A stretch of 63,818 nucleotides of DNA, taken from positions 1-63,818 of the IMG/VR virus record IMGVR_UViG_3300034069_001263, one strand, 5' to 3'. This stretch comes from a virus. The notes beneath the pieces were generated by a model that saw only the letters and a list, made by a program, of their open reading frames with translations, did no database searches and was not told the origin of the DNA. The position numbers and the translations under genes were made by a program. Positions 1 to 63,818 of the stretch are shown here, piece by piece (the first letter of the stretch is position 1; each line of letters starts with the position of its first letter).

Positions 1-141
1 CGCATCCCGCTCACCAATCCGATCGGGCTCGTGAACTACTACTACTAAGTCTCAACATAATGTGGTAATTCCAGGTCATGCCGTTTCTTCTCCTACTGGC
101 TGTTGTCGTTGCCCTGTTCGTAATTAGCGTCGCGCTGATGC
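1..141. repeat. Terminal overlap copy 1 (identical to 63678-63818)
   Basis: Read base by base: cgcatcccgctcaccaatcc...cgcgctgatgc occurs at both ends; bases 1-48 are the 3' end of gene 62853-63725. Confidence 0.95.
52..66. repeat. Genome-wide palindrome copy TCAACATAATGTGGT
   Basis: Intergenic, 12 nt upstream of ATG 78; preceded by AGTC. Confidence 0.8.
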
Positions 142-305
142 CGAAGCCGAAGCAGCCAAAGCCGCCGGCTGCGCAAGATTTGGAGAACCCGACCGCCGAG
201 GCGGGCCGCGAAATTCCGGTAATCTTCGGCACTGTCACAATCAAGGGTGTAAATATCCTCGACTATACCGATAAGTCGATCCACACCTACGAGGTGAAGG
301 CGTGA
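78..305 (+). CDS. Small membrane-anchored protein of the tail-tip module
   Basis: 75 aa; N-terminal TM helix FLLLLAVVVALFVISVALM followed by a Pro/Lys linker; lies between the BR0599-type tail gene and the J-like gene. Confidence 0.5.
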   Translation: MPFLLLLAVVVALFVISVALMPKPKQPKPPAAQDLENPTAEAGREIPVIFGTVTIKGVNILDYTDKSIHTYEVKA

Positions 306-496
306 ACCTAATAACAATCGACGATATCCGCAACGCAGGCTATTGCGCCTTTGGGGCGCGCCGGTGGTTCGAGGCATACGGCCTTGATTTCCGTGCCTTC
401 ATCGAAAACGGGATCGACGAAGCCAAGTTCTTGGGCACCGGCGACGCCCTGGCCCAGCGAGTGGTGGACGTGAAGGCGGAACGCGCAAATGGGTAA
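302..496 (+). CDS. Hypothetical protein (tail-tip module)
   Basis: 64 aa; GTG start overlaps the previous stop and its own stop overlaps the next start; no family recognised. Confidence 0.4.
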   Translation: MNLITIDDIRNAGYCAFGARRWFEAYGLDFRAFIENGIDEAKFLGTGDALAQRVVDVKAERANG

Positions 497-3149
497 GAGC
501 GGCAGCGCCAAGCAGCAGGTCAACGAGTATCTGCTCTCAATGCACTTCGGCGTTGCGCAGGGCTTGGACGCCATCACAGGCATCTATGTCGGCGAGCGGC
601 AAGCTTGGTCGGGCAACGTCACCTCCGAAACGGCGATCCCGCTTACGAACGAGTATCTGTTCGGCGGTCCGAAGAAGGAAGGCGGCATCCGCGGGATCGC
701 CTACTATCTGCCCGGCGGCCCCACCCAGATCATGCCTGCGGGCCTCGCTGGACGCAGGGGCCTCACCAGTGCTTCGTCGCCGGCTTACCGGGGGCTGAGC
801 AGCGTCTATTTCGTGGGGTCAATAACGCCGGGTCTCGGTTACTACTGGGGTGCGACACCCTACCTGCCGAGCGTGTGGATTCAGGGTCGGCGCGCGCCCA
901 AGGGCCTCAATCCCGACTACGCGATGGTGGCGGACCAGCTCGCGGCGTCTTTCAACGGCTATGTCGCGACGGTGGCCGGAACAACCGTCACGCTGGCGGA
1001 TGGTCACCTAACAACCATCGGCACGCACAGCGCCAGCCTGACCGTGAGCGCGAGCGACGGCACCAAGACGATCATCTTGGACGGCACCACGATCGAGATC
1101 CAGCCCTTCACCACCGATGATGACGGCAACCAGCATTCCGGCACGACGGCGATCGTCAATGGGTATGATGGCGTAGTCGAGAACGACTATGTGACCCTGA
1201 ACGGCGTGACGGTAGAGGTGATCGGCAACACGGTGTCGATCACGATGGGCAACGCAGGTGGCACCGACGCTAATCCGTCCCACATCATCTTCGAATGCCT
1301 CATGAACCCGATCTGGGGTATGGGTGGCGTGCCCGCCCTGGTGGATCAGGACAGCTTCGAAGCGGCAGCGGTCACGCTCTACCATGAGGGCTTCGGGCTT
1401 TCCATGGTGTGGACGAAAGAGTCCTCCATTGAGGACTTCATCAGCGAAGTACTCGACCATGTGCAGGGCGCACTCTATGTTGATCCGGACACGGGTAAGC
1501 TGACCCTGAAACTGTTCCGCGACGACTACGACGTGACGACACTGCCGCTCATCACGCCGGACAACGCTGTGCTCGACAGCTTCCAGCGCAAGCTCTGGGG
1601 CGAAACTGTCAACGAGATCGTTGTCACCTGGACGAACCCGTCTAACGAGCAGGACGAAACCGTCACGCAGCAGGATCTCGGCAACATCGCGATGCAAGGC
1701 GATGTGGTCTCCGACAGCCGTAACTATTACGGGGTCCGAACGGCCGATCTCGCCACCCGGCTAGGCGTGCGCGACGTGCGCCAATCATCTGCGCCCTTGG
1801 CGAGCGTGGAGGCGCTGCTTGATCGAGCATCATGGAACTTGAAGCCCGGCAGCGTGCTCCGAGTGACTTGGCCCGAGTACGACCTCGAAAACCTCATCAT
1901 GCGAGTGGTTGAAATCGACTACGGCAAGATCGGGTCGCCTGAGATCACCGTGTCGCTGCTCCAAGACATCTTCTCGCTGGAGGATGCCGACTTCACATCC
2001 GCGCCCACCACCGGGTTTACGGGCAGCGCGCAACCGCCGTCACCCATGAACCACGCAAAGATCATCACCTCACCGTACTTCTTCTCCTCGCGGGTGCTTT
2101 CTGCGGCCGACGCGGCGGCGATCAGCTACCCCGAGGTCATGACGGCGATCCTTGGCGCGTCGTCCAACACGGATGCTTCCTTCTTCGAAATCGTGGATGT
2201 GAGCACGCTGCCGACCGGGCAACAGGTGTCGGAGGTGCGCGGCACTCGATCGCTGCTCGGCTACAGTCTGTTGCCATCACCTCTCGGCGAAGAGGCAACC
2301 AGCACGATCGCCGCCTTCGGTCCGATCACATCTGGCCTTGGCCCGAACGTGGCGGGCTTCATTTTCATCGGCGAGGACGAGGCTTCTCAAGAGATTGCGC
2401 TGATCGAGTCCTATGATGATGGGGACGGCTGGCACATCTCCCGCGGGGTTCTCGACACAATACCGCGGGCATGGGCTGCCGACACCCCCATCTGGTTCTA
2501 CGACGTTCGCACGACGCTGCTAGACGATCAGCGTTACTCCGATGGTGAGTCCGTCAACTACAAGTTCCTGACGGTCACCTCTCAAGGTATTCTCGACCCG
2601 TCCGACGCCCCTATTCAAGGCGCAGTGCTTAGCGCGCGCCCCTACATGCCGAACCGGCCGGCGAACGTGGTGGTTGGCGGCTCGCCGTTCGGCACCGTTG
2701 ACCTGTCGGCTTCGGCGCCCACGTCGGTGGACATAAGCTGGAGCAACCGCAACCGGTTAATGGAGGACACTGTCGTCGTCCGGTGGGCGGACGGCACCAT
2801 CGCGCCAGAGGCGAACCAGACCACCACTGTTGTGCTTACGAGCACAAGCGACGGCAGTGTCTTGTCAACCACGGATGGGCTGACGGGCACGACCTATTCC
2901 CTTCCGTCAAGCGCCTTCGGGTCTGAAATCCAGGCTGACGTGACGCTCTACTCGAAACGCGACGGCTACCGCTCCTTCATGGGTGTCACCCGTCGCGTAC
3001 GGATCAAGCCGGACCCATCCGATCCAGGTTCAAGCCCCGGCAATCCCGCTCCGCCAACCGGGGGCGGTTACACTCCGCCGACGACGTATCCGGACCCTCA
3101 AAATCCGCCGGCCTACACAGGCCATGGTTTGCGGACTGCCGTTCCTTGA
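489..3149 (+). CDS. Host-specificity / central tail fibre protein (lambda J-like)
   Basis: 886 aa; J-type core NPSHIIFECLMNPIWGMGG...GKLTLKLFRDDYD; Pro-rich C-terminus; last gene of the tail module. Confidence 0.75.
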   Translation: MGKSGSAKQQVNEYLLSMHFGVAQGLDAITGIYVGERQAWSGNVTSETAIPLTNEYLFGGPKKEGGIRGIAYYLPGGPTQIMPAGLAGRRGLTSASSPAYRGLSSVYFVGSITPGLGYYWGATPYLPSVWIQGRRAPKGLNPDYAMVADQLAASFNGYVATVAGTTVTLADGHLTTIGTHSASLTVSASDGTKTIILDGTTIEIQPFTTDDDGNQHSGTTAIVNGYDGVVENDYVTLNGVTVEVIGNTVSITMGNAGGTDANPSHIIFECLMNPIWGMGGVPALVDQDSFEAAAVTLYHEGFGLSMVWTKESSIEDFISEVLDHVQGALYVDPDTGKLTLKLFRDDYDVTTLPLITPDNAVLDSFQRKLWGETVNEIVVTWTNPSNEQDETVTQQDLGNIAMQGDVVSDSRNYYGVRTADLATRLGVRDVRQSSAPLASVEALLDRASWNLKPGSVLRVTWPEYDLENLIMRVVEIDYGKIGSPEITVSLLQDIFSLEDADFTSAPTTGFTGSAQPPSPMNHAKIITSPYFFSSRVLSAADAAAISYPEVMTAILGASSNTDASFFEIVDVSTLPTGQQVSEVRGTRSLLGYSLLPSPLGEEATSTIAAFGPITSGLGPNVAGFIFIGEDEASQEIALIESYDDGDGWHISRGVLDTIPRAWAADTPIWFYDVRTTLLDDQRYSDGESVNYKFLTVTSQGILDPSDAPIQGAVLSARPYMPNRPANVVVGGSPFGTVDLSASAPTSVDISWSNRNRLMEDTVVVRWADGTIAPEANQTTTVVLTSTSDGSVLSTTDGLTGTTYSLPSSAFGSEIQADVTLYSKRDGYRSFMGVTRRVRIKPDPSDPGSSPGNPAPPTGGGYTPPTTYPDPQNPPAYTGHGLRTAVP

Positions 3150-3153
3150 AATA

Positions 3154-3168
3154 TCAACATTATGTTGA
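3154..3168. promoter_or_regulatory. Palindrome copy TCAACATTATGTTGA inside a sigma70-like promoter spacer
   Basis: TTGAAA (3146-3151), 17-nt spacer containing the palindrome, TATAGC (3169-3174); ATG 3183 lies 9 nt after the -10 with no SD. Confidence 0.6.
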
Positions 3169-3182
3169 TATAGCTGCCATCC

Positions 3183-3443
3183 ATGGATAAGCAGCACAGC
3201 TTTTGGGCGTTCCTGGCGACGCTCGGAACCATGGCCTATGTCATAACGGTTGCAGCGTGGCTCGCCTACCACGGCAAGTATGCAGAGGCTCTGGGGATCG
3301 GCGGATTGCTGACCGCACTGGTAAGCGTGGCGACACTGCTGGCGCGCCCGAACTCGCCCCAGGGCAACACGCAGGCCGACGCGAACTTGGCAGCATTGCT
3401 CGACAAGGTGCCGAGTGCGGGCACCGCGGGAGCCCAATCGTGA
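3183..3443 (+). CDS. Putative holin
   Basis: 86 aa with 2-3 hydrophobic helices (FWAFLATLGTMAYVITVAAWLA, GIGGLLTALVSVATLLA); first gene of the lysis block, followed by a spanin pair. Confidence 0.5.
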   Translation: MDKQHSFWAFLATLGTMAYVITVAAWLAYHGKYAEALGIGGLLTALVSVATLLARPNSPQGNTQADANLAALLDKVPSAGTAGAQS

Positions 3444-3883
3444 GCATTTTGAGAGACATCGAAGGCTTTACCGGCATCCCGCAGAAAGTCGCGTTGGTGC
3501 TGGCGGGCGCCGTGGCGCTCACCATGGGAGGCATCGCTGGCGGCGAATGGTGGGAGAACCGAACGTTGACCGCGGCGAATGTGAAGCTCGACACCGCGAT
3601 CAACGATCCCAAGACGGGCTACGTCGTTCGCCTCACCCAGGCTGAGGGCAACACCGCCACCTGCACCGCCGCGATCGGCCGGCAGAACACCGCCATCAAG
3701 GCGCAGTCTGCGCGTGACGCCGCCACGGTCGCGGCGGTGCAGGCTCGCTACGACTCAGAACATGTCGCGCGCGTCACCGCAGAAAACGCCGCCGCCGCCT
3801 TCATGGCCGTCAAGCCGAAGGGAGCGACCCTGGTGGACCGCGTCAGCGATGTGGATCGCCGTATCGTGGGAGAACTGAAGTGA
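3440..3883 (+). CDS. i-spanin (Rz-like)
   Basis: GTG 3440 overlaps the holin stop (GTGA); N-terminal TM VALVLAGAVALTMGGIAG plus Ala/Gln-rich periplasmic coiled coil; the upstream extension of ORF 3203-3883 was trimmed. Confidence 0.55.
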   Translation: MSILRDIEGFTGIPQKVALVLAGAVALTMGGIAGGEWWENRTLTAANVKLDTAINDPKTGYVVRLTQAEGNTATCTAAIGRQNTAIKAQSARDAATVAAVQARYDSEHVARVTAENAAAAFMAVKPKGATLVDRVSDVDRRIVGELK

Positions 3884-3930
3884 TCGGCGATGGCGATGGC
3901 GGTGGCGGTTGCATCTCCGAGGGGTTGAGT

Positions 3931-4236
3931 GTGACCCGCCTGATTCCGATAGCGATGACGGCGGCAGCCATTCTTAGCGCCTGCGCGCACGTTCCTGCCC
4001 CATTGCCTGAACCGGTGCTCACCGCCGTGGAAGTGGCGACGCCGATTGCGACAGGTTGTGTTCCCGCCAACATGGCCGAGCCGCCTGTCTACCCGGACAG
4101 CGATGCGGCGCTCAAGGCAGCGACTGACGCTGCCGAGCGCTATCAGATCCTCTACGCCGGACGGAAGGTTCGCATCGCGCGCTTGGGGGAACTTGAGCCC
4201 GTCGTCGCAAACTGCCCGAAGGCACACGCTCGGTGA
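3931..4236 (+). CDS. o-spanin lipoprotein (Rz1-like)
   Basis: VTRLIPIAMTAAAILSAC is a signal peptide with lipobox LSAC; Pro-rich mature part; the alternative GTG 3880 overlaps the i-spanin stop. Confidence 0.55.
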   Translation: MTRLIPIAMTAAAILSACAHVPAPLPEPVLTAVEVATPIATGCVPANMAEPPVYPDSDAALKAATDAAERYQILYAGRKVRIARLGELEPVVANCPKAHAR

Positions 4237-4667
4237 GCGACATCGGCGATGACCTAACCCCTTCTGCAACCAACTCTCGCGACGCGCTTCTTGTCGCGCT
4301 GGCGGCGCGCGCCAAAGCTGAACAAGCCCAGCGCGACATCGACTCGCATGAAGATGTCTGTGCTGAGCGTTACGAGAACATCCACGCGAAGCTGACCGAG
4401 ATGAAAACCGAGTTTTCGGCTCAAAACCGTCGCATCTGGGGGCTGTTCGGATGGCTCGGCGGAACCGGCTTCCTCATTCTGATGGGCGTGCTCAGTTTCC
4501 TACTCAGGGCCCAGTACGACACCATTACCGCAATGAGCAAAGCGTCGCGCGACCGCATCGAACTCCGCGACCGCATTGAAGCAGTTCAGCCCCTGCCGCC
4601 GCAGGTCATCATTCAGCGCGCGCCAGGCTCACCCGAGATCGGAGCGACCGTTGAGCATCAGCCCTGA
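4233..4667 (+). CDS. Membrane protein with N-terminal coiled coil (lysis-associated?)
   Basis: 144 aa; GTG overlaps the previous stop; central TM IWGLFGWLGGTGFLILMGVLSFLL. Confidence 0.45.
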   Translation: MSDIGDDLTPSATNSRDALLVALAARAKAEQAQRDIDSHEDVCAERYENIHAKLTEMKTEFSAQNRRIWGLFGWLGGTGFLILMGVLSFLLRAQYDTITAMSKASRDRIELRDRIEAVQPLPPQVIIQRAPGSPEIGATVEHQP

Positions 4668-5931
4668 ACTGAAGCTGTGGGCGACTGCCGCCCAGGCTCG
4701 CTATATCGACGCGATCCTTGAACACGGCACGCAAGCAGCCGCCGCCCGCGTGCTGCAGATCAACCAGCGGACGATCGAGCGCGGCATCGCGGCGGTGCTG
4801 CGGAAATCACGCGCTGACGCCGAGGCGCCGAACGACAATGCGCCCGGTTTCGAGGTGCGAGGCGTAAGCACGTCCTATGACCAAGCTGGGCAGGTTCAAG
4901 CGCGCCATGTCCGTGAAGCGCCCGTCAGCCCTTTCGACGGAGGCGGGATCGGCGAAAGCCCTGCGCGCGACGGAGGCGATCATTACGTCGTGAAGGGGGT
5001 CAGCACCTACTTCGACGGAGAGGGGCAGCAGCGCGGCCAGTGGGTCAAGACGAAGCTGGACGATCAGCGCCGCGCAGATGCTGCTCGCGCCGCTTTTGCA
5101 GCCATGGCGGACGAACTCCCCCGCCTTAACCCCGTGGCAGCGCCCGCCCACAGCCTTCCACACCTGTGCAACCTCTACACCATGACCGACGCCCATGTTG
5201 GTATGCTGGCCTGGCACAAGGAAGGCGGCGCCAACTGGGATCTCAAGACGGCCGAGCGGGAACTGACCGGCTGCTTCCAGCAGATGATCGCCTCGTCGCC
5301 GGCCGCCGCAACTTGCGTCATCAACCAGTTGGGCGACTGGCTGCATTTCGACGGTCTCGATGCTGTGACGCCGACGAACCGGCACCTGCTCGACGCGGAC
5401 GCTCGCTTCCAGAAGGTAGTCGTCGCGTCGCTGCGCATCCTCCGCTCGATCGTGGATATGGCGCTCCGCCGGCACGAGACGGTCCACATCATCATGGCGG
5501 AGGGCAATCACGACGTGGCGTCGTCGGTATGGCTTCGGGTGATGTTCGGCGCGCTCTACGAGAACGAGCCGCGGGTCATCGTCAACGACTCCGCGCTGCC
5601 CTATTACATGCACCGCCATGGCAAAACGGCGCTTTGGTTCCACCATGGCCACCTGAAGAAGTTCGAAGGCTTGCCCGGTCTCATCGCCGCGCAGTTTTCG
5701 GTCGCGTGGGGCGAAACGACGAAGCGCTATATTCACATGGGGCACTGCCACCATGAGCGGGTGCAGGAGTTCCCCGGCGTCAAGGTCGTGCAGCATCCCA
5801 CCTTGGCAGCGCGCGACGCCTATGCGGCGCGGCACGGCTACCTGAGCGAGCGACAGGCGACGGCCTACACCTACCACGCCGAGTACGGGCAGGTGGGCGC
5901 ATACACCGTGACGCCCGAAATGCTTGCCTGA
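4651..5931 (+). CDS. HTH plus calcineurin-like metallophosphoesterase fusion protein
   Basis: Metal-binding motifs GDWLHFDG, GNHD, HHGH, GHCHH; N-terminal HTH-like QAAAARVLQINQRTIERG; start uncertain (TTG 4651 chosen, frame open from 4576). Confidence 0.6.
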   Translation: MSISPELKLWATAAQARYIDAILEHGTQAAAARVLQINQRTIERGIAAVLRKSRADAEAPNDNAPGFEVRGVSTSYDQAGQVQARHVREAPVSPFDGGGIGESPARDGGDHYVVKGVSTYFDGEGQQRGQWVKTKLDDQRRADAARAAFAAMADELPRLNPVAAPAHSLPHLCNLYTMTDAHVGMLAWHKEGGANWDLKTAERELTGCFQQMIASSPAAATCVINQLGDWLHFDGLDAVTPTNRHLLDADARFQKVVVASLRILRSIVDMALRRHETVHIIMAEGNHDVASSVWLRVMFGALYENEPRVIVNDSALPYYMHRHGKTALWFHHGHLKKFEGLPGLIAAQFSVAWGETTKRYIHMGHCHHERVQEFPGVKVVQHPTLAARDAYAARHGYLSERQATAYTYHAEYGQVGAYTVTPEMLA

Positions 5932-5935
5932 ACTC

Positions 5936-5950
5936 TCAACATTGTGTGGA
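5936..5950. repeat. Palindrome copy TCAACATTGTGTGGA
   Basis: Intergenic; the right half runs into GGAG, which serves as the SD for ATG 5955. Confidence 0.8.
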
Positions 5951-5954
5951 GTCG

Positions 5955-6668
5955 ATGATGGACGGCACTCGGGTTCAGACGGCGCTGACGAAGGCGGGTT
6001 ACCCGTGCGGCCGCATCGACGGCGCGATGGGGAAGCTCACCTACGGCGCGCTCTTCGCCTACGCGGCCGGCGCCGCGAGCACTTGCAGCGCAGAGCTCGG
6101 CGTGTCGGCTGTCACGGCGTTTCCGCTGTACGGGTGCGACACGCCACGGAAGATCTGCTTCGCCATCGCCGAGGTCAGCCATGAGACGGGCAACTACGCC
6201 GCTTGGGAGGAGGATTTCTCCGGCTACACGGCCAAGAACCTGCTGGACAACTGGGGGCCGGGCAAGGGTGGTCGGATCAAGAGCCTCGCCGACGCACAGG
6301 CGCTGATCGCTGCGGCACGGACGGACCCCGATGCGATCCCGAACCGGGTCTACGCCAGGCCGGAATACGGCAACACCAACCCCGGCGACGGTGCGCGTTA
6401 CAAGGGCCGCGGCGCCAACATGCAGACCTTCAAGTGCAACTACCAAGCTGCCCAGGACCACACGGGAGTTCAATTTGTTGCGCATCCGGAGTTGATGGCG
6501 CAGCCTGGCCCGTCGTTGTTGGTTGCGGCGTTCTACTGGCAGAGCCGAGGCTGCTGGGCGAAAGCCGAGAAGAACGATCCAGCCGCTTGGCGGAGCATCA
6601 CCAATGGCGGCGTGATCGGACTTCCCGACTTCACTGCTCGCACCAAGCGGCTGCTCGGCTTGTTCTGA
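5955..6668 (+). CDS. Endolysin: peptidoglycan-binding domain plus glycoside hydrolase family 19
   Basis: N-terminal VQTALTKAGYPCGRIDGAMG; GH19 signatures SHETG and KGRGANMQTFKCNY; GGAG 3 nt upstream of the ATG. Confidence 0.8.
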   Translation: MMDGTRVQTALTKAGYPCGRIDGAMGKLTYGALFAYAAGAASTCSAELGVSAVTAFPLYGCDTPRKICFAIAEVSHETGNYAAWEEDFSGYTAKNLLDNWGPGKGGRIKSLADAQALIAAARTDPDAIPNRVYARPEYGNTNPGDGARYKGRGANMQTFKCNYQAAQDHTGVQFVAHPELMAQPGPSLLVAAFYWQSRGCWAKAEKNDPAAWRSITNGGVIGLPDFTARTKRLLGLF

Positions 6669-6684
6669 ACGCGATTCGTTCCAT

Positions 6685-6987
6685 TCACCGGGTTGCGGGC
6701 GGCGTCATCGTAGCAAAGCCATCTGCTGCATGAGGCCCGTTCACGCAGATCAAGATGCCGATGTGCGAGCAGAAACCGGCTTCGATGCCGTCGAATTGTC
6801 CTGCCTCTGCAATCGCACGAGCGATGGTGCCGAAGAAGGCCGGATTGCCGGTCGAGGAGATCAGGTCAGCCACTTCGGCACCGATCTCCCGTCCGGCTGC
6901 ACAATCAGTAGCATAGTCGCCGCTGCGATCCGGTTGCCAGCGGCCGTCGTGAATGGCGGAGATGTCGCGAAACGTCTTGGCCGGCAT
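6685..6987 (-). CDS. Hypothetical protein (candidate prophage-expressed moron)
   Basis: 100 aa; AGGAGA 6 nt upstream of the ATG; divergent from the repressor gene; no family recognised. Confidence 0.5.
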   Translation of the reverse strand: MPAKTFRDISAIHDGRWQPDRSGDYATDCAAGREIGAEVADLISSTGNPAFFGTIARAIAEAGQFDGIEAGFCSHIGILICVNGPHAADGFATMTPPATR

Positions 6988-7034
6988 ATCGTGTCTCCTG
7001 AGTTTTTAGTGATTCCCTGCGGAACAAAACGACG

Positions 7035-7076
7035 CTATCAGATTTATCTGCGCTCGCAAGGGGGAGTTTCTGATAG
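7035..7076. promoter_or_regulatory. 8-bp inverted repeat CTATCAGA / TCTGATAG in the divergent region upstream of the repressor
   Basis: Arms at 7035-7042 and 7069-7076, between gene 6685-6987 (-) and the repressor (+); possible operator. Confidence 0.3.
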
Positions 7077-7141
7077 TGCAAGCGAACACAGATCGGTCTG
7101 TGTATGGACGGGTCGCAGCACGCTTCTATAGCCCCCTGGCC

Positions 7142-7864
7142 ATGAGCGAGCCTGTGAATCCCCCTCTCTACGATGCCCTGGTGGCGTTGAAGCCGGAGGG
7201 TTGGTCTCTGCACAAATGGATGCAGGAGGCGGGCGTCAGTCGGCAGTTTTTCGGGGATCTGAAGAAGAAGGGCAGCGATCCGAAGGGCGGCACGCTGGAG
7301 AAAGTGCTGGGTGCCATCGGCTACACTCCGGCACAATTCTACGATGAGAGCCCCATCCAGCCGCCCCGCGGACGAGGCAATGTGCTTCCGTTCCGAGCGG
7401 CCGGTGAGCATCGCGACGTTCCGCTCGTGGGTACGGCTCAGGCCAGCGAAATGGAAATCGATGGCGACGGCGAGGTACGCTTCGTGGAGCGGATGAGCCT
7501 CGACCTGGACAATCAGGTAGACTACCTACGCCGCCCGCCATCACTCGCGACTAAGCGCGATGTGTACGCCATCACCGTGGCTGGGGATTCAGCATCACCG
7601 AAATACGACGATGGGGAGCCTGCCTACGTCGATCCGAAGCGGCCACCGCGCTCCGGCGACTGGGTGGTAGTGCAGCTTGTCAAGGAGGAGCCGGAGGCGG
7701 AGGAGCGCCGCCTGCACATCGCTCTGCTCAAGCAGTTCGTACGCCGCACAGACAGCTACGTCGAACTGCACCAGCTCAATCCCGACGTGCGCTTCCAAGT
7801 GCCCAACCGGCAGGTTCATGCGATCCATCGCGTCATCCCGTGGTCGGAAATCGTGTTTTTCTAA
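7142..7864 (+). CDS. CI/LexA-type repressor with S24 autopeptidase domain
   Basis: N-terminal HTH region; C-terminal GDSASP (Ser) and LLKQF (Lys) dyad; adjacent to attP and int. Confidence 0.8.
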   Translation: MSEPVNPPLYDALVALKPEGWSLHKWMQEAGVSRQFFGDLKKKGSDPKGGTLEKVLGAIGYTPAQFYDESPIQPPRGRGNVLPFRAAGEHRDVPLVGTAQASEMEIDGDGEVRFVERMSLDLDNQVDYLRRPPSLATKRDVYAITVAGDSASPKYDDGEPAYVDPKRPPRSGDWVVVQLVKEEPEAEERRLHIALLKQFVRRTDSYVELHQLNPDVRFQVPNRQVHAIHRVIPWSEIVFF

Positions 7865-7866
7865 GT

Positions 7867-7946
7867 GGGCAAAAATTGTGGGTAATGCCTTATAATATGT
7901 TCTGCGTTCGAATCCCACCCTCTCCGCCAACCGGCATTTTTTGCCC
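7867..7946. repeat. 9-bp inverted repeat GGGCAAAAA / TTTTTGCCC flanking the attP core
   Basis: Arms at 7867-7875 and 7938-7946 bracket the tRNA-derived core. Confidence 0.7.
7903..7929 (+). other. attP core: 3' end of a tRNA gene (T-loop, acceptor 3' strand, CCA); probably tRNA-Ser
   Basis: GCGTTCGAATCCCACCCTCTCCGCCA: T-loop TTCGAAT, stem CCCAC, acceptor CCTCTCC, discriminator G, CCA; no 5' half is present, so this is a fragment and not a gene. Confidence 0.75.
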
Positions 7947-8002
7947 GATTACTGCTGAGGCAGTTTCGCCCGCTGAGAGTGGCAGAAATCTAGCATATAT
8001 CG

Positions 8003-8017
8003 TCTTCATTATGTTGA
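8003..8017. repeat. Degenerate palindrome copy TCTTCATTATGTTGA
   Basis: Between attP and int. Confidence 0.55.
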
Positions 8018-8068
8018 CGGGGACGGGCTACGCACCTCCTCAACGGCAATTTTCACTTTGCGAATCGC

Positions 8069-8083
8069 TCCACATAATGTTGA
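8069..8083. repeat. Palindrome copy TCCACATAATGTTGA
   Basis: 73 nt upstream of the int start; the right half forms TTGACA. Confidence 0.8.
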
Positions 8084-8155
8084 CATCGGGTCATGTGCGA
8101 TCAAGATGCAACCCACCACCTGAAGGCGGTAAATCGTGGGTAGCGGAGTCGTGCT

Positions 8156-9301
8156 GTGGGTAAGCTGACGGTGAAGTCGGTGGCGGCTCTGAATGAGCCC
8201 GGCCGCTACTCGGACCAGGACGGCAGTGGCTTCCATCTGCGTGTGGATGGTCAGGGGCGAAAGTACTGGCTGTTGCGCACGCAAGTGGATGGCAAGCGGC
8301 GCGACGTGAACATCGGCTCCGTAGCCCGAATGTCGCTCGCGACGGCCAGGGCCCGAGCGCAGGAGGTGTTGACCAAGAACGCGGAGAAAGGCGCATTTCG
8401 CAGTTTCAAGCCGACATTTGCCGAGGCGGTCGGACTTGCTCATGCGGCGCGGACCGATGGGTACAAGAACGAGAAGCACATCGCCCAGTGGCGGACAACG
8501 CTGGAGACTTACGCCAACCCGTCGATCGGCGGAAAATACATCGACACGGTGGATCGAGCCGATGTTGTGGGGATTCTCAGCCCCATCTGGCTTACGAAGC
8601 CTGAGACAGCTCGCCGGGTGCTCCAGCGTATCGACCGCGTCATGCGCTGGGCTGTAGGAAACGAGCATCGCGCGGATCGCATCGACATGGATCTTGTGCG
8701 AGACGCGCTACCTCGACAGCCTCAGCATCGCGCCACGGTGCGTCACATGCCTTCCATTCCCTGGGAAGAAGCGCCTGCCTTCTATCGCCAAATTCACGAC
8801 AGCCGCAGCGCGCCGGAGGTCCGCTGGGCCCTGTCACTGCTGATGCTGACGGCGGTGCGGCCGGGCAACATGCGAAGCGCCAAGCGTGAGCAATTTGATT
8901 TGAACAGCGGAGTCTGGCTGGTGCCAGCCGGAGATATGAAAAGCGGTCGCGCTCACCGTGTGCCGTTGTCTCAGGCTGCCGTCCGCATCGTCACTACCGC
9001 AATGGCAGCGCACGACTACGATCGCCTGTTCACGGTCAAGGGCGGGGAGTTTTCTCCTGACACGTTGCGCATGGCCATGCGGCGTCTCGGTCGCTCCGAG
9101 GTTCCCCATGGCTTTCGATCAACGTTCAAGGAGTGGAGTCGACACGCTGGATATGCGGATCACCTGAGCGAACAGGCGTTGGCTCATCTTGATCCGAATG
9201 AGGTACGGGCGGCTTATGCACGCCACGACATGCTAGAGGTCCGCCGGCCTATGATGGTTGCGTGGGCTTCATTTCTGGAAGGGACGCCACATACCCCTTG
9301 A
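8156..9301 (+). CDS. int: Tyrosine integrase (P4-type, DUF4102-like N-terminus)
   Basis: GKLTVKSVAALNEPGRYSDQDGSGFHLRV N-terminus; catalytic HGFRSTF and AAYARHD regions; next to attP. Confidence 0.9.
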   Translation: MGKLTVKSVAALNEPGRYSDQDGSGFHLRVDGQGRKYWLLRTQVDGKRRDVNIGSVARMSLATARARAQEVLTKNAEKGAFRSFKPTFAEAVGLAHAARTDGYKNEKHIAQWRTTLETYANPSIGGKYIDTVDRADVVGILSPIWLTKPETARRVLQRIDRVMRWAVGNEHRADRIDMDLVRDALPRQPQHRATVRHMPSIPWEEAPAFYRQIHDSRSAPEVRWALSLLMLTAVRPGNMRSAKREQFDLNSGVWLVPAGDMKSGRAHRVPLSQAAVRIVTTAMAAHDYDRLFTVKGGEFSPDTLRMAMRRLGRSEVPHGFRSTFKEWSRHAGYADHLSEQALAHLDPNEVRAAYARHDMLEVRRPMMVAWASFLEGTPHTP

Positions 9302-9479
9302 GCGCGGCAAGCTCGATCACAGTCCGGCAACCGCGCTTCAGAGCCTTCAAATCTCCGCGTCCTACCATGCGGTAAAGGGTTTGCTTGCTGCACCCGAGCA
9401 TACCGGCCGCCGTTCCGAAACCGACAACCAGAGGCTCCGGGGCAGGCGCTGCAGCGAAGCGGCGCCTTACAACGCCCAT
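9249..9479 (-). CDS. xis: Excisionase / AlpA-type HTH DNA-binding protein
   Basis: 76 aa; HTH GTAAGMLGCSKQTLYRMVGRGDLKALK; convergent with int and overlapping its 3' end. Confidence 0.6.
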   Translation of the reverse strand: MGVVRRRFAAAPAPEPLVVGFGTAAGMLGCSKQTLYRMVGRGDLKALKRGCRTVIELAALKGYVASLPEMKPTQPS

Positions 9480-9706
9480 ACGAGCTCGCGCGCCGTGGCA
9501 GTGGCGAGCACGCGCCGCGGCTGGTCCTCGCGGTAGAGCCGCAGCGAGAAGCGGGGCACTTCGCGGAGGTCGAAATGTAGGCCCGTTTCGTCGGCGCCGG
9601 TGAACACCTCTTCCAGGCGAGGGGTGAGGGCCAGTGACAGTTCGCTGGTGCGCCGGAACGCCGCTTCGAGGCCGCGGGTGATGAGGCGGCGGGCAGAAAA
9701 AATCAT
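9467..9706 (-). CDS. Hypothetical protein
   Basis: 79 aa from ATG 9706 (GGAGA upstream); the longer ORF to 9790 would run through the palindrome and the methylase gene end. Confidence 0.4.
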   Translation of the reverse strand: MIFSARRLITRGLEAAFRRTSELSLALTPRLEEVFTGADETGLHFDLREVPRFSLRLYREDQPRRVLATATARELVWAL

Positions 9707-9713
9707 CCCATTG

Positions 9714-9728
9714 TCTCCATTATGTTGA
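9714..9728. repeat. Palindrome copy (minus orientation TCAACATAATGGAGA)
   Basis: The gene-proximal half is GGAGA, the SD for ATG 9706. Confidence 0.75.
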
Positions 9729-9731
9729 AAC

Positions 9732-10355
9732 TCAGCCCAGCAAAGCGGTGAAGTCGTCAGGCGCGCCAGAGCCTCCGAGGAGGTCGTCAAAGTTTACGCT
9801 GTCGAACTTCTCGGTTTCGTTCCCCCAAACCTCCCAGCCTGGGCGGCTCGTGCGAGCGAACATTTCAAGATAAGGTCCGCCAACCAGCGCCTCAATGCGA
9901 TCGTACTGCTCATCGGGTTTGCGGCTGTGCTCGCGGCGCGGTGCGTCAATGATCTCGCGAACGCCTTTGTCGAGACGCTTTGGTGCGCCGCGGGTGAACA
10001 ACCAGCACATCTCGGTCTGCTTTCGGGTCCAGTAGCCCATCCCGATTTTCGGGATGCCCGTGGAGGTCAGCTTCCGCCATGTGAATGCGCGGGTTTTGAA
10101 GGTGAAGCCCCATGCAGCAGCAAGCTGAATTGCTTGATCAAGGTGCGAATCAACCACCCACATGAAGAGCGCGCAGTCTTTGGCAGCTACATCACCCACT
10201 GGCAGCGTCAGCATATTTGCCAGGGACATCGTCGAATAGTGATCGTTCTCCGAACGATGCGGCGTTCCTGTCTTGCCCGAGTATGACTTAAACGACCATG
10301 GCGGGTCGGCAAGAATGACGCCGAACGGGCCGGCGGGCAGCACAGGTACGATCAT
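9732..10355 (-). CDS. MT-A70 family N6-adenine DNA methyltransferase
   Basis: DPPW catalytic motif (ILADPPWSF), MT-A70 core WVVDSHL...GYWTRKQTE; C-terminus DDFTALLG. Confidence 0.85.
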   Translation of the reverse strand: MIVPVLPAGPFGVILADPPWSFKSYSGKTGTPHRSENDHYSTMSLANMLTLPVGDVAAKDCALFMWVVDSHLDQAIQLAAAWGFTFKTRAFTWRKLTSTGIPKIGMGYWTRKQTEMCWLFTRGAPKRLDKGVREIIDAPRREHSRKPDEQYDRIEALVGGPYLEMFARTSRPGWEVWGNETEKFDSVNFDDLLGGSGAPDDFTALLG

Positions 10356-10651
10356 CCCAGCAAATCCGCCAGTTCGTCGGTCGGATCGCAGCCGGTGTCT
10401 GCCCCCGTCGCCCCGGCCCGCGGCGCCAAGTCATAACGCCGCTGCCTGTCCCGCTCCCGCCGCTCATCCTCGATCAGCGCCGCTCGCAGCGCCTCCACGG
10501 GATCGCCATGGTAGGTGCCCATGTGGTGCGTCATCTCGCCCTGGAAGTGGCAGACCGACGCGCCCCATTGCCCATCGTGAACATCCAGGGCGATGCGTCC
10601 GTGAGTGAGGCTGGTAGCGCGGAGGAGGGCTTCGAGCGGAGTGTCAGACAT
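10352..10651 (-). CDS. Hypothetical protein with acidic-LLG tail
   Basis: 99 aa from ATG 10651, which overlaps the upstream stop (ATGTCTGA); ends DELADLLG. Confidence 0.45.
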   Translation of the reverse strand: MSDTPLEALLRATSLTHGRIALDVHDGQWGASVCHFQGEMTHHMGTYHGDPVEALRAALIEDERRERDRQRRYDLAPRAGATGADTGCDPTDELADLLG

Positions 10652-10895
10652 TGGCGGAGGTGGGCCACCACTGACCAGCGCGGAACTTGATACGGCCAGC
10701 CTTGCGCTCGGATTGGATAAGACGATCAGCGGCGCGCATGGCGATACCTTCCGCGCGAGGCACACCCGCCCGCATGAACGCTCCCTCTACCTGCATCGCC
10801 ACGAACGGCTGGTGCATCACCGCTAGCGCCGCGTCGCGCTGTTCCGCCGTGATACCAACCCCTAGCACCGTGAAAGCCGGTCCGCGCTTATCCAT
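10644..10895 (-). CDS. Hypothetical protein
   Basis: 83 aa from ATG 10895 (MDKRGPAFTVLGV); start overlaps the stop of the upstream small ORF. Confidence 0.4.
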   Translation of the reverse strand: MDKRGPAFTVLGVGITAEQRDAALAVMHQPFVAMQVEGAFMRAGVPRAEGIAMRAADRLIQSERKAGRIKFRAGQWWPTSANV

Positions 10896-11052
10896 GGCGA
10901 CGATCCAACTCCTCCAGCACCGCCCGAAGGTCGGCGCGCAGCTTGTCCCCGATCGGCTCGTAAGCTTGTGCGGAGTAGGCGTCCTGCAGCGTGGCGCCTT
11001 CCATGACGCGCTCCAGCCGCTGTCGAGCAAGCCCGAAATCAGTGGCGGCCAT
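10888..11052 (-). CDS. Small hypothetical protein (54 aa, below the ORF-track cutoff)
   Basis: Hand translation MAATDFGLARQRLERVMEGATLQDAYSAQAYEPIGDKLRADLRAVLEELDRRHG; overlaps both neighbours in coupling fashion. Confidence 0.3.
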   Translation of the reverse strand: MAATDFGLARQRLERVMEGATLQDAYSAQAYEPIGDKLRADLRAVLEELDRRHG

Positions 11053-11215
11053 TTTCGAGTGCCCTCCAGTTGCCGATCATTTCCCAACGAACCGTGGTAG
11101 AACCGTCGTGACGGCGTTCCTTCAGACGGTGGAAGCCTGCCTGCCGCAGATGGCGGGCGACGGCGGCGTAAGTCGCGTGATCCTTCACCGACTTGATACG
11201 GACGCGGACATTCAT
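11039..11215 (-). CDS. Hypothetical protein
   Basis: 58 aa from ATG 11215 (MNVRVRIKSVKDHATYAAVARHLRQAG). Confidence 0.4.
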   Translation of the reverse strand: MNVRVRIKSVKDHATYAAVARHLRQAGFHRLKERRHDGSTTVRWEMIGNWRALENGRH

Positions 11216-11216
11216 G

Positions 11217-11471
11217 TCAGAGGCCCAACGCCGCTTTGTACGTGTCGAGCAGCGCTTCAGCCTCGTCGCGCGCGTTCTTCTCCATGCGACGCAGACGGAT
11301 GATCGACCGCACCGTCTTTGAGTCATAGCCCTGCGACTTCAGTTCCTTGTAGACATCCGAGATGTCATCCGACATCCCCTTCTTCTCTTCTTCCAAGCGC
11401 TCAATGCGCTCGACGAAAAGACGGAGCTGGTCCGCCGCCACGTTGTCCGAGTTGTGTCCAATGCCGCTCAT
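11217..11471 (-). CDS. gapR: GapR-like (DUF2312) nucleoid-associated DNA-binding protein
   Basis: 84 aa; QLRLFVERIERLEEEKKGMSDDISDVYKELKSQGYDSKTVRSIIRLRR matches the Caulobacter GapR pattern. Confidence 0.8.
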   Translation of the reverse strand: MSGIGHNSDNVAADQLRLFVERIERLEEEKKGMSDDISDVYKELKSQGYDSKTVRSIIRLRRMEKNARDEAEALLDTYKAALGL

Positions 11472-11476
11472 AGCTG

Positions 11477-11491
11477 TCACCATTATGTTGA
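11477..11491. repeat. Palindrome copy (minus orientation TCAACATAATGGTGA)
   Basis: 6 nt upstream of the gapR-like ATG 11471. Confidence 0.75.
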
Positions 11492-11504
11492 GAGTTTGGG
11501 CCCG

Positions 11505-12182
11505 TCAATGGGAGAGGATGATTGCTTCCAGCTTGTCGTGCAGATCTGCTAGGGTGCCGTCGTTCACTACGACGTGGTCGGGCCGCAGCCGGTCCACGCG
11601 CTCGCTATCGTGCACGCCCCACATCAAGCCGCAACAGCGATACAGGAGCGGTCCCAAACGCTTCCACTTGAACGCTCGGGGCTGCGCACCTGGCCGCTGG
11701 ATCAGGATGGTGAAGCCGCCCGCGTCCCGGATAGCGTCCTCCTCGTTGCGAAAACGCACGCTGTCGTTCATCACCGCGCCGCCGGCTCGGTTAGCCTGAA
11801 GCATCCACAGCTTTGCCCACAGATCCTGTCCGACCTGCTCGCGACCCCACTCGGTGCCGAGCGTGATCTGGAGGTCGCGTGACGTGCGCCCGATCTCCGG
11901 GATCACCCAGCCATCCTTGAGGTCGCCGGTGAGAATGCGCGCGATGTTGCGGTCACTGTAGCCGAAGTCTTTGAGGAGCGACGCCAGCATCCGACGGAGG
12001 GGTTCAGCGATGTGTTGGCGCCTGTAGCCATGTTCGGCTTCAATCAGCAGCGCCGCGGCGGTCTTGCCCGTGCCGGCGTAACCGCTCAGGCCGATCGGAG
12101 GCCGGCGCCGCTTGGAAGCGGTGAGCGTAATGCCCGATGCGCTGATCGGGATACCGGGCCCGAGGTCCGTGAGTATGCTCAT
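11505..12182 (-). CDS. Deoxynucleoside monophosphate kinase-like P-loop protein
   Basis: IGLSGYAGTGKTAAALLIEAEHGYRRQHIAEPLRRML is typical of the phage dNMP kinase family. Confidence 0.7.
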   Translation of the reverse strand: MSILTDLGPGIPISASGITLTASKRRRPPIGLSGYAGTGKTAAALLIEAEHGYRRQHIAEPLRRMLASLLKDFGYSDRNIARILTGDLKDGWVIPEIGRTSRDLQITLGTEWGREQVGQDLWAKLWMLQANRAGGAVMNDSVRFRNEEDAIRDAGGFTILIQRPGAQPRAFKWKRLGPLLYRCCGLMWGVHDSERVDRLRPDHVVVNDGTLADLHDKLEAIILSH

Positions 12183-12559
12183 CCTAGCAGCTCCTCAAAT
12201 TCATCGGTTTCAGACTCCACCGCCACCGCCCCGCGCCCTAGCAGTCGGTCCAGTCCCACCCGCGCCAACGGTATGTCCCAGCCAGCCGCATTGAACGCCG
12301 CTTCCAGTGCCTCTGCCACGCCCGACGCTTTCGCCTGCGCCACCAACCAATAATCCCAGCAGCGCTCGCCACGGGTCGCCGTGAAGGCCGCCGCCGTCCA
12401 CTGCCGACCGTCGCGTTCGACATGGTCGAAAAAGAGCTTCCCGTGCGCGCAAGCCCGGTGGAAATCCGCCCAGCCGTCGCGGTGTCGCGCCGCTTGGACT
12501 TCGGGTGTGTCCTTCCAGAGCGTTTCGGGCTTCGGAATGTAACGGGGATAGTCAGGCAT
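12179..12559 (-). CDS. Hypothetical protein with acidic-LLG tail
   Basis: 126 aa from ATG 12559 (overlaps the upstream stop); ends TDEFEELLG. Confidence 0.45.
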   Translation of the reverse strand: MPDYPRYIPKPETLWKDTPEVQAARHRDGWADFHRACAHGKLFFDHVERDGRQWTAAAFTATRGERCWDYWLVAQAKASGVAEALEAAFNAAGWDIPLARVGLDRLLGRGAVAVESETDEFEELLG

Positions 12560-12875
12560 CGGTGTTGGCCAGAATGGCAGAGAGTGACTTCTGCGCCGCA
12601 TCGTTTGCAGCAGCGATACGCCGCTTCATCTCACCTCGAATGCCGCCGATCTTGTTGACTAGCACCACAGCGTCAGCACGGTCAGCAAACGTCGCAACAA
12701 TCTGTGATTTGCGATACTGCCGAGTAAGACCGTTGCTATCAACTTTCACCAACGATTCTGTGGTGCTCATAACGAGAAGCACGTCCGTTACATGAACGTC
12801 GAGCGGATCGGTGTAGCTACCCCGAGCTATTAATGCCCATCGACCAGGCGTGAAGTCGTGCTGGGGCTGGATCAT
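12552..12875 (-). CDS. Hypothetical protein
   Basis: 107 aa; visibly lower GC than its neighbours; ATGA overlap with the upstream small ORF. Confidence 0.45.
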   Translation of the reverse strand: MIQPQHDFTPGRWALIARGSYTDPLDVHVTDVLLVMSTTESLVKVDSNGLTRQYRKSQIVATFADRADAVVLVNKIGGIRGEMKRRIAAANDAAQKSLSAILANTDA

Positions 12876-13039
12876 GATTCCGTCCCCCGCGGTTTTCCGG
12901 CCGCTTCCCAGGACGCGACCGCTTCCAGCCAGCGCTCACCTTTGTTGACCTCATCGCGGATGCGGTTGGTCTCATCCTCGATCTGCTCGTCGGTCATGCC
13001 GTCGAAATCGGCAGCAAAGTCCTTCCATGCCTCGTCCAT
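12872..13039 (-). CDS. Small acidic hypothetical protein (55 aa, below the ORF-track cutoff)
   Basis: Hand translation MDEAWKDFAADFDGMTDEQIEDETNRIRDEVNKGERWLEAVASWEAAGKPRGTES; coupled at both ends. Confidence 0.35.
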   Translation of the reverse strand: MDEAWKDFAADFDGMTDEQIEDETNRIRDEVNKGERWLEAVASWEAAGKPRGTES

Positions 13040-13731
13040 CACAAGATACTCCGCACCACATGCAGCCCTTCATCGAGCGACGTGCAGCGGAACCCCACAG
13101 CCTCGTTCACCATGCAGTGCTCATGGGGGTTGCCCGTCGCTTCTATGCAGGCGACGATCGGCGTGCGCTTCAGGTCAGCCCAGGCGATTTCCATCACCGT
13201 CCCGATCGAAACCTTGGCGGCGCCGAGCAGGTTGACCAGCAGCACGTCACACCGCGTCGCGTCGAAGCGGTCGCGGGTCATGATGCCGCGGGGCGAGGAC
13301 AGCGGCGACAGGTGGCCGTATTCTTCGCAGGTGGCGGAGAAGCCCTGGGTGTCGATGGCTTCGACTTTGGAACGATGCCAGTGAGCGGTGCCGCCCAGTT
13401 CGTCGCTGAACTCGACGTAGTAGGAAACGTTCGCTTCGCCGAAACCGACGACCTTGCCTTCGCCTCCGTCCGGGCCAGCCACCTGTACCCGCGTCCCAAC
13501 CGGATACGGGTGCTCCATCTTCTTCTCCGCGCCGCGCAGATACTCCTTCGCGCGCATCGGCGAGAGGCCGCGGATACCCGCTTCGGCGAGCGACGCGATG
13601 GCTTGGTCGCGCCAGTCCGTGGCACCTTTATAGCTGAGTCCGGCGATCGGGCCGGCGAGGTAAACGGTGGGGGCGGTACCCGGAACAACGTTGATCTTCG
13701 TGCCGGGTGGGAAGAACGCTGCATCAGCCAT
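13039..13731 (-). CDS. Nucleoside 2-deoxyribosyltransferase-like protein with inserted beta domain
   Basis: 230 aa from ATG 13731; VYLAGPIAGLSYKGATDWRD and C-terminal DVLLVNLLGAAKVSIGTVMEIAWA motifs; the Arg-rich upstream part of ORF 13039-14031 was trimmed. Confidence 0.55.
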   Translation of the reverse strand: MADAAFFPPGTKINVVPGTAPTVYLAGPIAGLSYKGATDWRDQAIASLAEAGIRGLSPMRAKEYLRGAEKKMEHPYPVGTRVQVAGPDGGEGKVVGFGEANVSYYVEFSDELGGTAHWHRSKVEAIDTQGFSATCEEYGHLSPLSSPRGIMTRDRFDATRCDVLLVNLLGAAKVSIGTVMEIAWADLKRTPIVACIEATGNPHEHCMVNEAVGFRCTSLDEGLHVVRSIL

Positions 13732-13934
13732 CACATCATCCTTTCGAAGAAGCCGCCCCACCAGAGCACCGACGCCTCGCCCACGGCGGAAAGCGCCACG
13801 AGTGCCGCGCCGATGCGCTGCTGCTTGGGGGTGAGCACGATCCACCGTCGCGCCGGCCGCGCCGCGCCGAGCAGGCCGCTGGCGATCACGAGGAACAGCC
13901 AGGCGATGACGGTGAGTTGGGGGAGGCGGGTCAT
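13731..13934 (-). CDS. Small membrane protein
   Basis: 67 aa from ATG 13934; TM LTVIAWLFLVIASGLLGAA. Confidence 0.4.
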   Translation of the reverse strand: MTRLPQLTVIAWLFLVIASGLLGAARPARRWIVLTPKQQRIGAALVALSAVGEASVLWWGGFFERMM

Positions 13935-14230
13935 GCCGCCACCGTCTGTGGGCGATAGGTGAAGGCGTCTCGTGGCACTTGGGAGTACACCAGCACCCAA
14001 CCCTGCAACCGGATGCACAGCATCCCGTCACGGCGCATCCGGCGCTCCGCCACCATGCCGCGGCGTTCCAGGTAGCGCAGATGCACGGTGCGCCAGGGGC
14101 GTGGCGGCTCGGGCTTGAGGCAGTCGTAGATCGGCGGCTCGATCCAGCCCGTGGCGGATGCCGACGCGATGGCGGCCAGCTCGCCTTCGGTGATCTCGTC
14201 GGGAAGCGGTTCCCAGCGGAGGCGGCTCAT
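13931..14230 (-). CDS. Hypothetical protein
   Basis: 99 aa; ATGA overlaps at both ends. Confidence 0.45.
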   Translation of the reverse strand: MSRLRWEPLPDEITEGELAAIASASATGWIEPPIYDCLKPEPPRPWRTVHLRYLERRGMVAERRMRRDGMLCIRLQGWVLVYSQVPRDAFTYRPQTVAA

Positions 14231-14373
14231 TGGATCAGCCCCGCGGCAAGCAGCAAGGCTGCAAAAGCGACGATGCAGGCACCAAACCCTTGCGGATAGT
14301 TGGCGTCCTCATTCGCGTAACCTGCCATGCACAATGCAACGGCAGAGAGGATTACAGCGACCGCGACGCGCAT
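14227..14373 (-). CDS. Small membrane protein (48 aa, below the ORF-track cutoff)
   Basis: Hand translation MRVAVAVILSAVALCMAGYANEDANYPQGFGACIVAFAALLLAAGLIQ. Confidence 0.35.
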   Translation of the reverse strand: MRVAVAVILSAVALCMAGYANEDANYPQGFGACIVAFAALLLAAGLIQ

Positions 14374-14735
14374 CACGCCGTCACCTTCTTGGCGCGGGGC
14401 TTCTTCATGCCCTCGACCACAGCCGCCACCTTCGGCTTCCGCACACGCTTCACCTTAGCCGCTACCGTCGCGACCTCCACCACCCGCTCCCGGCAGCGGT
14501 TGTGCGCGCCGACCGTCTTGCCCTCCGGCCAGATCGACTTCCGGTAAGCCGGATCGGAGTTTCGGGTGGGGACGAAGGTCAGACTGCGCTTCGTGTTCTG
14601 ACCCGTGCGGCTGCTGCGCCACGACTTGGCATCAACAGGAAAGAAACCGAGACGCGCACCACGTTCGCGCTCCTCGATCTTGAACGTCATCTTGGCGCGG
14701 TGCGCGACGTAGTGCTTGTGCTGCTGTGCGTCCAT
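14373..14735 (-). CDS. Basic hypothetical protein
   Basis: About 120 aa; Lys/Arg-rich C-terminus (KVKRVRKPKVAAVVEGMKKPRAKK); first gene after a palindrome copy. Confidence 0.45.
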   Translation of the reverse strand: MDAQQHKHYVAHRAKMTFKIEERERGARLGFFPVDAKSWRSSRTGQNTKRSLTFVPTRNSDPAYRKSIWPEGKTVGAHNRCRERVVEVATVAAKVKRVRKPKVAAVVEGMKKPRAKKVTA

Positions 14736-14744
14736 GTTGCTCAA

Positions 14745-14759
14745 TCCACAATATGTTGA
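14745..14759. repeat. Palindrome copy (minus orientation TCAACATATTGTGGA)
   Basis: Intergenic between MazG and gene 14373-14735; preceded by CAGTC. Confidence 0.8.
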
Positions 14760-14765
14760 GACTGT

Positions 14766-15521
14766 TCAGAAAGCTTTGCCACCAGCGGCGGCGCGAACCT
14801 CTGGCCGATGATCGGCCCTGGTGGCGTTGAACTGCCGCTTCTCGGCAATCGCGCCCGTCAGGTCGAAACTGAACGTGCCGGCGGAGAGGTCCACCAGGGC
14901 AAGCAGCGACGTGAGACTCTGGACACCAATCACGTTCGAGCCCTTGCGGAAGCCTTCCAGCGCCTTGGTGGTCTGGCGGTGCATCGCGCGACACCAGGCG
15001 TGCCAGTCGTCGGTGCCTGGCACTTCGAGCACGCCGCCGCGGTACTCGTCATCGGGATCGGACCAGCCCTTCCACTGGTAGAAGCCGAGCATGTCGAGTA
15101 CGCGGATCGCCACGTCGGCGAGTTCCACCTCGACCATGCGACGGTGCGGCAGCTTGTCATCCATCAGGCCGCCCTCGAAGCCTTCGTCGGCCTCGCTGAT
15201 CTCGCTGTGGACGAGCGCCAGCATCTCGCCGGTGTTGCGGTGAAGCGTGCGGCCTGTCTCGGGATCGGTCTTCCACCAGCCTACGGCGATGTTCCCTGCA
15301 TGAATCTCCGCAGCGAGCCCACCAATATCCAAGGGCAGGCCGGAAACGATGGTAGTGGTCACGGTTGGGTGCCTTTCGCCATAGGACCAGCGCGCGCCGC
15401 ACGAGCAGGCGATTTCGTCACCTTCGCGACGGTGGGCATGGTCGGTTTTGATTTCGGGACGGTTCATCGCTTGACGGGCGAAGCGGCGTCCCGAGTTGAA
15501 GGTCTGGTAGCCAGCGTTCAC
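14766..15521 (-). CDS. MazG-like nucleoside triphosphate pyrophosphohydrolase
   Basis: EMLALVHSEISEADEG and EVELADVAIRVLD helices are typical of MazG; N-terminal Cys/His segment; GTG start. Confidence 0.7.
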   Translation of the reverse strand: MNAGYQTFNSGRRFARQAMNRPEIKTDHAHRREGDEIACSCGARWSYGERHPTVTTTIVSGLPLDIGGLAAEIHAGNIAVGWWKTDPETGRTLHRNTGEMLALVHSEISEADEGFEGGLMDDKLPHRRMVEVELADVAIRVLDMLGFYQWKGWSDPDDEYRGGVLEVPGTDDWHAWCRAMHRQTTKALEGFRKGSNVIGVQSLTSLLALVDLSAGTFSFDLTGAIAEKRQFNATRADHRPEVRAAAGGKAF

Positions 15522-15523
15522 GC

Positions 15524-16168
15524 TCAGGCTCCCACGTCGGTGAAGTTGATATTCGGAAAGGCCGCGTCCACGTCGAACCAGCCATTGACAGACTTCTTCT
15601 CCTCGACGGGATCGACCTCCCAGCCGTAGAGTTGAACATGCTCCACTGCGCGATCCAGCTTCGCCATGACGGCGATGTTGAGGTCGGTCTGTCGATCAGC
15701 TTCGGCGATCCGTTGCGCCAGCGTGGCGTCGATCAGATTGTGGCCTTCACCCGTAAAGCCGAGCCTCCGTCGCATCTCCTTCATATCGCTCTTCGCGTTG
15801 GCGACCTGCTGGTTGGCGACCTCGCCTTTTGAGCGATCCTGCTGAAGCAGATTCACCATCTTCTTGATGATATCAATGCGCTTGAACGATGCCGACTGCG
15901 CGATGGCGCGGTCAAAGGCGCCGAGCACCAGATGCGCGACCTCTTCGAGTTCGGTGGGCGGGCGGACACTGCCGTCGTCGCCTGTCTCATCGTAGCGCTG
16001 GCGACGCTCCGGGTCGGACAGGATCACGTAGGCACGCTGCACCTGCTCGAAAGCGTCACGCTCTCCGCCCTTATCGGGATGGTGCTGCTGAACGCCGCGG
16101 CGGTGCGCCTGCTTGATTGCTTCGGGCGAGGCGTCACGCTCGACACCGAGGGCCTGGTAGGGGTCCAC
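15524..16168 (-). CDS. J-domain (DnaJ-like) protein
   Basis: DPYQALGVERDASPEAIKQAHRRGVQQHHPDKGG with the HPD tripeptide; the C-terminal 140 aa is unassigned. Confidence 0.85.
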   Translation of the reverse strand: MDPYQALGVERDASPEAIKQAHRRGVQQHHPDKGGERDAFEQVQRAYVILSDPERRQRYDETGDDGSVRPPTELEEVAHLVLGAFDRAIAQSASFKRIDIIKKMVNLLQQDRSKGEVANQQVANAKSDMKEMRRRLGFTGEGHNLIDATLAQRIAEADRQTDLNIAVMAKLDRAVEHVQLYGWEVDPVEEKKSVNGWFDVDAAFPNINFTDVGA

Positions 16169-16170
16169 GC

Positions 16171-16725
16171 TCAGGCCTCCAAGAATTCGTCGGCGCGCAC
16201 ATCGAAGCTGCGCCCATCGCGAATTTCGATGATACGAGGATCAACCTTGATGCCGGATGCTTCGTAGGCAGGACGTATCCTGATCGGCCAGCCCAGGCGG
16301 TTCAGATGATCGGCAAGCTGTGTCTTGCCCGAGCCCTGCGGCCCATCAATCGTCACCGTCAGCCGATCCGGCGTCTCTCGCTGCGCCCGACCATGGTTGA
16401 TCGCTGAGAGGATCGTTTGAACTTCTTTGGAACGATCCAAGCGTCCAGAACGGAAAGCCGCAGCGATTGCCTTCGGTCCGCCACGCATCAGCTCGGCGCC
16501 CATCAGATCAAAGACGAAGCCCTCCATCCCGTAGGGCAGTGACGACGACAGCCCGTCCGCTGCCATCTCGCGCGCCGCCAAGAGATCCGGCGTGACGCCC
16601 ATCGCCTTGATCCGCTCCGCCATGCCTGCAAGCGCGACGGCGTCGTCATGTCGCGGTCCGTCCTTCAGCACGGTAGCCACCGCGCCCAGGCTCTTCACCG
16701 CTTCGTCGATCAGGTCGGAAAGCAT
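16171..16725 (-). CDS. P-loop protein (Walker A near the C-terminus)
   Basis: GPQGSGKT at about residue 130 of 184; AAGGAG 7 nt upstream of the ATG. Confidence 0.6.
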   Translation of the reverse strand: MLSDLIDEAVKSLGAVATVLKDGPRHDDAVALAGMAERIKAMGVTPDLLAAREMAADGLSSSLPYGMEGFVFDLMGAELMRGGPKAIAAAFRSGRLDRSKEVQTILSAINHGRAQRETPDRLTVTIDGPQGSGKTQLADHLNRLGWPIRIRPAYEASGIKVDPRIIEIRDGRSFDVRADEFLEA

Positions 16726-16774
16726 CGCTCGACTCCTTCAATGCGTCGAACCTAACCGCGCCGACTCACTCATG

Positions 16775-16789
16775 TCAACACAATGTTGA
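16775..16789. repeat. Palindrome copy TCAACACAATGTTGA in a divergent control region
   Basis: Between the leftward operon start (16725) and the rightward gene 16839. Confidence 0.85.
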
Positions 16790-16838
16790 AAGTGTCGGCT
16801 CATTTGCCGATCCGGCCCTGCCATGGCAAAACCCTCAC

Positions 16839-17153
16839 GTGCTTCTCCCCGTCGCCCTCGCTGCCGCGGCCATTGTCATGCCGACCTGTGCCGACCAAAC
16901 GGACTGCACCGCCAAGTGGGGCAGGGCGCTGCATTGGGTGTTGGAGCATAATCCGGCGATCATCGAATCAACGGACACGCTTATCCGCACCGCGCCGGCC
17001 GAAGTGGCGGGGCCAAACTATCTGCAGGTCACACGCATTCCCGAGACCGGTGGCGGCGCGACGCTGGATCTGCGAGTCGGGTGTGCCTCACTGCTCATTG
17101 GCTGCGACTGGAAGCGCTTGAAGCGCGACTTCGTCGAGGCCGTAGGTCAATAA
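16839..17153 (+). CDS. Putative secreted protein
   Basis: 104 aa; hydrophobic N-terminus LLPVALAAAAIVMPTCA; GTG start with no clear SD. Confidence 0.4.
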   Translation: MLLPVALAAAAIVMPTCADQTDCTAKWGRALHWVLEHNPAIIESTDTLIRTAPAEVAGPNYLQVTRIPETGGGATLDLRVGCASLLIGCDWKRLKRDFVEAVGQ

Positions 17154-17175
17154 AATGTTGACACACTGTGTGGAG
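17147..17175. repeat. Double palindrome copy TCAATAAAATGTTGA overlapping TGACACACTGTGTGGAG
   Basis: Overlaps the stop codon of 16839-17153; about 40 nt upstream of ATG 17215. Confidence 0.7.
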
Positions 17176-17214
17176 ACTGTTTAGCGTCGGTCCGTAAGCA
17201 ATCGGAGTCGACGC

Positions 17215-17463
17215 ATGACCCAGCCTGACCTTGAAGCGCTGGTGGGGCGGGAAGATGACGCCGACACAATAGCTGCATCGCTGACACAGGAAGAACGCGA
17301 CCTGTTGCTTGGTAACCCGAACGGATGGGGTTCTTGGATGTGGTCCTGTGCGTGCGGCATGATTGGCAAAGGGATTGCCCGTCGTACTGCTGCCGGCATC
17401 GACTTCGACACTGATCTCGCTCGCAATGTCCGCGCCCGTCTCCGCACGGACCCCGCGTCATGA
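17215..17463 (+). CDS. Hypothetical protein
   Basis: 82 aa; GGAG 7 nt upstream. Confidence 0.45.
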   Translation: MTQPDLEALVGREDDADTIAASLTQEERDLLLGNPNGWGSWMWSCACGMIGKGIARRTAAGIDFDTDLARNVRARLRTDPAS

Positions 17464-17738
17464 GCGGGCTTTATCAAAGCGGCTTTCGCCCGGCTGGAAC
17501 GCCCAAGAGTTGGGAGGCCACAAGCATGTCCTGCACTGGCGAGGCGCAGGCGGGCGATATTATGCGCCGCTACTCTGTGCCAACTACTTATGGCGACCCC
17601 GTCGAAGCGGTCGGCTTCATCGAACTCGAAGAAGCCGAATTGAAGCAGCTTGTGGCTGACTACGAGAATGGCAATCGTGCCGTACTCCGGTTCAACAAGC
17701 GCGGCTACCGGCTCGAACTTACAAGGACGCCTGTATGA
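17460..17738 (+). CDS. Hypothetical protein
   Basis: 92 aa; ATGA overlap with the previous gene. Confidence 0.45.
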   Translation: MSGLYQSGFRPAGTPKSWEATSMSCTGEAQAGDIMRRYSVPTTYGDPVEAVGFIELEEAELKQLVADYENGNRAVLRFNKRGYRLELTRTPV

Positions 17739-18301
17739 CCCCCGCACCCGCGAGCGCGGCGGAGGAGGTGGTGCTGACGGCGGCTGAAGCGATCCTGGAA
17801 GCGCTGATATACGACTGCTCGCCTGACATGATCTGGGCGAGCGAGTTGGCCATGTCCTCCGGGGCACGTCGCTGCGACTTCTGGACGATCGCCCCTTGGC
17901 AGTCGAAGGGCTACGCGGCCACGGCCTACGAGATCAAGGTATCGCGAGCGGATTTCCGGCGGGACACGCATGAGAAGCAGCGCGAGAGCCGGCTATTCAG
18001 CGATCGGTTCTACTACGTCACGCCAGTTGGTCTGCTTCGCAAAGACGAGGTGCCGGATTGGGCCGGGCTGATCGAGATCGTAGACGGCAAGAAGCACATC
18101 ATCGTTCCCGCTCCACTGCGCGACAAAGACGCACCATCGTGGGAGCTGATCGTCTCACTGCTTCGCAACAGCGGTCGAATCAGGCGCGACACGGATATCG
18201 TGAAAGCGGAACGTGCGCGCTTCAAACACATGCTTCAGACGGCATCGCAGAAGCTGCGCGATGCTGGTCAGCAACCTTGGCAGTTTGGGATACACCTATG
18301 A
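17735..18301 (+). CDS. PD-(D/E)xK nuclease-fold protein (MmcB-like)
   Basis: CDFWTI...YEIKVSRADFRRD motif is typical of the MmcB/DUF-type restriction-fold family. Confidence 0.55.
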   Translation: MTPAPASAAEEVVLTAAEAILEALIYDCSPDMIWASELAMSSGARRCDFWTIAPWQSKGYAATAYEIKVSRADFRRDTHEKQRESRLFSDRFYYVTPVGLLRKDEVPDWAGLIEIVDGKKHIIVPAPLRDKDAPSWELIVSLLRNSGRIRRDTDIVKAERARFKHMLQTASQKLRDAGQQPWQFGIHL

Positions 18302-18921
18302 CTAGCACCCCCATGCCTGACCCCACCCCTGATGCGGCGCCTGTGACGAACAAGGCGACCGCCGAACAGATGCTAGAACTGCTTCGATCTTGGTCAGACA
18401 GCGATTTTGCAGTTGTCGCCTCTGGAGAACAAGGCGAAGACCTGAAAGCTAAGCTAGAAGGAGAAATCTCCCGTTCCCTAGACCGCCTCGCCGCCGAAGC
18501 GCAACATCGGGAGCGGGCGGAGAAGGCTGGATTGATACATCGAGCATCATACGTGGCGCTTGAAGATGTGACGATCAAGCTTGTCGCCGCCGAAGCCGCC
18601 CTCGCCGCATCCGAGCAGCGGGCGGAGAAGGCGGAACGGGAGCGGGATGAGGCGCTGCTGGAAATAACGCGTTTGAACGATCTAGCGCTCTCTGGCTTCA
18701 ATCGAGGCTATGCGACCGGACAGGAACAAGCCGAAGCCGCCCTCCTCGCATCCGAGCAGAGCAACCGGGCGCCGGTGGAAGGGATCAGGCAAGCAGCGAG
18801 TGACGCTCACCTAGTCACTTTGCACGGCAATGTGCCTGACATGTGGAAAGCCGCCAAGGCTCTGCGCGATCACCTACTCGCCCTGCTCCCTGCGGCGGTA
18901 GCCGAGAGGGGGCAAGGGTGA
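18298..18921 (+). CDS. Coiled-coil protein
   Basis: 207 aa from ATG 18298 (overlaps the previous stop); repeated AAEAALAASEQRAEKAERE segments. Confidence 0.5.
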   Translation: MTSTPMPDPTPDAAPVTNKATAEQMLELLRSWSDSDFAVVASGEQGEDLKAKLEGEISRSLDRLAAEAQHRERAEKAGLIHRASYVALEDVTIKLVAAEAALAASEQRAEKAERERDEALLEITRLNDLALSGFNRGYATGQEQAEAALLASEQSNRAPVEGIRQAASDAHLVTLHGNVPDMWKAAKALRDHLLALLPAAVAERGQG

Positions 18922-19097
18922 TGAATAGCTTGCGCGAGCCCAAGGGGAGGTTTCAGGAGGTCGTGCGGCGTCTTGCGGAGGCAGCGATGTCCGTGACGCA
19001 TCACGACGCCAGTGAAGATGAGCCGGGCTACATTTTCGAGGTTCAATCCATGGAACGCAAGTTTACCAACATTCTTCGTGGAAAGATGCGCCAATGA
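18921..19097 (+). CDS. Hypothetical protein
   Basis: 58 aa; TGATG overlap. Confidence 0.35.
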   Translation: MNSLREPKGRFQEVVRRLAEAAMSVTHHDASEDEPGYIFEVQSMERKFTNILRGKMRQ

Positions 19098-19636
19098 CCG
19101 ATGCAGCAACGGAAGCGCGGGCTCGCGCTATCTTGGCGGAAGCGTATGGATGCGCTGACGACTTTCACTCCGTCAACACGGAGGTCATGCTTCAAGGTAT
19201 CGGACCCATCCTCGCGCTACCCGCTCTCACCGCCGATCGCGACCGCATCAGGGGTGAGGCGATCGAGGAAGCGGCGGCACGGGCCAGAACCGTTGATCTA
19301 TTCGACGGCGAGCGCCTGAAGAACAGCGATCCGCGTATCACCGTGTCGGACGCCATCCGCGCCCTCGCGCAGCCCGGCCCGGTTGACGATGGGTGGCGGG
19401 ATATCGCGACGGCGCCGAAGGATCAGCAGCTAATCGGCTGGTGGCCGTTATTCGGCGGCACGGATGGCTATCTTGAGTGGAACGACGACAAGTACGCCAA
19501 GCGTCCGCGCCCGTATTGGAGCGCAGGTCGAGATGAGCGTGTCTGGGGCGCCTTAGCGGTTCGAGCGAACCAGCCCACCCATTGGCGCCATCGTTTTACT
19601 CCGCCGGCCAGCACGGGCGGGGAGGTGGCGAAGTGA
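19094..19636 (+). CDS. Hypothetical protein
   Basis: 180 aa; ATGA overlap; Trp-rich C-terminal half. Confidence 0.5.
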   Translation: MTDAATEARARAILAEAYGCADDFHSVNTEVMLQGIGPILALPALTADRDRIRGEAIEEAAARARTVDLFDGERLKNSDPRITVSDAIRALAQPGPVDDGWRDIATAPKDQQLIGWWPLFGGTDGYLEWNDDKYAKRPRPYWSAGRDERVWGALAVRANQPTHWRHRFTPPASTGGEVAK

Positions 19637-19863
19637 GGGTGATACTCGACTGCGACCGCGAGCATATGATTGCGGCCATGGACCTTGCATGTGCGGAAAT
19701 GCCCGGCTGGGAGCAACGCTACAACCGCATCGGCTGGGGATGGGATAAGCGACAGGGCAACGCCAAATTTTTCGTCCGGCGGATCAAGGACGGTTTGTCG
19801 CTGCGGCAAGTCGCACCGGTTCGCATTCCACCCACCCCCGCCACGGTGGCGGCCAATGCCTGA
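19633..19863 (+). CDS. Hypothetical protein
   Basis: 76 aa; GTG overlaps the previous stop. Confidence 0.4.
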   Translation: MRVILDCDREHMIAAMDLACAEMPGWEQRYNRIGWGWDKRQGNAKFFVRRIKDGLSLRQVAPVRIPPTPATVAANA

Positions 19864-20029
19864 ATCTGACGAAGATATCATCTGGATACCCCGTCACACC
19901 GACGCGCTCCACGACCAAACAATCACCCGGCGCTGCACTGAGGCGGCGGATCGGCTCTACCCGGATCGCAAGGACCCGCGGTGGCAGGCGGCTTTCGATG
20001 GGGCGCGTGTGGTGCTTGGTGTAAGCTGA
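19856..20029 (+). CDS. Hypothetical protein
   Basis: 57 aa from ATG 19856. Confidence 0.4.
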   Translation: MPESDEDIIWIPRHTDALHDQTITRRCTEAADRLYPDRKDPRWQAAFDGARVVLGVS

Positions 20030-20033
20030 CCCG

Positions 20034-20948
20034 ATGGCGGCCAAGCTGTCTCACCTTCAAGCGCTGCGTGCTGTCGCCGCTTCACTCGTAATCGTTGACC
20101 ATGCAACGGGCAGCATGGGGCTAGATCACCGACTGCCTGCCAGGACTGCTCCCGTTGCATGGCACATCGGATGGCTTGGCGTCGCGGTTTTCTTTGTCAT
20201 CAGCGGTTTCATCATGCGGCGCGCTGATCCGAGCCGATTTCTCTGGCATCGGTTTCGCCGCATCGCTCCGCTTTACTGGCTCGCCACGGCGGCGTCGATC
20301 CTGATTGGTGGCCGCCATTACCTCTTCAGCGAGATCCTGCGCTCGGTTCTGCTCATTCCCATGCAGCACGATGGCAGCCTGCAGTTCACGCCTATTCTGA
20401 CTCAGGGTTGGACGCTGAGCTTGGAGGTTCTGTTCTATCTGTTGTTCGCTGCCCTAGCGGCGCGGAGAGCGGCGATCACGGCTGCTCTGGTTGGGCTGGT
20501 GATGATAAGCGCGGTTCTGCCATCGGGTGGCCTTGCTGGCTTCTACACGCAGCCGATCATCATTTTCTTCGTCATCGGATTGTGGATCCACCGGGGTCGG
20601 GGTGGGGTCAGCGTCGCGATTGTGCTGCTCATCGTCGCAGCGGCTTATCCCGGTTGGCCCGCTGCACTGTTGACGGTGGCAGCGGTATGGTGCTGCACTG
20701 GTGAAAGCCGCGCTCCTAGGTGGCTGGAGCGGGCAGGCGATGCGTCCTACTCGACGTACCTATTCCACGGCTTTGCTCTAGCGGCGCTGCACAAGGCAGT
20801 AGGGTGGTTGCCGCCGGTCGCGTATGTCGGCGTGGCGGTGGTGGCCTGTAACTTGGTGGGGTGGGCGCTCTACCGGGTGGTGGAGCGCCCGTTGATTGTG
20901 GGCACGGAGCGCCTATCTGCTATCAGCCGGCGAGCCAGACTGGCTTGA
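20034..20948 (+). CDS. Acyltransferase family 3 membrane protein (O-antigen/polysaccharide O-acetylase type)
   Basis: LQALRAVAASLVIVDH N-terminus, about 8 TM helices, FFVISGFIM motif. Confidence 0.8.
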   Translation: MAAKLSHLQALRAVAASLVIVDHATGSMGLDHRLPARTAPVAWHIGWLGVAVFFVISGFIMRRADPSRFLWHRFRRIAPLYWLATAASILIGGRHYLFSEILRSVLLIPMQHDGSLQFTPILTQGWTLSLEVLFYLLFAALAARRAAITAALVGLVMISAVLPSGGLAGFYTQPIIIFFVIGLWIHRGRGGVSVAIVLLIVAAAYPGWPAALLTVAAVWCCTGESRAPRWLERAGDASYSTYLFHGFALAALHKAVGWLPPVAYVGVAVVACNLVGWALYRVVERPLIVGTERLSAISRRARLA

Positions 20949-21789
20949 GCGCCGCGAAGGCGTTGGCCGCCAGCACGTCGTGCCCGCCGGCCCGGCCGGC
21001 CGCATCGGCCCGCGTCCGGGTGCAGTTCAGGTGCTGGTTGTTCAGGATCGGCGCCCAGCAGTTCGAGTTGGCCGCTTCCGCCCCGCTACTGATGAGCGCC
21101 CGCATGGCGGCGAGGTTGTCGACATAGACGGCATCGGCGCCGGCCGTGACCAGGTCGGCCACCGCGCCCTGCTGCGCGACCCGGCAGGAGGCGTAGTAGC
21201 TTTCCTCGGTCGTGAGCGTGTCACCGCCCTGGCCGGTGGCCCAGTTCTTCATGTGCTGGCCATGCACCAGCATCCGCTTGCACCCGGCGGCCAGCAGCAG
21301 CTTGCCCATCTGGGCGAGGTTCCTGCGGGTGTCGATCGCGACGGCCGCGCCGCTGGCGGGCGCGCTGGCGAGCGCCGTGGCGGCGGTCAGCGTGAGGGTG
21401 TCGCCCGACACCGACAGCACCTGGGCGCTGGCGCCGGCGACCTGGATCCAGGAGCCCGCCCCGTAGAGCGTGCCCAGGCCGGCCTGGAGCGGCACGCTGG
21501 TGGTGGTGGCCGTGCCGTTCACCGTTGTGGCGCCGTTGCCGTCGTTCGCACCGCCATAGAGGATGCCGATGTTCGGCACCTCGTACTGGGTCATGGCGCC
21601 GAAGCGCGCGACCATCTGGGCGGTGGTGTTGCCGCCGATGCCGTAGCCCCGCATGATGAAGCCGATGGCCGGGTACTTGGCCCGGAGCAGCGCCACCAGA
21701 CGGTAGAGGTGCGTGTCGGCCGGCGTGTTGCCGTAGCCGTATGGCGCGGTGAGGCTGTCGCCCATGCCGGCGAGCGCGATGGTCGTCAT
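20923..21789 (-). CDS. SGNH/GDSL-family hydrolase (esterase)
   Basis: GDSLT (block I), GIGGNT (block II), GGANDG (block III); ATG 21789. Confidence 0.7.
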   Translation of the reverse strand: MTTIALAGMGDSLTAPYGYGNTPADTHLYRLVALLRAKYPAIGFIMRGYGIGGNTTAQMVARFGAMTQYEVPNIGILYGGANDGNGATTVNGTATTTSVPLQAGLGTLYGAGSWIQVAGASAQVLSVSGDTLTLTAATALASAPASGAAVAIDTRRNLAQMGKLLLAAGCKRMLVHGQHMKNWATGQGGDTLTTEESYYASCRVAQQGAVADLVTAGADAVYVDNLAAMRALISSGAEAANSNCWAPILNNQHLNCTRTRADAAGRAGGHDVLAANAFAALKPVWLAG

Positions 21790-21790
21790 G

Positions 21791-22708
21791 TCAGTTCTGC
21801 CCCACAAGGGTGAGAAGGAGGGCGTTTGCCGTGTCGCATCGGACCAGCATCGTGCCGCACAACGGGCCCGGCAGCGGGAACCAGCCGCTTGCCCCGGCCG
21901 CGATCGTGATGGTCGCGAAAGGGAGCGCTTGGCCCAAGTTGCTGGTCAGCGTCATGAGGATCGAAGCGCCACCAGCGGGGTTCGTGTTGCGGTAGTAGAA
22001 GCCCAGCATGGACTTGAGCGCCACGCCGCCCGGGGGAATGATCGTGTCCGCATTGGCCGTCGCCAGGGTGAACTGGCTGTTGGCACCGCTGCCGTTGTAG
22101 AAGGAGATGCCGCGGGGCTGCGGAACGTAGCCGGCGTTCGCATCGGCCAGATAGCCGTGCAGCAGCATCGTCCTGGTCACGGCTGCGTCGTTGGGCACGG
22201 CGATCAGCACGTCGTGCGGCCCCGGGCCGAAGTTGGTCCCCAGGATGATGTTCCGGGCGTGCCCGAAGGCGAGCGCCGGCCCACGGAGGTTCTGGCTCTC
22301 CGGCACGACCTCCGCCGCCCATGGCACCTCGATCGGCTGGCCGTCGACGGATACGCCGAACGGACAACCGTTGTTGTAGCCGCCATACAGCCCGATCCGC
22401 AGGCCGATGACGTTGCCGTTGATGCTCCGCCGGATCGCGACATCGCCCGCATAGGTGGTGGATGCGACCGAGTTGATGGCGATGCCGGCGGCGCTGCCAT
22501 CCTCGTTGTCGAGCGCAAGGTAGGTCAAGGAAGCGTTCGAGCTGCCGGACACGCTGATGACGTCCTCGCCGCGCTGCACCGGCAGCATCACGAGGCGGGG
22601 CTGGGTGATCTTGGCGATGACTGCCGCGAGCTGGGCCTGCTGGCCGGCATTGAGCCCCGCGGCGAGTTGCGCCGCCTGCGCGGCGGCGTCCTGCGCGATG
22701 ATGTCCAT
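21791..22708 (-). CDS. Hypothetical protein (Gly/Ala-rich beta protein)
   Basis: 305 aa; tightly packed between the secreted protein and the SGNH hydrolase. Confidence 0.5.
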   Translation of the reverse strand: MDIIAQDAAAQAAQLAAGLNAGQQAQLAAVIAKITQPRLVMLPVQRGEDVISVSGSSNASLTYLALDNEDGSAAGIAINSVASTTYAGDVAIRRSINGNVIGLRIGLYGGYNNGCPFGVSVDGQPIEVPWAAEVVPESQNLRGPALAFGHARNIILGTNFGPGPHDVLIAVPNDAAVTRTMLLHGYLADANAGYVPQPRGISFYNGSGANSQFTLATANADTIIPPGGVALKSMLGFYYRNTNPAGGASILMTLTSNLGQALPFATITIAAGASGWFPLPGPLCGTMLVRCDTANALLLTLVGQN

Positions 22709-22711
22709 TGG

Positions 22712-23293
22712 TCAGTTCCCCCAGTCGTAGCTGAGCGCGCCGCCGGTGACGGAGCAGGTCATGGACCAGCTCGCCGGCACGACCTGGTCGTTCATCACCG
22801 GCGCTTGCAGCTGAAGATTGGCGGCCGACGTGCTGGTCCAAACAAACTTGGCGTTGCCGCTGCCGTCGGTGACGGGCAGGAACGGCGCTCCGGCGGCGGG
22901 CGAGCGGAAGAGCTGGCAGCTACCCTGCCAAGTGCCCCATAGCGCCATCCACAGGTCCCGACCGGCCTGGAGCGCCACCGGCCCGATTGTGGCGGTGCCG
23001 CCGGCGAACGCGACGGCACCGCTCGTCTTGCTGGCGGCTGAACTGGTCACGGTGCCGGCTTGAACCGTTGAAGGCGCTGAGACATAGGTCGGTGCAGGTA
23101 CGCTTGTTTGGTACACGAGGGCTGCGCCCGTTGCAGGATCACGCGGACACGCCGTCCCATCCAACCGCACACAGACCGCCGCCCCAGCCGCCACCGGCAG
23201 TCCGTTCCCGTTCTTCACCAACGGCATCTGCAGCGGATCGGCCCAGGCGACACCAGCCAGTCCCACGGCGGCGAGCAACATCCATGCGCGCAT
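22712..23293 (-). CDS. Secreted protein
   Basis: Signal peptide MRAWMLLAAVGLAGVAWA; GGAGA 9 nt upstream of ATG 23293. Confidence 0.5.
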   Translation of the reverse strand: MRAWMLLAAVGLAGVAWADPLQMPLVKNGNGLPVAAGAAVCVRLDGTACPRDPATGAALVYQTSVPAPTYVSAPSTVQAGTVTSSAASKTSGAVAFAGGTATIGPVALQAGRDLWMALWGTWQGSCQLFRSPAAGAPFLPVTDGSGNAKFVWTSTSAANLQLQAPVMNDQVVPASWSMTCSVTGGALSYDWGN

Positions 23294-23328
23294 CAGTCTA
23301 TTTCTCCGGCTCATTTCTCCGACGTATA

Positions 23329-23343
23329 TCAACAAAATGTGGT
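23329..23343. repeat. Palindrome copy TCAACAAAATGTGGT in a divergent control region
   Basis: Followed by GGTGTGGAGTCGGTGAATGTTGACGG (a second partial copy). Confidence 0.75.
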
Positions 23344-23433
23344 GGTGTGGAGTCGGTGAATGTTGACGGACCCTGCCGAGTCAATCTATTTCTCTGGGTG
23401 GGGTGTCTGTATTTCTCCGGGTGGGGTGCGACG

Positions 23434-23652
23434 ATGAAGCGCTGCCAATGTGGAAAGATGATCCATCCCAGCCAGGGCGCGGCACACGCCGCTCGGAAGC
23501 GGCTCAAAAACGTCGCGCTTGACGTTTACCGGTGCGAGCACGGCAACTGGCACCTTGGCCGGACACGCGATCCCCTCCGCTGCGCATGGCGGATTGACGA
23601 TATCTTGAAGCGGCATGAGGCGGCGCTACGGGCGCGGCTGGCGGCACGGTGA
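23434..23652 (+). CDS. Small zinc-ribbon-like protein (paralogue of 45248-45421)
   Basis: 72 aa; CQCGK...YRCEHGNWHLGR pattern. Confidence 0.45.
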   Translation: MKRCQCGKMIHPSQGAAHAARKRLKNVALDVYRCEHGNWHLGRTRDPLRCAWRIDDILKRHEAALRARLAAR

Positions 23653-24008
23653 TAGTTCTGGTAACCGGTGGGCGCGACTATACGGACGCGGAATCGCTGG
23701 AGTCCGCGCTTTCGACACTCAGCCCTTCCATCATCATGCATGGGGCGGCCCGCGGCGCCGATCGGATCGCCGACGCATGGGCGCGCCGCCACAGGGTTAC
23801 GGTCAAAGCCTTTCCGGCCAACTGGGCGGAGGAGGGCCCCTCAGCCGGCCCAAGGCGCAACGCCGCCATGCTGGCAGCCTCGCAACCCGACATCGTGCTG
23901 GCGGCGCCTGGCGGGCGTGGGACGGCTGACATGGTGCGACGCGCTACCAGGGCAGGCGTGGAGGTGCGGCACGTTACTCCCACCGGCTTGGACGCGCTGC
24001 TAGGCTAG
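23649..24008 (+). CDS. DUF2493 / SLOG-family Rossmann protein
   Basis: IVLVTGGRDYTD...IMHGAARGADRIADAWA...APGGRGTADMV; ends GLDALLG. Confidence 0.6.
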   Translation: MIVLVTGGRDYTDAESLESALSTLSPSIIMHGAARGADRIADAWARRHRVTVKAFPANWAEEGPSAGPRRNAAMLAASQPDIVLAAPGGRGTADMVRRATRAGVEVRHVTPTGLDALLG

Positions 24009-24100
24009 GCGAGATCGGGCGGCTTTGGTGCGTTTGGCGCCTATCTCCACATGCGACATCGCGGGGTGAAGCTGGCAACGCCCCGCCGCACGCGCACAAA

Positions 24101-24130
24101 GCAAAACCGCCGCCCGTTGCGGGGCGGCGG
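24101..24130 (-). terminator. Rho-independent terminator (for leftward gene 24160-24315)
   Basis: Stem CCGCCGCCC/GGGCGGCGG (24107-24130); on the minus strand it is followed by TTTTGCTTTG. Confidence 0.55.
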
Positions 24131-24159
24131 CTAAGAGGTTTGGCGGCCAGCTACCGAGG

Positions 24160-24315
24160 TTAGCGGCGCGGCATCAGTATCAAGATCCACAGCACGGCCG
24201 TGGCCACCGCCACCCATCGGCCCCACCGTTTCACCATCTCCCGGCCGGCGGTGCGCGTGGCAGCCGTGGAGGTGACGGCGAATAGGAGAACCATCGCTAT
24301 GGCTAGGCCGATCAT
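24160..24315 (-). CDS. Small two-TM membrane protein
   Basis: 51 aa from ATG 24315 (MIGLAIAMVLLFAV...VAVATAVLWILILM). Confidence 0.4.
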   Translation of the reverse strand: MIGLAIAMVLLFAVTSTAATRTAGREMVKRWGRWVAVATAVLWILILMPRR

Positions 24316-24461
24316 GTCGGATCTACCATTTGTGCGCCGCATAGGGCGCGCGCCATGAGAACTTGGGCGGTGGTGAAAGCGGGAGTCGGTTCGCCCGGCT
24401 CTTGCAGCAACTCCGGTTCATCTAGCCAAGTGACGATGTCGATTGCGTCAGAAAGGGTCAT
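24312..24461 (-). CDS. Small acidic hypothetical protein (49 aa, below the ORF-track cutoff)
   Basis: Hand translation MTLSDAIDIVTWLDEPELLQEPGEPTPAFTTAQVLMARALCGAQMVDPT; coupled at both ends. Confidence 0.3.
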   Translation of the reverse strand: MTLSDAIDIVTWLDEPELLQEPGEPTPAFTTAQVLMARALCGAQMVDPT

Positions 24462-24910
24462 CACAGAGTCTCCCCGCCCACAATCCACGCCTGGCCATCG
24501 TCGCCGATATAAAGCTCCAGCGTGCCGCGGGGCTCCACCGAACCGGAAAGCGCTTCACCGATGCGGCGGTTCTCGTCGCGGTCGGCGCTGTAATGGTCGC
24601 GGTCCTGAAACCCGACGCCATGGCCAGCGCGTTCCATGTAAAGGTCAGAGCCCAACCGTTCCGCGTCCGCGTAGTCAATCATCGCCATCGTCGGGCCGGC
24701 TGCCTTGGCGAACGCCTCGCATTCTGCCTTGGCACGGAGGAACGTGGCGTCGGGGCAGGTGTAAATCGTGCCACAGTCGCGCGCCTCGCGATCTTCTACT
24801 ATGGCTTCCTCGTTCTCACGAAGCTGCAAATCTTCCAGCGCCGTGGACAGGAAGCCTTCTACCATGGGGCAAGCCGTGAAGATGGCGCGCCGCTCAATTT
24901 CAGTCAGCAT
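24461..24910 (-). CDS. Hypothetical protein
   Basis: 149 aa from ATG 24910; AGGAGG 7 nt upstream. Confidence 0.5.
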   Translation of the reverse strand: MLTEIERRAIFTACPMVEGFLSTALEDLQLRENEEAIVEDREARDCGTIYTCPDATFLRAKAECEAFAKAAGPTMAMIDYADAERLGSDLYMERAGHGVGFQDRDHYSADRDENRRIGEALSGSVEPRGTLELYIGDDGQAWIVGGETL

Positions 24911-24975
24911 CGCAGTACCTCCTAATAAAGATGGGTTCATCATCGCGGCGGATCGCACACGCCGCTAATGGGAAC

Positions 24976-24990
24976 TCACTACTATGTTGA
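24976..24990. repeat. Degenerate palindrome copy (minus orientation TCAACATAGTAGTGA)
   Basis: Preceded by CAGTC on the minus strand; 66 nt upstream of ATG 24910. Confidence 0.6.
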
Positions 24991-25004
24991 GACTGTGGGC
25001 GTGA

Positions 25005-25328
25005 TTACTTGGCTGCGGGAACGATAAACCAATCAACCCCATCGGCTCCGATCCGGCTTAAAAGCGGAAAGGTTGAAGCGTCGGGCAGGGGCAGGTTCAC
25101 ATAGTGGAAACCGTCGCCTGCCGCGTTGCCGCCGCCGACCCACAGGCCCGACCATCCGAGCTTTTCGGCGCACGCCTTGGCAGCGCGGGTGTGGTTCGCC
25201 TCGACCGCTAAGGCCCGATCCCCATTCAACTGAACGACCGCATTGACCATAACCATGTCGCGCGTGGGATTGGCCTCCGCCATGAACAAGTGGCCGCGAC
25301 GGTAAGAAGTGCTGATACCCTGGCGCAT
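25005..25328 (-). CDS. Hypothetical protein
   Basis: 107 aa; AGGAAAG upstream of ATG 25328. Confidence 0.45.
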   Translation of the reverse strand: MRQGISTSYRRGHLFMAEANPTRDMVMVNAVVQLNGDRALAVEANHTRAAKACAEKLGWSGLWVGGGNAAGDGFHYVNLPLPDASTFPLLSRIGADGVDWFIVPAAK

Positions 25329-25340
25329 GTTCTTTCCTAC

Positions 25341-25355
25341 TTACCATTATGTTGA
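25341..25355. repeat. Palindrome copy (minus orientation TCAACATAATGGTAA)
   Basis: 13 nt upstream of ATG 25328. Confidence 0.65.
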
Positions 25356-25369
25356 GATCGTTGGGACGG

Positions 25370-25927
25370 TTAAATAGCGGTGAGGATTTTATAGCCAAGC
25401 GCCTCCAAGTACTTTAGACCGCTGTCACGAAAACAGGAGCCGTAGCCTTCTTCACCGTCGTAATTCGGATTGGGATGCTTCTCAGGATTGAAGCCGAAGG
25501 TGATGAACTGCGGAACGTAGTTCGCCAGGGAGTAACCACGCGGCGTCTTGAAATCGCGTGGGTAAAGCTTGCGACCCTTGGGCGGCTTGGGCGCGCCGAC
25601 GCGGCTGCAATGATCCGTCATCCTGTGCCCGTCGATATACAGGCCCACCAGGGCGGCCGTTTCCTTGTCGTAACCGTATCCGCCGGCCGATGCGGATTGG
25701 AAGTGCATCGCTTGGCCGTAAGCATCGGTTTGCACTTTCGCCTTATCCTTTTGCGCCGCTTTGAGGGAGCGCGCGACTGCATCGCCCTGCTGGAAAATGT
25801 TCACCAACACATTGCCCGACGCGCCTTGATGTACCTGAACGGTCGCAACAACTTTACCATTCTTCATGATGATCTTGGCGGAGACAGCGCGTCCAGCGGC
25901 GGTTTCGTTTACATACTTGCTCATCAT
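25370..25927 (-). CDS. Hypothetical protein
   Basis: 185 aa from ATG 25927 (MMSKYVNE...); the upstream part of ORF 25370-26146 is repeat-derived and was trimmed. Confidence 0.5.
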   Translation of the reverse strand: MMSKYVNETAAGRAVSAKIIMKNGKVVATVQVHQGASGNVLVNIFQQGDAVARSLKAAQKDKAKVQTDAYGQAMHFQSASAGGYGYDKETAALVGLYIDGHRMTDHCSRVGAPKPPKGRKLYPRDFKTPRGYSLANYVPQFITFGFNPEKHPNPNYDGEEGYGSCFRDSGLKYLEALGYKILTAI

Positions 25928-25998
25928 CCGATTCCCTCTTTGAAAGTCACACTCCGCATAACGCACACTCATTCGCATGTGTCCACATAATGTTGACA
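25928..25998 (-). promoter_or_regulatory. Control region copy A: palindrome plus two GAGTGTG iterons plus SD
   Basis: The minus strand reads TGTCAACATTATGTGGACACATGCGAATGAGTGTGCGTTATGCGGAGTGTGACTTTCAAAGAGGGAATCGG-ATG; near-identical to 27777-27852. Confidence 0.7.
25982..25996. repeat. Palindrome copy TCCACATAATGTTGA
   Basis: Part of control region copy A. Confidence 0.8.
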
Positions 25999-26000
25999 CT

Positions 26001-26171
26001 CTACGCATTATTTTCCGGTTCTGAGGTCTCCCAAGGGCGAGGCCGAAGCGTGCCCCACGCCAGCGCGCGAACGGTGGCGGGTAGCGGCCGGATCTCGCCC
26101 AAGCGAAACCCTTCGGCGCGGCGAATGCGGTCGCGCTGCAGTTCAAGGTCGGCGGTTTGTTGAGCGGTCAT
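26001..26171 (-). CDS. Small hypothetical protein (56 aa, below the ORF-track cutoff)
   Basis: Hand translation MTAQQTADLELQRDRIRRAEGFRLGEIRPLPATVRALAWGTLRPRPWETSEPENNA; ATGA overlap with the upstream gene. Confidence 0.3.
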   Translation of the reverse strand: MTAQQTADLELQRDRIRRAEGFRLGEIRPLPATVRALAWGTLRPRPWETSEPENNA

Positions 26172-26371
26172 CCTAGTAGCTCCTCAAACTGAATGGGGTC
26201 CATCACGGGCGTTCCGCGGCGGCGGCGCTGGCCCATGGCTTGGCACACCACGCACGCGCCCGATCGGGTGAAGCGTTCGCCCGTGTGGCCCTGTGTGCAC
26301 GGGGCGCCCTGGTAGCGTGGGGCTCCGACCTTTCGCGCTTCCAGGCGGGTGGGGATCGCTACGCGGGACAT
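26168..26371 (-). CDS. Small zinc-ribbon-like protein with acidic-LLG tail
   Basis: 67 aa from ATG 26371; YQGAPCTQGHTGERFTRSGACVVC; ends IQFEELLG. Confidence 0.45.
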   Translation of the reverse strand: MSRVAIPTRLEARKVGAPRYQGAPCTQGHTGERFTRSGACVVCQAMGQRRRRGTPVMDPIQFEELLG

Positions 26372-26547
26372 CACCGAGTCAGCGCCGATAGCGCCAAGTG
26401 AAGGTGTGACGCGGCGCGTTCGAACCGTTGCGCGTCGGCTTCGGTTGTCGGGTGGCCTGGCGATACCTGAAGCGCCTTGGCGACCGCGGCAAGGTAGACC
26501 GTTGCTTCGTTGGTCGCGACGGCGCGGCGTTGTGAGGGGGTGGCCAT
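26371..26547 (-). CDS. Small hypothetical protein (58 aa, below the ORF-track cutoff)
   Basis: Hand translation MATPSQRRAVATNEATVYLAAVAKALQVSPGHPTTEADAQRFERAASHLHLALSALTR; TGATG overlap downstream. Confidence 0.3.
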   Translation of the reverse strand: MATPSQRRAVATNEATVYLAAVAKALQVSPGHPTTEADAQRFERAASHLHLALSALTR

Positions 26548-26550
26548 GGC

Positions 26551-27147
26551 TCAGCACGCCTCCCGCTGAAGCTGGCGGAGGCGCTGCATTTCCGCCTCAA
26601 ACGCTTTGCGATGCGCGGGAGTCATGCGCTGGTAGACCTGCAGGCGATAGACAGGGTCACCCGGCCCCATGCTGCGACCGTAGATACCCTCCAGTTCCGC
26701 CAGCAAATCCGCGTATTCGTCGGGGCGCGCCGCCTTGGTGCGGCTATACCAGTTCCATGCCGCGCCGCCGTGCTGGCCCACGTGGGCGTAAACGGTCAGA
26801 TGACGGCCCGTCTGATCGTGGGGCAGAGTCGGGAACACGGCGGTGACCTCGCCCTCCGACTTGCGGAAGATAACGGGAAGCGTCTCGACCTCCACCAATG
26901 ACGTATAACGCTGGCAGTCGGACGCCATGGTTGCGGGCTGGCGGGGCAGGGCGCGCAAAGCGTCATGGTTCCACATGAAGCCCGCATCCTCGCACGTGGA
27001 AGGCGCCACGCCCTGCAGGCATTCGACAACGAAAGCATCCGCGGCGGCGCGCTCGTCGTCCTCCAAGGCGGAACCATCGCCGTTGATGAGGTAGGTGGCC
27101 CATGCGCTCGGGGCAGTGGCGGTGATCGGGGTGAGGTTCATCGTCAT
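26551..27147 (-). CDS. Hypothetical protein
   Basis: 198 aa; first gene after a palindrome copy (GGAG-TT-ATG). Confidence 0.5.
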   Translation of the reverse strand: MTMNLTPITATAPSAWATYLINGDGSALEDDERAAADAFVVECLQGVAPSTCEDAGFMWNHDALRALPRQPATMASDCQRYTSLVEVETLPVIFRKSEGEVTAVFPTLPHDQTGRHLTVYAHVGQHGGAAWNWYSRTKAARPDEYADLLAELEGIYGRSMGPGDPVYRLQVYQRMTPAHRKAFEAEMQRLRQLQREAC

Positions 27148-27150
27148 AAC

Positions 27151-27165
27151 TCCACAATGTGTTGA
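27151..27165. repeat. Palindrome copy (minus orientation TCAACACATTGTGGA)
   Basis: The right half supplies GGAG 2 nt before ATG 27147; preceded by CAGTC. Confidence 0.8.
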
Positions 27166-27178
27166 GACTGAGAGCGCG

Positions 27179-27517
27179 TCAACGCTGGTAGAAAGCCACC
27201 ATCCGCTCCCCCACGGTGTCCGATCGCTCGCCCGGCTGCAGGACGTGATAGGCGAGCGTGGCGCCCGTGGTGGCGTCGAATAGCTCGACGGCGGGAACGA
27301 CCTGGCCAGCGGCGTTCGTCACCGTGGCGGGGCTGTAGTCGAGGGTTCGGGCGCGGTTGGTGACGCAATTAGAAACTGCCCATTCGGCGGCAAACGCGAG
27401 AATATCGTCGCGCATTCCAGGGTGCACGTTGGCGATCTCGCGTACGCGTGCACCACTAGCTCCGGCTTCAAGTTCCTCATGTAAATCAAATAGAATGCTG
27501 TCTCGTTCATTCGACAT
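27179..27517 (-). CDS. Hypothetical protein
   Basis: 112 aa from ATG 27517; GGAGG upstream. Confidence 0.45.
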   Translation of the reverse strand: MSNERDSILFDLHEELEAGASGARVREIANVHPGMRDDILAFAAEWAVSNCVTNRARTLDYSPATVTNAAGQVVPAVELFDATTGATLAYHVLQPGERSDTVGERMVAFYQR

Positions 27518-27609
27518 TACCAGCCTCCACCCGTGAAGATGCTGACAATCGGAGCCATGCAGCCCACGGTGATGAGGGCGCAAAGCGCGTAAATAAAGCG
27601 CTCGTTCAC
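27517..27609 (-). CDS. Possible 30-aa membrane micropeptide
   Basis: Hand translation VNERFIYALCALITVGCMAPIVSIFTGGGW; GTGA and TAATG overlaps with neighbours; very short, so weakly supported. Confidence 0.2.
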   Translation of the reverse strand: MNERFIYALCALITVGCMAPIVSIFTGGGW

Positions 27610-27776
27610 AGCGTGAACCCTTCCCAATCGAAGGCCGACTGAGTGGCAATAGCGGAGCTACGCTCGACCATAAGACGGAACGCGTTCTGCCAGTCGGCTT
27701 TGCAGGACTTGCTCGGCTCATCGTTGATTTCGATCAGGGTTAGATCGCTGTCCGATGTCTGTTGAACCGTAGCCAT
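27606..27776 (-). CDS. Small acidic hypothetical protein
   Basis: 56 aa from ATG 27776 (MATVQQTSDSDLTLIEINDEPSK...). Confidence 0.4.
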   Translation of the reverse strand: MATVQQTSDSDLTLIEINDEPSKSCKADWQNAFRLMVERSSAIATQSAFDWEGFTL

Positions 27777-27852
27777 CGTCCCGAGTCCCTCTCTGAAAGT
27801 CACACTCCGCATAACGCACACTCAACGCGGTGTGTCCACACAATGTTGACAG
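27777..27852 (-). promoter_or_regulatory. Control region copy B: palindrome plus two GAGTGTG iterons plus SD
   Basis: The minus strand reads CTGTCAACATTGTGTGGACACACCGCGTTGAGTGTGCGTTATGCGGAGTGTGACTTTCAGAGAGGGACTCGGGACG-ATG. Confidence 0.7.
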
Positions 27853-28078
27853 AGAGGGCGAGAAATAACGCACACTCACGGCGGGGCGACGGCGCCGAAA
27901 GTCACACTCAACGCTCGGCGCTCGGCGCTCGGCGCGAGACAACATCGAAAGTCACACTCAGCGGACGGGGTGGGCTGCGAGGAGCAAGCTTCGGTGCGAC
28001 GGCGCTGCAGCGCTGAAAGTCACACTCATAACGCACACTCATGCGGGCAAAGTCACACTCATAACTCACACTCATTGT
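27795..28078. repeat. Iteron family A field: GAAAGTCACACTC and ATAACGCACACTCA direct repeats
   Basis: GAAAGTCACACTC at 27795, 27897, 27947, 28015, 28048 (CAAAG variant), with outliers at 25942 and 28566; (A)TAACGCACACTCA at 27811, 27865, 28028, 28061; inverted GAGTGTGCG at 28184; GCTCGGC x3 tandem at 27914-27934. Confidence 0.85.
27835..27849. repeat. Palindrome copy TCCACACAATGTTGA
   Basis: Part of control region copy B. Confidence 0.8.
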
Positions 28079-28228
28079 ACTGGTGTGTTGTGACAGTGCT
28101 ACAGCTAAGTCATTGGCAACGGGCCCCAATCCGGCTCTGGACACGTCGGGGGCGGCGCTGAGCCGTCCTCCTCGCAACATTCTGAGTGTGCGCTAAGGCC
28201 AAATGAGATCTGTCAGGAGCGATTTGCT

Positions 28229-28560
28229 CTATGTGACAGGGTGACAGGCTCATATGGACCCAGTCACACCCCAGTCACAGCATATTTGCCGGTTTTCCGG
28301 GCAGGATGGCATCTATGTGACAGGGTGACAGCAATTTCTTAGAAGTTTGTCGTCTGAAGGGGGATATTCGATTAGCCGTACGGCAATGTTGTGGAAGTGC
28401 TGCTAGGCCAAATGAAAATACCGCCTGTGGGGAAACTTATAGGAAGGCCGAAAAAGCTGTCACCCTGTCACATTGAGTAGTAAGCTACTGTAATTATTCA
28501 TGAAAAGCTGTGACAGGGGGTGTGACAGGGGGTGTGACAGGGTCGGACCCTGTCACATAG
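28229..28560. repeat. Iteron family B field: TGTGACAGGG direct and inverted repeats
   Basis: Identical 19-mers CTATGTGACAGGGTGACAG at 28229 and 28313; inverted copy at 28457-28473; TGTGACAGGGGG x2 plus TGTGACAGGG at 28509-28542; 12+12 palindrome at 28533-28557; CAGTCACA x2 at 28261-28279. Confidence 0.85.
28332..28508. other. AT-enriched spacer inside iteron field (candidate DNA-unwinding element of a replication origin)
   Basis: Runs such as aatttcttagaagtttg, aaatgaaaatacc and taagctactgtaattattcatgaaaag in an otherwise GC-rich genome; flanked by family B repeats in opposite orientation. Confidence 0.45.
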
Positions 28561-28589
28561 AGCACGAAAGTCACACTCACCTGCAGTTA

Positions 28590-29318
28590 TCAGAGTCCGC
28601 CCTGACTTAGCGCAACCATGCGATCCATCCCGAATGCGATCTCGAAAACGAGACACGGCTTGAAGCCTGGCACCTCCGGGAAGTCGGTCCGGCGCGACGT
28701 GGAAGCGACCTCGCGCCAATCGCCGTTGTCCAGCCTACACTCGATGTCGGTCGTCTCCGTGGCGTAGGGCGGCAGGCGGTCCGAAGGGATGAGCCGCGTC
28801 TCCAAGCCGGTCAGGCGCTGAACGACCGGCACGAGAGCCTCGCGGATCGGTATCGCGATCTCAGCCTTGGTATCGGCCGCGTGGATGAGCTGCAGTTCGA
28901 GCTGGGTGAAGGCGTTGAGCCGCAGCTTCGCCGCGGTGGCGCCGTCCGTCGTCTCGCGCCGGTGGGAGTAGCCCATCTGCCAGACGCAAAGCGGAGGCTT
29001 CAGCTTGGTGGTGCGCATGATCTGGACTGCCGTCGCGTAGGTGCCGTCCGTCGTCTCTGCTCGCAGCGCGTAAGGATTGGTGCCGCCGGGCGGATCGGTC
29101 AGCATGAACACGTCCGAACGGTCGTAGGCTGCCGACATGCGCGCGAGCGGCATCATCGGTGGTGTCTCGACCTCCTCAAACGCCCACATCTGGTTGATGT
29201 CAGCCAGGGAGACCTGCACCGTGTCGAGGATAGTGTCGCGGATGCGGCGGCGGAGATGGAGCTCGCGCTGGCGCCAGAAGCGCAGGCCGGCAAGGTCGTC
29301 GTAGAGGGCGTAAGACAT
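28590..29318 (-). CDS. Class II aminoacyl-tRNA synthetase-like catalytic-core paralogue (HisRS/HisZ-like), no anticodon-binding domain
   Basis: 242 aa. Motif 1-like FEEVETPPMMPL. Substrate loop ALRAETTDGT. Motif 2-like WQMGYSHRRETTDGATAAKLRLNAFTQLELQ. Motif 3-like FEIAFGMDRMVAL. Assignment by eye only. Confidence 0.6.
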   Translation of the reverse strand: MSYALYDDLAGLRFWRQRELHLRRRIRDTILDTVQVSLADINQMWAFEEVETPPMMPLARMSAAYDRSDVFMLTDPPGGTNPYALRAETTDGTYATAVQIMRTTKLKPPLCVWQMGYSHRRETTDGATAAKLRLNAFTQLELQLIHAADTKAEIAIPIREALVPVVQRLTGLETRLIPSDRLPPYATETTDIECRLDNGDWREVASTSRRTDFPEVPGFKPCLVFEIAFGMDRMVALSQGGL

Positions 29319-29342
29319 GGCGGCGCGACTAGCGCCGTGCGG

Positions 29343-31874
29343 TCAACCCGCCAAGCCCTGGCGTTGCAGATACCCTTCGTCGCCAAACAGGGAATAGAAT
29401 CGCTGCTGCCCGTGCCGCGGGAAGCGCTTCCGACCGCTGCCTATGGTGCAGAGGTGCCAATCCGGAACGAGCGCCATTGCCCGCCCAAGGCTTTGCGAAG
29501 CCACCTGGTTGTACGTTTTCACGTCGTTGCCGAGGCAGTCGGTCCATACCTCGATGAGGCAGGTCTCAGTACGCAGCCTCGGCTTGCCGTCCTCAGTCAG
29601 ATCGTCGTCGATGCTGCCGGTGTTGATCGGCTGAGACAGCCACTCGGCAATACGGCCAGCGGTGGCATCGTCGGCGCTCTCGACCCTCCGGGACTCTTGG
29701 AGCCGTGCGGCTGTGACTAGGGCTTCGCGCTCGGATAGGTAGAGCGGCAGGATGCCGGAGGGCTGTGTCGCGCGCATCGCCCGGTACAGCACAAGGGCTT
29801 CGGCCCATAGCTGGTTGAGGTTCAGTTCGAGCCGCGGAATGTCGATCTCGCCGTCGAGTTGGCACGGCATCGGCCACCAGCGGCGCGCGCCCGTGTCATC
29901 CTTGAGGTAGCGCTTGTCATTGGTCGAACCCAAGAAGATGCACTGCCGCGGGAACACGCCCGCCCGCCGCGCATAGGCCAGCCGGGCCTTGTCATGGGTA
30001 CGCGACATGAATGCCTTGATCGTCTGAACCTCGCCGCGCTGGAAGCCGGAAAGTTCAGGTATTTCCATGATCCAGGCACCTTGCATCGCCTCGATCATTT
30101 GCTTTTGATCGTGAAAGTCGCCGTCGAGTTCGGCAAACCAGCCGTGACCGAGCGTCTTGATGAAGGTGGACTTGCGCTTACCTTGCAGACCTTCAAGAAT
30201 GACGGCGAAGTCGAACTTGTGGCCGGGCTCGTAGATCCTGGTAACTGCCGCGATCAGCATGAGGCGCGACACGGATCGGCTATAGCTGTCGTTCGGGGCG
30301 CCGACGTAGTCGTGGAACAACGTCTCGACCCTGGCAGTGCCGTCCCATGTGTGGCTTTCGAGGTATTCGCGCACGGGATGGAAGGAGTGGTCGGTCGCGG
30401 CGAGTACGATCGAGGCCTTGAGATCCCGGTCGGTGACTTTCACACCGTAGCCACCCTGCGTCTTGGGTGCCTCCATGATCGAACGAACAGCATAGTCGCG
30501 ATCCTCCGACCATAGGTCTCCGTTCAGTTCGTCCTTCACCTGCCACACGCGGCCGGCGAGCTGGCGCGTTTGCTTTGCGGGATTGCTGCGAAGGTTCGGC
30601 TTGCTGCCAGGCTGCGTGCGCTGGACAGGTTCGAGCGTGAACTCGTTAAGCTGGGGCAGGCCTGCGAGACGTAGGTCGTTGCGGACCATCAACTCGACGT
30701 TATGCAGCGTCGGCTTGATTGCCCCTTCATCATTCCGGTCAAGCAGGCTCAGCCAGCCCCCCTTGGCGGAGATGGTGTCGTCATCGTCGTCGTCCGCGCC
30801 GCCGAGGAGATCGATGTCGGACTTTGGGGGCGGGACTTCGGCGGGGGCGTCGGCGCCGAGCAGGTCGTCGAAATCAGCCGGGGCCTCGTCATCAGCATCT
30901 TCGAACGCATCAACGAACGCCGCCGTTCGCGCGTCCTGGGCCCACTCTACCACCGTTGCCATGGTAACAGGCTTGCCGCGGTAGCGACCAAACGACTTCC
31001 ACTTCACGCGCCGCATCTCGCGCACCTGCTTGTCGCCGGTGAACTTGGTCGAGCGCTTGGTGTGTTTCAGCCAGAGATCGAAGCCTTCGTCGCTGCCCCC
31101 GAATTGGTGGTGCAGCGCCTGGCCGATACGCAGCCAGTCGTTGTAGTGCAGCTCGCTGATGTTGATCGCGCTCAGCGTTCGTTCGAGTTGGTCCCCCTTG
31201 AAGGTCAGAGGTTCGCGCGTTTCGAATTCGTACGTGGCGTGTTCAACCAATGACAGGCGTTCAATCGCCGAAGAGGATACAAACGGCCCAACGCCCAACT
31301 CCAACAGCGTGAAGTCGAGCTCGCGAAGCCAGCGATAAGGCTTACCGCTTTCGGGGTGGATGCTAGGCGGAACGACGACCTGCTTACTGGTGCCGTAGAG
31401 TTCCACTTCCCAATCGTACGACCATCCCTCTTTCCCGTCCTTGACGCGCTTATGCTTGCCGGGGCTGGTTGCCAGCAGCTTGGACCGGAAGGGTTTGTCG
31501 AGAATGAGGTAAAGATGCCGAGACTCGCCACCTGAGCCCGATTGGACGCACGGCAGTTCGGAGATGTTCACGTCTGGGAACAAGGCGCGGACCGCGTCCC
31601 ATGCCTCGTCTTTAAGGTCGTCAATCCTAATGTCGATGTCGAGGACATGGAGAAAGCCACCCGCGACTTGCGAGGGCTCACCTAGTCGAACGCCAACATT
31701 ATAGTTCGACTGATGTGATAAGCTAAGCTGCTCATGCGAAAGCACCGCGCTTTCGGACCAACCTGCTATGACAGGTCGCTTGTCCCGTGCTTTGAGCCAA
31801 TGAAGCGCGAAACCGGCAGCACGCAACGGCTCGACGGCGGCAAGCATGGCAGTGTCGAAGTCGTTGCGGCTCAT
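29343..31874 (-). CDS. Bifunctional primase-polymerase (Prim-Pol) / PriCT-2 / VirE-type P-loop helicase
   Basis: N-terminal GFALHWLKARDKRPVIAGW; PriCT-2-like YNDWLRIGQALHHQFGGSDEGFDLW; Walker A LEGLQGKRKST; acidic linker with two DxxLLG peptides. Confidence 0.85.
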   Translation of the reverse strand: MSRNDFDTAMLAAVEPLRAAGFALHWLKARDKRPVIAGWSESAVLSHEQLSLSHQSNYNVGVRLGEPSQVAGGFLHVLDIDIRIDDLKDEAWDAVRALFPDVNISELPCVQSGSGGESRHLYLILDKPFRSKLLATSPGKHKRVKDGKEGWSYDWEVELYGTSKQVVVPPSIHPESGKPYRWLRELDFTLLELGVGPFVSSSAIERLSLVEHATYEFETREPLTFKGDQLERTLSAINISELHYNDWLRIGQALHHQFGGSDEGFDLWLKHTKRSTKFTGDKQVREMRRVKWKSFGRYRGKPVTMATVVEWAQDARTAAFVDAFEDADDEAPADFDDLLGADAPAEVPPPKSDIDLLGGADDDDDDTISAKGGWLSLLDRNDEGAIKPTLHNVELMVRNDLRLAGLPQLNEFTLEPVQRTQPGSKPNLRSNPAKQTRQLAGRVWQVKDELNGDLWSEDRDYAVRSIMEAPKTQGGYGVKVTDRDLKASIVLAATDHSFHPVREYLESHTWDGTARVETLFHDYVGAPNDSYSRSVSRLMLIAAVTRIYEPGHKFDFAVILEGLQGKRKSTFIKTLGHGWFAELDGDFHDQKQMIEAMQGAWIMEIPELSGFQRGEVQTIKAFMSRTHDKARLAYARRAGVFPRQCIFLGSTNDKRYLKDDTGARRWWPMPCQLDGEIDIPRLELNLNQLWAEALVLYRAMRATQPSGILPLYLSEREALVTAARLQESRRVESADDATAGRIAEWLSQPINTGSIDDDLTEDGKPRLRTETCLIEVWTDCLGNDVKTYNQVASQSLGRAMALVPDWHLCTIGSGRKRFPRHGQQRFYSLFGDEGYLQRQGLAG

Positions 31875-31916
31875 ATACTCGCCTTGATCGCGTGAAACCC
31901 AGTCGAGAGGGTCCGA

Positions 31917-32216
31917 TCAGGCAAGGAAAGGCACGAAGTCGGAGAACTCCACAGGCTGAGTGCCGTTTGCGTGCAGTACAGCGAGGTTGCGAGTGGTACG
32001 GGCAAGCTCGACGAGGCGCTTGGCGTTGCGGGTGTTCACCGAGCCGGCCCGCAGCCAGCGATAGATGATTTCGCGGCTGATCTTGAGTTCCTTGGCCACC
32101 GCAGCGACGCAAAGACGCGGCGAGTCAGTCGTGGAGTCGATCAAAAAGCCCGGCAGCGCCGCCACGAGAGCCTTGTAAAGCGGTCCTTGCGCCCACTCTG
32201 CCGCTTCGCTCGCCAT
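31917..32216 (-). CDS. Cro-like HTH regulator
   Basis: 99 aa; HTH VAAVAKELKISREIIYRWLRAG; first leftward gene at the divergent switch region. Confidence 0.6.
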   Translation of the reverse strand: MASEAAEWAQGPLYKALVAALPGFLIDSTTDSPRLCVAAVAKELKISREIIYRWLRAGSVNTRNAKRLVELARTTRNLAVLHANGTQPVEFSDFVPFLA

Positions 32217-32272
32217 CCGTCACGCGCTCCATGCTTCTACCACCGTGCTTCTATGCTCGGATGGCGTGAACG

Positions 32273-32287
32273 TCAACATAATGTTGA
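32273..32287. promoter_or_regulatory. Perfect palindrome TCAACATAATGTTGA in the divergent early switch region
   Basis: Centre of the 143-bp gap between 31917-32216 (-) and 32360-33016 (+). Confidence 0.85.
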
Positions 32288-32359
32288 AACTATGCGTCGG
32301 TTAGGCTTATATGAAGCCGACTCGCCGGCGGATCGGCGGGACTTTCGAAGAGGAACCGC

Positions 32360-33016
32360 ATGACCACCGCATCCATCGCCATCCCGAACCCGGTCGAGAT
32401 GCTGCTCAACGGCATGGCCGATCTCACCAAGGCGCTGAACCTCGTTGCGGGTAACCAGGAGCGGCTGATCGCCGGTCAAGCCGCGGCGATGGAAAAGCTG
32501 GAAGGTGGCGCGACGGCGACCAGCGGGCGCAAGCCCCGCGGCAGCAGCAGCAGCAGCAGCAGCAAGCCGGCCGAGGCGGCCGAACCCGTCGTTGCGGCGC
32601 CTGTCGTCGAGACCAAGCCCGCCGTGCATGTGCTGCTCGCCAGCCCGAACGCTTCGACCAAGAAGAACGCCAAGGGCGAGGACGAAGCGACCGGCGCCTA
32701 TCGCGCGGCGGCGTTCACCCGCGAAGAACTGAAGAACGAGACGATCGGCTGGCTGGGCGACACGACCGACGCCGCCGAGCGCAAGGCGCGCATGGAATTC
32801 GTCAAGGCGATGGCCGATCACTTCGGCGTGAAGCAGCTCCTCGCGGCGGACGGCGGCATCTCCGAGCCGGAGCAGTTCAAGCAGGCGCTGTTCTATCTGC
32901 GCCGCAAGCGCGCGGGCTTGGCCGTCAATTTCAGCCAGGATTACGACTTCGACGCCGACCCGCTGGCGGACACCACGCCCGAGCCGGCTGCGGAGGACGT
33001 GGACGCGCTCGGGTGA
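32360..33016 (+). CDS. Hypothetical protein with poly-Ser linker
   Basis: 218 aa; first rightward gene; ends AEDVDALG. Confidence 0.5.
   Translation: MTTASIAIPNPVEMLLNGMADLTKALNLVAGNQERLIAGQAAAMEKLEGGATATSGRKPRGSSSSSSSKPAEAAEPVVAAPVVETKPAVHVLLASPNASTKKNAKGEDEATGAYRAAAFTREELKNETIGWLGDTTDAAERKARMEFVKAMADHFGVKQLLAADGGISEPEQFKQALFYLRRKRAGLAVNFSQDYDFDADPLADTTPEPAAEDVDALG
32541..32564 (+). repeat. (GCA)8 trinucleotide microsatellite encoding Ser7
   Basis: gcagcagcagcagcagcagcagca read directly; in frame within 32360-33016. Confidence 0.9.
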
Positions 33017-33115
33017 TGAGCGCCGGGGTTTAAGCCTCGTCCACGTCCCGACATCGCCGGGCGGCCGGTGGTCGAAGTAGCCGCCCACACCCCAGAGAAG
33101 AAGGAACACGTCACC

Positions 33116-33285
33116 ATGTCCCATGCCATCGGCAGTAAGGTTCGTTTCAAGCCGGGTCCGCGCTCCACGTCCACCGTCGTCGGCACCGTGAAGGCGGTCG
33201 GCGTCGGCGCGCCGGGCAACACCTCGAGGTGCAGACGCATGATCGCACCTACAAGGTGTTGCCCGGCGCCGCGACGGCGGCCTGA
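33116..33285 (+). pseudogene. Small gene apparently split by a frameshift near 33215-33220
   Basis: Frame A reads MSHAIGSKVRFKPGPRSTSTVVGTVKAVGVGAPG, then turns Arg/Cys/Pro-rich. Frame B continues plausibly as QHLEVQTHDRTYKVLPGAATAA-stop (TGA 33283). Confidence 0.3.
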
Positions 33286-33303
33286 ACTCAATATTTCGGC
33301 CAA

Positions 33304-33337
33304 GCCCCCGCTGCCGATGGTGGCGGGGGCCGTTTCT
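33304..33337 (+). terminator. Rho-independent terminator
   Basis: Stem GCCCCCGC/GCGGGGGC (33304-33330) followed by CGTTTCT. Confidence 0.55.
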
Positions 33338-33377
33338 GGCGGCTCGTGTGAAGATCACGGGCCTCCCGAGATGAGAT

Positions 33378-33869
33378 GTGAGCACCATGACACCCGACGA
33401 TGACTTTTCTCGCCGCCTGATCGCGCTGCGTCGCTTCTTGCTCAACAACGCAAGGAATATGACCCGCGACTCTGATGCGGCAGAAGATCTCGCGAGCGAA
33501 ACGGTGCTTCGCGCATGGCGATATCGTCACCAGTTCGACCCCGCCACCAATCTGCAATCATGGTGCTGCATCATCATGCGCAACCAGTGGCTGACGACGC
33601 TGCGTCGCGCCAAGTTCAACGTTGGTTCGACCGAGGGTCTGCCCGAGCCGTCCTGCCCGGCGCCGCAGCACATCATTCTCGACGCGCTCGACGCGGAGCG
33701 AGCCATGGCGCGACTGCCGGCAGCGATGCGCGAGACGGTGACGCTGATCGCGGTCGGAGCGACCATCGAGCAGGCTGCCAAGGTAACAGGCGTTGCCGAG
33801 GGAACAGTGAAGAGCCGCACTGGACGCGGTCGCAAGATGCTCGCGGAGATGTGCCATGTGCCAGGATGA
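33378..33869 (+). CDS. ECF-type sigma-70 family sigma factor
   Basis: Region 2 DAAEDLASETVLRAWRYRHQFDPATNLQSWCCIIMRNQW; region 4 LPAAMRETVTLIAVGATIEQAAKVTGVAEGTVKSRTGRGRKML; start at GTG 33378 or ATG 33387. Confidence 0.8.
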   Translation: MSTMTPDDDFSRRLIALRRFLLNNARNMTRDSDAAEDLASETVLRAWRYRHQFDPATNLQSWCCIIMRNQWLTTLRRAKFNVGSTEGLPEPSCPAPQHIILDALDAERAMARLPAAMRETVTLIAVGATIEQAAKVTGVAEGTVKSRTGRGRKMLAEMCHVPG

Positions 33870-33963
33870 TCTGCCCTGGTGGTGGAGCGCGGTGTTGGTG
33901 CTGCTGGTTGGGCTGCTCGCTGCGGTGCTGAAGGTGACGCTTGGCGCGGGGTATTGGGCATGA
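33856..33963 (+). CDS. Possible 35-aa single-TM protein overlapping the sigma gene end
   Basis: Hand translation MCQDDLPWWWSAVLVLLVGLLAAVLKVTLGAGYWA; ATGA overlap with the next gene. Confidence 0.25.
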   Translation: MCQDDLPWWWSAVLVLLVGLLAAVLKVTLGAGYWA

Positions 33964-34166
33964 GCGCGCCGATAACAGACGATCCATGCGACGAATGGGA
34001 TATCGATACAGTTCTTGGGTTGCCGGATGGTCTAATATACCGGCAGGGACAACTACAGTGTCAATGTTTCATTTGTGATAGGTGGCACGAGTGGCCTTGT
34101 GATATAGCCGACTTTGATTCCGATGAGCGCAACTATTGCGGCGGATCGCCAAGGTGCTGTCCATGA
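33960..34166 (+). CDS. Cys-rich small protein (putative zinc-binding)
   Basis: 68 aa, 9 Cys: CQCFICDRWHEWPC...YCGGSPRCC; visibly lower GC than its neighbours. Confidence 0.45.
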   Translation: MSAPITDDPCDEWDIDTVLGLPDGLIYRQGQLQCQCFICDRWHEWPCDIADFDSDERNYCGGSPRCCP

Positions 34167-35377
34167 GCGACACGCTCGAAGAGTCCCAGCCAGCGCACGC
34201 CCCGCTCGGCCCTTCGTCGGCCGAAGGGTGGAGCACCTGCGCCGACTACGTGAATGCGAACCGAGGCCTGCCGGATAGCACGACCGAGCCGGCCGCCGAG
34301 GGCACCGCTGCCCACCTCATCAGCGAGGTGTGCCTGCTGCTCGGCATTGATGCCGAGGAACTGCTCGGGATGCCGACCCAGGTGGCGGGTCACATGTTCG
34401 CGTGGGAAGAGGACGATGCCGAGCTGCTGCAGATCGGGCTCGACGAGATACGCGACGAGATCGGCGACGGACAGTTCTGGGGCGAGCAGCGCGTAGACAT
34501 CAGCCCTTGGACGCTGCCAGGCCAGTTCGGAACGCTTGATCGGGCCTACGTCCTCCCCGACGAGATCGTCATCCGCGACCTGAAATGGGGTAGGGGCGTT
34601 CCGGTAAGCCCGGTCGAGAACAAGCAGCTCATGCTCTACGCGCTAGGGTTCTGGGCGTCGATCGGTCGTCCCGACATTCAGCGCTTCCGCTTGGTGATTG
34701 ACCAACCGCGGCACGCGGGTGGCGGCGGCGTCTGGAACACGACGCTGGATGAACTGCTGCGCTTCGGCGATTGGATCAAGGAGCGGGCCGTCGCCACGGC
34801 GCGACCCGGCGCTCCCCGAACCGCCTCCCTTCAGGGCTGCATGTGGTGCCGTCGCCGCCGCGTGCCGGGCGTCTATGGCGGCTGCAACACCTATGACGCC
34901 TACATGGTCGCGCTGCTCGGCGCGACCTGGGACAACATTGACATGGGAATCCTCATGGACACCGAACTGGCGCTATCCGCTCCACGCGACCTCACGCCCG
35001 AGCGTCGTTCCTACCTGCTGCTGCACCGCGACGCCATCAAGCGTTGGCTCGACCAGCTTTCGGAAGAGACAATGGCGGACGCGCTGGCGGGATCGGACAC
35101 GGGGCTGGTGAAGGCCGTCGAGGGCAACAAGGCACCGGACCGCTGGAGCGAAAAGGGAGTGGCGGCGCGCCCCGTCGTGGAGCGGCTTCTCGGTGAGAAG
35201 GGTTTCAACAAAATGTTGAAATCACCTAAGCAAGTCGCTACAGCGGTCGAGGGTGATGCGGAGGCGTCGAAGGAAGTCGCCCAGCACGTCACGCGGGGAC
35301 AGCGCAAGCCGATCCTCGTGCCGCTGGCCGACGCCCGGCGCCCGATCACGACAGGCTCTGCATTCGAAGAGGAGTGA
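34163..35377 (+). CDS. DUF2800-type PD-(D/E)xK nuclease (Cas4-like Cys cluster)
   Basis: N-terminal PSSAEGWSTCADY...EGTAAHLISE; DRAYV...IRDLKWG core; CMWC...GGC cluster. Confidence 0.7.
   Translation: MSDTLEESQPAHAPLGPSSAEGWSTCADYVNANRGLPDSTTEPAAEGTAAHLISEVCLLLGIDAEELLGMPTQVAGHMFAWEEDDAELLQIGLDEIRDEIGDGQFWGEQRVDISPWTLPGQFGTLDRAYVLPDEIVIRDLKWGRGVPVSPVENKQLMLYALGFWASIGRPDIQRFRLVIDQPRHAGGGGVWNTTLDELLRFGDWIKERAVATARPGAPRTASLQGCMWCRRRRVPGVYGGCNTYDAYMVALLGATWDNIDMGILMDTELALSAPRDLTPERRSYLLLHRDAIKRWLDQLSEETMADALAGSDTGLVKAVEGNKAPDRWSEKGVAARPVVERLLGEKGFNKMLKSPKQVATAVEGDAEASKEVAQHVTRGQRKPILVPLADARRPITTGSAFEEE
35205..35219. repeat. Perfect palindrome TCAACAAAATGTTGA, the only intragenic copy
   Basis: Inside the 3' end of 34163-35377 (encodes FNKML); 165 nt upstream of the next gene. 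Confidence 0.8.
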
Positions 35378-35383
35378 GATTTG

Positions 35384-35647
35384 ATGGAATACGAACTGCA
35401 GTTGGGTGACAAGGCTCGACATGCGATCACGGGGTTCGAGGGCATCGTCGTTGCGAAGGTGCAGTACCTTACCGGCTGCGATCAGGTGTGCCTCCAGCCT
35501 CAGGGGCTGACGGATAAGGGCGACACCTTCGACCATCGCTACTTCGACGCTCCCTACGTGGATCTCGTTCAGGCTGGCGCGGTGCTGAACCGCACACCTG
35601 GGCGCGTCACCGGCTGCGATATCGCGCCGCCAAGCCGCCGCGGCTGA
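35384..35647 (+). CDS. Hypothetical protein
   Basis: 87 aa. Confidence 0.45.
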   Translation: MEYELQLGDKARHAITGFEGIVVAKVQYLTGCDQVCLQPQGLTDKGDTFDHRYFDAPYVDLVQAGAVLNRTPGRVTGCDIAPPSRRG

Positions 35648-35677
35648 TCCTCATTCATATCACCGGAGAGCACCAAC

Positions 35678-35914
35678 ATGGCTGACAACGACACCGTGAA
35701 CAGCACGTCCGACGATCGGACGGTGAACAACGTCATGCGGCACGCCTATCGCGTGCTGGGCGATGCCGAGAAGGCCACCATGCAGAAGATCAAGGACGAC
35801 GGCCTCTCGCTGCACGACTTCCTGTCGTCGCTCGGCAACAGCCGCGAACTCTCCGTCGCCAAGACGAAGATCGAAGAGGCCGTCATGTGGGCGGTCAAGC
35901 ACATCACCGCCTGA
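35678..35914 (+). CDS. Conserved phage hypothetical protein
   Basis: 78 aa; C-terminal KTKIEEAVMWAVKHIT helix; shares the initiation context GGAGAGCACCAACATGGCTGA with the next gene. Confidence 0.5.
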   Translation: MADNDTVNSTSDDRTVNNVMRHAYRVLGDAEKATMQKIKDDGLSLHDFLSSLGNSRELSVAKTKIEEAVMWAVKHITA

Positions 35915-35928
35915 TCGGGAGCACCAAC

Positions 35929-36606
35929 ATGGCTGAAGCACCGAAGAAAGACCCGCGCACCGTCACCTTCAAGCGGGTGCGTCTTGCGTTCGCTGATGGT
36001 CTCGTCGAGCAGACGACCCCGAAGGGCGTGGATGACGCCCAGCCCAAGTTCAACGCGCAACTCCTGATCGAGTGCGTCGGCGACGATGCTAAGGCGCGCG
36101 CGGAAGCCGAGGGTAACAAGGCGCGGGCGCTCGGCGGCATCGAAGCGGCCTGCGACCAGCAGTGGGGCAAGAAGGACCGCTGGAAGACGATCCAGGAAGA
36201 CAGCCCCAAGCGCATCGCGTTCCGCAAGGGCGAGCGGTTCAAGAACGACGATGGCGAGGTATATCTGGGCTACGCCGGCAACTTCGTCGTGTCGGCTGCT
36301 GGCCCTGGCGCCGGCAAGCGCCGCCCGAAGCTGTTCGACCGCCACCGCCAGGAGGTTACCGGCGACGAAGCCAAGCTGAAGGAGAAGTTCGCTCAGCTCG
36401 CCTACTCCGGCTGCTACGCGGACGCGATCGTGTCGTTTTACGGCGGCGACAAGGGCGGCGTGGGCGTGTTCGCTTCGATCGACGCCATCCGCTCCTGGGA
36501 AGAAGGCGCGCGCACCGGCGGCGGTGGCTACGTCGCGTCGGCCGACGACTTTGACGCAGCGGACGACGAAGGCGCGTTCGACACCTCCACGGACGCGCTG
36601 GGCTGA
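35929..36606 (+). CDS. DUF2815-type single-stranded DNA-binding protein candidate
   Basis: 225 aa; TVTFKRVRLAFADGLVE N-terminus; acidic C-terminal tail DDFDAADDEGAFDTSTDALG; position after the DUF2800 gene. Confidence 0.55.
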   Translation: MAEAPKKDPRTVTFKRVRLAFADGLVEQTTPKGVDDAQPKFNAQLLIECVGDDAKARAEAEGNKARALGGIEAACDQQWGKKDRWKTIQEDSPKRIAFRKGERFKNDDGEVYLGYAGNFVVSAAGPGAGKRRPKLFDRHRQEVTGDEAKLKEKFAQLAYSGCYADAIVSFYGGDKGGVGVFASIDAIRSWEEGARTGGGGYVASADDFDAADDEGAFDTSTDALG

Positions 36607-36617
36607 CCGTGGCAGCA

Positions 36618-36654
36618 ACAGGCGAGCATCCCAGAGCACGGCTTGCTCGCCTGT
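36618..36654 (+). terminator. Stem-loop after the SSB-like gene (weak terminator candidate)
   Basis: ACAGGCGAGC/GCTCGCCTGT with a 17-nt loop, followed by TCGGCTT. Confidence 0.35.
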
Positions 36655-36762
36655 TCGGCTTGGCGCTGGCCTACGACGCGCGCGGGCTGGAGCGAGTTCA
36701 GTGGCTCGCTCCATCCATGCTGCCGGCGATACCGGGGCCGTGGCGCGTGTATCGGTTTTGAT

Positions 36763-38208
36763 ATGCTGATGTTCGGAAGCGTCTGTTCTGGCATCGAAGC
36801 GGCGTCGGTCGCCTGGGAGCGCCTGGGCTGGACGGCCTGCTGGTTCGCCGAGGTGGACCGTGCTGCCAGCGAGGTGCTGGCCTACCGCTTCCCTAACGTC
36901 CCCAACCACGGGGACATGATGTTGCTCGCTGCGATGGTGCGGAGCCGGACTATCCCCGCGCCGGACGTGCTGGTGGGCGGAACGCCGTGCCAAGCTTTCT
37001 CGGTAGCGGGGCTGCGCCTCGGGTTGGCTGACGAGCGCGGCCAATTGACGCTCGCCTACGTAGATCTTGTCAACGCCATCGACGAGGTGAGGGCGGCTGA
37101 CTGCCTGCCGCCCTGCATCGCCATCTGGGAGAATGTGCCGGGTGTCCTCTCATCCAAGGATAACGCCTTCGGTTGCTTCCTTGCTGGCCTTGCCGGGGAA
37201 GATTGCGAACTTCGACCGGCAGGGAAGCGGTGGACGAACGCTGGTTGTGTGCTTGGACCCGAAAGGGCAATCGCATGGCGGATCATCAACGCCCAATATG
37301 TCGGACTGGCCCAACGACGCCGTCGTGTGTTCGTTGTCGCAGGTGCTGGTGCGGGGTTTGATCCCGCCGCAATACTTCTTGAGTTCGACGGCCTGCGCCG
37401 GGATTCTGCGCCGCGCCGAGGCTCGGGGGAAGGCACTACCCACCCCGTTGCTCCGAGCCTTACAAGCAGTGGCCGGGGAGTTGAGCGCGTCGGAGGGCCC
37501 CGTGGCCAAGATCCTGTCGTGGCCGTCAGCGGAATGGATCGCGGCCTTCCTGGCGTAGCCTATGGCCGCAACAACTGCTCCGGCCCCATCGACGCCGCGG
37601 CGGCGCTGAACGCCCACGGCGGTCCGTGCGGTCGCCTGGACTTCGAGACGGAGACGTTCATCGTCCAGCAGCCAATACCGTTCGACACGACCCAGATCAC
37701 CTCGCCGGGTAACTACTCTGTCCCGCGCGCTGGCGATCCGTGCCATCCTTTGGCAGCGGGCGCCCATCCGCCTGCGATCGTCGTTCATGGTTCGCAGTCG
37801 CCGATCGTTAACTTCGACCTAGCGGATGCGCTAGGTCGAAACAGCGGTCAGGAGAACGCCGTCGCGTTCCAGGCGAGCCAATCCGGCGTCCGCATTAGCC
37901 ACACCGCGGGCACCCTGGATGCGAACTATGGCCCGCGGCGGCACAACGGCGTCCTCGCCGGCATGGCAGTGCGCCGTCTGATGCCGGTCGAGTGCGAGCG
38001 GTTGCAGGGCTTCCCCGATGGCTGGACGTTGGTCCCGACCGGCCCGAAGCGCAAGCCCGCGGCGGACGGCCCCCGCTACAAGCAGCTCGGCAACAGCATG
38101 GCGGTGAACGTGATGCGCTGGATAGGTCAGCGCGTGGACGCCTGGGTGCGGCTGAACTGGCCCAGCCTGGGACACAGCTACTTTGACTATTCAGATCTCC
38201 TGGGATGA
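36763..38208 (+). CDS. DNA (cytosine-5)-methyltransferase
   Basis: Motif IV GGTPCQAFS, motif VI IWENVPG, motif X QLGNSMAVNV; ATG 36763 (MLMFGSVCSGIE); ends DYSDLLG. Confidence 0.85.
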   Translation: MLMFGSVCSGIEAASVAWERLGWTACWFAEVDRAASEVLAYRFPNVPNHGDMMLLAAMVRSRTIPAPDVLVGGTPCQAFSVAGLRLGLADERGQLTLAYVDLVNAIDEVRAADCLPPCIAIWENVPGVLSSKDNAFGCFLAGLAGEDCELRPAGKRWTNAGCVLGPERAIAWRIINAQYVGLAQRRRRVFVVAGAGAGFDPAAILLEFDGLRRDSAPRRGSGEGTTHPVAPSLTSSGRGVERVGGPRGQDPVVAVSGMDRGLPGVAYGRNNCSGPIDAAAALNAHGGPCGRLDFETETFIVQQPIPFDTTQITSPGNYSVPRAGDPCHPLAAGAHPPAIVVHGSQSPIVNFDLADALGRNSGQENAVAFQASQSGVRISHTAGTLDANYGPRRHNGVLAGMAVRRLMPVECERLQGFPDGWTLVPTGPKRKPAADGPRYKQLGNSMAVNVMRWIGQRVDAWVRLNWPSLGHSYFDYSDLLG

Positions 38209-38268
38209 CCAGCCCAGTTGATGGCACGTCGCCTGTAGTGGCGACTCCCCAAAGGAAAGGTCAACATC

Positions 38269-40281
38269 ATGGCCGGTGACGTTCTAATCTCTGACACCGA
38301 ATGCTACCCCAATTTCTGGAGCATCGGTTTTCTCCGTCACAGCGACAAGAAGCTGCGGGTGTTTGAGCATTCCGTGCGGAAGCCGCTCACCGATGAAGAG
38401 CGCGACTTGATCCGCGCCATCATGCGGCAGAACACCATCGTCGGCTATAATTTCAACAACTACGATGCACCAATGATCGCAGTCCTGCTCGACGGCGCCG
38501 ACAACGCTCGCCTGAAGCAAGCGAACGACCGCATCATCGTAGGCGGAATGAAGCCGTGGCACGCGGAGGACGTGCTCGGCGTGGTGGTGCCTCGCTGGAA
38601 GATCATCGACCTGATGGAGCCGCAGCCGAACGCTTTTGCGGGTCTCAAGACGCTCGCGGGGCGGATGCACGCCCCGTTCATGCAGGATTTGCCGTATCAG
38701 CCGGACCAAGCGCTCACGCCGGAGGAAATGGATCGCGTCCTCTCGTACATGGGGAACGACCTGGAAAATACTGCGCTTCTCTACGACGCCCTGGAAGAGC
38801 CGCTGGCGCTTCGAACTGCGATCAGCGCTGAATATGACATCGACGTGATGTCGAAGTCGGATGCGCAAACCGGCGAAGCGATCATCAAGAAGCGCGTCGA
38901 GAAGGAACGGGGACAGCGCGTCTACAAGGTGGACACGCCCGGCGGCACCATGTTCAAGTACCCGGTTCCCGATTGGCTGGCCTATCAGCGCGACGATCTG
39001 CGTGTGATGCTGGAGCGGCTTCGCGGCACCGAGTTCATGGTGCAGCACAACGGCAAGGTAGCGCTGCCCGAGTGGTTGGCTGAGATGACGGTCGTAATCG
39101 GCGATACAATCTATCAGATGGGTATCGGCGGCCTTCACTCGACGGAGTCGAACCGATCCATCCACAGCGATGACGAGCGCGTCCTCTTGGACTTCGACGT
39201 TGCGTCGTATTACCCAGCCATCATCATCAACTCGGGTCTCTACCCGCGAGCGCTCGGCCCCCAGTTCCTGGTCGAGTATCGGAAGATCCGCGATGAGCGT
39301 GTCGTTGCCAAGCGGGCCGGCGAGAAGTCGAAAGCCGAAGGGCTCAAGATCGCGCTGAACGGCTGCTTCGGTAAGCTCGGCAGTCCCTACAGCGTTCTCT
39401 ACGCGCCGCACCTGATGATCTTTGTCACGTTGACGGGTCAGCTCGCACTGCTGATGTTGATCGAGCGCGCCGAGGCGGCAGGCATTCCGGTGGTGTCGGG
39501 AAACACGGACGGCGTCGTGTTCCACTGCCCGCGTGATCGTGAAGCCGATCTGCTGGCGATCACCGCTCAGTGGGAGCGCGACACCGGCTTTGATCTGGAG
39601 CGCACGGCCTACCGTTCGCTCTACAACGCCTCGGTCAACAGCTACATCGCCATCAAGGAGGACGGCAAGGCCAAGTGGAAGGGCCCCATCGCCAACCCCT
39701 GGCGCTCCGACGACGGCTGGAAGCCTGACATCCGCGGCTATCTGATGAAGAACCCGCAGATGCAGGTAATTGCCAATGCCGTGGTGGACCTGATCCTCTA
39801 CGATCGGCCGCTGGAGCAGACGATCCGCGCATCTCAGGACATTCGCGACTTCGTGACGGTTGTGAAGGTGGACGGCGGCGCCACGTGGAATCCAAGGCTG
39901 CATGTTGAACAGAAACAAGTGGAATGGACGGGTACGAGCGAAGTCAACCCTCCCGATTTTTACAACGCTACAGTTCACGATGGGCCGGGCCAATACCTGG
40001 GTAAGGTTGTTCGTTTCTATTGGGCAAAGAACGGAGCGCCCATCTATAAAGCCAAGCCGCACGCTAGCACCGGAAATTATGCCAAGGTGCCGAAGTCTGA
40101 CGGCTGCCGGCCGGCAATGGAACTGCCTTCGGTTCTGCCGGACGATGTGGACTATGAGGCGTATATCGCTGCTGCCGGAGAGGTGCTGATGGACCTCGGG
40201 TACACGGATCGGCCCCGGACGGTTAAACCGCTGCGGGTATGGAAGCACTCTGCGGTGCTGCACTGGGCGGTGGCGGTGTGA
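38269..40281 (+). CDS. DNA polymerase with 3'-5' exonuclease and family-B-type motifs
   Basis: Exo I SDTECYPN, Exo II GYNFNNYDAP, Exo III YMGNDLEN; motif A DFDVASYYPAII, motif B KIALNGCFGKLG, motif C SGNTDGVVFH. Confidence 0.8.
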   Translation: MAGDVLISDTECYPNFWSIGFLRHSDKKLRVFEHSVRKPLTDEERDLIRAIMRQNTIVGYNFNNYDAPMIAVLLDGADNARLKQANDRIIVGGMKPWHAEDVLGVVVPRWKIIDLMEPQPNAFAGLKTLAGRMHAPFMQDLPYQPDQALTPEEMDRVLSYMGNDLENTALLYDALEEPLALRTAISAEYDIDVMSKSDAQTGEAIIKKRVEKERGQRVYKVDTPGGTMFKYPVPDWLAYQRDDLRVMLERLRGTEFMVQHNGKVALPEWLAEMTVVIGDTIYQMGIGGLHSTESNRSIHSDDERVLLDFDVASYYPAIIINSGLYPRALGPQFLVEYRKIRDERVVAKRAGEKSKAEGLKIALNGCFGKLGSPYSVLYAPHLMIFVTLTGQLALLMLIERAEAAGIPVVSGNTDGVVFHCPRDREADLLAITAQWERDTGFDLERTAYRSLYNASVNSYIAIKEDGKAKWKGPIANPWRSDDGWKPDIRGYLMKNPQMQVIANAVVDLILYDRPLEQTIRASQDIRDFVTVVKVDGGATWNPRLHVEQKQVEWTGTSEVNPPDFYNATVHDGPGQYLGKVVRFYWAKNGAPIYKAKPHASTGNYAKVPKSDGCRPAMELPSVLPDDVDYEAYIAAAGEVLMDLGYTDRPRTVKPLRVWKHSAVLHWAVAV

Positions 40282-40286
40282 AAGGG

Positions 40287-40601
40287 ATGACCATGGATAT
40301 CGATCTCATCAAGTCGCTTTTGCTGGAGGCAGACGCGACAAATGCTCCTAGCAGCATTGGCCGCGGAGAGTTCGAAAATCGCGAGTTCATCATGTCGAGC
40401 GGTTGGAAAGTGGTTATATTCTATGACTCCGGCGATCTCGACTATATTGACCATTTCGTGTCGCCAGATGGTAGGCGCATAGAAGTCTGGGGAGAGGAAG
40501 CCGATCCGCGGCTCAACGATAGCGGAGATGATAGGTGTTTCACCTCTCTGCAAAACTGGAGGGACGTTGGGGACGGCCATAGGCTTAGCGCCTTGCTATG
40601 A
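40287..40601 (+). CDS. Hypothetical protein (low-GC insert between polymerase and helicase)
   Basis: 104 aa; visibly lower GC; no family recognised. Confidence 0.5.
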   Translation: MTMDIDLIKSLLLEADATNAPSSIGRGEFENREFIMSSGWKVVIFYDSGDLDYIDHFVSPDGRRIEVWGEEADPRLNDSGDDRCFTSLQNWRDVGDGHRLSALL

Positions 40602-42037
40602 ACTTCACCCCCGTAGCGTTCAGAGCCGCCACGCTGCTGCCTTACGTCGAGCCGCTGCCTTTCGACCCTTACGACCTCCGCCGTCACGGCTGTTACCCTC
40701 ACCAGCTCGACCTGCTCCAGCAGGTGGTAGACCGCATCCGCCAGGGCTATCGCCGCATTCTGATCCAGCTTCCGACCGGCGGCGGAAAGACGAAGCTGGC
40801 CACGGCGCTGCTCGCGTCCGCCGACTGCGCCCAGTTCATCGTGCATCGCAAGGAGCTGATCGAGCAGACCAGCCGAGCGTTCTGGCGGGCCGGCCTGGCG
40901 CACAGCTTCGTGGCGGCCGGGAAGCCCTTCGAGCCGGACGCGGCGCTGCTGCTCGCGGGGATCGCGACGCTGGCGGAGCGGCTGGGCGTGGTGCTGCCGC
41001 CGGAGATGGCGGTGTGGGATGAGGCCCATCATCTCAACGCTTCGACCTGGGCAGAAGCCATGGCGGCGTACCCCGATGCCCTGCATATCGGCCTTACCGC
41101 GACGCCGCAGCGGCTCGACGGGCGGGGGTTGGGCGATCACTTCGAAACGATGGTGCTCGGCCCCTCGGTGAAGTGGTTGATCGCCGAGGGCTACCTGTCC
41201 GACTTCGACTATTACGGACCGCCGCCGGTCGATGAGGATGATGATGCGCTACTGGGCGACGTGGTGGACCACTACCAGCGGTTTGCGCTAGGCGAGCAGG
41301 GCATCGTTTTTGCGTCCAGCCGGGATCACAGCCGCGCCCTGGCAGAGGAGTTCCGGCGGCGCGGTGTCTCGGCGCTGCATGTCGATGGCAGCATGTCAGC
41401 GGCTAAGCGGGAGGAGGCCGATCGGTTGTTCCGCTCCGGTGAGGTGCAGGTCGAGACGAACGTCAACCTGTTCGGCGAAGGCTACGATGTTCCTAACATA
41501 GGTTATGTCGGCCTCGCGCGCCGGACGCAGTCGCTCTCCTGGTTCCTCCAAATGGTTGGTCGCGCGCTGCGGGTTGCACCGGGGAAAACAAGGGCCGTCA
41601 TCTGCGACCACGGGAACAACTGGTTCCACCATGGTATGCCGGACGACGATCGGGCGTGGACGCTGGACGGACGGCTGAAAGGCTCGGGGCCCGGCGGTTG
41701 TAACGCCGATGCGGAGCCGATCCACCAATGTCTGCAATGTTATCTGATCGTTAAATCGTTCATCAAAGTATGCTCACGCTGCGGCACGCCGTTCCCGGTC
41801 AAGTCGAGGAACATGCGGCTGCGTGCCGGGGAGTTGGTGAAGATCGAGCGCGCTGAGGCGCGGGAAGGGGCCGAGGCGGCGAGGAAAGCCGCTGAGCGAG
41901 CGCGGAAGTCGGAAGAACGGGCGTGCGCCGGTCACGGCGAGCTGGTCCAACTGGCTCGGTCTCGCGGTTACAAGAACCCGGAAGGCTGGGCGCGCCTGCG
42001 CATGTCGTTCCGATCATCATGGAAAGGCGCAGCGTGA
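40598..42037 (+). CDS. Superfamily 2 DEAH-box helicase
   Basis: Walker A LPTGGGKT, DEAH (VWDEAHHL), helicase C-terminal motifs, C-terminal zinc ribbon CLQC...CSRC. Confidence 0.8.
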   Translation: MNFTPVAFRAATLLPYVEPLPFDPYDLRRHGCYPHQLDLLQQVVDRIRQGYRRILIQLPTGGGKTKLATALLASADCAQFIVHRKELIEQTSRAFWRAGLAHSFVAAGKPFEPDAALLLAGIATLAERLGVVLPPEMAVWDEAHHLNASTWAEAMAAYPDALHIGLTATPQRLDGRGLGDHFETMVLGPSVKWLIAEGYLSDFDYYGPPPVDEDDDALLGDVVDHYQRFALGEQGIVFASSRDHSRALAEEFRRRGVSALHVDGSMSAAKREEADRLFRSGEVQVETNVNLFGEGYDVPNIGYVGLARRTQSLSWFLQMVGRALRVAPGKTRAVICDHGNNWFHHGMPDDDRAWTLDGRLKGSGPGGCNADAEPIHQCLQCYLIVKSFIKVCSRCGTPFPVKSRNMRLRAGELVKIERAEAREGAEAARKAAERARKSEERACAGHGELVQLARSRGYKNPEGWARLRMSFRSSWKGAA

Positions 42038-42474
42038 CCACCGCCTACGACGATTTGCTCGGCGCCGACCTCGACATCGACACGCGGTCCGAGAAGGCGA
42101 TCCAGAACGACGCGTTGGTGCGACTCAGCGCGCATCCCGACAGCCTATACTGGCGGCAGAACACCGGCCAAGCGTGGCAAGGCCAGCGCCTCCGGCTCAA
42201 AGTCGGTCAGACTTTCCGAGTTGAACACCAAATGGTGATACTTCGCTCAGCCCGCCCGGTCAGTTTCGGGCTGGAAGGCTCGGGCGATATAATGGGCGCG
42301 GAGCAGGGTGTTCCGGTTGCCGTCGAGATGAAGGACCGCGATGGTCAGCAGCGGAAATCTCAAGAAATATTCGAGCGCTGCTGGACGAAGGCGGGTGGTA
42401 TCTATGTGCTCGCGCGCACCGCGGCAGAGGCATCGAACGGAGTCCGGCGGGCCCTCCAAGCCGGTAAAACGTGA
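42034..42474 (+). CDS. VRR-NUC domain nuclease
   Basis: GSGDIMG...VAVEMKDRDGQQRKSQ core; GTG overlaps the helicase stop; N-terminus VTTAYDDLLGAD. Confidence 0.7.
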   Translation: MTTAYDDLLGADLDIDTRSEKAIQNDALVRLSAHPDSLYWRQNTGQAWQGQRLRLKVGQTFRVEHQMVILRSARPVSFGLEGSGDIMGAEQGVPVAVEMKDRDGQQRKSQEIFERCWTKAGGIYVLARTAAEASNGVRRALQAGKT

Positions 42475-42481
42475 AAGTATG

Positions 42482-42496
42482 TCAACTTAAAGTTGA
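42482..42496. promoter_or_regulatory. Palindrome variant TCAACTTAAAGTTGA (perfect 17-bp GTCAACTTAAAGTTGAC, 42481-42497)
   Basis: The right arm forms TTGACA (42493-42498), about 55 nt upstream of ATG 42551 of the XRE regulator. Confidence 0.8.
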
Positions 42497-42550
42497 CACA
42501 TGTTACCGACAGGCCCAATGCCGCGCCGCAGCACAGATGGGAGCGCGACG

Positions 42551-43231
42551 ATGGCATGGGAAGACGTGATCCGGGACCCCGATTTCGGGCGTCGGTTCAA
42601 CCAGGCGTGCGCTGCCAACCGCGAATGCCCTGATGCTGATTACGGCCGTTACAAGTGGCTGGTTGATCAGGCTGCCGTGGTAGGCAAACTGAAGGTCTCG
42701 CAGGAGAGCATCCGCCGATATCTCTACGGGATCAACAAGCCACGTAAAGCCACGTCCGATTTCTTCGCGAAACTGCTCGGCGTGGACGCGACTTGGCTGT
42801 ACCTCGGCGTTGACCCCGGCGTTGCGACGCGGGAACGCAAGGTGCGCAACGCGGAAGCCGATGGTGTGGTCAACGTGATCGCCGGACTTATCCAGATGGA
42901 CGGAGGGCAACCGTCCTTTCCGGCACCGGACGATGTCGAAGCGAATGACCGCAGCATTGACGTGCGCGCCATTATCCGGGGAGCGCACTACAACTTCCAT
43001 GTGACGATCGCGCACAAGAACAAAGGAAAATGGGAGTTCCCGATCCCGGTTCAGCAGAACCTACCCACTATTCTGGGCGTGGTACGAGACGGCTTCGCTC
43101 TGCGAGTCATCGAGATCACTGATGAGGTGATCGAAGGGCATCTTGTGAAGCGTGCTGCGGGTCGTACCGTGGTGCTTTCCGACGACGACATCGAGCCGTT
43201 GCGTTTGAAGTCGTTTCAGAACCGGCTGTAG
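42551..43231 (+). CDS. XRE-family HTH regulator with unknown C-terminal domain
   Basis: HTH LKVSQESIRRYLYGINKPRKATSDFFAKLLGVDATWLYLG; GGGAG upstream of ATG 42551. Confidence 0.55.
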   Translation: MAWEDVIRDPDFGRRFNQACAANRECPDADYGRYKWLVDQAAVVGKLKVSQESIRRYLYGINKPRKATSDFFAKLLGVDATWLYLGVDPGVATRERKVRNAEADGVVNVIAGLIQMDGGQPSFPAPDDVEANDRSIDVRAIIRGAHYNFHVTIAHKNKGKWEFPIPVQQNLPTILGVVRDGFALRVIEITDEVIEGHLVKRAAGRTVVLSDDDIEPLRLKSFQNRL

Positions 43232-43239
43232 GTGGTAGA

Positions 43240-43264
43240 CCCCACCGCGCATCACGCGGTGGGG
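43240..43264 (+). terminator. Stem-loop terminator candidate
   Basis: CCCCACCGCG-catca-CGCGGTGGGG directly after the stop; weak T-tract. Confidence 0.45.
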
Positions 43265-43355
43265 TATCAAGGCTGTCCGGTGGCGGCCGGTCCGATCCGC
43301 TGTTTACTTCATAGCGACCTCCCGGCGACTCGATTGCCACAGCCAGATTGCCAAA

Positions 43356-43370
43356 TCAACAAAATGTTGA
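43356..43370. promoter_or_regulatory. Perfect palindrome TCAACAAAATGTTGA inside a promoter-like spacer
   Basis: TTGCCA (43348-43353), 17-nt spacer, TATCGA (43371-43376). Confidence 0.65.
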
Positions 43371-43405
43371 TATCGACTGAGGTCTTAGGCTGACCGGGAT
43401 CTCCA

Positions 43406-45196
43406 ATGACCAGTGCTATTCAGTTCCAGGCGATGGTGGAGAAAGCCGGCCTGAACATGGATCGGCTGGATAGGATCGTAAACGGCGATGCGTCAACGGC
43501 GGTGAGCGTAGACAACGCCATCGTGCTTTCCATGGCTGCGCTTGCTGCGCAATTGGTTGCAAAGACGCTGATATTCAACCCGCGGGGTCCGTGGCAGAGC
43601 AACACGCCCTACAGTGTTCGCGATCTCGTAGTTGCCAACGGTCTCATCTATGTGGCCGTGCAAGATTTCATCTCCGGCGGCAGCATCGGCGCGGACATCG
43701 CGGCCGGCAAAGTCGCGCTCTACCAGACGGACTTAGTCTCGCAGGGAACGTCAAAGCTCGTTGATGCCTCAACAGGGTTCGCAGGGTCTCAGCAGACTAG
43801 CCTGCAAGATTTCGTCACTAGTTCCGAAATCGACATCTGGCAGGCTTTGACGCTTGCGATGCGAGCCGACGCGATTGGCGGTGGGCTATCGGTGGACATC
43901 TCGCCCGCGATCAACGCGATCCTGGGCTCCGCGACATCCCATTCCATCGACAATAACTCCAACATCAGCGGGCCGACGATCAAGTTCCGCAACTACCGCT
44001 ACTTCGTCGGTAGCACGATCAACCTGAAGCGTACGACCCGACTTCTGGGTGAAGGCTCCGGTATGCCCTGGCAGGGCACAGCAACGCTCGTGTTCCCCGC
44101 GGGCGTCACTGGCATCATCCTGAACCGCATCGACACGATGGGTGCAGGTTTGGAGAATCCGACGACGGCCGGTGCCGACGGGTCGATCATCGAAGGCCTC
44201 AACCTGCATGGCGCGAAGGGCAACGCGGATGCGGCTGGCGGTCCCGGCATCTGGATGCGTGCGCGCGGGCTGATCCGCAACACGCTCATCAGTAGCTTCC
44301 AGGGGGACGGTGCTCGGGTGTTCGCAACCGCTGGCGGCGCCTCGAACGTGCAGGGCAACGCGAACAACTGGCGCATCGAAGGGGGCCGATTCCAAGGTAA
44401 CGGGGGCAATGGCTTGAGCGTCGGTGGCGCACCGGGCTCGGCCGACGTGAACGCCGGAACCTGCGTCGGGCTGGATTGCTCGGGTAACGCCGGCTGGGCC
44501 TTCTATGACGGTTCGTTCCTCGGCAATACCTACATGGGATGCCACGCGGCAGACAACCAGACGGGTGCTTATCACACGGATAACAACAACGCCTGCAATG
44601 TCCTGCTCGGTTGCTACTCCGAAGGTGGGCAGCCGCCATCGGATCTCGCTTATCCGACGATCGTGATGGGCGGGCAGCACGCCGCTGGCATCAAAGGCAC
44701 GGCCGCCTGGCTGAACAATTATCAAGGCCAGCTCGTGGCGATGTACCAGTCAGCCCAGGGCGCGAAGCCTGCCAAATTTGGCATCGTCGATCAGTCCACG
44801 GGTATGGGCATTCGGTTCGACGCCGATCCCAACGCCTACGGGTGGGCGATGGATGTCGCCGATGGCAGCACGCAGCATACCTATGGTTTGGAGACCAGCG
44901 GAAACGACTTCCGCTTCACCCGCGATCACGGCGATACTCCCGTGGCAGCGGTTTGGACCCGCACCAACACGACCAAGCATTGCGGTGGCGATCGGTTTGC
45001 CTTCCCGAACGGATACGGCAACGGGCCTGGTTATGCCAAGGTCGAGTATGGTTACGCGCCGCCGACTTCGGGCTCATACAAGTCGATGGATCGGGTAGAG
45101 AATCTAGGGCCGCTCCCTGGCGGCTTTATCGGCTGGGTCTGCACCGCCGATGGCACGCCAGGCACTTGGAAGGGCTACGGGCTGATCGCGACGTGA
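43406..45196 (+). CDS. Tailspike / tail fibre with right-handed beta-helix (pectate-lyase-like) domain
   Basis: 596 aa; Gly/Asn-rich repeats (GNANNWRIEGGRFQGNGGNGLSVGG, GNAGWAFYDGSFLGN). Confidence 0.6.
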   Translation: MTSAIQFQAMVEKAGLNMDRLDRIVNGDASTAVSVDNAIVLSMAALAAQLVAKTLIFNPRGPWQSNTPYSVRDLVVANGLIYVAVQDFISGGSIGADIAAGKVALYQTDLVSQGTSKLVDASTGFAGSQQTSLQDFVTSSEIDIWQALTLAMRADAIGGGLSVDISPAINAILGSATSHSIDNNSNISGPTIKFRNYRYFVGSTINLKRTTRLLGEGSGMPWQGTATLVFPAGVTGIILNRIDTMGAGLENPTTAGADGSIIEGLNLHGAKGNADAAGGPGIWMRARGLIRNTLISSFQGDGARVFATAGGASNVQGNANNWRIEGGRFQGNGGNGLSVGGAPGSADVNAGTCVGLDCSGNAGWAFYDGSFLGNTYMGCHAADNQTGAYHTDNNNACNVLLGCYSEGGQPPSDLAYPTIVMGGQHAAGIKGTAAWLNNYQGQLVAMYQSAQGAKPAKFGIVDQSTGMGIRFDADPNAYGWAMDVADGSTQHTYGLETSGNDFRFTRDHGDTPVAAVWTRTNTTKHCGGDRFAFPNGYGNGPGYAKVEYGYAPPTSGSYKSMDRVENLGPLPGGFIGWVCTADGTPGTWKGYGLIAT

Positions 45197-45204
45197 TTGC
45201 AGTC

Positions 45205-45219
45205 TCAACACAATGTTGA
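45205..45219. promoter_or_regulatory. Palindrome TCAACACAATGTTGA inside a promoter-like spacer
   Basis: TTGCAG (45197-45202), 17-nt spacer, TACGGC (45220-45225). Confidence 0.6.
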
Positions 45220-45247
45220 TACGGCTAAGCCGGTATCGGAGGAATAG

Positions 45248-45421
45248 GTGCGTGACAGCGAGGTCAAGGCGGGATGCTCGGGCAAGACGCCCTATCTCGC
45301 TTGGAACCATGCCAAGCGCGCCATTTCACGGCCGCGGTTCAGAGACCGAGAAGGGCGGGGCTTGGTAAACATCTACCGCTGCCGGTTCTGCTCGGCATGG
45401 CACATCGGTCGTAGCGCGTGA
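45248..45421 (+). CDS. Small zinc-ribbon-like protein (57 aa, below the ORF-track cutoff; paralogue of 23434-23652)
   Basis: GGAGGAATAG-GTG; hand translation VRDSEVKAGCSGKTPYLAWNHAKRAISRPRFRDREGRGLVNIYRCRFCSAWHIGRSA; GTGA overlap with terS. Confidence 0.4.
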   Translation: MRDSEVKAGCSGKTPYLAWNHAKRAISRPRFRDREGRGLVNIYRCRFCSAWHIGRSA

Positions 45422-46173
45422 GCGAGTTCGACGAATTGCTGGGCAGTGATGCGCCCGCCGCCACTGACGTGCCCGAGCGCCGTCGCATGGGTCGTCCCAC
45501 CAATGAGGAACGCGCGCGCCGCGCCGAGCAGCTTCAGAGAGATGCGCAGTTCCAGCGCGAAGTCCGCATGGCAGGACAGGGGAAGGGTGCGTTCCAACCC
45601 GAGGAGTATTTCGGACTCTGCACGCAGAACCAGATCGGGCGGCTGCTCGGCATGGACCCGATGACGGTGAAACAGCGTCTCCAGGCGGGCGGCGCGAAAC
45701 CGGCCGGCACGGTGGGCTCAGGGCGCCCCGTGTGGATGTTCCGCGACGTGATTCCGTATCTCGTCAAGCCGAAGATGGACATCGACACCTACATCAAGAC
45801 GCTCAACCCGACCGATCTGCCAAACTCAATAAACAAGACCTACTGGGAAGCGCAGCGTATCAAGAACAAGGCGCTGATCGAGACGGGCGAGGCATGGGAC
45901 GATGCTTCGGTGTTGGAAGTGTTCGGCGCGGTGTTCATGCTCTTCAAGGATCGCCTGCCTCTGGTGACGGAGGGGATGCGTGAAGAGGGCTTGACTGAGA
46001 AGCAGTCCGACAAGCTGGCGGGTTTCATCGACCAGTTGCAGCGGGATTTGCACGCCCGGTTGGTTGAGATGCCGCAGCAGCGACGCCTCACGCTGTCGCG
46101 ACAGCAGTCGGTGATGCCCGACGACGGCCCGACCGTGGCTGAGTTTTATGGGGACGAGGTGGAGGCGGACTGA
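45418..46173 (+). CDS. Terminase small subunit candidate
   Basis: 251 aa immediately upstream of the GpA-type large subunit (TGATG junction); HTH-like QNQIGRLLGMDPMTVKQRL; N-terminus MSEFDELLGSD. Confidence 0.6.
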   Translation: MSEFDELLGSDAPAATDVPERRRMGRPTNEERARRAEQLQRDAQFQREVRMAGQGKGAFQPEEYFGLCTQNQIGRLLGMDPMTVKQRLQAGGAKPAGTVGSGRPVWMFRDVIPYLVKPKMDIDTYIKTLNPTDLPNSINKTYWEAQRIKNKALIETGEAWDDASVLEVFGAVFMLFKDRLPLVTEGMREEGLTEKQSDKLAGFIDQLQRDLHARLVEMPQQRRLTLSRQQSVMPDDGPTVAEFYGDEVEAD

Positions 46174-48278
46174 TGGCCTTCCTCTCGCTCGAACACATGG
46201 TGCTGGCCTCCGCGCAGGCTGTGCGCCCACCGGAACGCCTCAGCGTTTCCGAGGCCGCTGAGCGCTACCACATCGTCAAGAACCCCGGCAGCCACTCGGG
46301 CCCGTTCGACTTCGACAAGACGCCCTATCTGCGTGAACCGAACGACCTCCTTACCAGCCTCGACTTCCGCGCCGTCGTGCTAGTCGCGCCAGCGCGGACC
46401 GGCAAATCCGCCACGTTCATCAACTGGCTGTGCCACACCGCCATCTGTGACCCGAGCGACATGATGCTCGTTCACATGGCGCAGCACACGGCGCGCACCT
46501 GGAGCCAGGGCGACCTGTCCAAAGCCATCCGCCACAGCGATGAGCTTAAGAAGCGGATCGCGCCAGGCAAGGCCAACGACAACGTTTACGACAAGACGTT
46601 CCTTTCCGGGATGCGCCTGGAAGTAACGTGGCCGACGATCAAGAACCTGTCCGGCAAGACCTACCGCTACGTCGGCATCATGGACAACGATCGCGTCAAG
46701 CCGCAGATCGTCGAGCAAGAGGCGTTTCTCTTCGACGCCGCGAGGAAGCGCACCGGCACCTACAAGCGTTACGGCATGACCTATGCCGAGACGAGCCCCG
46801 GCTTTCCGATTACTGATCCGAAGTGGTCGCAGCCGGCCGCCGAGCCGCATCAGGCACCGCCCTGCGATGGTCTGCTGTCAGTCTACAATCGTGGCGATCG
46901 ACGCCGCTGGTATTGGCAGTGTCCTTGGTGCGGCGACTGGTTCCAGCCTCGCTTCAACCTAATGCGGTGGCCGAACAGCACCGACTTCATGGAGTCGGCC
47001 GAGCAGGCGTATATCGCCTGTCCGCACTGCTTTGAGGTGAACAAAGACCCGATCATCCATTCAATGATGGGCGAGTTGAACAACGCGGGGAAGTGGCTGA
47101 TCGAGGGTCAGCGGTTTGACGGCGACCAGATCGTCGGTCGGCCGCGTCGCTCGCAGATTGCATCCTTCTGGATGTTCGGGCCGGCGGCGGGACTGGCGAC
47201 CGACTGGAAGGAGTTGGTGCTCAACTACCTTCAGGCGACGGAGGAGTTCAAGAACACCGGCAATGACGGCAACCTCATGACCACGATCACCGTGGATCAG
47301 GGCGAAGCGTACCTGCCTCCGGCGCTGGAAGGCGGCCTACTGCCCGAGCTGCTGAAGAGTCGGGCGGAGGAATGGGGCGGACGCGACGAGCATGGCACGC
47401 CCTATGTGCCCGATGGCGTTCGCTTCCTGATGGCCATGATCGACGTGCAGGCCGGCACGCGACCGAACTTCGTGGTTCACATCTTCGGCGTTGGTGTGGG
47501 CTTCGATATCTGGCACATCGACATGTTCAAGATTGAGCGCTCCGACCGCATCAATCTTGAAACCGGAGAGCGCCACCTGATCGACCCGGCAGCGTACCCC
47601 GAGGATTGGGACGTGCTGATCGGGCAGGTGATGGAGCGGACTTGGCCGCTGAACGACGGCTCCGGCCGACGCATGGCGCTGAAGATGACGGCTTGCGACA
47701 GCGGTGGTCGCGACGGCGTGACCCGCAACGCCTATGAGTTCTACCATCGGCTGCGTGAGGCCGGAAAGGAGAAGCGCTTCCACCTCCTGGCGGGTCGGCC
47801 GAGCCAGACCGATCTTTCCACGTTGCGGTTGTCGCACATCGAGAACTGGACGGGTACCAAGCGGCTGGCTGGCGCGGTCGGCGCGATTCCGCTGTGGCTG
47901 GTTAACTCGAACATCGTGAAGGATGCGGCCGACAGCAAGCTGCGGCGCACCGAGCCGGGCGGCATGATCCACTTCCCGAACTGGGCGCCGGATTGGCTCT
48001 ACTCCCAGCTTACCAACGAGGTGCGGTTGCCGAAGGGGTGGGACAACCCCAACAAGAAGCGGAACGAAGCCTGGGACCTTCTGTCCTACTGCATCGCGTT
48101 CTGCGACCACACAGACATCCGGATGCGGTTCATCAACTGGGAGGCGCCGCCGGGCTGGGCCGCACCGTGGGATCGGAACGACATGGTGGTGGCTTCTAGT
48201 GAGGCGGCGTTGCCGTTTCAAGAGAAGACGGCTAGGCCGAAGAAGTCACTGGCGGATCTGGCGCGGGATATGGCGTAA
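46173..48278 (+). CDS. Terminase large subunit (lambda GpA family)
   Basis: 701 aa; FDFDKTPYLREPNDLLT and Walker A VAPARTGKS; zinc-like CPWCGDW...CPHC. Confidence 0.9.
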   Translation: MAFLSLEHMVLASAQAVRPPERLSVSEAAERYHIVKNPGSHSGPFDFDKTPYLREPNDLLTSLDFRAVVLVAPARTGKSATFINWLCHTAICDPSDMMLVHMAQHTARTWSQGDLSKAIRHSDELKKRIAPGKANDNVYDKTFLSGMRLEVTWPTIKNLSGKTYRYVGIMDNDRVKPQIVEQEAFLFDAARKRTGTYKRYGMTYAETSPGFPITDPKWSQPAAEPHQAPPCDGLLSVYNRGDRRRWYWQCPWCGDWFQPRFNLMRWPNSTDFMESAEQAYIACPHCFEVNKDPIIHSMMGELNNAGKWLIEGQRFDGDQIVGRPRRSQIASFWMFGPAAGLATDWKELVLNYLQATEEFKNTGNDGNLMTTITVDQGEAYLPPALEGGLLPELLKSRAEEWGGRDEHGTPYVPDGVRFLMAMIDVQAGTRPNFVVHIFGVGVGFDIWHIDMFKIERSDRINLETGERHLIDPAAYPEDWDVLIGQVMERTWPLNDGSGRRMALKMTACDSGGRDGVTRNAYEFYHRLREAGKEKRFHLLAGRPSQTDLSTLRLSHIENWTGTKRLAGAVGAIPLWLVNSNIVKDAADSKLRRTEPGGMIHFPNWAPDWLYSQLTNEVRLPKGWDNPNKKRNEAWDLLSYCIAFCDHTDIRMRFINWEAPPGWAAPWDRNDMVVASSEAALPFQEKTARPKKSLADLARDMA

Positions 48279-48284
48279 GAAGAA

Positions 48285-48336
48285 GGGGCGCCAACCCGCG
48301 GAAGGTTAGCGCCCCTATCCGCTGCCAAGCCAGCGG
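48285..48336 (+). terminator. Two consecutive stem-loops after the terminase gene
   Basis: GGGGCGC/GCGCCCC (48285-48315) and CCGCTG/CAGCGG (48319-48336). Confidence 0.4.
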
Positions 48337-48519
48337 GTGGATAATGCTGCGACGGGCCGTTTCCTTCCCGTTTGCGGAGGGTCCGGTATCGCTTGACCCT
48401 GGTTATGGGCGCGACCGGCGTCTAATCTGCTTCGATGCCATTCCCGGTCTAGGGACTTGCGCAGCACAGCCTAACTATCACCGCTACCGATCACGAGCAA
48501 CACCGCCGCGCTTGTAATA

Positions 48520-48534
48520 TCCACATAATGTTGA
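48520..48534. promoter_or_regulatory. Palindrome TCCACATAATGTTGA inside a promoter-like spacer; downstream gene looks leaderless
   Basis: TTGTAA (48512-48517), 17-nt spacer, TATCAG (48535-48540), then 6 nt, then ATG 48547 with no SD. Confidence 0.65.
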
Positions 48535-48546
48535 TATCAGGCGCCC

Positions 48547-48783
48547 ATGGCATCGCTGAGTGAACTTCAACAGCTCATCACGGAAGCCAAAACCGCATAC
48601 CATAAGCTCCAGATCGGTCAGGCGCTTGCGCTTGTCCGCGATCAGAACGGCGAAGAGGTGCGCTACACGCAAGCTGATCGCGGCTCGCTGCGCGCGTATA
48701 TCGACGATCTCCAGGCGCAGATCGACGCGCTGACCCTGCCGCCGAACCCGTGCGCCAGCGGGCCGATGCGGCTCTGGTTCTGA
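48547..48783 (+). CDS. Head-tail joining protein (lambda gpW-like)
   Basis: 78 aa; LSELQQLITEAKTAYHKLQIGQ...LRAYIDDLQAQIDAL pattern; immediately precedes the portal gene. Confidence 0.65.
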   Translation: MASLSELQQLITEAKTAYHKLQIGQALALVRDQNGEEVRYTQADRGSLRAYIDDLQAQIDALTLPPNPCASGPMRLWF

Positions 48784-50516
48784 TGAAGCCCAGCTCGCGC
48801 TTCGACGACATTCTCGGCGCGCCGCTCGCCCCCGGTGGTGAGCGCGCCTTCGGTGCGTTCGAGGGCGCTGATCGTACCAATCATGCGCTTGCCCTATGGC
48901 AACCGTCACTCGGTTCGGCCGATCTCGACATCATCCCCGACATGCAGCTTGGTGACGCGCGCTCGCGCGACATGCTGAACAATGACAGCTACGTCCTTGG
49001 CGGCGCAACGCTTCGCAAGGACAACATCGTCGGGTCGCAATATGTCCTGAACGCGAAGCCCTCGTCCAGGGTGCTGTTCGGCAAGCTCGACGACGCCTGG
49101 GAGGCCGAGTTTCAGGAAGAGGTCGAAGAACTGTTCGACCTCTGCGCTGAGTCCCCCGACAATCTGTTCGACGCCTCGCGCATGAACACCTTCACGGGGC
49201 TGGTCCGCTTGGCCGTGGGGGTGCATCTGGCCGGCGGAGAGACGCTGTCCACGGTCGAGTGGGTGCAGGACGGGCGACCCTTCACCACGGCTATCCAGAT
49301 GATCGACAAGGATCGGCTGGCGACGCCGACCATGGCACCGATGGGCTACGCAGGGCCGCCGCTCGCGACGCTCAACATCCGCGCCGGTGTGGAACTCAGC
49401 CCGCAGAACGCTCCGCAAGCGTACTGGATCTCGACCCGCCACCCGAACGACTTCTTCTCGGGTTTCGGCTCGTATCCGATGTTCCCCACGTCGAAGCGGG
49501 TGCCGATCCGCAAGCCGTGGGGGCGCATCCAAGTCATCCATATCTTGGAGCAGATGCGGCCGGCGCAGACCCGCGGCATCTCCGCCATGGTATCCGCGCT
49601 CAAGGAGATGCACATCACGCGGCGGTTCCGCGACGTGACGCTGCAGAACGCCGTTGTGCAGGCGATGTATGCCGCGGCGATCACGTCCGATCGTCCCCAA
49701 GCCGAGGCCTTCCAGTTGCTTGGCGGCGGGCAGATGAACGCCGAGACGTTCCAGCAGATGCAGACAGACTACCTCGTCGGCTACATGAACACAATCAACG
49801 AGTTCGCGGGCAACGCGAAGAACCTCCAAGTCGATGGCGTACGCATCCCGTGGTTGCCGCCTGGCACCAAGCTCGACATGGTGGCGCCTGGGAAGGGCGG
49901 TCCGCTCGGCATGGAGTTCGAGCAGTCGCTGCTGCGTTACATCGCGGCGACGTTGAACGTCAGCTACGAACAGCTTTCCCGCGATTACACGAACACGAAC
50001 TACTCCTCTGCGCGTGCCGCCATGGCGGAGACGTGGAAGGCGATGTCGTCGCTGAAGAAGCTGATCGCCGATCGGTTCGCGACTATCGTCTACCGGCTCT
50101 GGCTGGAAGAGCAGATCAACAACAACCGCATTACGACGTTGCCCGCCAAGCGCGCGCAGCCGCTCATCTATTCGGGCGGCGTGCTGGGACTCGGTTTCGA
50201 CGCATTGACGCGGTGCGACTGGATCGGGGCTTCTCGCGGTCAGATCGACGAGCTGAAGGAGACGCAGGCTGCGGTGCTGCGCATCAACAACGGCCTGTCC
50301 ACGCTCGAAGAGGAAATTGCCCGGCTCGGCGGGGACTGGCGGAAGAAGCTGCGTCAGCGGGCGCGTGAATTGGTGCTCGTAAAGGCGCTCGAAGAGGCGA
50401 ATGATATCACGATCCTCAACGCCACCGACACGACCGGCATGGAGAACGCCGTCGAGGGCGGCGCTCAGCCGACCAACGAGCCGGCGGCCGATGGCGAAGG
50501 GAAGAAGAAAAAGTGA
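48783..50516 (+). CDS. Portal protein (lambda gpB family)
   Basis: 577 aa from ATG 48783; DARSRDMLNNDSYVLGGATLRKDNIVGS core; position between W and the protease. Confidence 0.85.
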   Translation: MKPSSRFDDILGAPLAPGGERAFGAFEGADRTNHALALWQPSLGSADLDIIPDMQLGDARSRDMLNNDSYVLGGATLRKDNIVGSQYVLNAKPSSRVLFGKLDDAWEAEFQEEVEELFDLCAESPDNLFDASRMNTFTGLVRLAVGVHLAGGETLSTVEWVQDGRPFTTAIQMIDKDRLATPTMAPMGYAGPPLATLNIRAGVELSPQNAPQAYWISTRHPNDFFSGFGSYPMFPTSKRVPIRKPWGRIQVIHILEQMRPAQTRGISAMVSALKEMHITRRFRDVTLQNAVVQAMYAAAITSDRPQAEAFQLLGGGQMNAETFQQMQTDYLVGYMNTINEFAGNAKNLQVDGVRIPWLPPGTKLDMVAPGKGGPLGMEFEQSLLRYIAATLNVSYEQLSRDYTNTNYSSARAAMAETWKAMSSLKKLIADRFATIVYRLWLEEQINNNRITTLPAKRAQPLIYSGGVLGLGFDALTRCDWIGASRGQIDELKETQAAVLRINNGLSTLEEEIARLGGDWRKKLRQRARELVLVKALEEANDITILNATDTTGMENAVEGGAQPTNEPAADGEGKKKK

Positions 50517-50716
50517 GCATCCTTCAAGAAAGCCTGACTGATATCACGGTCGATCAGTTCCCTGGCTACATCAACGTCTCGCGTAATGCCGACGACGTGA
50601 CTGTGACTATCCGCAGCGCGCCAAAGGGCGATCAGGAAGCCGCGACCGCGACGCGCCAATTCACGCGATCGGAGGCCATTGGTTTCTTCGCCAGCGTGCT
50701 CCAGGTGCTGGCATGA
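50513..50716 (+). CDS. Hypothetical protein
   Basis: 67 aa; GTGA and ATGA overlaps. Confidence 0.4.
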   Translation: MSILQESLTDITVDQFPGYINVSRNADDVTVTIRSAPKGDQEAATATRQFTRSEAIGFFASVLQVLA

Positions 50717-52047
50717 GCAATCCGCTGTTCGCAGGTTTCGCTGGCGTGCCGGCGCTCGTGCATCCGGAGATGTCGGAGCGCTTCGAACTGTGCCTCCGTG
50801 AAGCCGTCGCGCATCCCGACTTCGCGCGCACCGTCACGGCCGGCGACGATGGCGACTTCTGGCCCGCGTCGGATGACGCCTGGGGGCAGCGGGTCCGCCC
50901 GTACGTGGTGAAGGACGGCATTCTCCAAATCCCGGTGAAGGGCGTCCTACTTCACAACTTCCCCTATGCGCTTGGCTCCTGGGCGACGGGCTACGATTAC
51001 ATCTGGCGCGCCTTCCAGCGTGGTTGCGGCGATTACGCGACCGGTGTCGTCAAGGGCATCGCCCTGATCGAGGACACGCCCGGCGGCATGGTGGCGGGCT
51101 GCTTCGACGCCGTGGACAAGATGGTGGCGTTGAAGGCGTCGGTCGGCGTGCCGGTGCGGGCGTTCGCCCACGAAGCTGCCTATTCGGCAGGCTATGCCAT
51201 CGCCACCGTCGCGGACAAGATCGTTGTCAGCCGCACGGGCGGCGTCGGCTCGATCGGTGTCGTGACTAGCCACATCGACATCTCCGGCGCGCTTCAGCAG
51301 GCCGGGATCAAGGTGACGTTCATCGCCAGCGACCCTTCCAAGGTCGAGGGCAACCCTACCGAGCCGCTGTCGGATGATGCCAAGGAGCGCATCCAGGCGC
51401 GGATCGACGAACTCTACGGGATCTTCGTGGCCGCCGTGTCACGGAGTCGTGGCCTGTCGCCGGACGCCATTCGGGGAGACCTGAAGGCCTACTGCTACAC
51501 CGCCACGCAGGCAACGTCGAACGGCCTGGCCGATCTGATCGGATCTCTCGACGACGAGGTGGCGGCCTTCTCGGCGAACCCGTGTGACACCCCAGACGAC
51601 CAAGGAGACGACGAAATGGCGACGGAACAGAAGGGCGTTGATCAGGCGACCCATGACAAGGCTGTGGCGGATGCGCGCACCGAGGGCCACGCGGCCGGTC
51701 TGAAGGAAGGCGGCGAGGCGGCGACGACCCGCATCGGCGCGATCCTCGGCAGCGAGGAAGCAAAGGAGCGCGGCGCGCTGGCGAATCACTTCGCTTTCAA
51801 GACCGGCATGTCGTCCGACGACGCCAAGGCGGCGCTGGCGGTGGCGCCGAAGGAGCAGAAGCCGGGCGGCGAACAGTCGCAGGGTGGCGGCTTCAACGAC
51901 GCGATGGGCAAGGACAACCCGAACGTTGGTGCTGGCCATGAGCAGCAGCAGCAGAACGGTGGCAAGCCCGACTCCGCCAGCGCCGACGATGTGCTCGCGA
52001 TCATCGGCGCGGCCGGCACGCCCGGCTTCACCATCCCGAAGAAGTAA
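50713..52047 (+). CDS. S49-family head maturation protease fused to a scaffold-like C-terminal domain (lambda gpC-like)
   Basis: IALIEDTPGGMVAGCFD...AAYSAGYAIATVADKIVVSRTGGVGSIGV; Ala/Glu/Lys/Gly-rich C-terminal 150 aa. Confidence 0.85.
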   Translation: MSNPLFAGFAGVPALVHPEMSERFELCLREAVAHPDFARTVTAGDDGDFWPASDDAWGQRVRPYVVKDGILQIPVKGVLLHNFPYALGSWATGYDYIWRAFQRGCGDYATGVVKGIALIEDTPGGMVAGCFDAVDKMVALKASVGVPVRAFAHEAAYSAGYAIATVADKIVVSRTGGVGSIGVVTSHIDISGALQQAGIKVTFIASDPSKVEGNPTEPLSDDAKERIQARIDELYGIFVAAVSRSRGLSPDAIRGDLKAYCYTATQATSNGLADLIGSLDDEVAAFSANPCDTPDDQGDDEMATEQKGVDQATHDKAVADARTEGHAAGLKEGGEAATTRIGAILGSEEAKERGALANHFAFKTGMSSDDAKAALAVAPKEQKPGGEQSQGGGFNDAMGKDNPNVGAGHEQQQQNGGKPDSASADDVLAIIGAAGTPGFTIPKK

Positions 52048-52071
52048 CGCCAGGACAAGGAGAACGCCACC

Positions 52072-52527
52072 ATGGCGAACGTTGATACCACCTACAAGCC
52101 GAGCATCGTGAACCGCCCGTCCTTCGAGCAGATGGACACCTACGTGCAGTCCGATCTGACGGCGGGCGCCGAGCCGGGCCGCGAGCAGCCTGTTCGCATC
52201 ATGCTCAGTGACAACCAGAACCTGGCGAAGTTCGCGGTCGTCGGCCTCGCCGCGGACAAGCGCTTGGTCATGGCGACCTACAATGCCACCCCCGCGAACG
52301 CCATCACGCCGATCGGTGTGCTGGAGCACGCTTCGGTCTCCGGCGCGGCGAACACCACGACCATGGGCGAGGTCGTGCTGACCGGCGTCTACAACGTCGG
52401 CGACGACGACCTCGGCACGGGCAGCCCGCTCGTGTGGGACGCTTCGTTCACCACCGCAGCGCAGAAGATTGCTTCCGTGGTCGGCAACGCGCTGCTCATC
52501 TTCCGCCGCCGCAAGGTGCTTTCGTAA
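52072..52527 (+). CDS. Head decoration protein (lambda gpD-like)
   Basis: 151 aa between the protease and the major capsid gene. Confidence 0.55.
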   Translation: MANVDTTYKPSIVNRPSFEQMDTYVQSDLTAGAEPGREQPVRIMLSDNQNLAKFAVVGLAADKRLVMATYNATPANAITPIGVLEHASVSGAANTTTMGEVVLTGVYNVGDDDLGTGSPLVWDASFTTAAQKIASVVGNALLIFRRRKVLS

Positions 52528-52547
52528 ACCTAACTGCGCCCGCAGTC

Positions 52548-52562
52548 TCAACAAAAGGTTGA
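52548..52562. repeat. Palindrome copy TCAACAAAAGGTTGA
   Basis: Preceded by CAGTC; 8 nt upstream of ATG 52570. Confidence 0.75.
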
Positions 52563-52569
52563 CAGGACT

Positions 52570-53694
52570 ATGACCACCTACGCGACCCAGAACCCGTATG
52601 AACTGTGGCAGCGTTCCAAGCTGCTCGGCGTCATGCGCGCGCGCACCAAGGAGACGTTCTACTTCGGCCAGTTCTTCCCGGACTCGAACACGTTCCTCTC
52701 CGACGAGGACTATATCGACTTCGAGAAACTGCCGATCCACAGCCGGGCGCTCGCGCCTTACGTGCTGCCGAAGGGCCGCGGTCTGTCCGTCTACGACGAC
52801 AGCGCTCGCACCTACCGCTTCCGCCCCGCCAACGTGGTGGTGGAGGAGTCGGTGGACGACGACAAGGCGCTCCAGCCGCTCGCCGGCATCGACGTTTCGA
52901 TGTTGCATCCCGAACTGAACCTGCGCGACCCGATGGTGCGGCGCGCTCAGCTCAAGGCGGCGATGACCGCCGAGGCGATGCTGTCCATCTGGCGCCGGTG
53001 GGAGCACCAGCGGGCGCGCTCGATCATCGACGGCTTCCTCGACATCACCTATCTGTCGGGCGAGACCTACCACGTCGATTTCCAGCGCAACGCCAACCAG
53101 ACGGAGATCCTGACCTCCGGCAACCGCTTCGGCGACGCGGGTGTGTCGATCTTGGACAAGTTCCAGTCCATCGGCGACACGATGAACAATGCCGAGTTCG
53201 GCGGCATGTTCACCAAGGCCACCATGGGTGGCGGTGTCTGGTCCGTCCTTCGCAAGGACCCGGAGATGAAGGCGGCGATGGACGCCTATCGTCCCTATGG
53301 CGGCATCAGCCTGGAGCGCGGCCTCACCACGGGCGGCGTCGATGGCGGCAAGGTGTTCAAGGTCGGGACGATCACGGTCGGCGGCGCGGGCGGCCAGGAG
53401 ATCGAGTTGTGGGTCAACAATGAGACCTACGGCCCGCGTGGCCAGCAGACCCGCTACGTCGGCACGAACGAGATGGTGTTCACTTCGACGCCCGATGCCA
53501 TCATGGGCGTGTCCGCCTTCGGTCGGATCAAGGACATTGACGCCCAGTTCCAGGCGATCCCGATCTTCCCGAAGAATTTCGTCACCGGCGAGCGCGTCAA
53601 GGTCGAGAACATGTCGTTCGAGAGCGCACCGCTGATGGTGCCGATCAACCCGAACGCCACCTACAAGCTCACCCCGACCAACGTCGCGGGCTGA
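52570..53694 (+). CDS. Major capsid protein (lambda gpE family)
   Basis: 374 aa; N-terminal LWQRSKLLGVMRARTKETFYFGQFFP...IDFEKLPIHSRALAPYVLPKGRG pattern. Confidence 0.85.
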   Translation: MTTYATQNPYELWQRSKLLGVMRARTKETFYFGQFFPDSNTFLSDEDYIDFEKLPIHSRALAPYVLPKGRGLSVYDDSARTYRFRPANVVVEESVDDDKALQPLAGIDVSMLHPELNLRDPMVRRAQLKAAMTAEAMLSIWRRWEHQRARSIIDGFLDITYLSGETYHVDFQRNANQTEILTSGNRFGDAGVSILDKFQSIGDTMNNAEFGGMFTKATMGGGVWSVLRKDPEMKAAMDAYRPYGGISLERGLTTGGVDGGKVFKVGTITVGGAGGQEIELWVNNETYGPRGQQTRYVGTNEMVFTSTPDAIMGVSAFGRIKDIDAQFQAIPIFPKNFVTGERVKVENMSFESAPLMVPINPNATYKLTPTNVAG

Positions 53695-53702
53695 TCTTTC
53701 CC

Positions 53703-53733
53703 AAGCCGGCGGGTCAAGCCAGCCCGCCGGCTT
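53703..53733 (+). terminator. Stem-loop after the major capsid gene
   Basis: AAGCCGGCGGG/CCCGCCGGCTT; weak T-tract, so possibly an attenuator. Confidence 0.45.
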
Positions 53734-53758
53734 CCTCTCGTGAAGGAGAACCACCACC

Positions 53759-54049
53759 ATGGCCGACAAGACCGACAACGCCGCCGACGACAAGAAGGTC
53801 ACCGCGAAGGATGTGGCGCAGCCCGCCGCCGCGGCGACGCCGCCCGTGGCGGACGCCAAGACCGACATCAAGCCCGTCTTCGCGCTGCACCTCATCAACG
53901 GCAAGCAGCAGCCTGGCACGATGTTCCGGCCCAAGGATGCGCAGGAGGACTCCGATTTGCGCGCGCTCGGTGCCGTGCGTGACCTGAAGGACGCCGAAGC
54001 GGCCGTGTTCAAGCAGATGGAGGACACTTCCTCCGATCCGCTCGGCTGA
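53759..54049 (+). CDS. Hypothetical head-module protein
   Basis: 96 aa; GAAGGAGA upstream; ends DTSSDPLG. Confidence 0.45.
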   Translation: MADKTDNAADDKKVTAKDVAQPAAAATPPVADAKTDIKPVFALHLINGKQQPGTMFRPKDAQEDSDLRALGAVRDLKDAEAAVFKQMEDTSSDPLG

Positions 54050-54054
54050 TCGTC

Positions 54055-54432
54055 GTGAGCCGCGCACGAGACGCTGTGCGGCAGATGCGCCGGGACCTGC
54101 ACAAGGATCGTGCGGTCCCGGCGCTTTACCTTGCCACCCGTTCATCTGACCCGCATCCCTGCACCGTGCGCGTGTTCGAGAAGTTCGAACCGCTCGGCAC
54201 GCTGGCGAATGCAAAGGGATACGCCCAGATGCAGAGCGAGACGCCGCGTCTCGTTTTCATCGCTGATGACGCTCCGCCTGTTATCCGTCGAGGCGCTATC
54301 GTCTCCGTTGAGCCGGGTGAAGCGTATCTGATTGATACCGTTCAACCGCCGGACGACATCACCACCACCGCCACAGTGACGCGGCTTGACGCGGCCGATG
54401 CGGCGGATCTGCCGCTACCGTCCGATGGCTGA
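54055..54432 (+). CDS. Head-tail connector protein candidate
   Basis: 125 aa; position and the C-terminal pattern IRRGAIVSVEPGEAYLIDTVQPPDD resemble head-tail joining proteins. Confidence 0.5.
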   Translation: MSRARDAVRQMRRDLHKDRAVPALYLATRSSDPHPCTVRVFEKFEPLGTLANAKGYAQMQSETPRLVFIADDAPPVIRRGAIVSVEPGEAYLIDTVQPPDDITTTATVTRLDAADAADLPLPSDG

Positions 54433-55045
54433 GGATTTCGTGGTAGCGGTTGACGGGCTGTCGGCCGATCGCCCACTTGAAGCGCTTCCGGCTCGAATCG
54501 TCAACGCCGCGTTGAGGGCCGTGAACGCCACGGCTGACCGCACCTCCCCAGAGGCGCGCCGGCGCATCCGCGCACAGGTCAATTTTCAAGCGCAGTACCT
54601 TACCGGCACTGACAGCAGCGGCCAGCAGCGCCTGGGCGTATCTCAACGCGCCACCAGTGGTAGCCTCGAAGCCGTAATCACCGGGCGATCCAAGCCGACT
54701 AGCCTCGCCCGCTTCGTGCAGGGCAGTCCCGCAATCGGCAAGCCTGGCGTCACCGTCAGCGTCGCCCCAGGCTTCGCCCGCTTCATGGAGCGCGCTTTTG
54801 TGATCCGCCTGCCAGCTGGGCGCAGCGACATCGAGACGCAGAACAATCTAGGACTGGCGATCCGACTCAAACCCGGCGAGGTCGTTCACAACAAGCGCGT
54901 CATGGCTCGTTTGAGCGGCAATTTATATCTGCTCTACGGGCCGGCGGTGGATCAGGTATTCGCTACGGTTCGTGAAGATGTTGCGCCGGGAGCCGAGCAG
55001 TTTCTTGGTGACGAGTTCATGCGCCTTTGGGAGTTGAACCTGTGA
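54425..55045 (+). CDS. Neck / tail-completion protein candidate
   Basis: 206 aa from ATG 54425; structural operon position only. Confidence 0.45.
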   Translation: MAEDFVVAVDGLSADRPLEALPARIVNAALRAVNATADRTSPEARRRIRAQVNFQAQYLTGTDSSGQQRLGVSQRATSGSLEAVITGRSKPTSLARFVQGSPAIGKPGVTVSVAPGFARFMERAFVIRLPAGRSDIETQNNLGLAIRLKPGEVVHNKRVMARLSGNLYLLYGPAVDQVFATVREDVAPGAEQFLGDEFMRLWELNL

Positions 55046-55587
55046 CTGTTCCCTTTCGGCTGCTGTTGCTTCGAGCGCTCACCTCATCCCTCAAAGAGAT
55101 CGTTCCTAGCGACGGCTACACGAACGATCTTTCCGACTTTGACCCCGGCGACGGCTCGACGCAGGAACGCGTGTTCCGTGGCAGGGCTTGGTTCGGCGAC
55201 AGTGATCCCATTCCCATGGTGAGCGTGCTGGAAGCAGTTGAGCCGGGCGAAGAGCTGTTTCCATCTCCACAGGACAGCTCGCAAGCCGAGTATCTGTGGG
55301 GGCTCTTGATCCAGGGGTTCGTCAAGGACGATCCCACGCATCCCACCGATCCGGCATACTATCTGCTCCAGGACGTGCGACGCCGCCTTATCTTCGAGCG
55401 CAACCGCCGGAAAATCGGACGGCAAGGTAGCACGGACCCGTTCAGCGCTTCCACGTTCGCGCCCGATGGTTGCGCCTTGGCTGCGATGTCGATCGGAAGA
55501 GGCGTCGTGCGGCCCGCCGACGACGTTTCGGCAAAGGCGTACTTCTGGCTGCCCGTGACGCTCACCATCGTGGAAGCGCCGCTCTAG
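55042..55587 (+). CDS. Tail terminator / completion protein candidate
   Basis: 181 aa from GTG 55042 (GTGA overlap); position only. Confidence 0.45.
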   Translation: MTVPFRLLLLRALTSSLKEIVPSDGYTNDLSDFDPGDGSTQERVFRGRAWFGDSDPIPMVSVLEAVEPGEELFPSPQDSSQAEYLWGLLIQGFVKDDPTHPTDPAYYLLQDVRRRLIFERNRRKIGRQGSTDPFSASTFAPDGCALAAMSIGRGVVRPADDVSAKAYFWLPVTLTIVEAPL

Positions 55588-55601
55588 ACTTTTCCACAGT
55601 T

Positions 55602-55616
55602 TCAACATAATGTGGA
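55602..55616. repeat. Palindrome copy TCAACATAATGTGGA
   Basis: Upstream of the tail tube gene; a GAGGAG SD follows. Confidence 0.8.
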
Positions 55617-55639
55617 TGTGAGCAGAGGAGACCACCCGC

Positions 55640-56437
55640 ATGGCCGTCACGCCCGTCAACAATAACTACACCGTTGGGCGAGGCGAGACGCACCTCGCAC
55701 GGTTCGCGCCTGGCACGCAGAATCCGCTGGGCTTCCGATACATCGGCAACAACCCGGCGTTCGGCTTTACCGTCACGACGCAGGATCTCGACCACTACGG
55801 CATGGATCACGGCGTCGGCGAGATGGACTTCACCGTCCCCGTGCAGACCAACCGGGCCGGCACGTTCTCGACCGACAATGTGTCGAACGACAATCTGGCC
55901 ATGACCTTCCTCGGCACGTCGTTGATCGCCAGCGCGACGGCGGCCACGGGACTGACCGAGACGTTGCCGGACGTGATCGCCGGGCTGACCTATCAGCTCG
56001 GCATGGCGACCGCCACGCCTTACGGCCGGCGCAGCCTCGCCAATCTGGTCGTGAAGGTCGGCGGCACGACCAAGATGCCCGGCACCGATTACGTGGCGGA
56101 CCTGAAGCGCGGCGAGATTTACATCGTTCCTGCGTCGGCCGGCGGCACGATCGTCAGCGGCACCGATGACCTTGCCGTCACCTACGACCAGCTCGCGAGC
56201 AGTGTCGCTCAGGTGATTTCGGGCAGCACGCCGTTCGAAGGCGCGGTCAAGTTTGTCGCCGACAACACCTGGGGCACTAACAACGACTTCTTCATGCCGT
56301 GGGTGCGTATCACGCCGAACGGTGAGTTTGCGCTCAAGGCCGAGAACGCGCTTCAGGTGTTGTCTTTCAACATGAAGATCCTGAAGAAGCCCGGCGCCGC
56401 GGCGTTCTACATAAACGGTCAGCCGTACAGCGCCTGA
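55640..56437 (+). CDS. Major tail (tube) protein
   Basis: 265 aa; strong SD; directly precedes the chaperone pair and the tape measure. Confidence 0.6.
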   Translation: MAVTPVNNNYTVGRGETHLARFAPGTQNPLGFRYIGNNPAFGFTVTTQDLDHYGMDHGVGEMDFTVPVQTNRAGTFSTDNVSNDNLAMTFLGTSLIASATAATGLTETLPDVIAGLTYQLGMATATPYGRRSLANLVVKVGGTTKMPGTDYVADLKRGEIYIVPASAGGTIVSGTDDLAVTYDQLASSVAQVISGSTPFEGAVKFVADNTWGTNNDFFMPWVRITPNGEFALKAENALQVLSFNMKILKKPGAAAFYINGQPYSA

Positions 56438-56922
56438 TGTCCACTCTGCTCAAGTTGAAGCGGCCGATCCGCGAAGCAACCGTTCAGGCCTCGGATGACG
56501 ACTCGTTCGTCGTTCGGGGCCTGAACCCCATTCAGGTGTTCGCGTTGTACCGCCGGCACACCGGTCAGTTCGGCGACCTGTTCAAACAGGCGATGGCGTC
56601 CGAGGCGTCCCAGGCGGACATCTACGACGTTGCGACGAAGCTGGCTGCGGACGCGCCGACGCTGCTGGCGGAACTGATCGTCGTGGCGTCCGGCGGTTCT
56701 CCCGACATCGTTGACGAGTTCGACGATGCCTACGCAGTGGCTGCGGCTCTACCGTTTCCGGTGCAGGCCGACGCGCTGGCCAAGATCGGCGACTTGACCT
56801 TCACGTCGGAGATGCCGCCGGGAAAGTTCCTCGCCCTCGTCGTGAAGATGGCAAAGGCGGCGACGGGGGCGATCGGCCAGCAAGCATCGACGAGTGGCTC
56901 TGGGGCATCCGGCGCAGTCTGA
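56437..56922 (+). CDS. Tail assembly chaperone (G-like)
   Basis: 161 aa between tube and tape measure; contains the slippery heptamer. Confidence 0.65.
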   Translation: MSTLLKLKRPIREATVQASDDDSFVVRGLNPIQVFALYRRHTGQFGDLFKQAMASEASQADIYDVATKLAADAPTLLAELIVVASGGSPDIVDEFDDAYAVAAALPFPVQADALAKIGDLTFTSEMPPGKFLALVVKMAKAATGAIGQQASTSGSGASGAV

Positions 56923-57134
56923 GCCTCCTCGTCGGAGCGGGCTATGCGGAAGATGCCGTTTGGCAGTGGCCCTTGGTGCTGGTGATGGATGAGGCAGCCC
57001 TGATCGTCGAGCGCGAGAATGGACGCATTTCGACTGAGGCAATCACGCTCCGCGCTGCCGCCGCCGCCGTCATGTCGAAGGAAGGGGCTCAATACTTCGA
57101 CTCGATCATCGCCCGACTGACCGGAGAACAGTAG
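56437..57134 (+). CDS. Tail assembly chaperone frameshift product (GT-like), -1 shift at 56820-56826
   Basis: The -1 frame is open from 56715 to TAG 57132 and reads IDEWLWGIRRSLSLLVGAGYAEDAVWQWPLVLVMDEAALIVERENG... Confidence 0.55.
56820..56826 (+). promoter_or_regulatory. Programmed -1 ribosomal frameshift slippery site G GGA AAG
   Basis: Zero-frame codons CCG GGA AAG; same heptamer as the lambda G/GT site. Confidence 0.7.
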
Positions 57135-60100
57135 ATGGCTACCAGTCGGAACTCCGATGTTAATCTAGTCATCAAGGCTCGCACTGAGGGCGAGAAAGCT
57201 ATCGCTTCACTCGGTGAAGCTTTGCAGCAGGTATTTCAGGGTGCTAAAGATGGATCTTCCGATCTCGGTAGATTAGCGGGGGCACTCGCCAGTCTGGACA
57301 AGGCTGCTGCGTCGGTTGTGGGCACGAGTGAGCGCACTTCGGCTTCAATCAGTAAATCAGCTACTGCGGCCCATGCTGCGGCTGCCGCACTTAGCGAGCA
57401 ACAGGGGCGAGTCGAGACCCTGACTCGGGCCGTTTCACTACTTCAAACTGAAGCGGATAAGGCGTTTATTGGACCGAAGCGAGATGGCTTGAGCGAAACG
57501 CTCAAGTCCGCGCAAGGTCAGTTGCGTCAAGCCGAGTCGGCTGTTCAGCGTTTCGAGCGTGCCTACGAGAAAGCAATTAACGGCGTACAGTCTGGACGAT
57601 CTTCTCTTCTTGATCTCAAGTCTGTGTATCGTGACGTTGCCGATGGCCAGAACATTGCACGAGAGCGCATAGACCAAGCAACTGAGTCCCTGAACAGGCA
57701 AAGCGAAGCCGCTCGCACTCTCAATAATATCCAAGCATCGCAGTACCGCGACTCGGGTAAAAGTGCAGAAAGATCAGCGAGTATATTCGCGGCAGGCTTG
57801 ACTGCAACTGAGCGTTCATTGAACGCGGCTGATGAATTGCGGCGCAAAGAAGACGCTGTTGCTCAGACGCTTCGGCAGCAGAATGAACTACGCGAAAAAG
57901 GCGCGGCGCTTCGATCTATCCAAGCATCGCAGTACCGGGACTCGGGCAAGTCGGCCGAACTCTCGGCTCAGGTGTTCGCGGCCGGGCCGACGACGTTCGA
58001 GCGCAACACCGCTGCCGCCGCTTCGCAGGCCGATGCCGTGGAGGCGAAGAACGCTGAAGCGCAGGCGAATCGCGAGGCAGCCGTCGCCCACGCCATGTTT
58101 GAGGCGCGGGTGCGTGCTGGCGTTCAGGCGCTGAAGGAAGAGGAGCAAGCCGCTCGCGACGCCGCCAAGGCCGTCAACGATCAGGCCATTCACGAAGCCG
58201 CTGTCGCGCATCAGATGTTTGAGGCGCGGGTGCGTGCCGGTGTCGAGGCGTTGAAAGCGGAAGAGCAGCAGGCGGCGCGTGATGCGGCCGACGCCAAGGC
58301 GCTGGCCGCAGCGCTCGACCCCCTGGCGGTGCTGCAGGAACGGTACAACGTCGCACTCGCCCGCGCCCGCGAGCTGAAAGACGCCGGCCGGCTGAGCGGC
58401 GAAGCGCTGGCCCGTACCGAGGTGCGTCTCGCCGCCGAACTGGAAGCGGGCAAGAAGTCGCTGGAGGCGGGCGCTGCGGTCGGCAAGCTGGGGTTGTTCG
58501 GTCTCAAGCCCTACGAGGTGCAGAACCTCAGCTACCAGATCAACGACGTTGTGACCGGCCTCGCTTCCGGTCAGCACCTCTCCCAGGTGGTAGCGCAGCA
58601 GGGCGGCCAGATCCTGCAGCTTTTTCCGAAGGTTGGCGGGGTGGTGCTCGGCGCGCTGTCGAACCCCGGCATCCTGGCGGGTGTCGCGACGTTCGTGGCG
58701 CTGGGCGTAGCGATCAAAGGCGCCGCGGACGACGCGGGCCGGCTTCGCGGCTGGACGGCGCAACTCAGCTTCCGATCGGACGGTGGCAGCTACAACGCCG
58801 CCGCGCTGGCCGACGAGCAGAAGCAGCTTCAGCGGCTGGGCGCATCAGCCGACGACGCCAAGGCCGCCCTCAGCACATTTCTCGACCACGGCATTTCGCC
58901 GGACCGGCTCGCCACGTTCGGCCGCGTCGCTTCAGAGACGGCGGAGACCCTGGGCATCAAACTGCCCGAAGCGGCGACGCTGCTCGCCGAGGCGTTCTCC
59001 GGCGGGTATGACGCCGTCGTGAAGCTGGACGACAAGCTCAACTTCCTGACCGCCAGCCAGCGCACCCAGATCCGCACCCTGTTCGAACAGGGTGACGCGC
59101 AGAAGGCTCAAGCCGAAGCGCTCGACATCTACATCGGCAAGCAGGATGAGCTCGCCCGTAAATCAAGGGGCGAGTGGGGCGATGCCGTTCGGTCGCTGAC
59201 CAGTTCCGTCCACGCGCTGTTCGACGCGCTGGGCGGCAACGTCGTCATCCAGCACCTTCTGGCGGACTTCACCGAGTTCGCGCGCAAGATCAGCGACATC
59301 GCGCGCGACGTGGACCGCATCGTCAACGCGGCCAAGATCGCCGAAGCGGCCCGTGACCTGAACAGCAGCGCCGATGCGGTGGCGGCAGCCGAAAAGTCGG
59401 GCGATCCGGTGAGGGTTGCTGCGGCGCGGCGTGCCAACGCCGATGCGGCGCGACGGCTTGAAGCCGCCCAGGGCAACCCGCAGGACGCCGCTGACCCTGG
59501 TGGCGCGGTCACGACCGGTGGTGGAAACAGCACGCAGGCCAAGCAGGACGCCGACAAGGTCCACCAAATCCAGATCGAGGAGGACTTGCAGCGGCTCCGC
59601 GACGCCGGCCAGCAGCGGCTCCTCACCACACAGGAGCGCACCCAGCGCGAGTTCCTGGCAGGGGAGCAGGCTGCCCGATCCGCCACGGATGCCGCGGTCG
59701 CAGCAGCGGAGCGCCGTCGCGCCGTCGCGCATGAGACGGCCACGATCGAGAAGGAGAGCGACGCGCGCTCGAAACAGGCCGCCGCCGATCGCGAGAAGGA
59801 GATCCACCAGTTCGAGGGTCGCGTCATCGGCGCGGAAGGCGGGGCGGGGAAGAACCCGTACTCCTCCGCGTCGGGCTATGGGCAGTTCACCGAGACGACG
59901 TGGCTGAGCCTGGCGAAGAAGGTCTACCCCGACATGACCTCGGGGATGAGCCGCGACCAGGTGCTGGCGCTGCGTCAGAACGAGGCCGTCGCGCGCGGCA
60001 TCATCGACGAATATGCGCGCGAGAACGCCAAGTTCCTAGAATCGTTCGGCGGCAAGGTCACCGCCGGCAACCTGTACCTCGCTCATTTCCTGGGTGGGGC

Positions 60101-61535
60101 AGGGGCCAAGGCGGTGCTGACCGCGGGCGCCGACACGCCGGTTGATACGGTGCTGCGCCGGATGCCCAACGCCGATGCGGTCCTATCAGGGAACAAGTCG
60201 TACCTCCGCACCGATGGCGGGAAGGGTCGCTATCGCACGTCGGGCGAACTGCAGACGTTCATGGCGGCGCGCATGGGCGACACGGGACAGGCCCAGACGG
60301 AGGGGCAGGCCGCCATCGCGAACCTAATCCAGGAAGCGACCAACCGGCAGAACAACTTCAACGAAGCGGTGCGGCACGGCGTGGAGGATCGCCAGGACGC
60401 CGTAAAGGCGTTGCAGCAGGAAGTGGGGCTCTACGGCACGGCGCTGATCGCGGCGCAGCGCCAGAAGGCCATCACCGACGCCGAGCGCGAGTTGCGGCAG
60501 AAGGCGGAGGACGCCAACAAGAACCTGAAGCCCGGCGAGACGCGCGTCGAAGTGTCGCCCGAGCAGATCGCTGCGGCGAAGGACGTGGCGGGGGCGCTGT
60601 TCGACGCGCAGCACGCGGCCGAGATGCTGAAGGCGTCACTAGCCGATAATCAGCGCCCGGTGGACGCCCTGGAAGAACAGAAGCGGCTCCTGGAGGCGCA
60701 GGCCGAATTCCTGCGGTCGATCGGCGAGAACAGCGCCGCCGACCATATCGACAAGCAGGTGGAGGCGCTGACGCCGAAGCTGAAAGCCGCTTACGATCAA
60801 CTCATCCAGTTCTACCAGGCGCTGTCGCCAGAGCAGCGCGTGCAGTTGGGGATCGTTGACACGAAGCAGTTCGACAACGTGATCGAGAAGCTGCAACAGG
60901 GCAAGGAACAGAGCCAGGAATGGGGGAAGGTTGCTGGCGTCTCCGCGAAGCAAATCGCACAGTCGTTCTCGTCGAGTCTGACAAACTCAATCACCAGCTT
61001 CTTGACGAAGATTACCCAGGGCAAGAACGTGTTCAAGTCGTTGGGCGAGAGCGTTCGCGAGTTCGCGGCCTCGTTCATCCAGTCAATTGCGCAGATGATC
61101 TTGCAGTTGCTGGCTTACGCCGCTGCGGTGCAGATTCTGAAAGCGCTGGGCGTTCCGGTGCCGAGCGGCGCCATGGCGGGCGTGTTCCACGGCGGCGGCA
61201 TTGTCGGTGGCAACGCTACCATGCGTTCGGTCAGCCCTGCGTGGTTTGCGACCGCACCTCGCTATCACACAGGCGGTATTGTTGGCCTCGCTCCGGATGA
61301 GCGGCCCGCCGTTTTGAAGGTCGGCGAGGAGGTGCTTCCGGACACCGACCCCCGCCACCGCGCCAATGCCGGCCGGTCGGGTGGCGGTTCGGATGCCTCG
61401 GGTCAACAGCCTCAGAACATTACCGTCATCAATGCGCAGGACCCTGAACACGCCGCCGAGATGATGCTTCGCACCAAGTCCGGTGAGCGCGCCGTGCTGA
61501 ACATTATTCGCAACAACCCGAAGGCGCTCGGTTGA
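57135..61535 (+). CDS. Tape measure protein with internal lytic transglycosylase-like domain
   Basis: 1466 aa; coiled-coil repeats; GAGKNPYSSASGYGQFTETTWL...LYLAHFLGGAGA domain. Confidence 0.9.
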   Translation: MATSRNSDVNLVIKARTEGEKAIASLGEALQQVFQGAKDGSSDLGRLAGALASLDKAAASVVGTSERTSASISKSATAAHAAAAALSEQQGRVETLTRAVSLLQTEADKAFIGPKRDGLSETLKSAQGQLRQAESAVQRFERAYEKAINGVQSGRSSLLDLKSVYRDVADGQNIARERIDQATESLNRQSEAARTLNNIQASQYRDSGKSAERSASIFAAGLTATERSLNAADELRRKEDAVAQTLRQQNELREKGAALRSIQASQYRDSGKSAELSAQVFAAGPTTFERNTAAAASQADAVEAKNAEAQANREAAVAHAMFEARVRAGVQALKEEEQAARDAAKAVNDQAIHEAAVAHQMFEARVRAGVEALKAEEQQAARDAADAKALAAALDPLAVLQERYNVALARARELKDAGRLSGEALARTEVRLAAELEAGKKSLEAGAAVGKLGLFGLKPYEVQNLSYQINDVVTGLASGQHLSQVVAQQGGQILQLFPKVGGVVLGALSNPGILAGVATFVALGVAIKGAADDAGRLRGWTAQLSFRSDGGSYNAAALADEQKQLQRLGASADDAKAALSTFLDHGISPDRLATFGRVASETAETLGIKLPEAATLLAEAFSGGYDAVVKLDDKLNFLTASQRTQIRTLFEQGDAQKAQAEALDIYIGKQDELARKSRGEWGDAVRSLTSSVHALFDALGGNVVIQHLLADFTEFARKISDIARDVDRIVNAAKIAEAARDLNSSADAVAAAEKSGDPVRVAAARRANADAARRLEAAQGNPQDAADPGGAVTTGGGNSTQAKQDADKVHQIQIEEDLQRLRDAGQQRLLTTQERTQREFLAGEQAARSATDAAVAAAERRRAVAHETATIEKESDARSKQAAADREKEIHQFEGRVIGAEGGAGKNPYSSASGYGQFTETTWLSLAKKVYPDMTSGMSRDQVLALRQNEAVARGIIDEYARENAKFLESFGGKVTAGNLYLAHFLGGAGAKAVLTAGADTPVDTVLRRMPNADAVLSGNKSYLRTDGGKGRYRTSGELQTFMAARMGDTGQAQTEGQAAIANLIQEATNRQNNFNEAVRHGVEDRQDAVKALQQEVGLYGTALIAAQRQKAITDAERELRQKAEDANKNLKPGETRVEVSPEQIAAAKDVAGALFDAQHAAEMLKASLADNQRPVDALEEQKRLLEAQAEFLRSIGENSAADHIDKQVEALTPKLKAAYDQLIQFYQALSPEQRVQLGIVDTKQFDNVIEKLQQGKEQSQEWGKVAGVSAKQIAQSFSSSLTNSITSFLTKITQGKNVFKSLGESVREFAASFIQSIAQMILQLLAYAAAVQILKALGVPVPSGAMAGVFHGGGIVGGNATMRSVSPAWFATAPRYHTGGIVGLAPDERPAVLKVGEEVLPDTDPRHRANAGRSGGGSDASGQQPQNITVINAQDPEHAAEMMLRTKSGERAVLNIIRNNPKALG

Positions 61536-62863
61536 TGCCGCTTGATCCGATTCCGCTTTGGCCATTCCCGCCCAACTGGCGGCAACCCTACACGGTGTCT
61601 TACGAGTTCAAGACGGACATCTTCACCAGTCGATCGGGCAAGGAGCAGCGGCGCGCTCAGCGCACCACGCCGCGACGGACGTTCCATTTCACGGCGACGA
61701 CGCGCGACGATGACACGCGGCTGTTCCGTCGCACCTTGGCGCTGCTGCAGGGCAAAACGCTGCTCGCGCCCGACCTGTCCCGATTCGCCACCCTGGCAAC
61801 GGCAGCGGGCGCAGGCTCCAACGCACTCCAGATCGCGGGCTCCATCCCGTCGTGGTGCGCAGGCGCCGAAGAAATCATCGTGGCGGCACGCGGCCAGCCG
61901 TATCAACTCGCACAGGTTCAGTCGGTCAAGGGCGCAACGGTCTATTTAGTTGATCCGCTCTCTGCGCCGGTGCCTGGTTTCGCGTCGCTACATCCTATCG
62001 TGCGCGGGCGGCTTCGCGACTCCACCTCGGTGAGTGACTACACTGATACGGTGCAGGAAGCCGAGGTGACGATCGCGGCCGACCCAGCGGCTGGATTGCC
62101 TGAGGATCTTGGCTCTCCGGACGATGTGTTCAACAAGCGGGAAGTGTTCACCTTCGCACCGAACCGCGTCAAGCCAATCGAAGGCGAGTTCCGCAAGTTC
62201 ATCGACACGGTGGACTTCGGAAGAGGTCGGGTGATTAATTATTTCCCCGTCGCTTTCAGCGTTCGCATGAAGCAACTGCAGATGCTGACGCCGACCGTGG
62301 ACGATCGCACGCGACTGGTTGCACTGTTCCTGCGCATGAAGGGGCAGCGCGGTGAGTTCTACATGCCGTCCTATGAGGATGACTTCACAATCCTGGACAG
62401 CACCTCGACGACGGTGACGGTGCAGGGGAACTGGGCCAATGACCTCTACCAGGGGGACGACACTCGCCGCGCGATCATGGTGGAGTGGAACGGCATCAAG
62501 TTCTATCGGCGGGTCACGGCGAGTGGTCTAAGCGGATCGAACACGGTCCTTACCACTGATGAGCCGTGGCCTTGCCCGCTGGATGATCTCGCGGTGTTGC
62601 GGTGGCTGTCGGTCTATCGGATGGGGGTCGATCAGCTATCGCTCGATTGCGTGACCAGCACCGTCTCCCAGACGCAATTGACGGTGCTGTCCCTGGAAGA
62701 TCTGCCCGTCGCACCGCCGGATGACATCTTCCCGCTGACCGATGCCGCGGCGTGGCTGGCCGACGCTTGGGGCGTGGCGTTCTCTGTGTCGCGCATTCTC
62801 GACCCACTCGACCGCATCGTCAACATCAGCTTTCCTGAGGTGAGCCGGCGCTATGTCTCTTAG
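61535..62863 (+). CDS. Distal tail protein (GTA g12 / DUF2460-like N-terminus)
   Basis: WPFPPNWRQPYTVSYEFKTDIFTSRSGKEQRRAQRTTPRRTF; TGATG junction with the tape measure (alternative TTG 61532). Confidence 0.6.
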   Translation: MPLDPIPLWPFPPNWRQPYTVSYEFKTDIFTSRSGKEQRRAQRTTPRRTFHFTATTRDDDTRLFRRTLALLQGKTLLAPDLSRFATLATAAGAGSNALQIAGSIPSWCAGAEEIIVAARGQPYQLAQVQSVKGATVYLVDPLSAPVPGFASLHPIVRGRLRDSTSVSDYTDTVQEAEVTIAADPAAGLPEDLGSPDDVFNKREVFTFAPNRVKPIEGEFRKFIDTVDFGRGRVINYFPVAFSVRMKQLQMLTPTVDDRTRLVALFLRMKGQRGEFYMPSYEDDFTILDSTSTTVTVQGNWANDLYQGDDTRRAIMVEWNGIKFYRRVTASGLSGSNTVLTTDEPWPCPLDDLAVLRWLSVYRMGVDQLSLDCVTSTVSQTQLTVLSLEDLPVAPPDDIFPLTDAAAWLADAWGVAFSVSRILDPLDRIVNISFPEVSRRYVS

Positions 62864-63725
62864 CAGTTATGAAGCATCGCGTTTCTCTGGTGATCCCGTC
62901 AATCTGTACTTGTTCAAGTACGGAGTCGGTCAAGCAAGCTATTTCGGATACACTGATGCTGAAGAAACCGTAAATTTTGGCGGTAACGATTACCAACCGA
63001 TCCCGATCGACCGCGGCAAGCTGAAGTCTACGGCTTCGATAGACAAATCTACCCTGACTGTTACGACGGAACAGGACAGCGAACTGGCAGGGCTGTATCT
63101 GAACTATCCGCCATCGTCGGTGACCACTCTTGTGATCTACCAGGGGCACGTGGACGATCCTGATCGTGACTACCGCGTGGTGTGGAGTGGAATCGTCACC
63201 TCCTGCTCCCGCAAAGGTTCGCAGGCCGAGTTCTCCTGCAAGCCGATCAGCACGATGCTCCAACGCAACGGCTGCCGGCGTCGGTACCAGTATGGTTGCC
63301 CGCATGTCCTCTACAGCCAGGGCGACGGGCTGTGCAACGCCTCCAAGGTTGATGCGACGGTCACCACCACGGTGCAGAGCATCAACGGCGCGCGCGTGAT
63401 CCTGCCGAATGGATGGTGGGGCCAGCGCGGTGCGGACAAGTTCCTCCAGGGCATGGTCGAGTGGATCGGTCTCAACGGGAACATCGAGACGCGAACGATT
63501 CTGCGCGTCGAAAGCGGTGGTTTGCGCCTACTGCTGAGCGGGCCTGCGACAGGGCTCGGACCGGGCGCGCTACTAAACGTGGTCCTGGGCTGCAACCACA
63601 AGTCCGGCACCGATGCGCAGCCTGACGGCGATTGCGGGCCGCTGCACAACAACGTGCTGAACTTCGGTGGGCAGGAGCGCATCCCGCTCACCAATCCGAT
63701 CGGGCTCGTGAACTACTACTACTAA
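62853..63725 (+). CDS. Tail protein of the DUF2163 / phage BR0599 family (GTA g13-like)
   Basis: N-terminal PVNLYLFKYG; C-terminal CNHKSGTDAQPDGDCGPLHNNVLNFGGQERIPLTNP. Confidence 0.75.
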   Translation: MSLSSYEASRFSGDPVNLYLFKYGVGQASYFGYTDAEETVNFGGNDYQPIPIDRGKLKSTASIDKSTLTVTTEQDSELAGLYLNYPPSSVTTLVIYQGHVDDPDRDYRVVWSGIVTSCSRKGSQAEFSCKPISTMLQRNGCRRRYQYGCPHVLYSQGDGLCNASKVDATVTTTVQSINGARVILPNGWWGQRGADKFLQGMVEWIGLNGNIETRTILRVESGGLRLLLSGPATGLGPGALLNVVLGCNHKSGTDAQPDGDCGPLHNNVLNFGGQERIPLTNPIGLVNYYY

Positions 63726-63818
63726 GTCTCAACATAATGTGGTAATTCCAGGTCATGCCGTTTCTTCTCCTACTGGCTGTTGTCGTTGCCCTGTTCGTAA
63801 TTAGCGTCGCGCTGATGC
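63678..63818. repeat. Terminal overlap copy 2 (identical to 1-141); includes palindrome copy 63729-63743 and the first 64 nt of the gene equivalent to 78-305
   Basis: Base-by-base identity with 1-141. Confidence 0.95.

Follow-up and report, generated by a model that had tools for sequence, protein, structure and literature searches.

The virus record IMGVR_UViG_3300034069_001263 contains, within the 63,818 nucleotides that we analyzed as a whole and call the window, a short open reading frame (ORF) that reads like the catalytic core of a class II aminoacyl-tRNA synthetase (aaRS) and follows a primase-helicase gene. Does this protein serve replication, charge tRNA, or ligate an amino acid to some other acceptor? 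The locus consists of the following elements.

28590..29318, minus strand: mini-GlyRS-like CDS, a free-standing class II catalytic core of the glycyl-tRNA synthetase (GlyRS) type, 242 aa (ORF, Pfam, PDB, AlphaFold2, Foldseek)
29343..31874, minus strand: Prim-Pol/PriCT_2/VapE-like primase-helicase gene (Pfam and PHROGs; context only)
27780..28589, no strand assigned: repeat-rich, GC-poor non-coding stretch that begins right after the ORF stop codon (context only)

The coordinates that the first-pass annotation had given for this ORF stand, while the strand has to be corrected to minus. On this strand the ORF starts with ATG, ends with TGA followed by TAA, and has a GC3 of 0.84; the plus-strand frame at the same positions is crowded with stops. 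The protein is acidic (pI 5.5), and an identical 242-aa product is already on record under the JGI label "glycyl-tRNA synthetase". PHROGs and PADLOC returned no match for the protein, nor did megablast of positions 20-40 kb of the window against 50,697 phage records. As described before, the primase-helicase gene ends 24 nt upstream on the same strand, and the gene abuts what had been called a field of iterons: the repeat stretch (~27780-28590) contains GAGTGTGACTTTC-type units plus CTGTCACCCTGTCACA / CTGTCACACCCC units. No terminator-like site was found between the two genes, which are probably co-transcribed. ARAGORN and Rfam (at gathering scores and at E<=1) revealed no relevant tRNA or tRNA-like RNA, neither in the window at large nor in the repeat stretch.

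The product is a class II core that lacks an anticodon-binding domain, as had been read from its motifs by eye. Its sole Pfam match is tRNA-synt_2b (E=1.8e-5), with a score of 25.3 bits that lies under the gathering score of 29.3. A phmmer search of the PDB placed GlyRS on top (E=3e-7), and the family profile also found GlyRS first (E=6e-14; best SerRS, E~1e-5). The top NCBIfam match was glycine--tRNA ligase (E=2e-13), with scores below the family cut-offs of both PRK04173 (49.8 vs 312 bits) and TIGR00389 (27 vs 243 bits). Structure prediction and fold comparison, which the first-pass annotation had proposed as a check, agree with the assignment: the AlphaFold2 (AF2) model (pLDDT 90.2, pTM 0.87) contains the antiparallel beta-sheet of the class II core, and each of the top 50 Foldseek matches in the PDB is a class II aaRS catalytic domain (E 1e-13 to 3e-11), the best being GlyRS (E~1e-13, TM 0.70-0.73). 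The chain begins with the first catalytic-domain strand and stops five residues past the motif-3 helix. An HGTP_anticodon domain is absent from it, and also from the Pfam tables of the neighboring genes in the window and in related loci. The nearest relatives are dimeric (alpha2) GlyRS enzymes and not HisRS, the type to which the protein had been likened earlier: alpha2 GlyRS came first in every sequence, profile, and fold search, PF13393 gave no match at E<=1, hisZ reached E=0.018 (14 bits), and the GGRYD box is absent.

We assessed conservation with two alignments, A1 of 43 close homologues (53% mean column identity) and A2 of 31 family members down to 21% identity. All motif peptides quoted in the first-pass annotation are present. 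Motifs 1, 2, and 3 follow in the expected order, and the order of secondary structures in the AF2 model agrees.

29145..29180, minus strand: motif 1, FEEVETPPMMPL, residues 47-58; P53 invariant in A1
29037..29066, minus strand: LRAETTDGTY loop, residues 85-94; counterpart of GlyRS "LRPETAQGIF" in HMMER alignments
28890..28982, minus strand: motif 2 and its loop, WQMGYSHRRETTDGATAAKLRLNAFTQLELQ, residues 113-143 (alignments, A1/A2, AF2 model)
28680..28784, minus strand: central-sheet GlyRS-like signatures SDRLPPYATETTDIE (residues 179-193) and STSRRTDF (residues 206-213), from HMMER alignments
28608..28646, minus strand: motif 3, FEIAFGMDRMVAL, residues 225-237; GlyRS signature IEPSFGxxR

In the AF2 model the long motif-1 helix (residues 17-41) precedes motif 1. 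The LRAETTDGTY loop contributes R86, E88, T89, T90, G92, and Y94, all invariant in A1; E88, which is also invariant in A2, aligns with the first glycine-binding glutamate of human GlyRS (E245). Motif 2 provides R120 and E122 of the fRxE element and the adenine-stacking F137, followed by Q139 and E141, which correspond to GlyRS F-E-Q-M-E, with E141 aligned to human E296. Residues 125-131 of the motif-2 loop are flexible in the model and conserved in sequence. The two central-sheet signatures have their GlyRS counterparts in "dkLsHYs.rTvDIE" (SDRLPPYATETTDIE) and "vaNRTDFD" (STSRRTDF), and R210 and D212 are invariant family-wide (A1 and A2). The C-terminal 54 residues alone retrieved no match from the PDB by phmmer; motif 3 was compared instead with the retrieved human GlyRS sequence (516-VVPNVIEPSFGLGR-529). 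In this comparison E226 aligns with human E522, the third glycine-binding glutamate, and G230 and the motif-3 arginine R233 are invariant in A1.

Dimeric GlyRS recognizes glycine through three conserved acidic residues (PMC7373986). Inspection of the ATP- and amino-acid-binding positions, another check suggested at first pass, found the arginines, the phenylalanine, and the glutamate triad conserved: R120, E122, F137, and R233 together with E88, E141, and E226 are invariant among the 43 homologues of A1, and in A2 each of these seven residues is either invariant or conserved in 90% or more of the members. Such complete or near-complete conservation of motifs 1-3, of the ATP-binding arginines, and of all three glutamates points to an active enzyme and not to a dead scaffold of the POLG2 kind.

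Comparison with alpha2 GlyRS from Mycobacterium tuberculosis (8T5N), Thermus thermophilus (1ATI), and human (2PME) shows what was kept and what was lost. The fold and motifs 1-3 are common to both, as are the signatures LRPET, QxGKSFRxE, FxQxE, (L)xHY..T.DIE, RTDF, and E-x-S/A-F-G-x-x-R and the three glycine-binding glutamates. With 242 residues against 442-693, the phage protein is about half the size of these enzymes or less, and it is devoid of their anticodon-binding, insertion, or WHEP domains. In the motif-2 loop it has two extra residues and a conserved DGATAAK of its own. The gatekeeper serine (human S524) is replaced by A228; this alanine is invariant in the clade of the window (A1), and the wider family (A2) has mostly Ala at this position, otherwise Ser and occasionally Gly or Thr. 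Because of this substitution, an amino acid other than glycine may be the substrate. The phages probably infect alphaproteobacteria, which use alpha2beta2 GlyRS, an enzyme unrelated to the alpha2 type (PMC7373986).

We found 236 homologues of the 242-aa protein. At E<=1e-10 the family comprises 200 clusters (50% identity) among 1.84 billion representatives. With few exceptions, members stand alone and measure 210-260 aa. The best 150 clusters are almost all 210-286 aa long and include no fused domains and no full-length GlyRS. Every inspected context is a phage, mostly a jumbo or huge phage. Among the homologues is gp229c of CcrSC, a phage that can be cultivated. A literature search found no published characterization of these proteins, in line with the earlier remark that no function had been described for such a gene; they are a phage-restricted, uncharacterized family that we call mini-GlyRS-like.

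Across this family the gene is linked to tRNA genes. A tRNA gene lies within 1 kb in 29 of 79 distinct loci, compared with 5/72 at a control offset of -4.5 kb and 12/79 at +4.5 kb. This linkage stems mainly from members that are 31-44% identical to the window protein and differ in the motif-2 loop; in the window's own clade (>=45% identity) the count is 3 of 21 loci. Directly upstream, at 16-20 nt, stands a tRNA-Gly gene in loci L082 and L094; in L076 the distance is 193 nt. Although tRNA-Gly is the commonest identity within 600 nt (9/54), the excess over the background (19/173) is slight, and we base no argument for specificity on it. In 9 loci of one sub-clade the sole tRNA within 6 kb is an amber-suppressor tRNA(CUA), located 52-1874 nt upstream of the gene on the same strand and within a CysRS/PTH2 island; over all related loci, tRNA(CUA) is the only nearby tRNA in 10. 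Gene 258 of Sinorhizobium phage Phosso is one of the homologues with such a suppressor upstream. The suppressor-linked loci form essentially one syntenic sub-clade, so that the linkage amounts to one or two independent events. The suppressor tRNAs have G73 (A73 in L035) and varied acceptor stems, unlike tRNA-Gly with U73. There is no sign of TAG recoding in these relatives, whose coding coverage is 0.91-0.96 under the standard code, and no avoidance of TAG, which serves as stop codon in 17/145 cases as compared with 25/165 in relatives without a nearby suppressor. Gene neighbors across the family include CysRS, PTH2, Thg1, RNA ligase, YqeY, and ArfA, and tRNA-metabolism genes also occur beside members of the window's own clade (L004, L006, L011, L013, L015). 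The tRNA-linked reading now has genomic support.

With a probability of roughly one half, we consider the gene to encode a catalytically competent, free-standing class IIa core that derives from alpha2 GlyRS, travels as a phage cassette, and transfers glycine to tRNA. The most likely function would be anticodon-independent activation of glycine and its transfer to tRNA, for translation or for counter-defense; that glycine is the substrate and tRNA the acceptor, and what biological role follows, we infer from the features described above. In the proposed mechanism, the motif-2 and motif-3 arginines would bind ATP, glycine or a similarly small amino acid would be held in the GlyRS-type pocket of three glutamates, and an aminoacyl-adenylate would form. 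The amino acid could then be passed to the 3' end of a tRNA which, because the protein has no anticodon-binding domain, would be recognized by its acceptor arm alone. For the tRNA-less temperate phage of the window, the acceptor would be a host tRNA. Against this proposal stands the absence of the insertion and anticodon-binding domains with which canonical GlyRS holds its tRNA. A precedent for a synthetase of this size is the PylRS core (PylSc; PylRS without the N-terminal domain, ~275 aa), also a class II core of ~270 aa, which is a complete synthetase that does not read the anticodon and has an amber suppressor tRNA as its partner. PylRS chains and the family profile align end to end (residues 44-238, E~2e-3), and one phage sub-clade adjoins tRNA(CUA), whereas the window itself has no tRNA. 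The kinship does not go beyond the class II fold, and PylRS differs by a pocket that is deep and hydrophobic and by additional helices that bind tRNA.

The conservation of catalytic and amino-acid-binding residues in a protein that is missing every tRNA-holding domain would also fit a ligase that works independently of tRNA. Such an enzyme would hand the amino acid over from the adenylate to the side chain of a protein, to a carrier protein, or to a nucleotide or other small molecule; alternatively, it might synthesize dinucleotide polyphosphates of the Ap4A type. We regard this alternative as possible, if somewhat unlikely. Neither the window nor most of its clade has a tRNA nearby, the single-gene mobility described below fits an enzyme with a ubiquitous host target, and all characterized free-standing class II cores except PylRS work without tRNA aminoacylation (PMC9437257). 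The same review lists amino acid:[carrier protein] ligases that activate glycine; these enzymes occur in Alphaproteobacteria (PMC9437257) and, in Bradyrhizobium and Agrobacterium, are likewise class IIa cores that have been truncated and have no domain for tRNA binding. In contrast to the GlyRS-derived phage family, however, they derive from SerRS and have an adjacent carrier-protein gene; no such gene was found near any examined family member. HisZ, EpmA/PoxA, and AsnA are further stand-alone paralogues of catalytic domains that have left canonical translation, and the ligase targets among them are EF-P for EpmA/PoxA and ammonia for AsnA. Their parents are different ones (HisRS, LysRS, and AspRS, respectively), HisZ matches the phage protein at E=0.018 only and the other two not at all, and they are cellular housekeeping proteins, not phage cassettes. 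No PP-binding (carrier-protein) gene or other recurrent partner appears in the neighborhoods with Pfam tables, the best 150 representatives include no domain fusion, and a ligase of this kind would leave both the peak of tRNA genes and the tRNA-metabolism neighbors unexplained. If glycine were nevertheless ligated to a non-tRNA acceptor, the protein would be a new phage-specific modification enzyme.

Improbable in our judgment is a non-catalytic role, in which the protein would function as a regulatory subunit or a decoy that binds glycine, ATP, the acceptor end of tRNA, a host GlyRS subunit, or a toxin. HisZ illustrates how a class II core can serve as an allosteric subunit, and some members of the phage family have non-consensus motif residues, such as P0255, from which the FRxE and DR residues are absent (A2). 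Moreover, a CRISPR spacer of a huge phage targets the host GlyRS gene (Al-Shayeb et al., PMC7162821), which indicates that phages do interfere with this node. On the other hand, both phosphate-contacting arginines, the adenine-stacking phenylalanine, and the glutamate triad are kept across ~200 clusters, down to ~30% identity, a pattern expected of catalysis and not of mere binding.

The first-pass annotation had named a replication accessory or origin-binding factor first among its suggestions, with POLG2, the accessory subunit of mitochondrial DNA polymerase gamma, as a parallel. POLG2 has a GlyRS-like fold and ancestry and is associated with the replisome. A GlyRS-like fold reused in this manner could aid the primase-helicase or bind the repeats, and the 24-nt spacing on one strand, the missing terminator-like site, and the adjacent repeat-rich, GC-poor region speak for such a role. 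We nonetheless consider it highly improbable. The phage protein is the reverse of POLG2, whose catalytic residues are lost while an anticodon-binding-like domain is retained at the C terminus; here the C-terminal domain is absent and the active site is strictly conserved. POLG2 is found neither among the 25 PDB sequence matches nor among the top 50 Foldseek matches, and the acidic character of the protein also speaks against this reading.

Furthermore, the primase-helicase is not a conserved partner of the mini-GlyRS-like gene. Adjacency to a primase is peculiar to this window and absent from all other related loci examined, including relatives of 72-84% identity, which reside in unrelated contexts. 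When all ORFs of the window were compared by tblastn with the loci of these relatives, the sole match was the mini-GlyRS-like gene itself. For the 80-84% relatives, nucleotide homology to the window stops at the ends of the ORF, and no homology of flanking DNA past the ORF suggests a larger mobile unit. A peptide-pattern scan of genome contigs recovered 5 loci, a lower bound because the patterns are specific to the clade of the window. The gene travels between unrelated phages as a single-gene cassette. As it moves singly and often lies beside tRNA genes, its location beside the primase appears incidental: the cassette seems to have landed at the end of the HTH-primase operon, which would not signify a role in replication. 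A link to the C5 DNA methylase that occurs near huge-phage homologues was dropped, since no relation between the methylase of the window and theirs was detected at E<=1e-5. The weakest alternative, that the motifs are coincidental and the ORF is no class II aaRS homologue or no real gene, could appeal to the single-sequence Pfam match under the gathering score, but is ruled out by the 236 homologues, the column identity across A1, the codon bias at third positions, the AF2 model, and the unambiguous Foldseek and family-profile searches.

To return to glycine transfer to tRNA, spread as a single gene among unrelated phages and the neighboring PTH2, Thg1, RNA ligase, and CysRS genes suggest a benefit that is self-sufficient. 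This benefit would probably consist in maintaining the charging of tRNA(Gly) in the infected cell, for instance when toxins or shut-off mechanisms hit tRNA(Gly) or host GlyRS, and it is plausible that the protein shields translation from host systems that target tRNA(Gly), although any counter-defense role is conjectural. The GNAT toxins AtaT2 and TacT specifically attack tRNA(Gly) or Gly-tRNA(Gly) (PMC7470980, PMC9241777), and so does the toxSAS FaRel2 (PMC11559606). A bolder version, which we hold to be distinctly unlikely in its entirety, would make these proteins natural, anticodon-blind mini-synthetases and the smallest class II aaRS known, paired with tRNA(CUA) in one huge-phage lineage and, in the cassette form, recharging host tRNA(Gly) against toxins that work by acetylation of Gly-tRNA(Gly) or by blockage of the tRNA(Gly) CCA end. 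If this suppressor-pair or tRNA(Gly)-recharging version were true, it would reveal a new class of phage counter-defense together with a ready-made orthogonal pair for genetic-code engineering. Charging of tRNA as such would already make this 242-aa catalytic core the most reduced class II synthetase in nature. It would bear on the question of how little protein an aaRS needs, and could lead to compact orthogonal pairs, given that some relatives stand beside amber-suppressor tRNAs. Finally, the papers on the toxins name peptidyl-tRNA hydrolase (PTH) as a detoxifier (PMC7470980, PMC9241777, PMC11559606), and PTH shares phage islands with mini-GlyRS-like genes.

The gene that the first-pass annotation had described at 28590–29318 is a real open reading frame, but it runs on the minus strand; the plus-strand frame is ridden with stops. 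The 24-nt spacing from the primase-helicase gene was confirmed, with both genes on the same strand, and no terminator-like site was found between them.

28590..29318, minus strand: mini-GlyRS-like gene, 242 aa; ATG start, TGA stop followed by TAA
29343..31874, minus strand: primase-helicase gene, 843 aa, Prim-Pol/PriCT_2/VapE-like, 24 nt upstream of the mini-GlyRS-like gene
31917..32216: small HTH gene, preceding the primase-helicase gene

The 242-residue product contains all four motif peptides read by eye in the first-pass annotation (4/4), with order and positions as expected, and its class II character is borne out by sequence, profile and structure searches. As a single sequence, it matches Pfam tRNA-synt_2b at E = 1.8e-5, slightly below the gathering score, and GlyRS chains in the PDB at E = 3e-7. 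A profile of 43 homologues finds PDB GlyRS chains at E = 6e-14, and the NCBIfam glycine--tRNA ligase model matches at E = 2e-13. All top 50 PDB structural matches to an AlphaFold2 model of the protein (pLDDT 90.2, pTM 0.87) are class II aaRS catalytic domains, the best being those of Mycobacterium, Nanoarchaeum and Thermus GlyRS (E ~ 1e-13, TM 0.62–0.73). The profile and structure checks suggested earlier were run and returned class II aaRS matches with GlyRS first; chance resemblance is excluded. The protein comprises the catalytic domain alone, from the first strand before the motif-1 helix to just past the motif-3 helix, and was correctly described as lacking an anticodon-binding domain. 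The assignment of its motifs to the HisRS type was wrong: they are of GlyRS type, HisZ is matched only at E = 0.018, and the HisRS GGRYD box is absent. In alignments, LRAETTDGTY pairs with GlyRS LRPETAQGIF, QMGYSHRRE with QIGKSFRNE, AFTQLELQ with EFEQMEME, SDRLPPYATETTDIE with DKLSHYSDRTVDIE, and SRRTDF with NRTDF. The segment FEIAFGMDR fits the GlyRS motif-3 signature (human IEPSFGLGR).

In ancestry, the protein is a GlyRS catalytic domain. Three things set it apart from the GlyRS family proper: its low score (49.8 versus 312 bits), the missing anticodon-binding domain and the lost gatekeeper serine. Among working enzymes, the PylRS core of ~275 aa is closest in architecture; it is, to our knowledge, the only class II synthetase whose charging of an amber suppressor does not involve anticodon reading. 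PylRS chains align end to end with the family profile (E ~ 2e-3), a similarity that is due to the shared class II fold and nothing more. The protein belongs to none of the HisZ, EpmA, AsnA, amino acid:[carrier protein] ligase or POLG2 families.

The active site is conserved. Among 43 homologues at 52–84% identity, 47 columns are invariant, including P53 of motif 1, R120 and E122 of motif 2, G230 and R233 of motif 3, the adenine-stacking F137, and E88, E141 and E226. The last three correspond to human GlyRS E245, E296 and E522 in HMMER alignments. Dimeric GlyRS recognizes glycine through three conserved acidic residues, and a single serine keeps out larger amino acids (PMC7373986). In a wider alignment reaching down to 21% identity, the Glu triad and the catalytic arginines are invariant or at least 90% conserved. 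The gatekeeper serine is replaced by alanine (A228) in the window's own clade (relatives at least 45% identical); in the wider family this position is mostly Ala, otherwise Ser and occasionally Gly or Thr. Such a pattern would be expected from purifying selection on adenylate formation with a small amino acid. POLG2 shows the opposite pattern, having kept an anticodon-binding-like domain and lost the catalytic residues. Because the triad and the catalytic residues are conserved as for small-amino-acid adenylation, glycine is the leading candidate substrate, although the Ser-to-Ala change makes this less certain.

A profile search of 1.84 billion representative proteins yielded 200 clusters at E ≤ 1e-10. 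Almost all of the best 150 measure 210–286 aa, and a few reach 306–352 aa with a split match. Since neither a fused domain nor a full-length GlyRS occurs among these 150, the family is cleanly separate from canonical synthetases. Named carriers include jumbo Caulobacter phages (CcrSC, CcrBL9, C1 and others), Brevundimonas jumbo phages, Sinorhizobium phage Phosso, Xanthomonas phage XbC2 and two uncultured 635-kb phages. A scan of one genome per bacterial or archaeal species, restricted to peptide patterns of the window's clade, found only five loci (a lower bound), one of them on a Reyranella scaffold (82% identity). In the named phages the protein is annotated as 'hypothetical protein', 'aminoacyl-tRNA synthetase', 'serine-tRNA synthetase' or 'RNA synthetase class II'. 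The fold assignment is already known, in that pipelines label some members 'glycyl-tRNA synthetase', as the JGI pipeline does for many. Neither PHROGs nor PADLOC includes a model for this large, uncharacterized, phage-specific family of free-standing GlyRS cores. In line with the first-pass annotation, no description of the family or its function was found in literature searches or in a review of aaRS paralogues from 2022. Several small phage proteins in BFVD (185–222 aa, for example Escherichia phage phAPEC8 K7QJG2) also match the model with a class II core fold (E 1e-5 to 1e-17), and more reduced class II-like proteins may thus exist in unrelated phages.

We mapped tRNA genes at 85 distinct loci carrying family members. 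A tRNA gene lies within 1 kb of the mini-GlyRS-like gene at 29 of 79 loci, compared with 5/72 and 12/79 at positions offset by -4.5 and +4.5 kb; tRNA genes are thus densest around this gene. About 16 loci sit inside tRNA arrays. Gly is in slight excess over other identities near the gene, and tRNA-Gly lies directly upstream (16–20 nt) at two loci (L082 and L094) and 193 nt upstream at a third (L076). In phage XbC2 (L018), a tRNA-Ser(GCU) of 88 nt at 7830–7917 ends 20 nt ahead of the start of the homologue, which is annotated 'RNA synthetase class II'. In one nine-locus sub-clade that includes the cultivated Phosso, no tRNA lies within 6 kb other than an amber-suppressor tRNA(CUA), which is located on the same strand, 52–1874 nt upstream.

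L017 (Sinorhizobium phage Phosso), 2941-12458: suppressor island, huge phage
L071, 2119-8613: suppressor island, huge phage
L048, L049, L052, L053, L063, L066, L072: further suppressor islands, huge phages

The island is conserved among these loci and comprises an ATP-grasp (R2K) gene, CysRS, tRNA(CUA), the mini-GlyRS-like gene, PTH2 and a gene resembling phosphatases; Phosso has an RNA ligase close by as well. A tenth tRNA(CUA), in another cluster, lies 1.7 kb downstream on the opposite strand, and the suppressor linkage is essentially that of one syntenic lineage. The suppressor tRNAs carry G73 (A73 at locus L035) and look unlike tRNA-Gly. Neither recoding nor TAG avoidance is visible within 6 kb on either side, and TAG still serves as a stop in the island. 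In the window's own clade, only 3 of 21 loci have nearby tRNA genes. Its jumbo-phage members nevertheless lie near other tRNA-related genes: RNA ligase, Thg1, PTH2 and CysRS (L011), CysRS and ArfA (L006), Thg1 (L004), YqeY (L013) and an RnlA-like ligase (CcrSC).

With a probability of roughly one half, we infer that the protein is an active mini-synthetase that charges tRNA, which is the best-supported reading. It would activate glycine or another small amino acid as the adenylate and then aminoacylate the CCA end of a tRNA that it recognizes while leaving the anticodon unread. The whole window contains no tRNA genes or Rfam family matches, and the acceptor would then be a host tRNA. The enzyme could plausibly help to maintain charged tRNA(Gly), because PTH, a known detoxifier of acetylated aminoacyl-tRNA, co-travels with the gene in phage islands, because several host toxins specifically hit tRNA(Gly), and because a CRISPR spacer is directed against GlyRS. 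GNAT toxins acetylate Gly-tRNA(Gly) (PMC7470980, PMC9241777), the toxSAS FaRel2, linked to anti-phage immunity, pyrophosphorylates the CCA end of tRNA(Gly) (PMC11559606), and a huge phage has been reported with a spacer against the host GlyRS gene (PMC7162821). The main rival is a ligase that acts independently of tRNA, like EpmA, AsnA or the amino acid:[carrier protein] ligases. Such an enzyme is favored by the lack of every domain that holds tRNA, but we found no recurrent partner gene or fusion, and the family is linked to tRNA; we consider this option rather unlikely. It is improbable that the protein is a mere binder or decoy without catalysis, a reading hard to reconcile with the conservation of its catalytic residues.

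The first-pass annotation had also proposed a replication-accessory or origin-binding role. The Pfam and PHROGs gene content shows that the window is a temperate tailed phage.

8156-9301: integrase
7076-7864: S24 repressor-like gene

These searches also found genes for an ECF-like sigma factor, a DUF2800 nuclease, an Acb2/Tad1-like sponge, an Enc34-type SSB, a C5 methylase and a helicase, and tail genes at both ends. We compared neighborhoods of relatives at 84, 82, 81, 80, 75, 72, 69, 68, 67, 61, 58 and 55% identity, and at none of these loci does a primase lie beside the gene. In tblastn searches of all window ORFs against related loci, the mini-GlyRS-like gene itself was the sole match, and in the 80–84% relatives nucleotide homology starts and stops within a few bases of the ORF ends. 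These closest relatives occupy unrelated contexts among accessory genes of small temperate phages or prophages, such as a phage that has S24 repressor, DUF1376 and toxin-antitoxin-like genes, and contigs carrying a transposase and a TonB_C-like gene; the next-closest lie on contigs of up to 587 kb.

Reyranella sp. CPCC 100927 scaffold32, 8001-8726: relative L106, which with L101–L104, L105 and L107 makes up the closest relatives

Since no other window gene recurs at the loci and, for the 80–84% relatives, DNA homology is confined to the ORF, the comparison points to an autonomous cassette moved by single-gene transfer. It also suggests hosts among the Alphaproteobacteria, Reyranella and Rhizobiaceae included. 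That the gene sits last in the HTH-primase transcription unit is a matter of chance landing, and the replication context is incidental. Cassette behavior, active-site conservation and an acidic pI (5.5) leave little room for a replication role, which unrelated neighborhoods and ORF-limited homology contradict and which we regard as very improbable; the replication angle falls away. The apparent novelty is that one family unites a minimal architecture, an intact active site, movement as a cassette and linkage to genes for tRNAs and suppressor tRNAs. The family merits experiments by aaRS or phage-defense specialists, its function in the window being one that we infer.

The gene does abut a repeat field, as first described: about 800 nt of repeat-rich DNA without a convincing ORF directly follow its stop codon.

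27780-28590: repeat-rich, GC-poor non-coding stretch with two repeat families

Its GC content is 46–50%, against ~65% in the flanks. Eight GAGTGTGACTTTC-type units occur in it along with several CTGTCACCCTGTCACA / CTGTCACACCCC units, arranged both directly and inverted, and no RNA family match was obtained. A 71-nt block (27781–27851) recurs at 25928–25998 with 87% identity, each copy directly upstream of a leftward ORF. The stretch may serve as an origin or may represent duplicated promoter/operator regions.

Inside the replication module, flanked by the DUF2800 nuclease and Enc34-type SSB genes, 35678–35914 (plus strand) encodes an Acb2/Tad1-hairpin protein of 78 aa (Pfam E = 1.8e-17) that is a candidate for sponging up cyclic-nucleotide immune signals. 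A leftward block at 9732–16168 (minus strand) is made up of genes of the kind that modify nucleotides and DNA: those for an MT-A70 methylase, a MazG-like pyrophosphatase, a DnaJ-domain protein and a protein with two nucleoside 2-deoxyribosyltransferase-like halves, and one with weak dNMP-kinase similarity. The C5 methylase (521 aa, 36643–38208) lies apart from this block. At 20034–21807, an Acyl_transf_3 acyltransferase gene (plus strand, E = 1e-24) and a weak GDSL-lipase-like gene (minus strand) converge with slight overlap and look like a lysogenic-conversion (surface O-acetylation) pair. Finally, 23649–24008 (plus strand) encodes a SLOG/YspA-like (YAcAr) protein of 119 aa (Pfam E = 2.8e-18); the ligands of SLOG-type domains are nucleotides or nucleotide derivatives.
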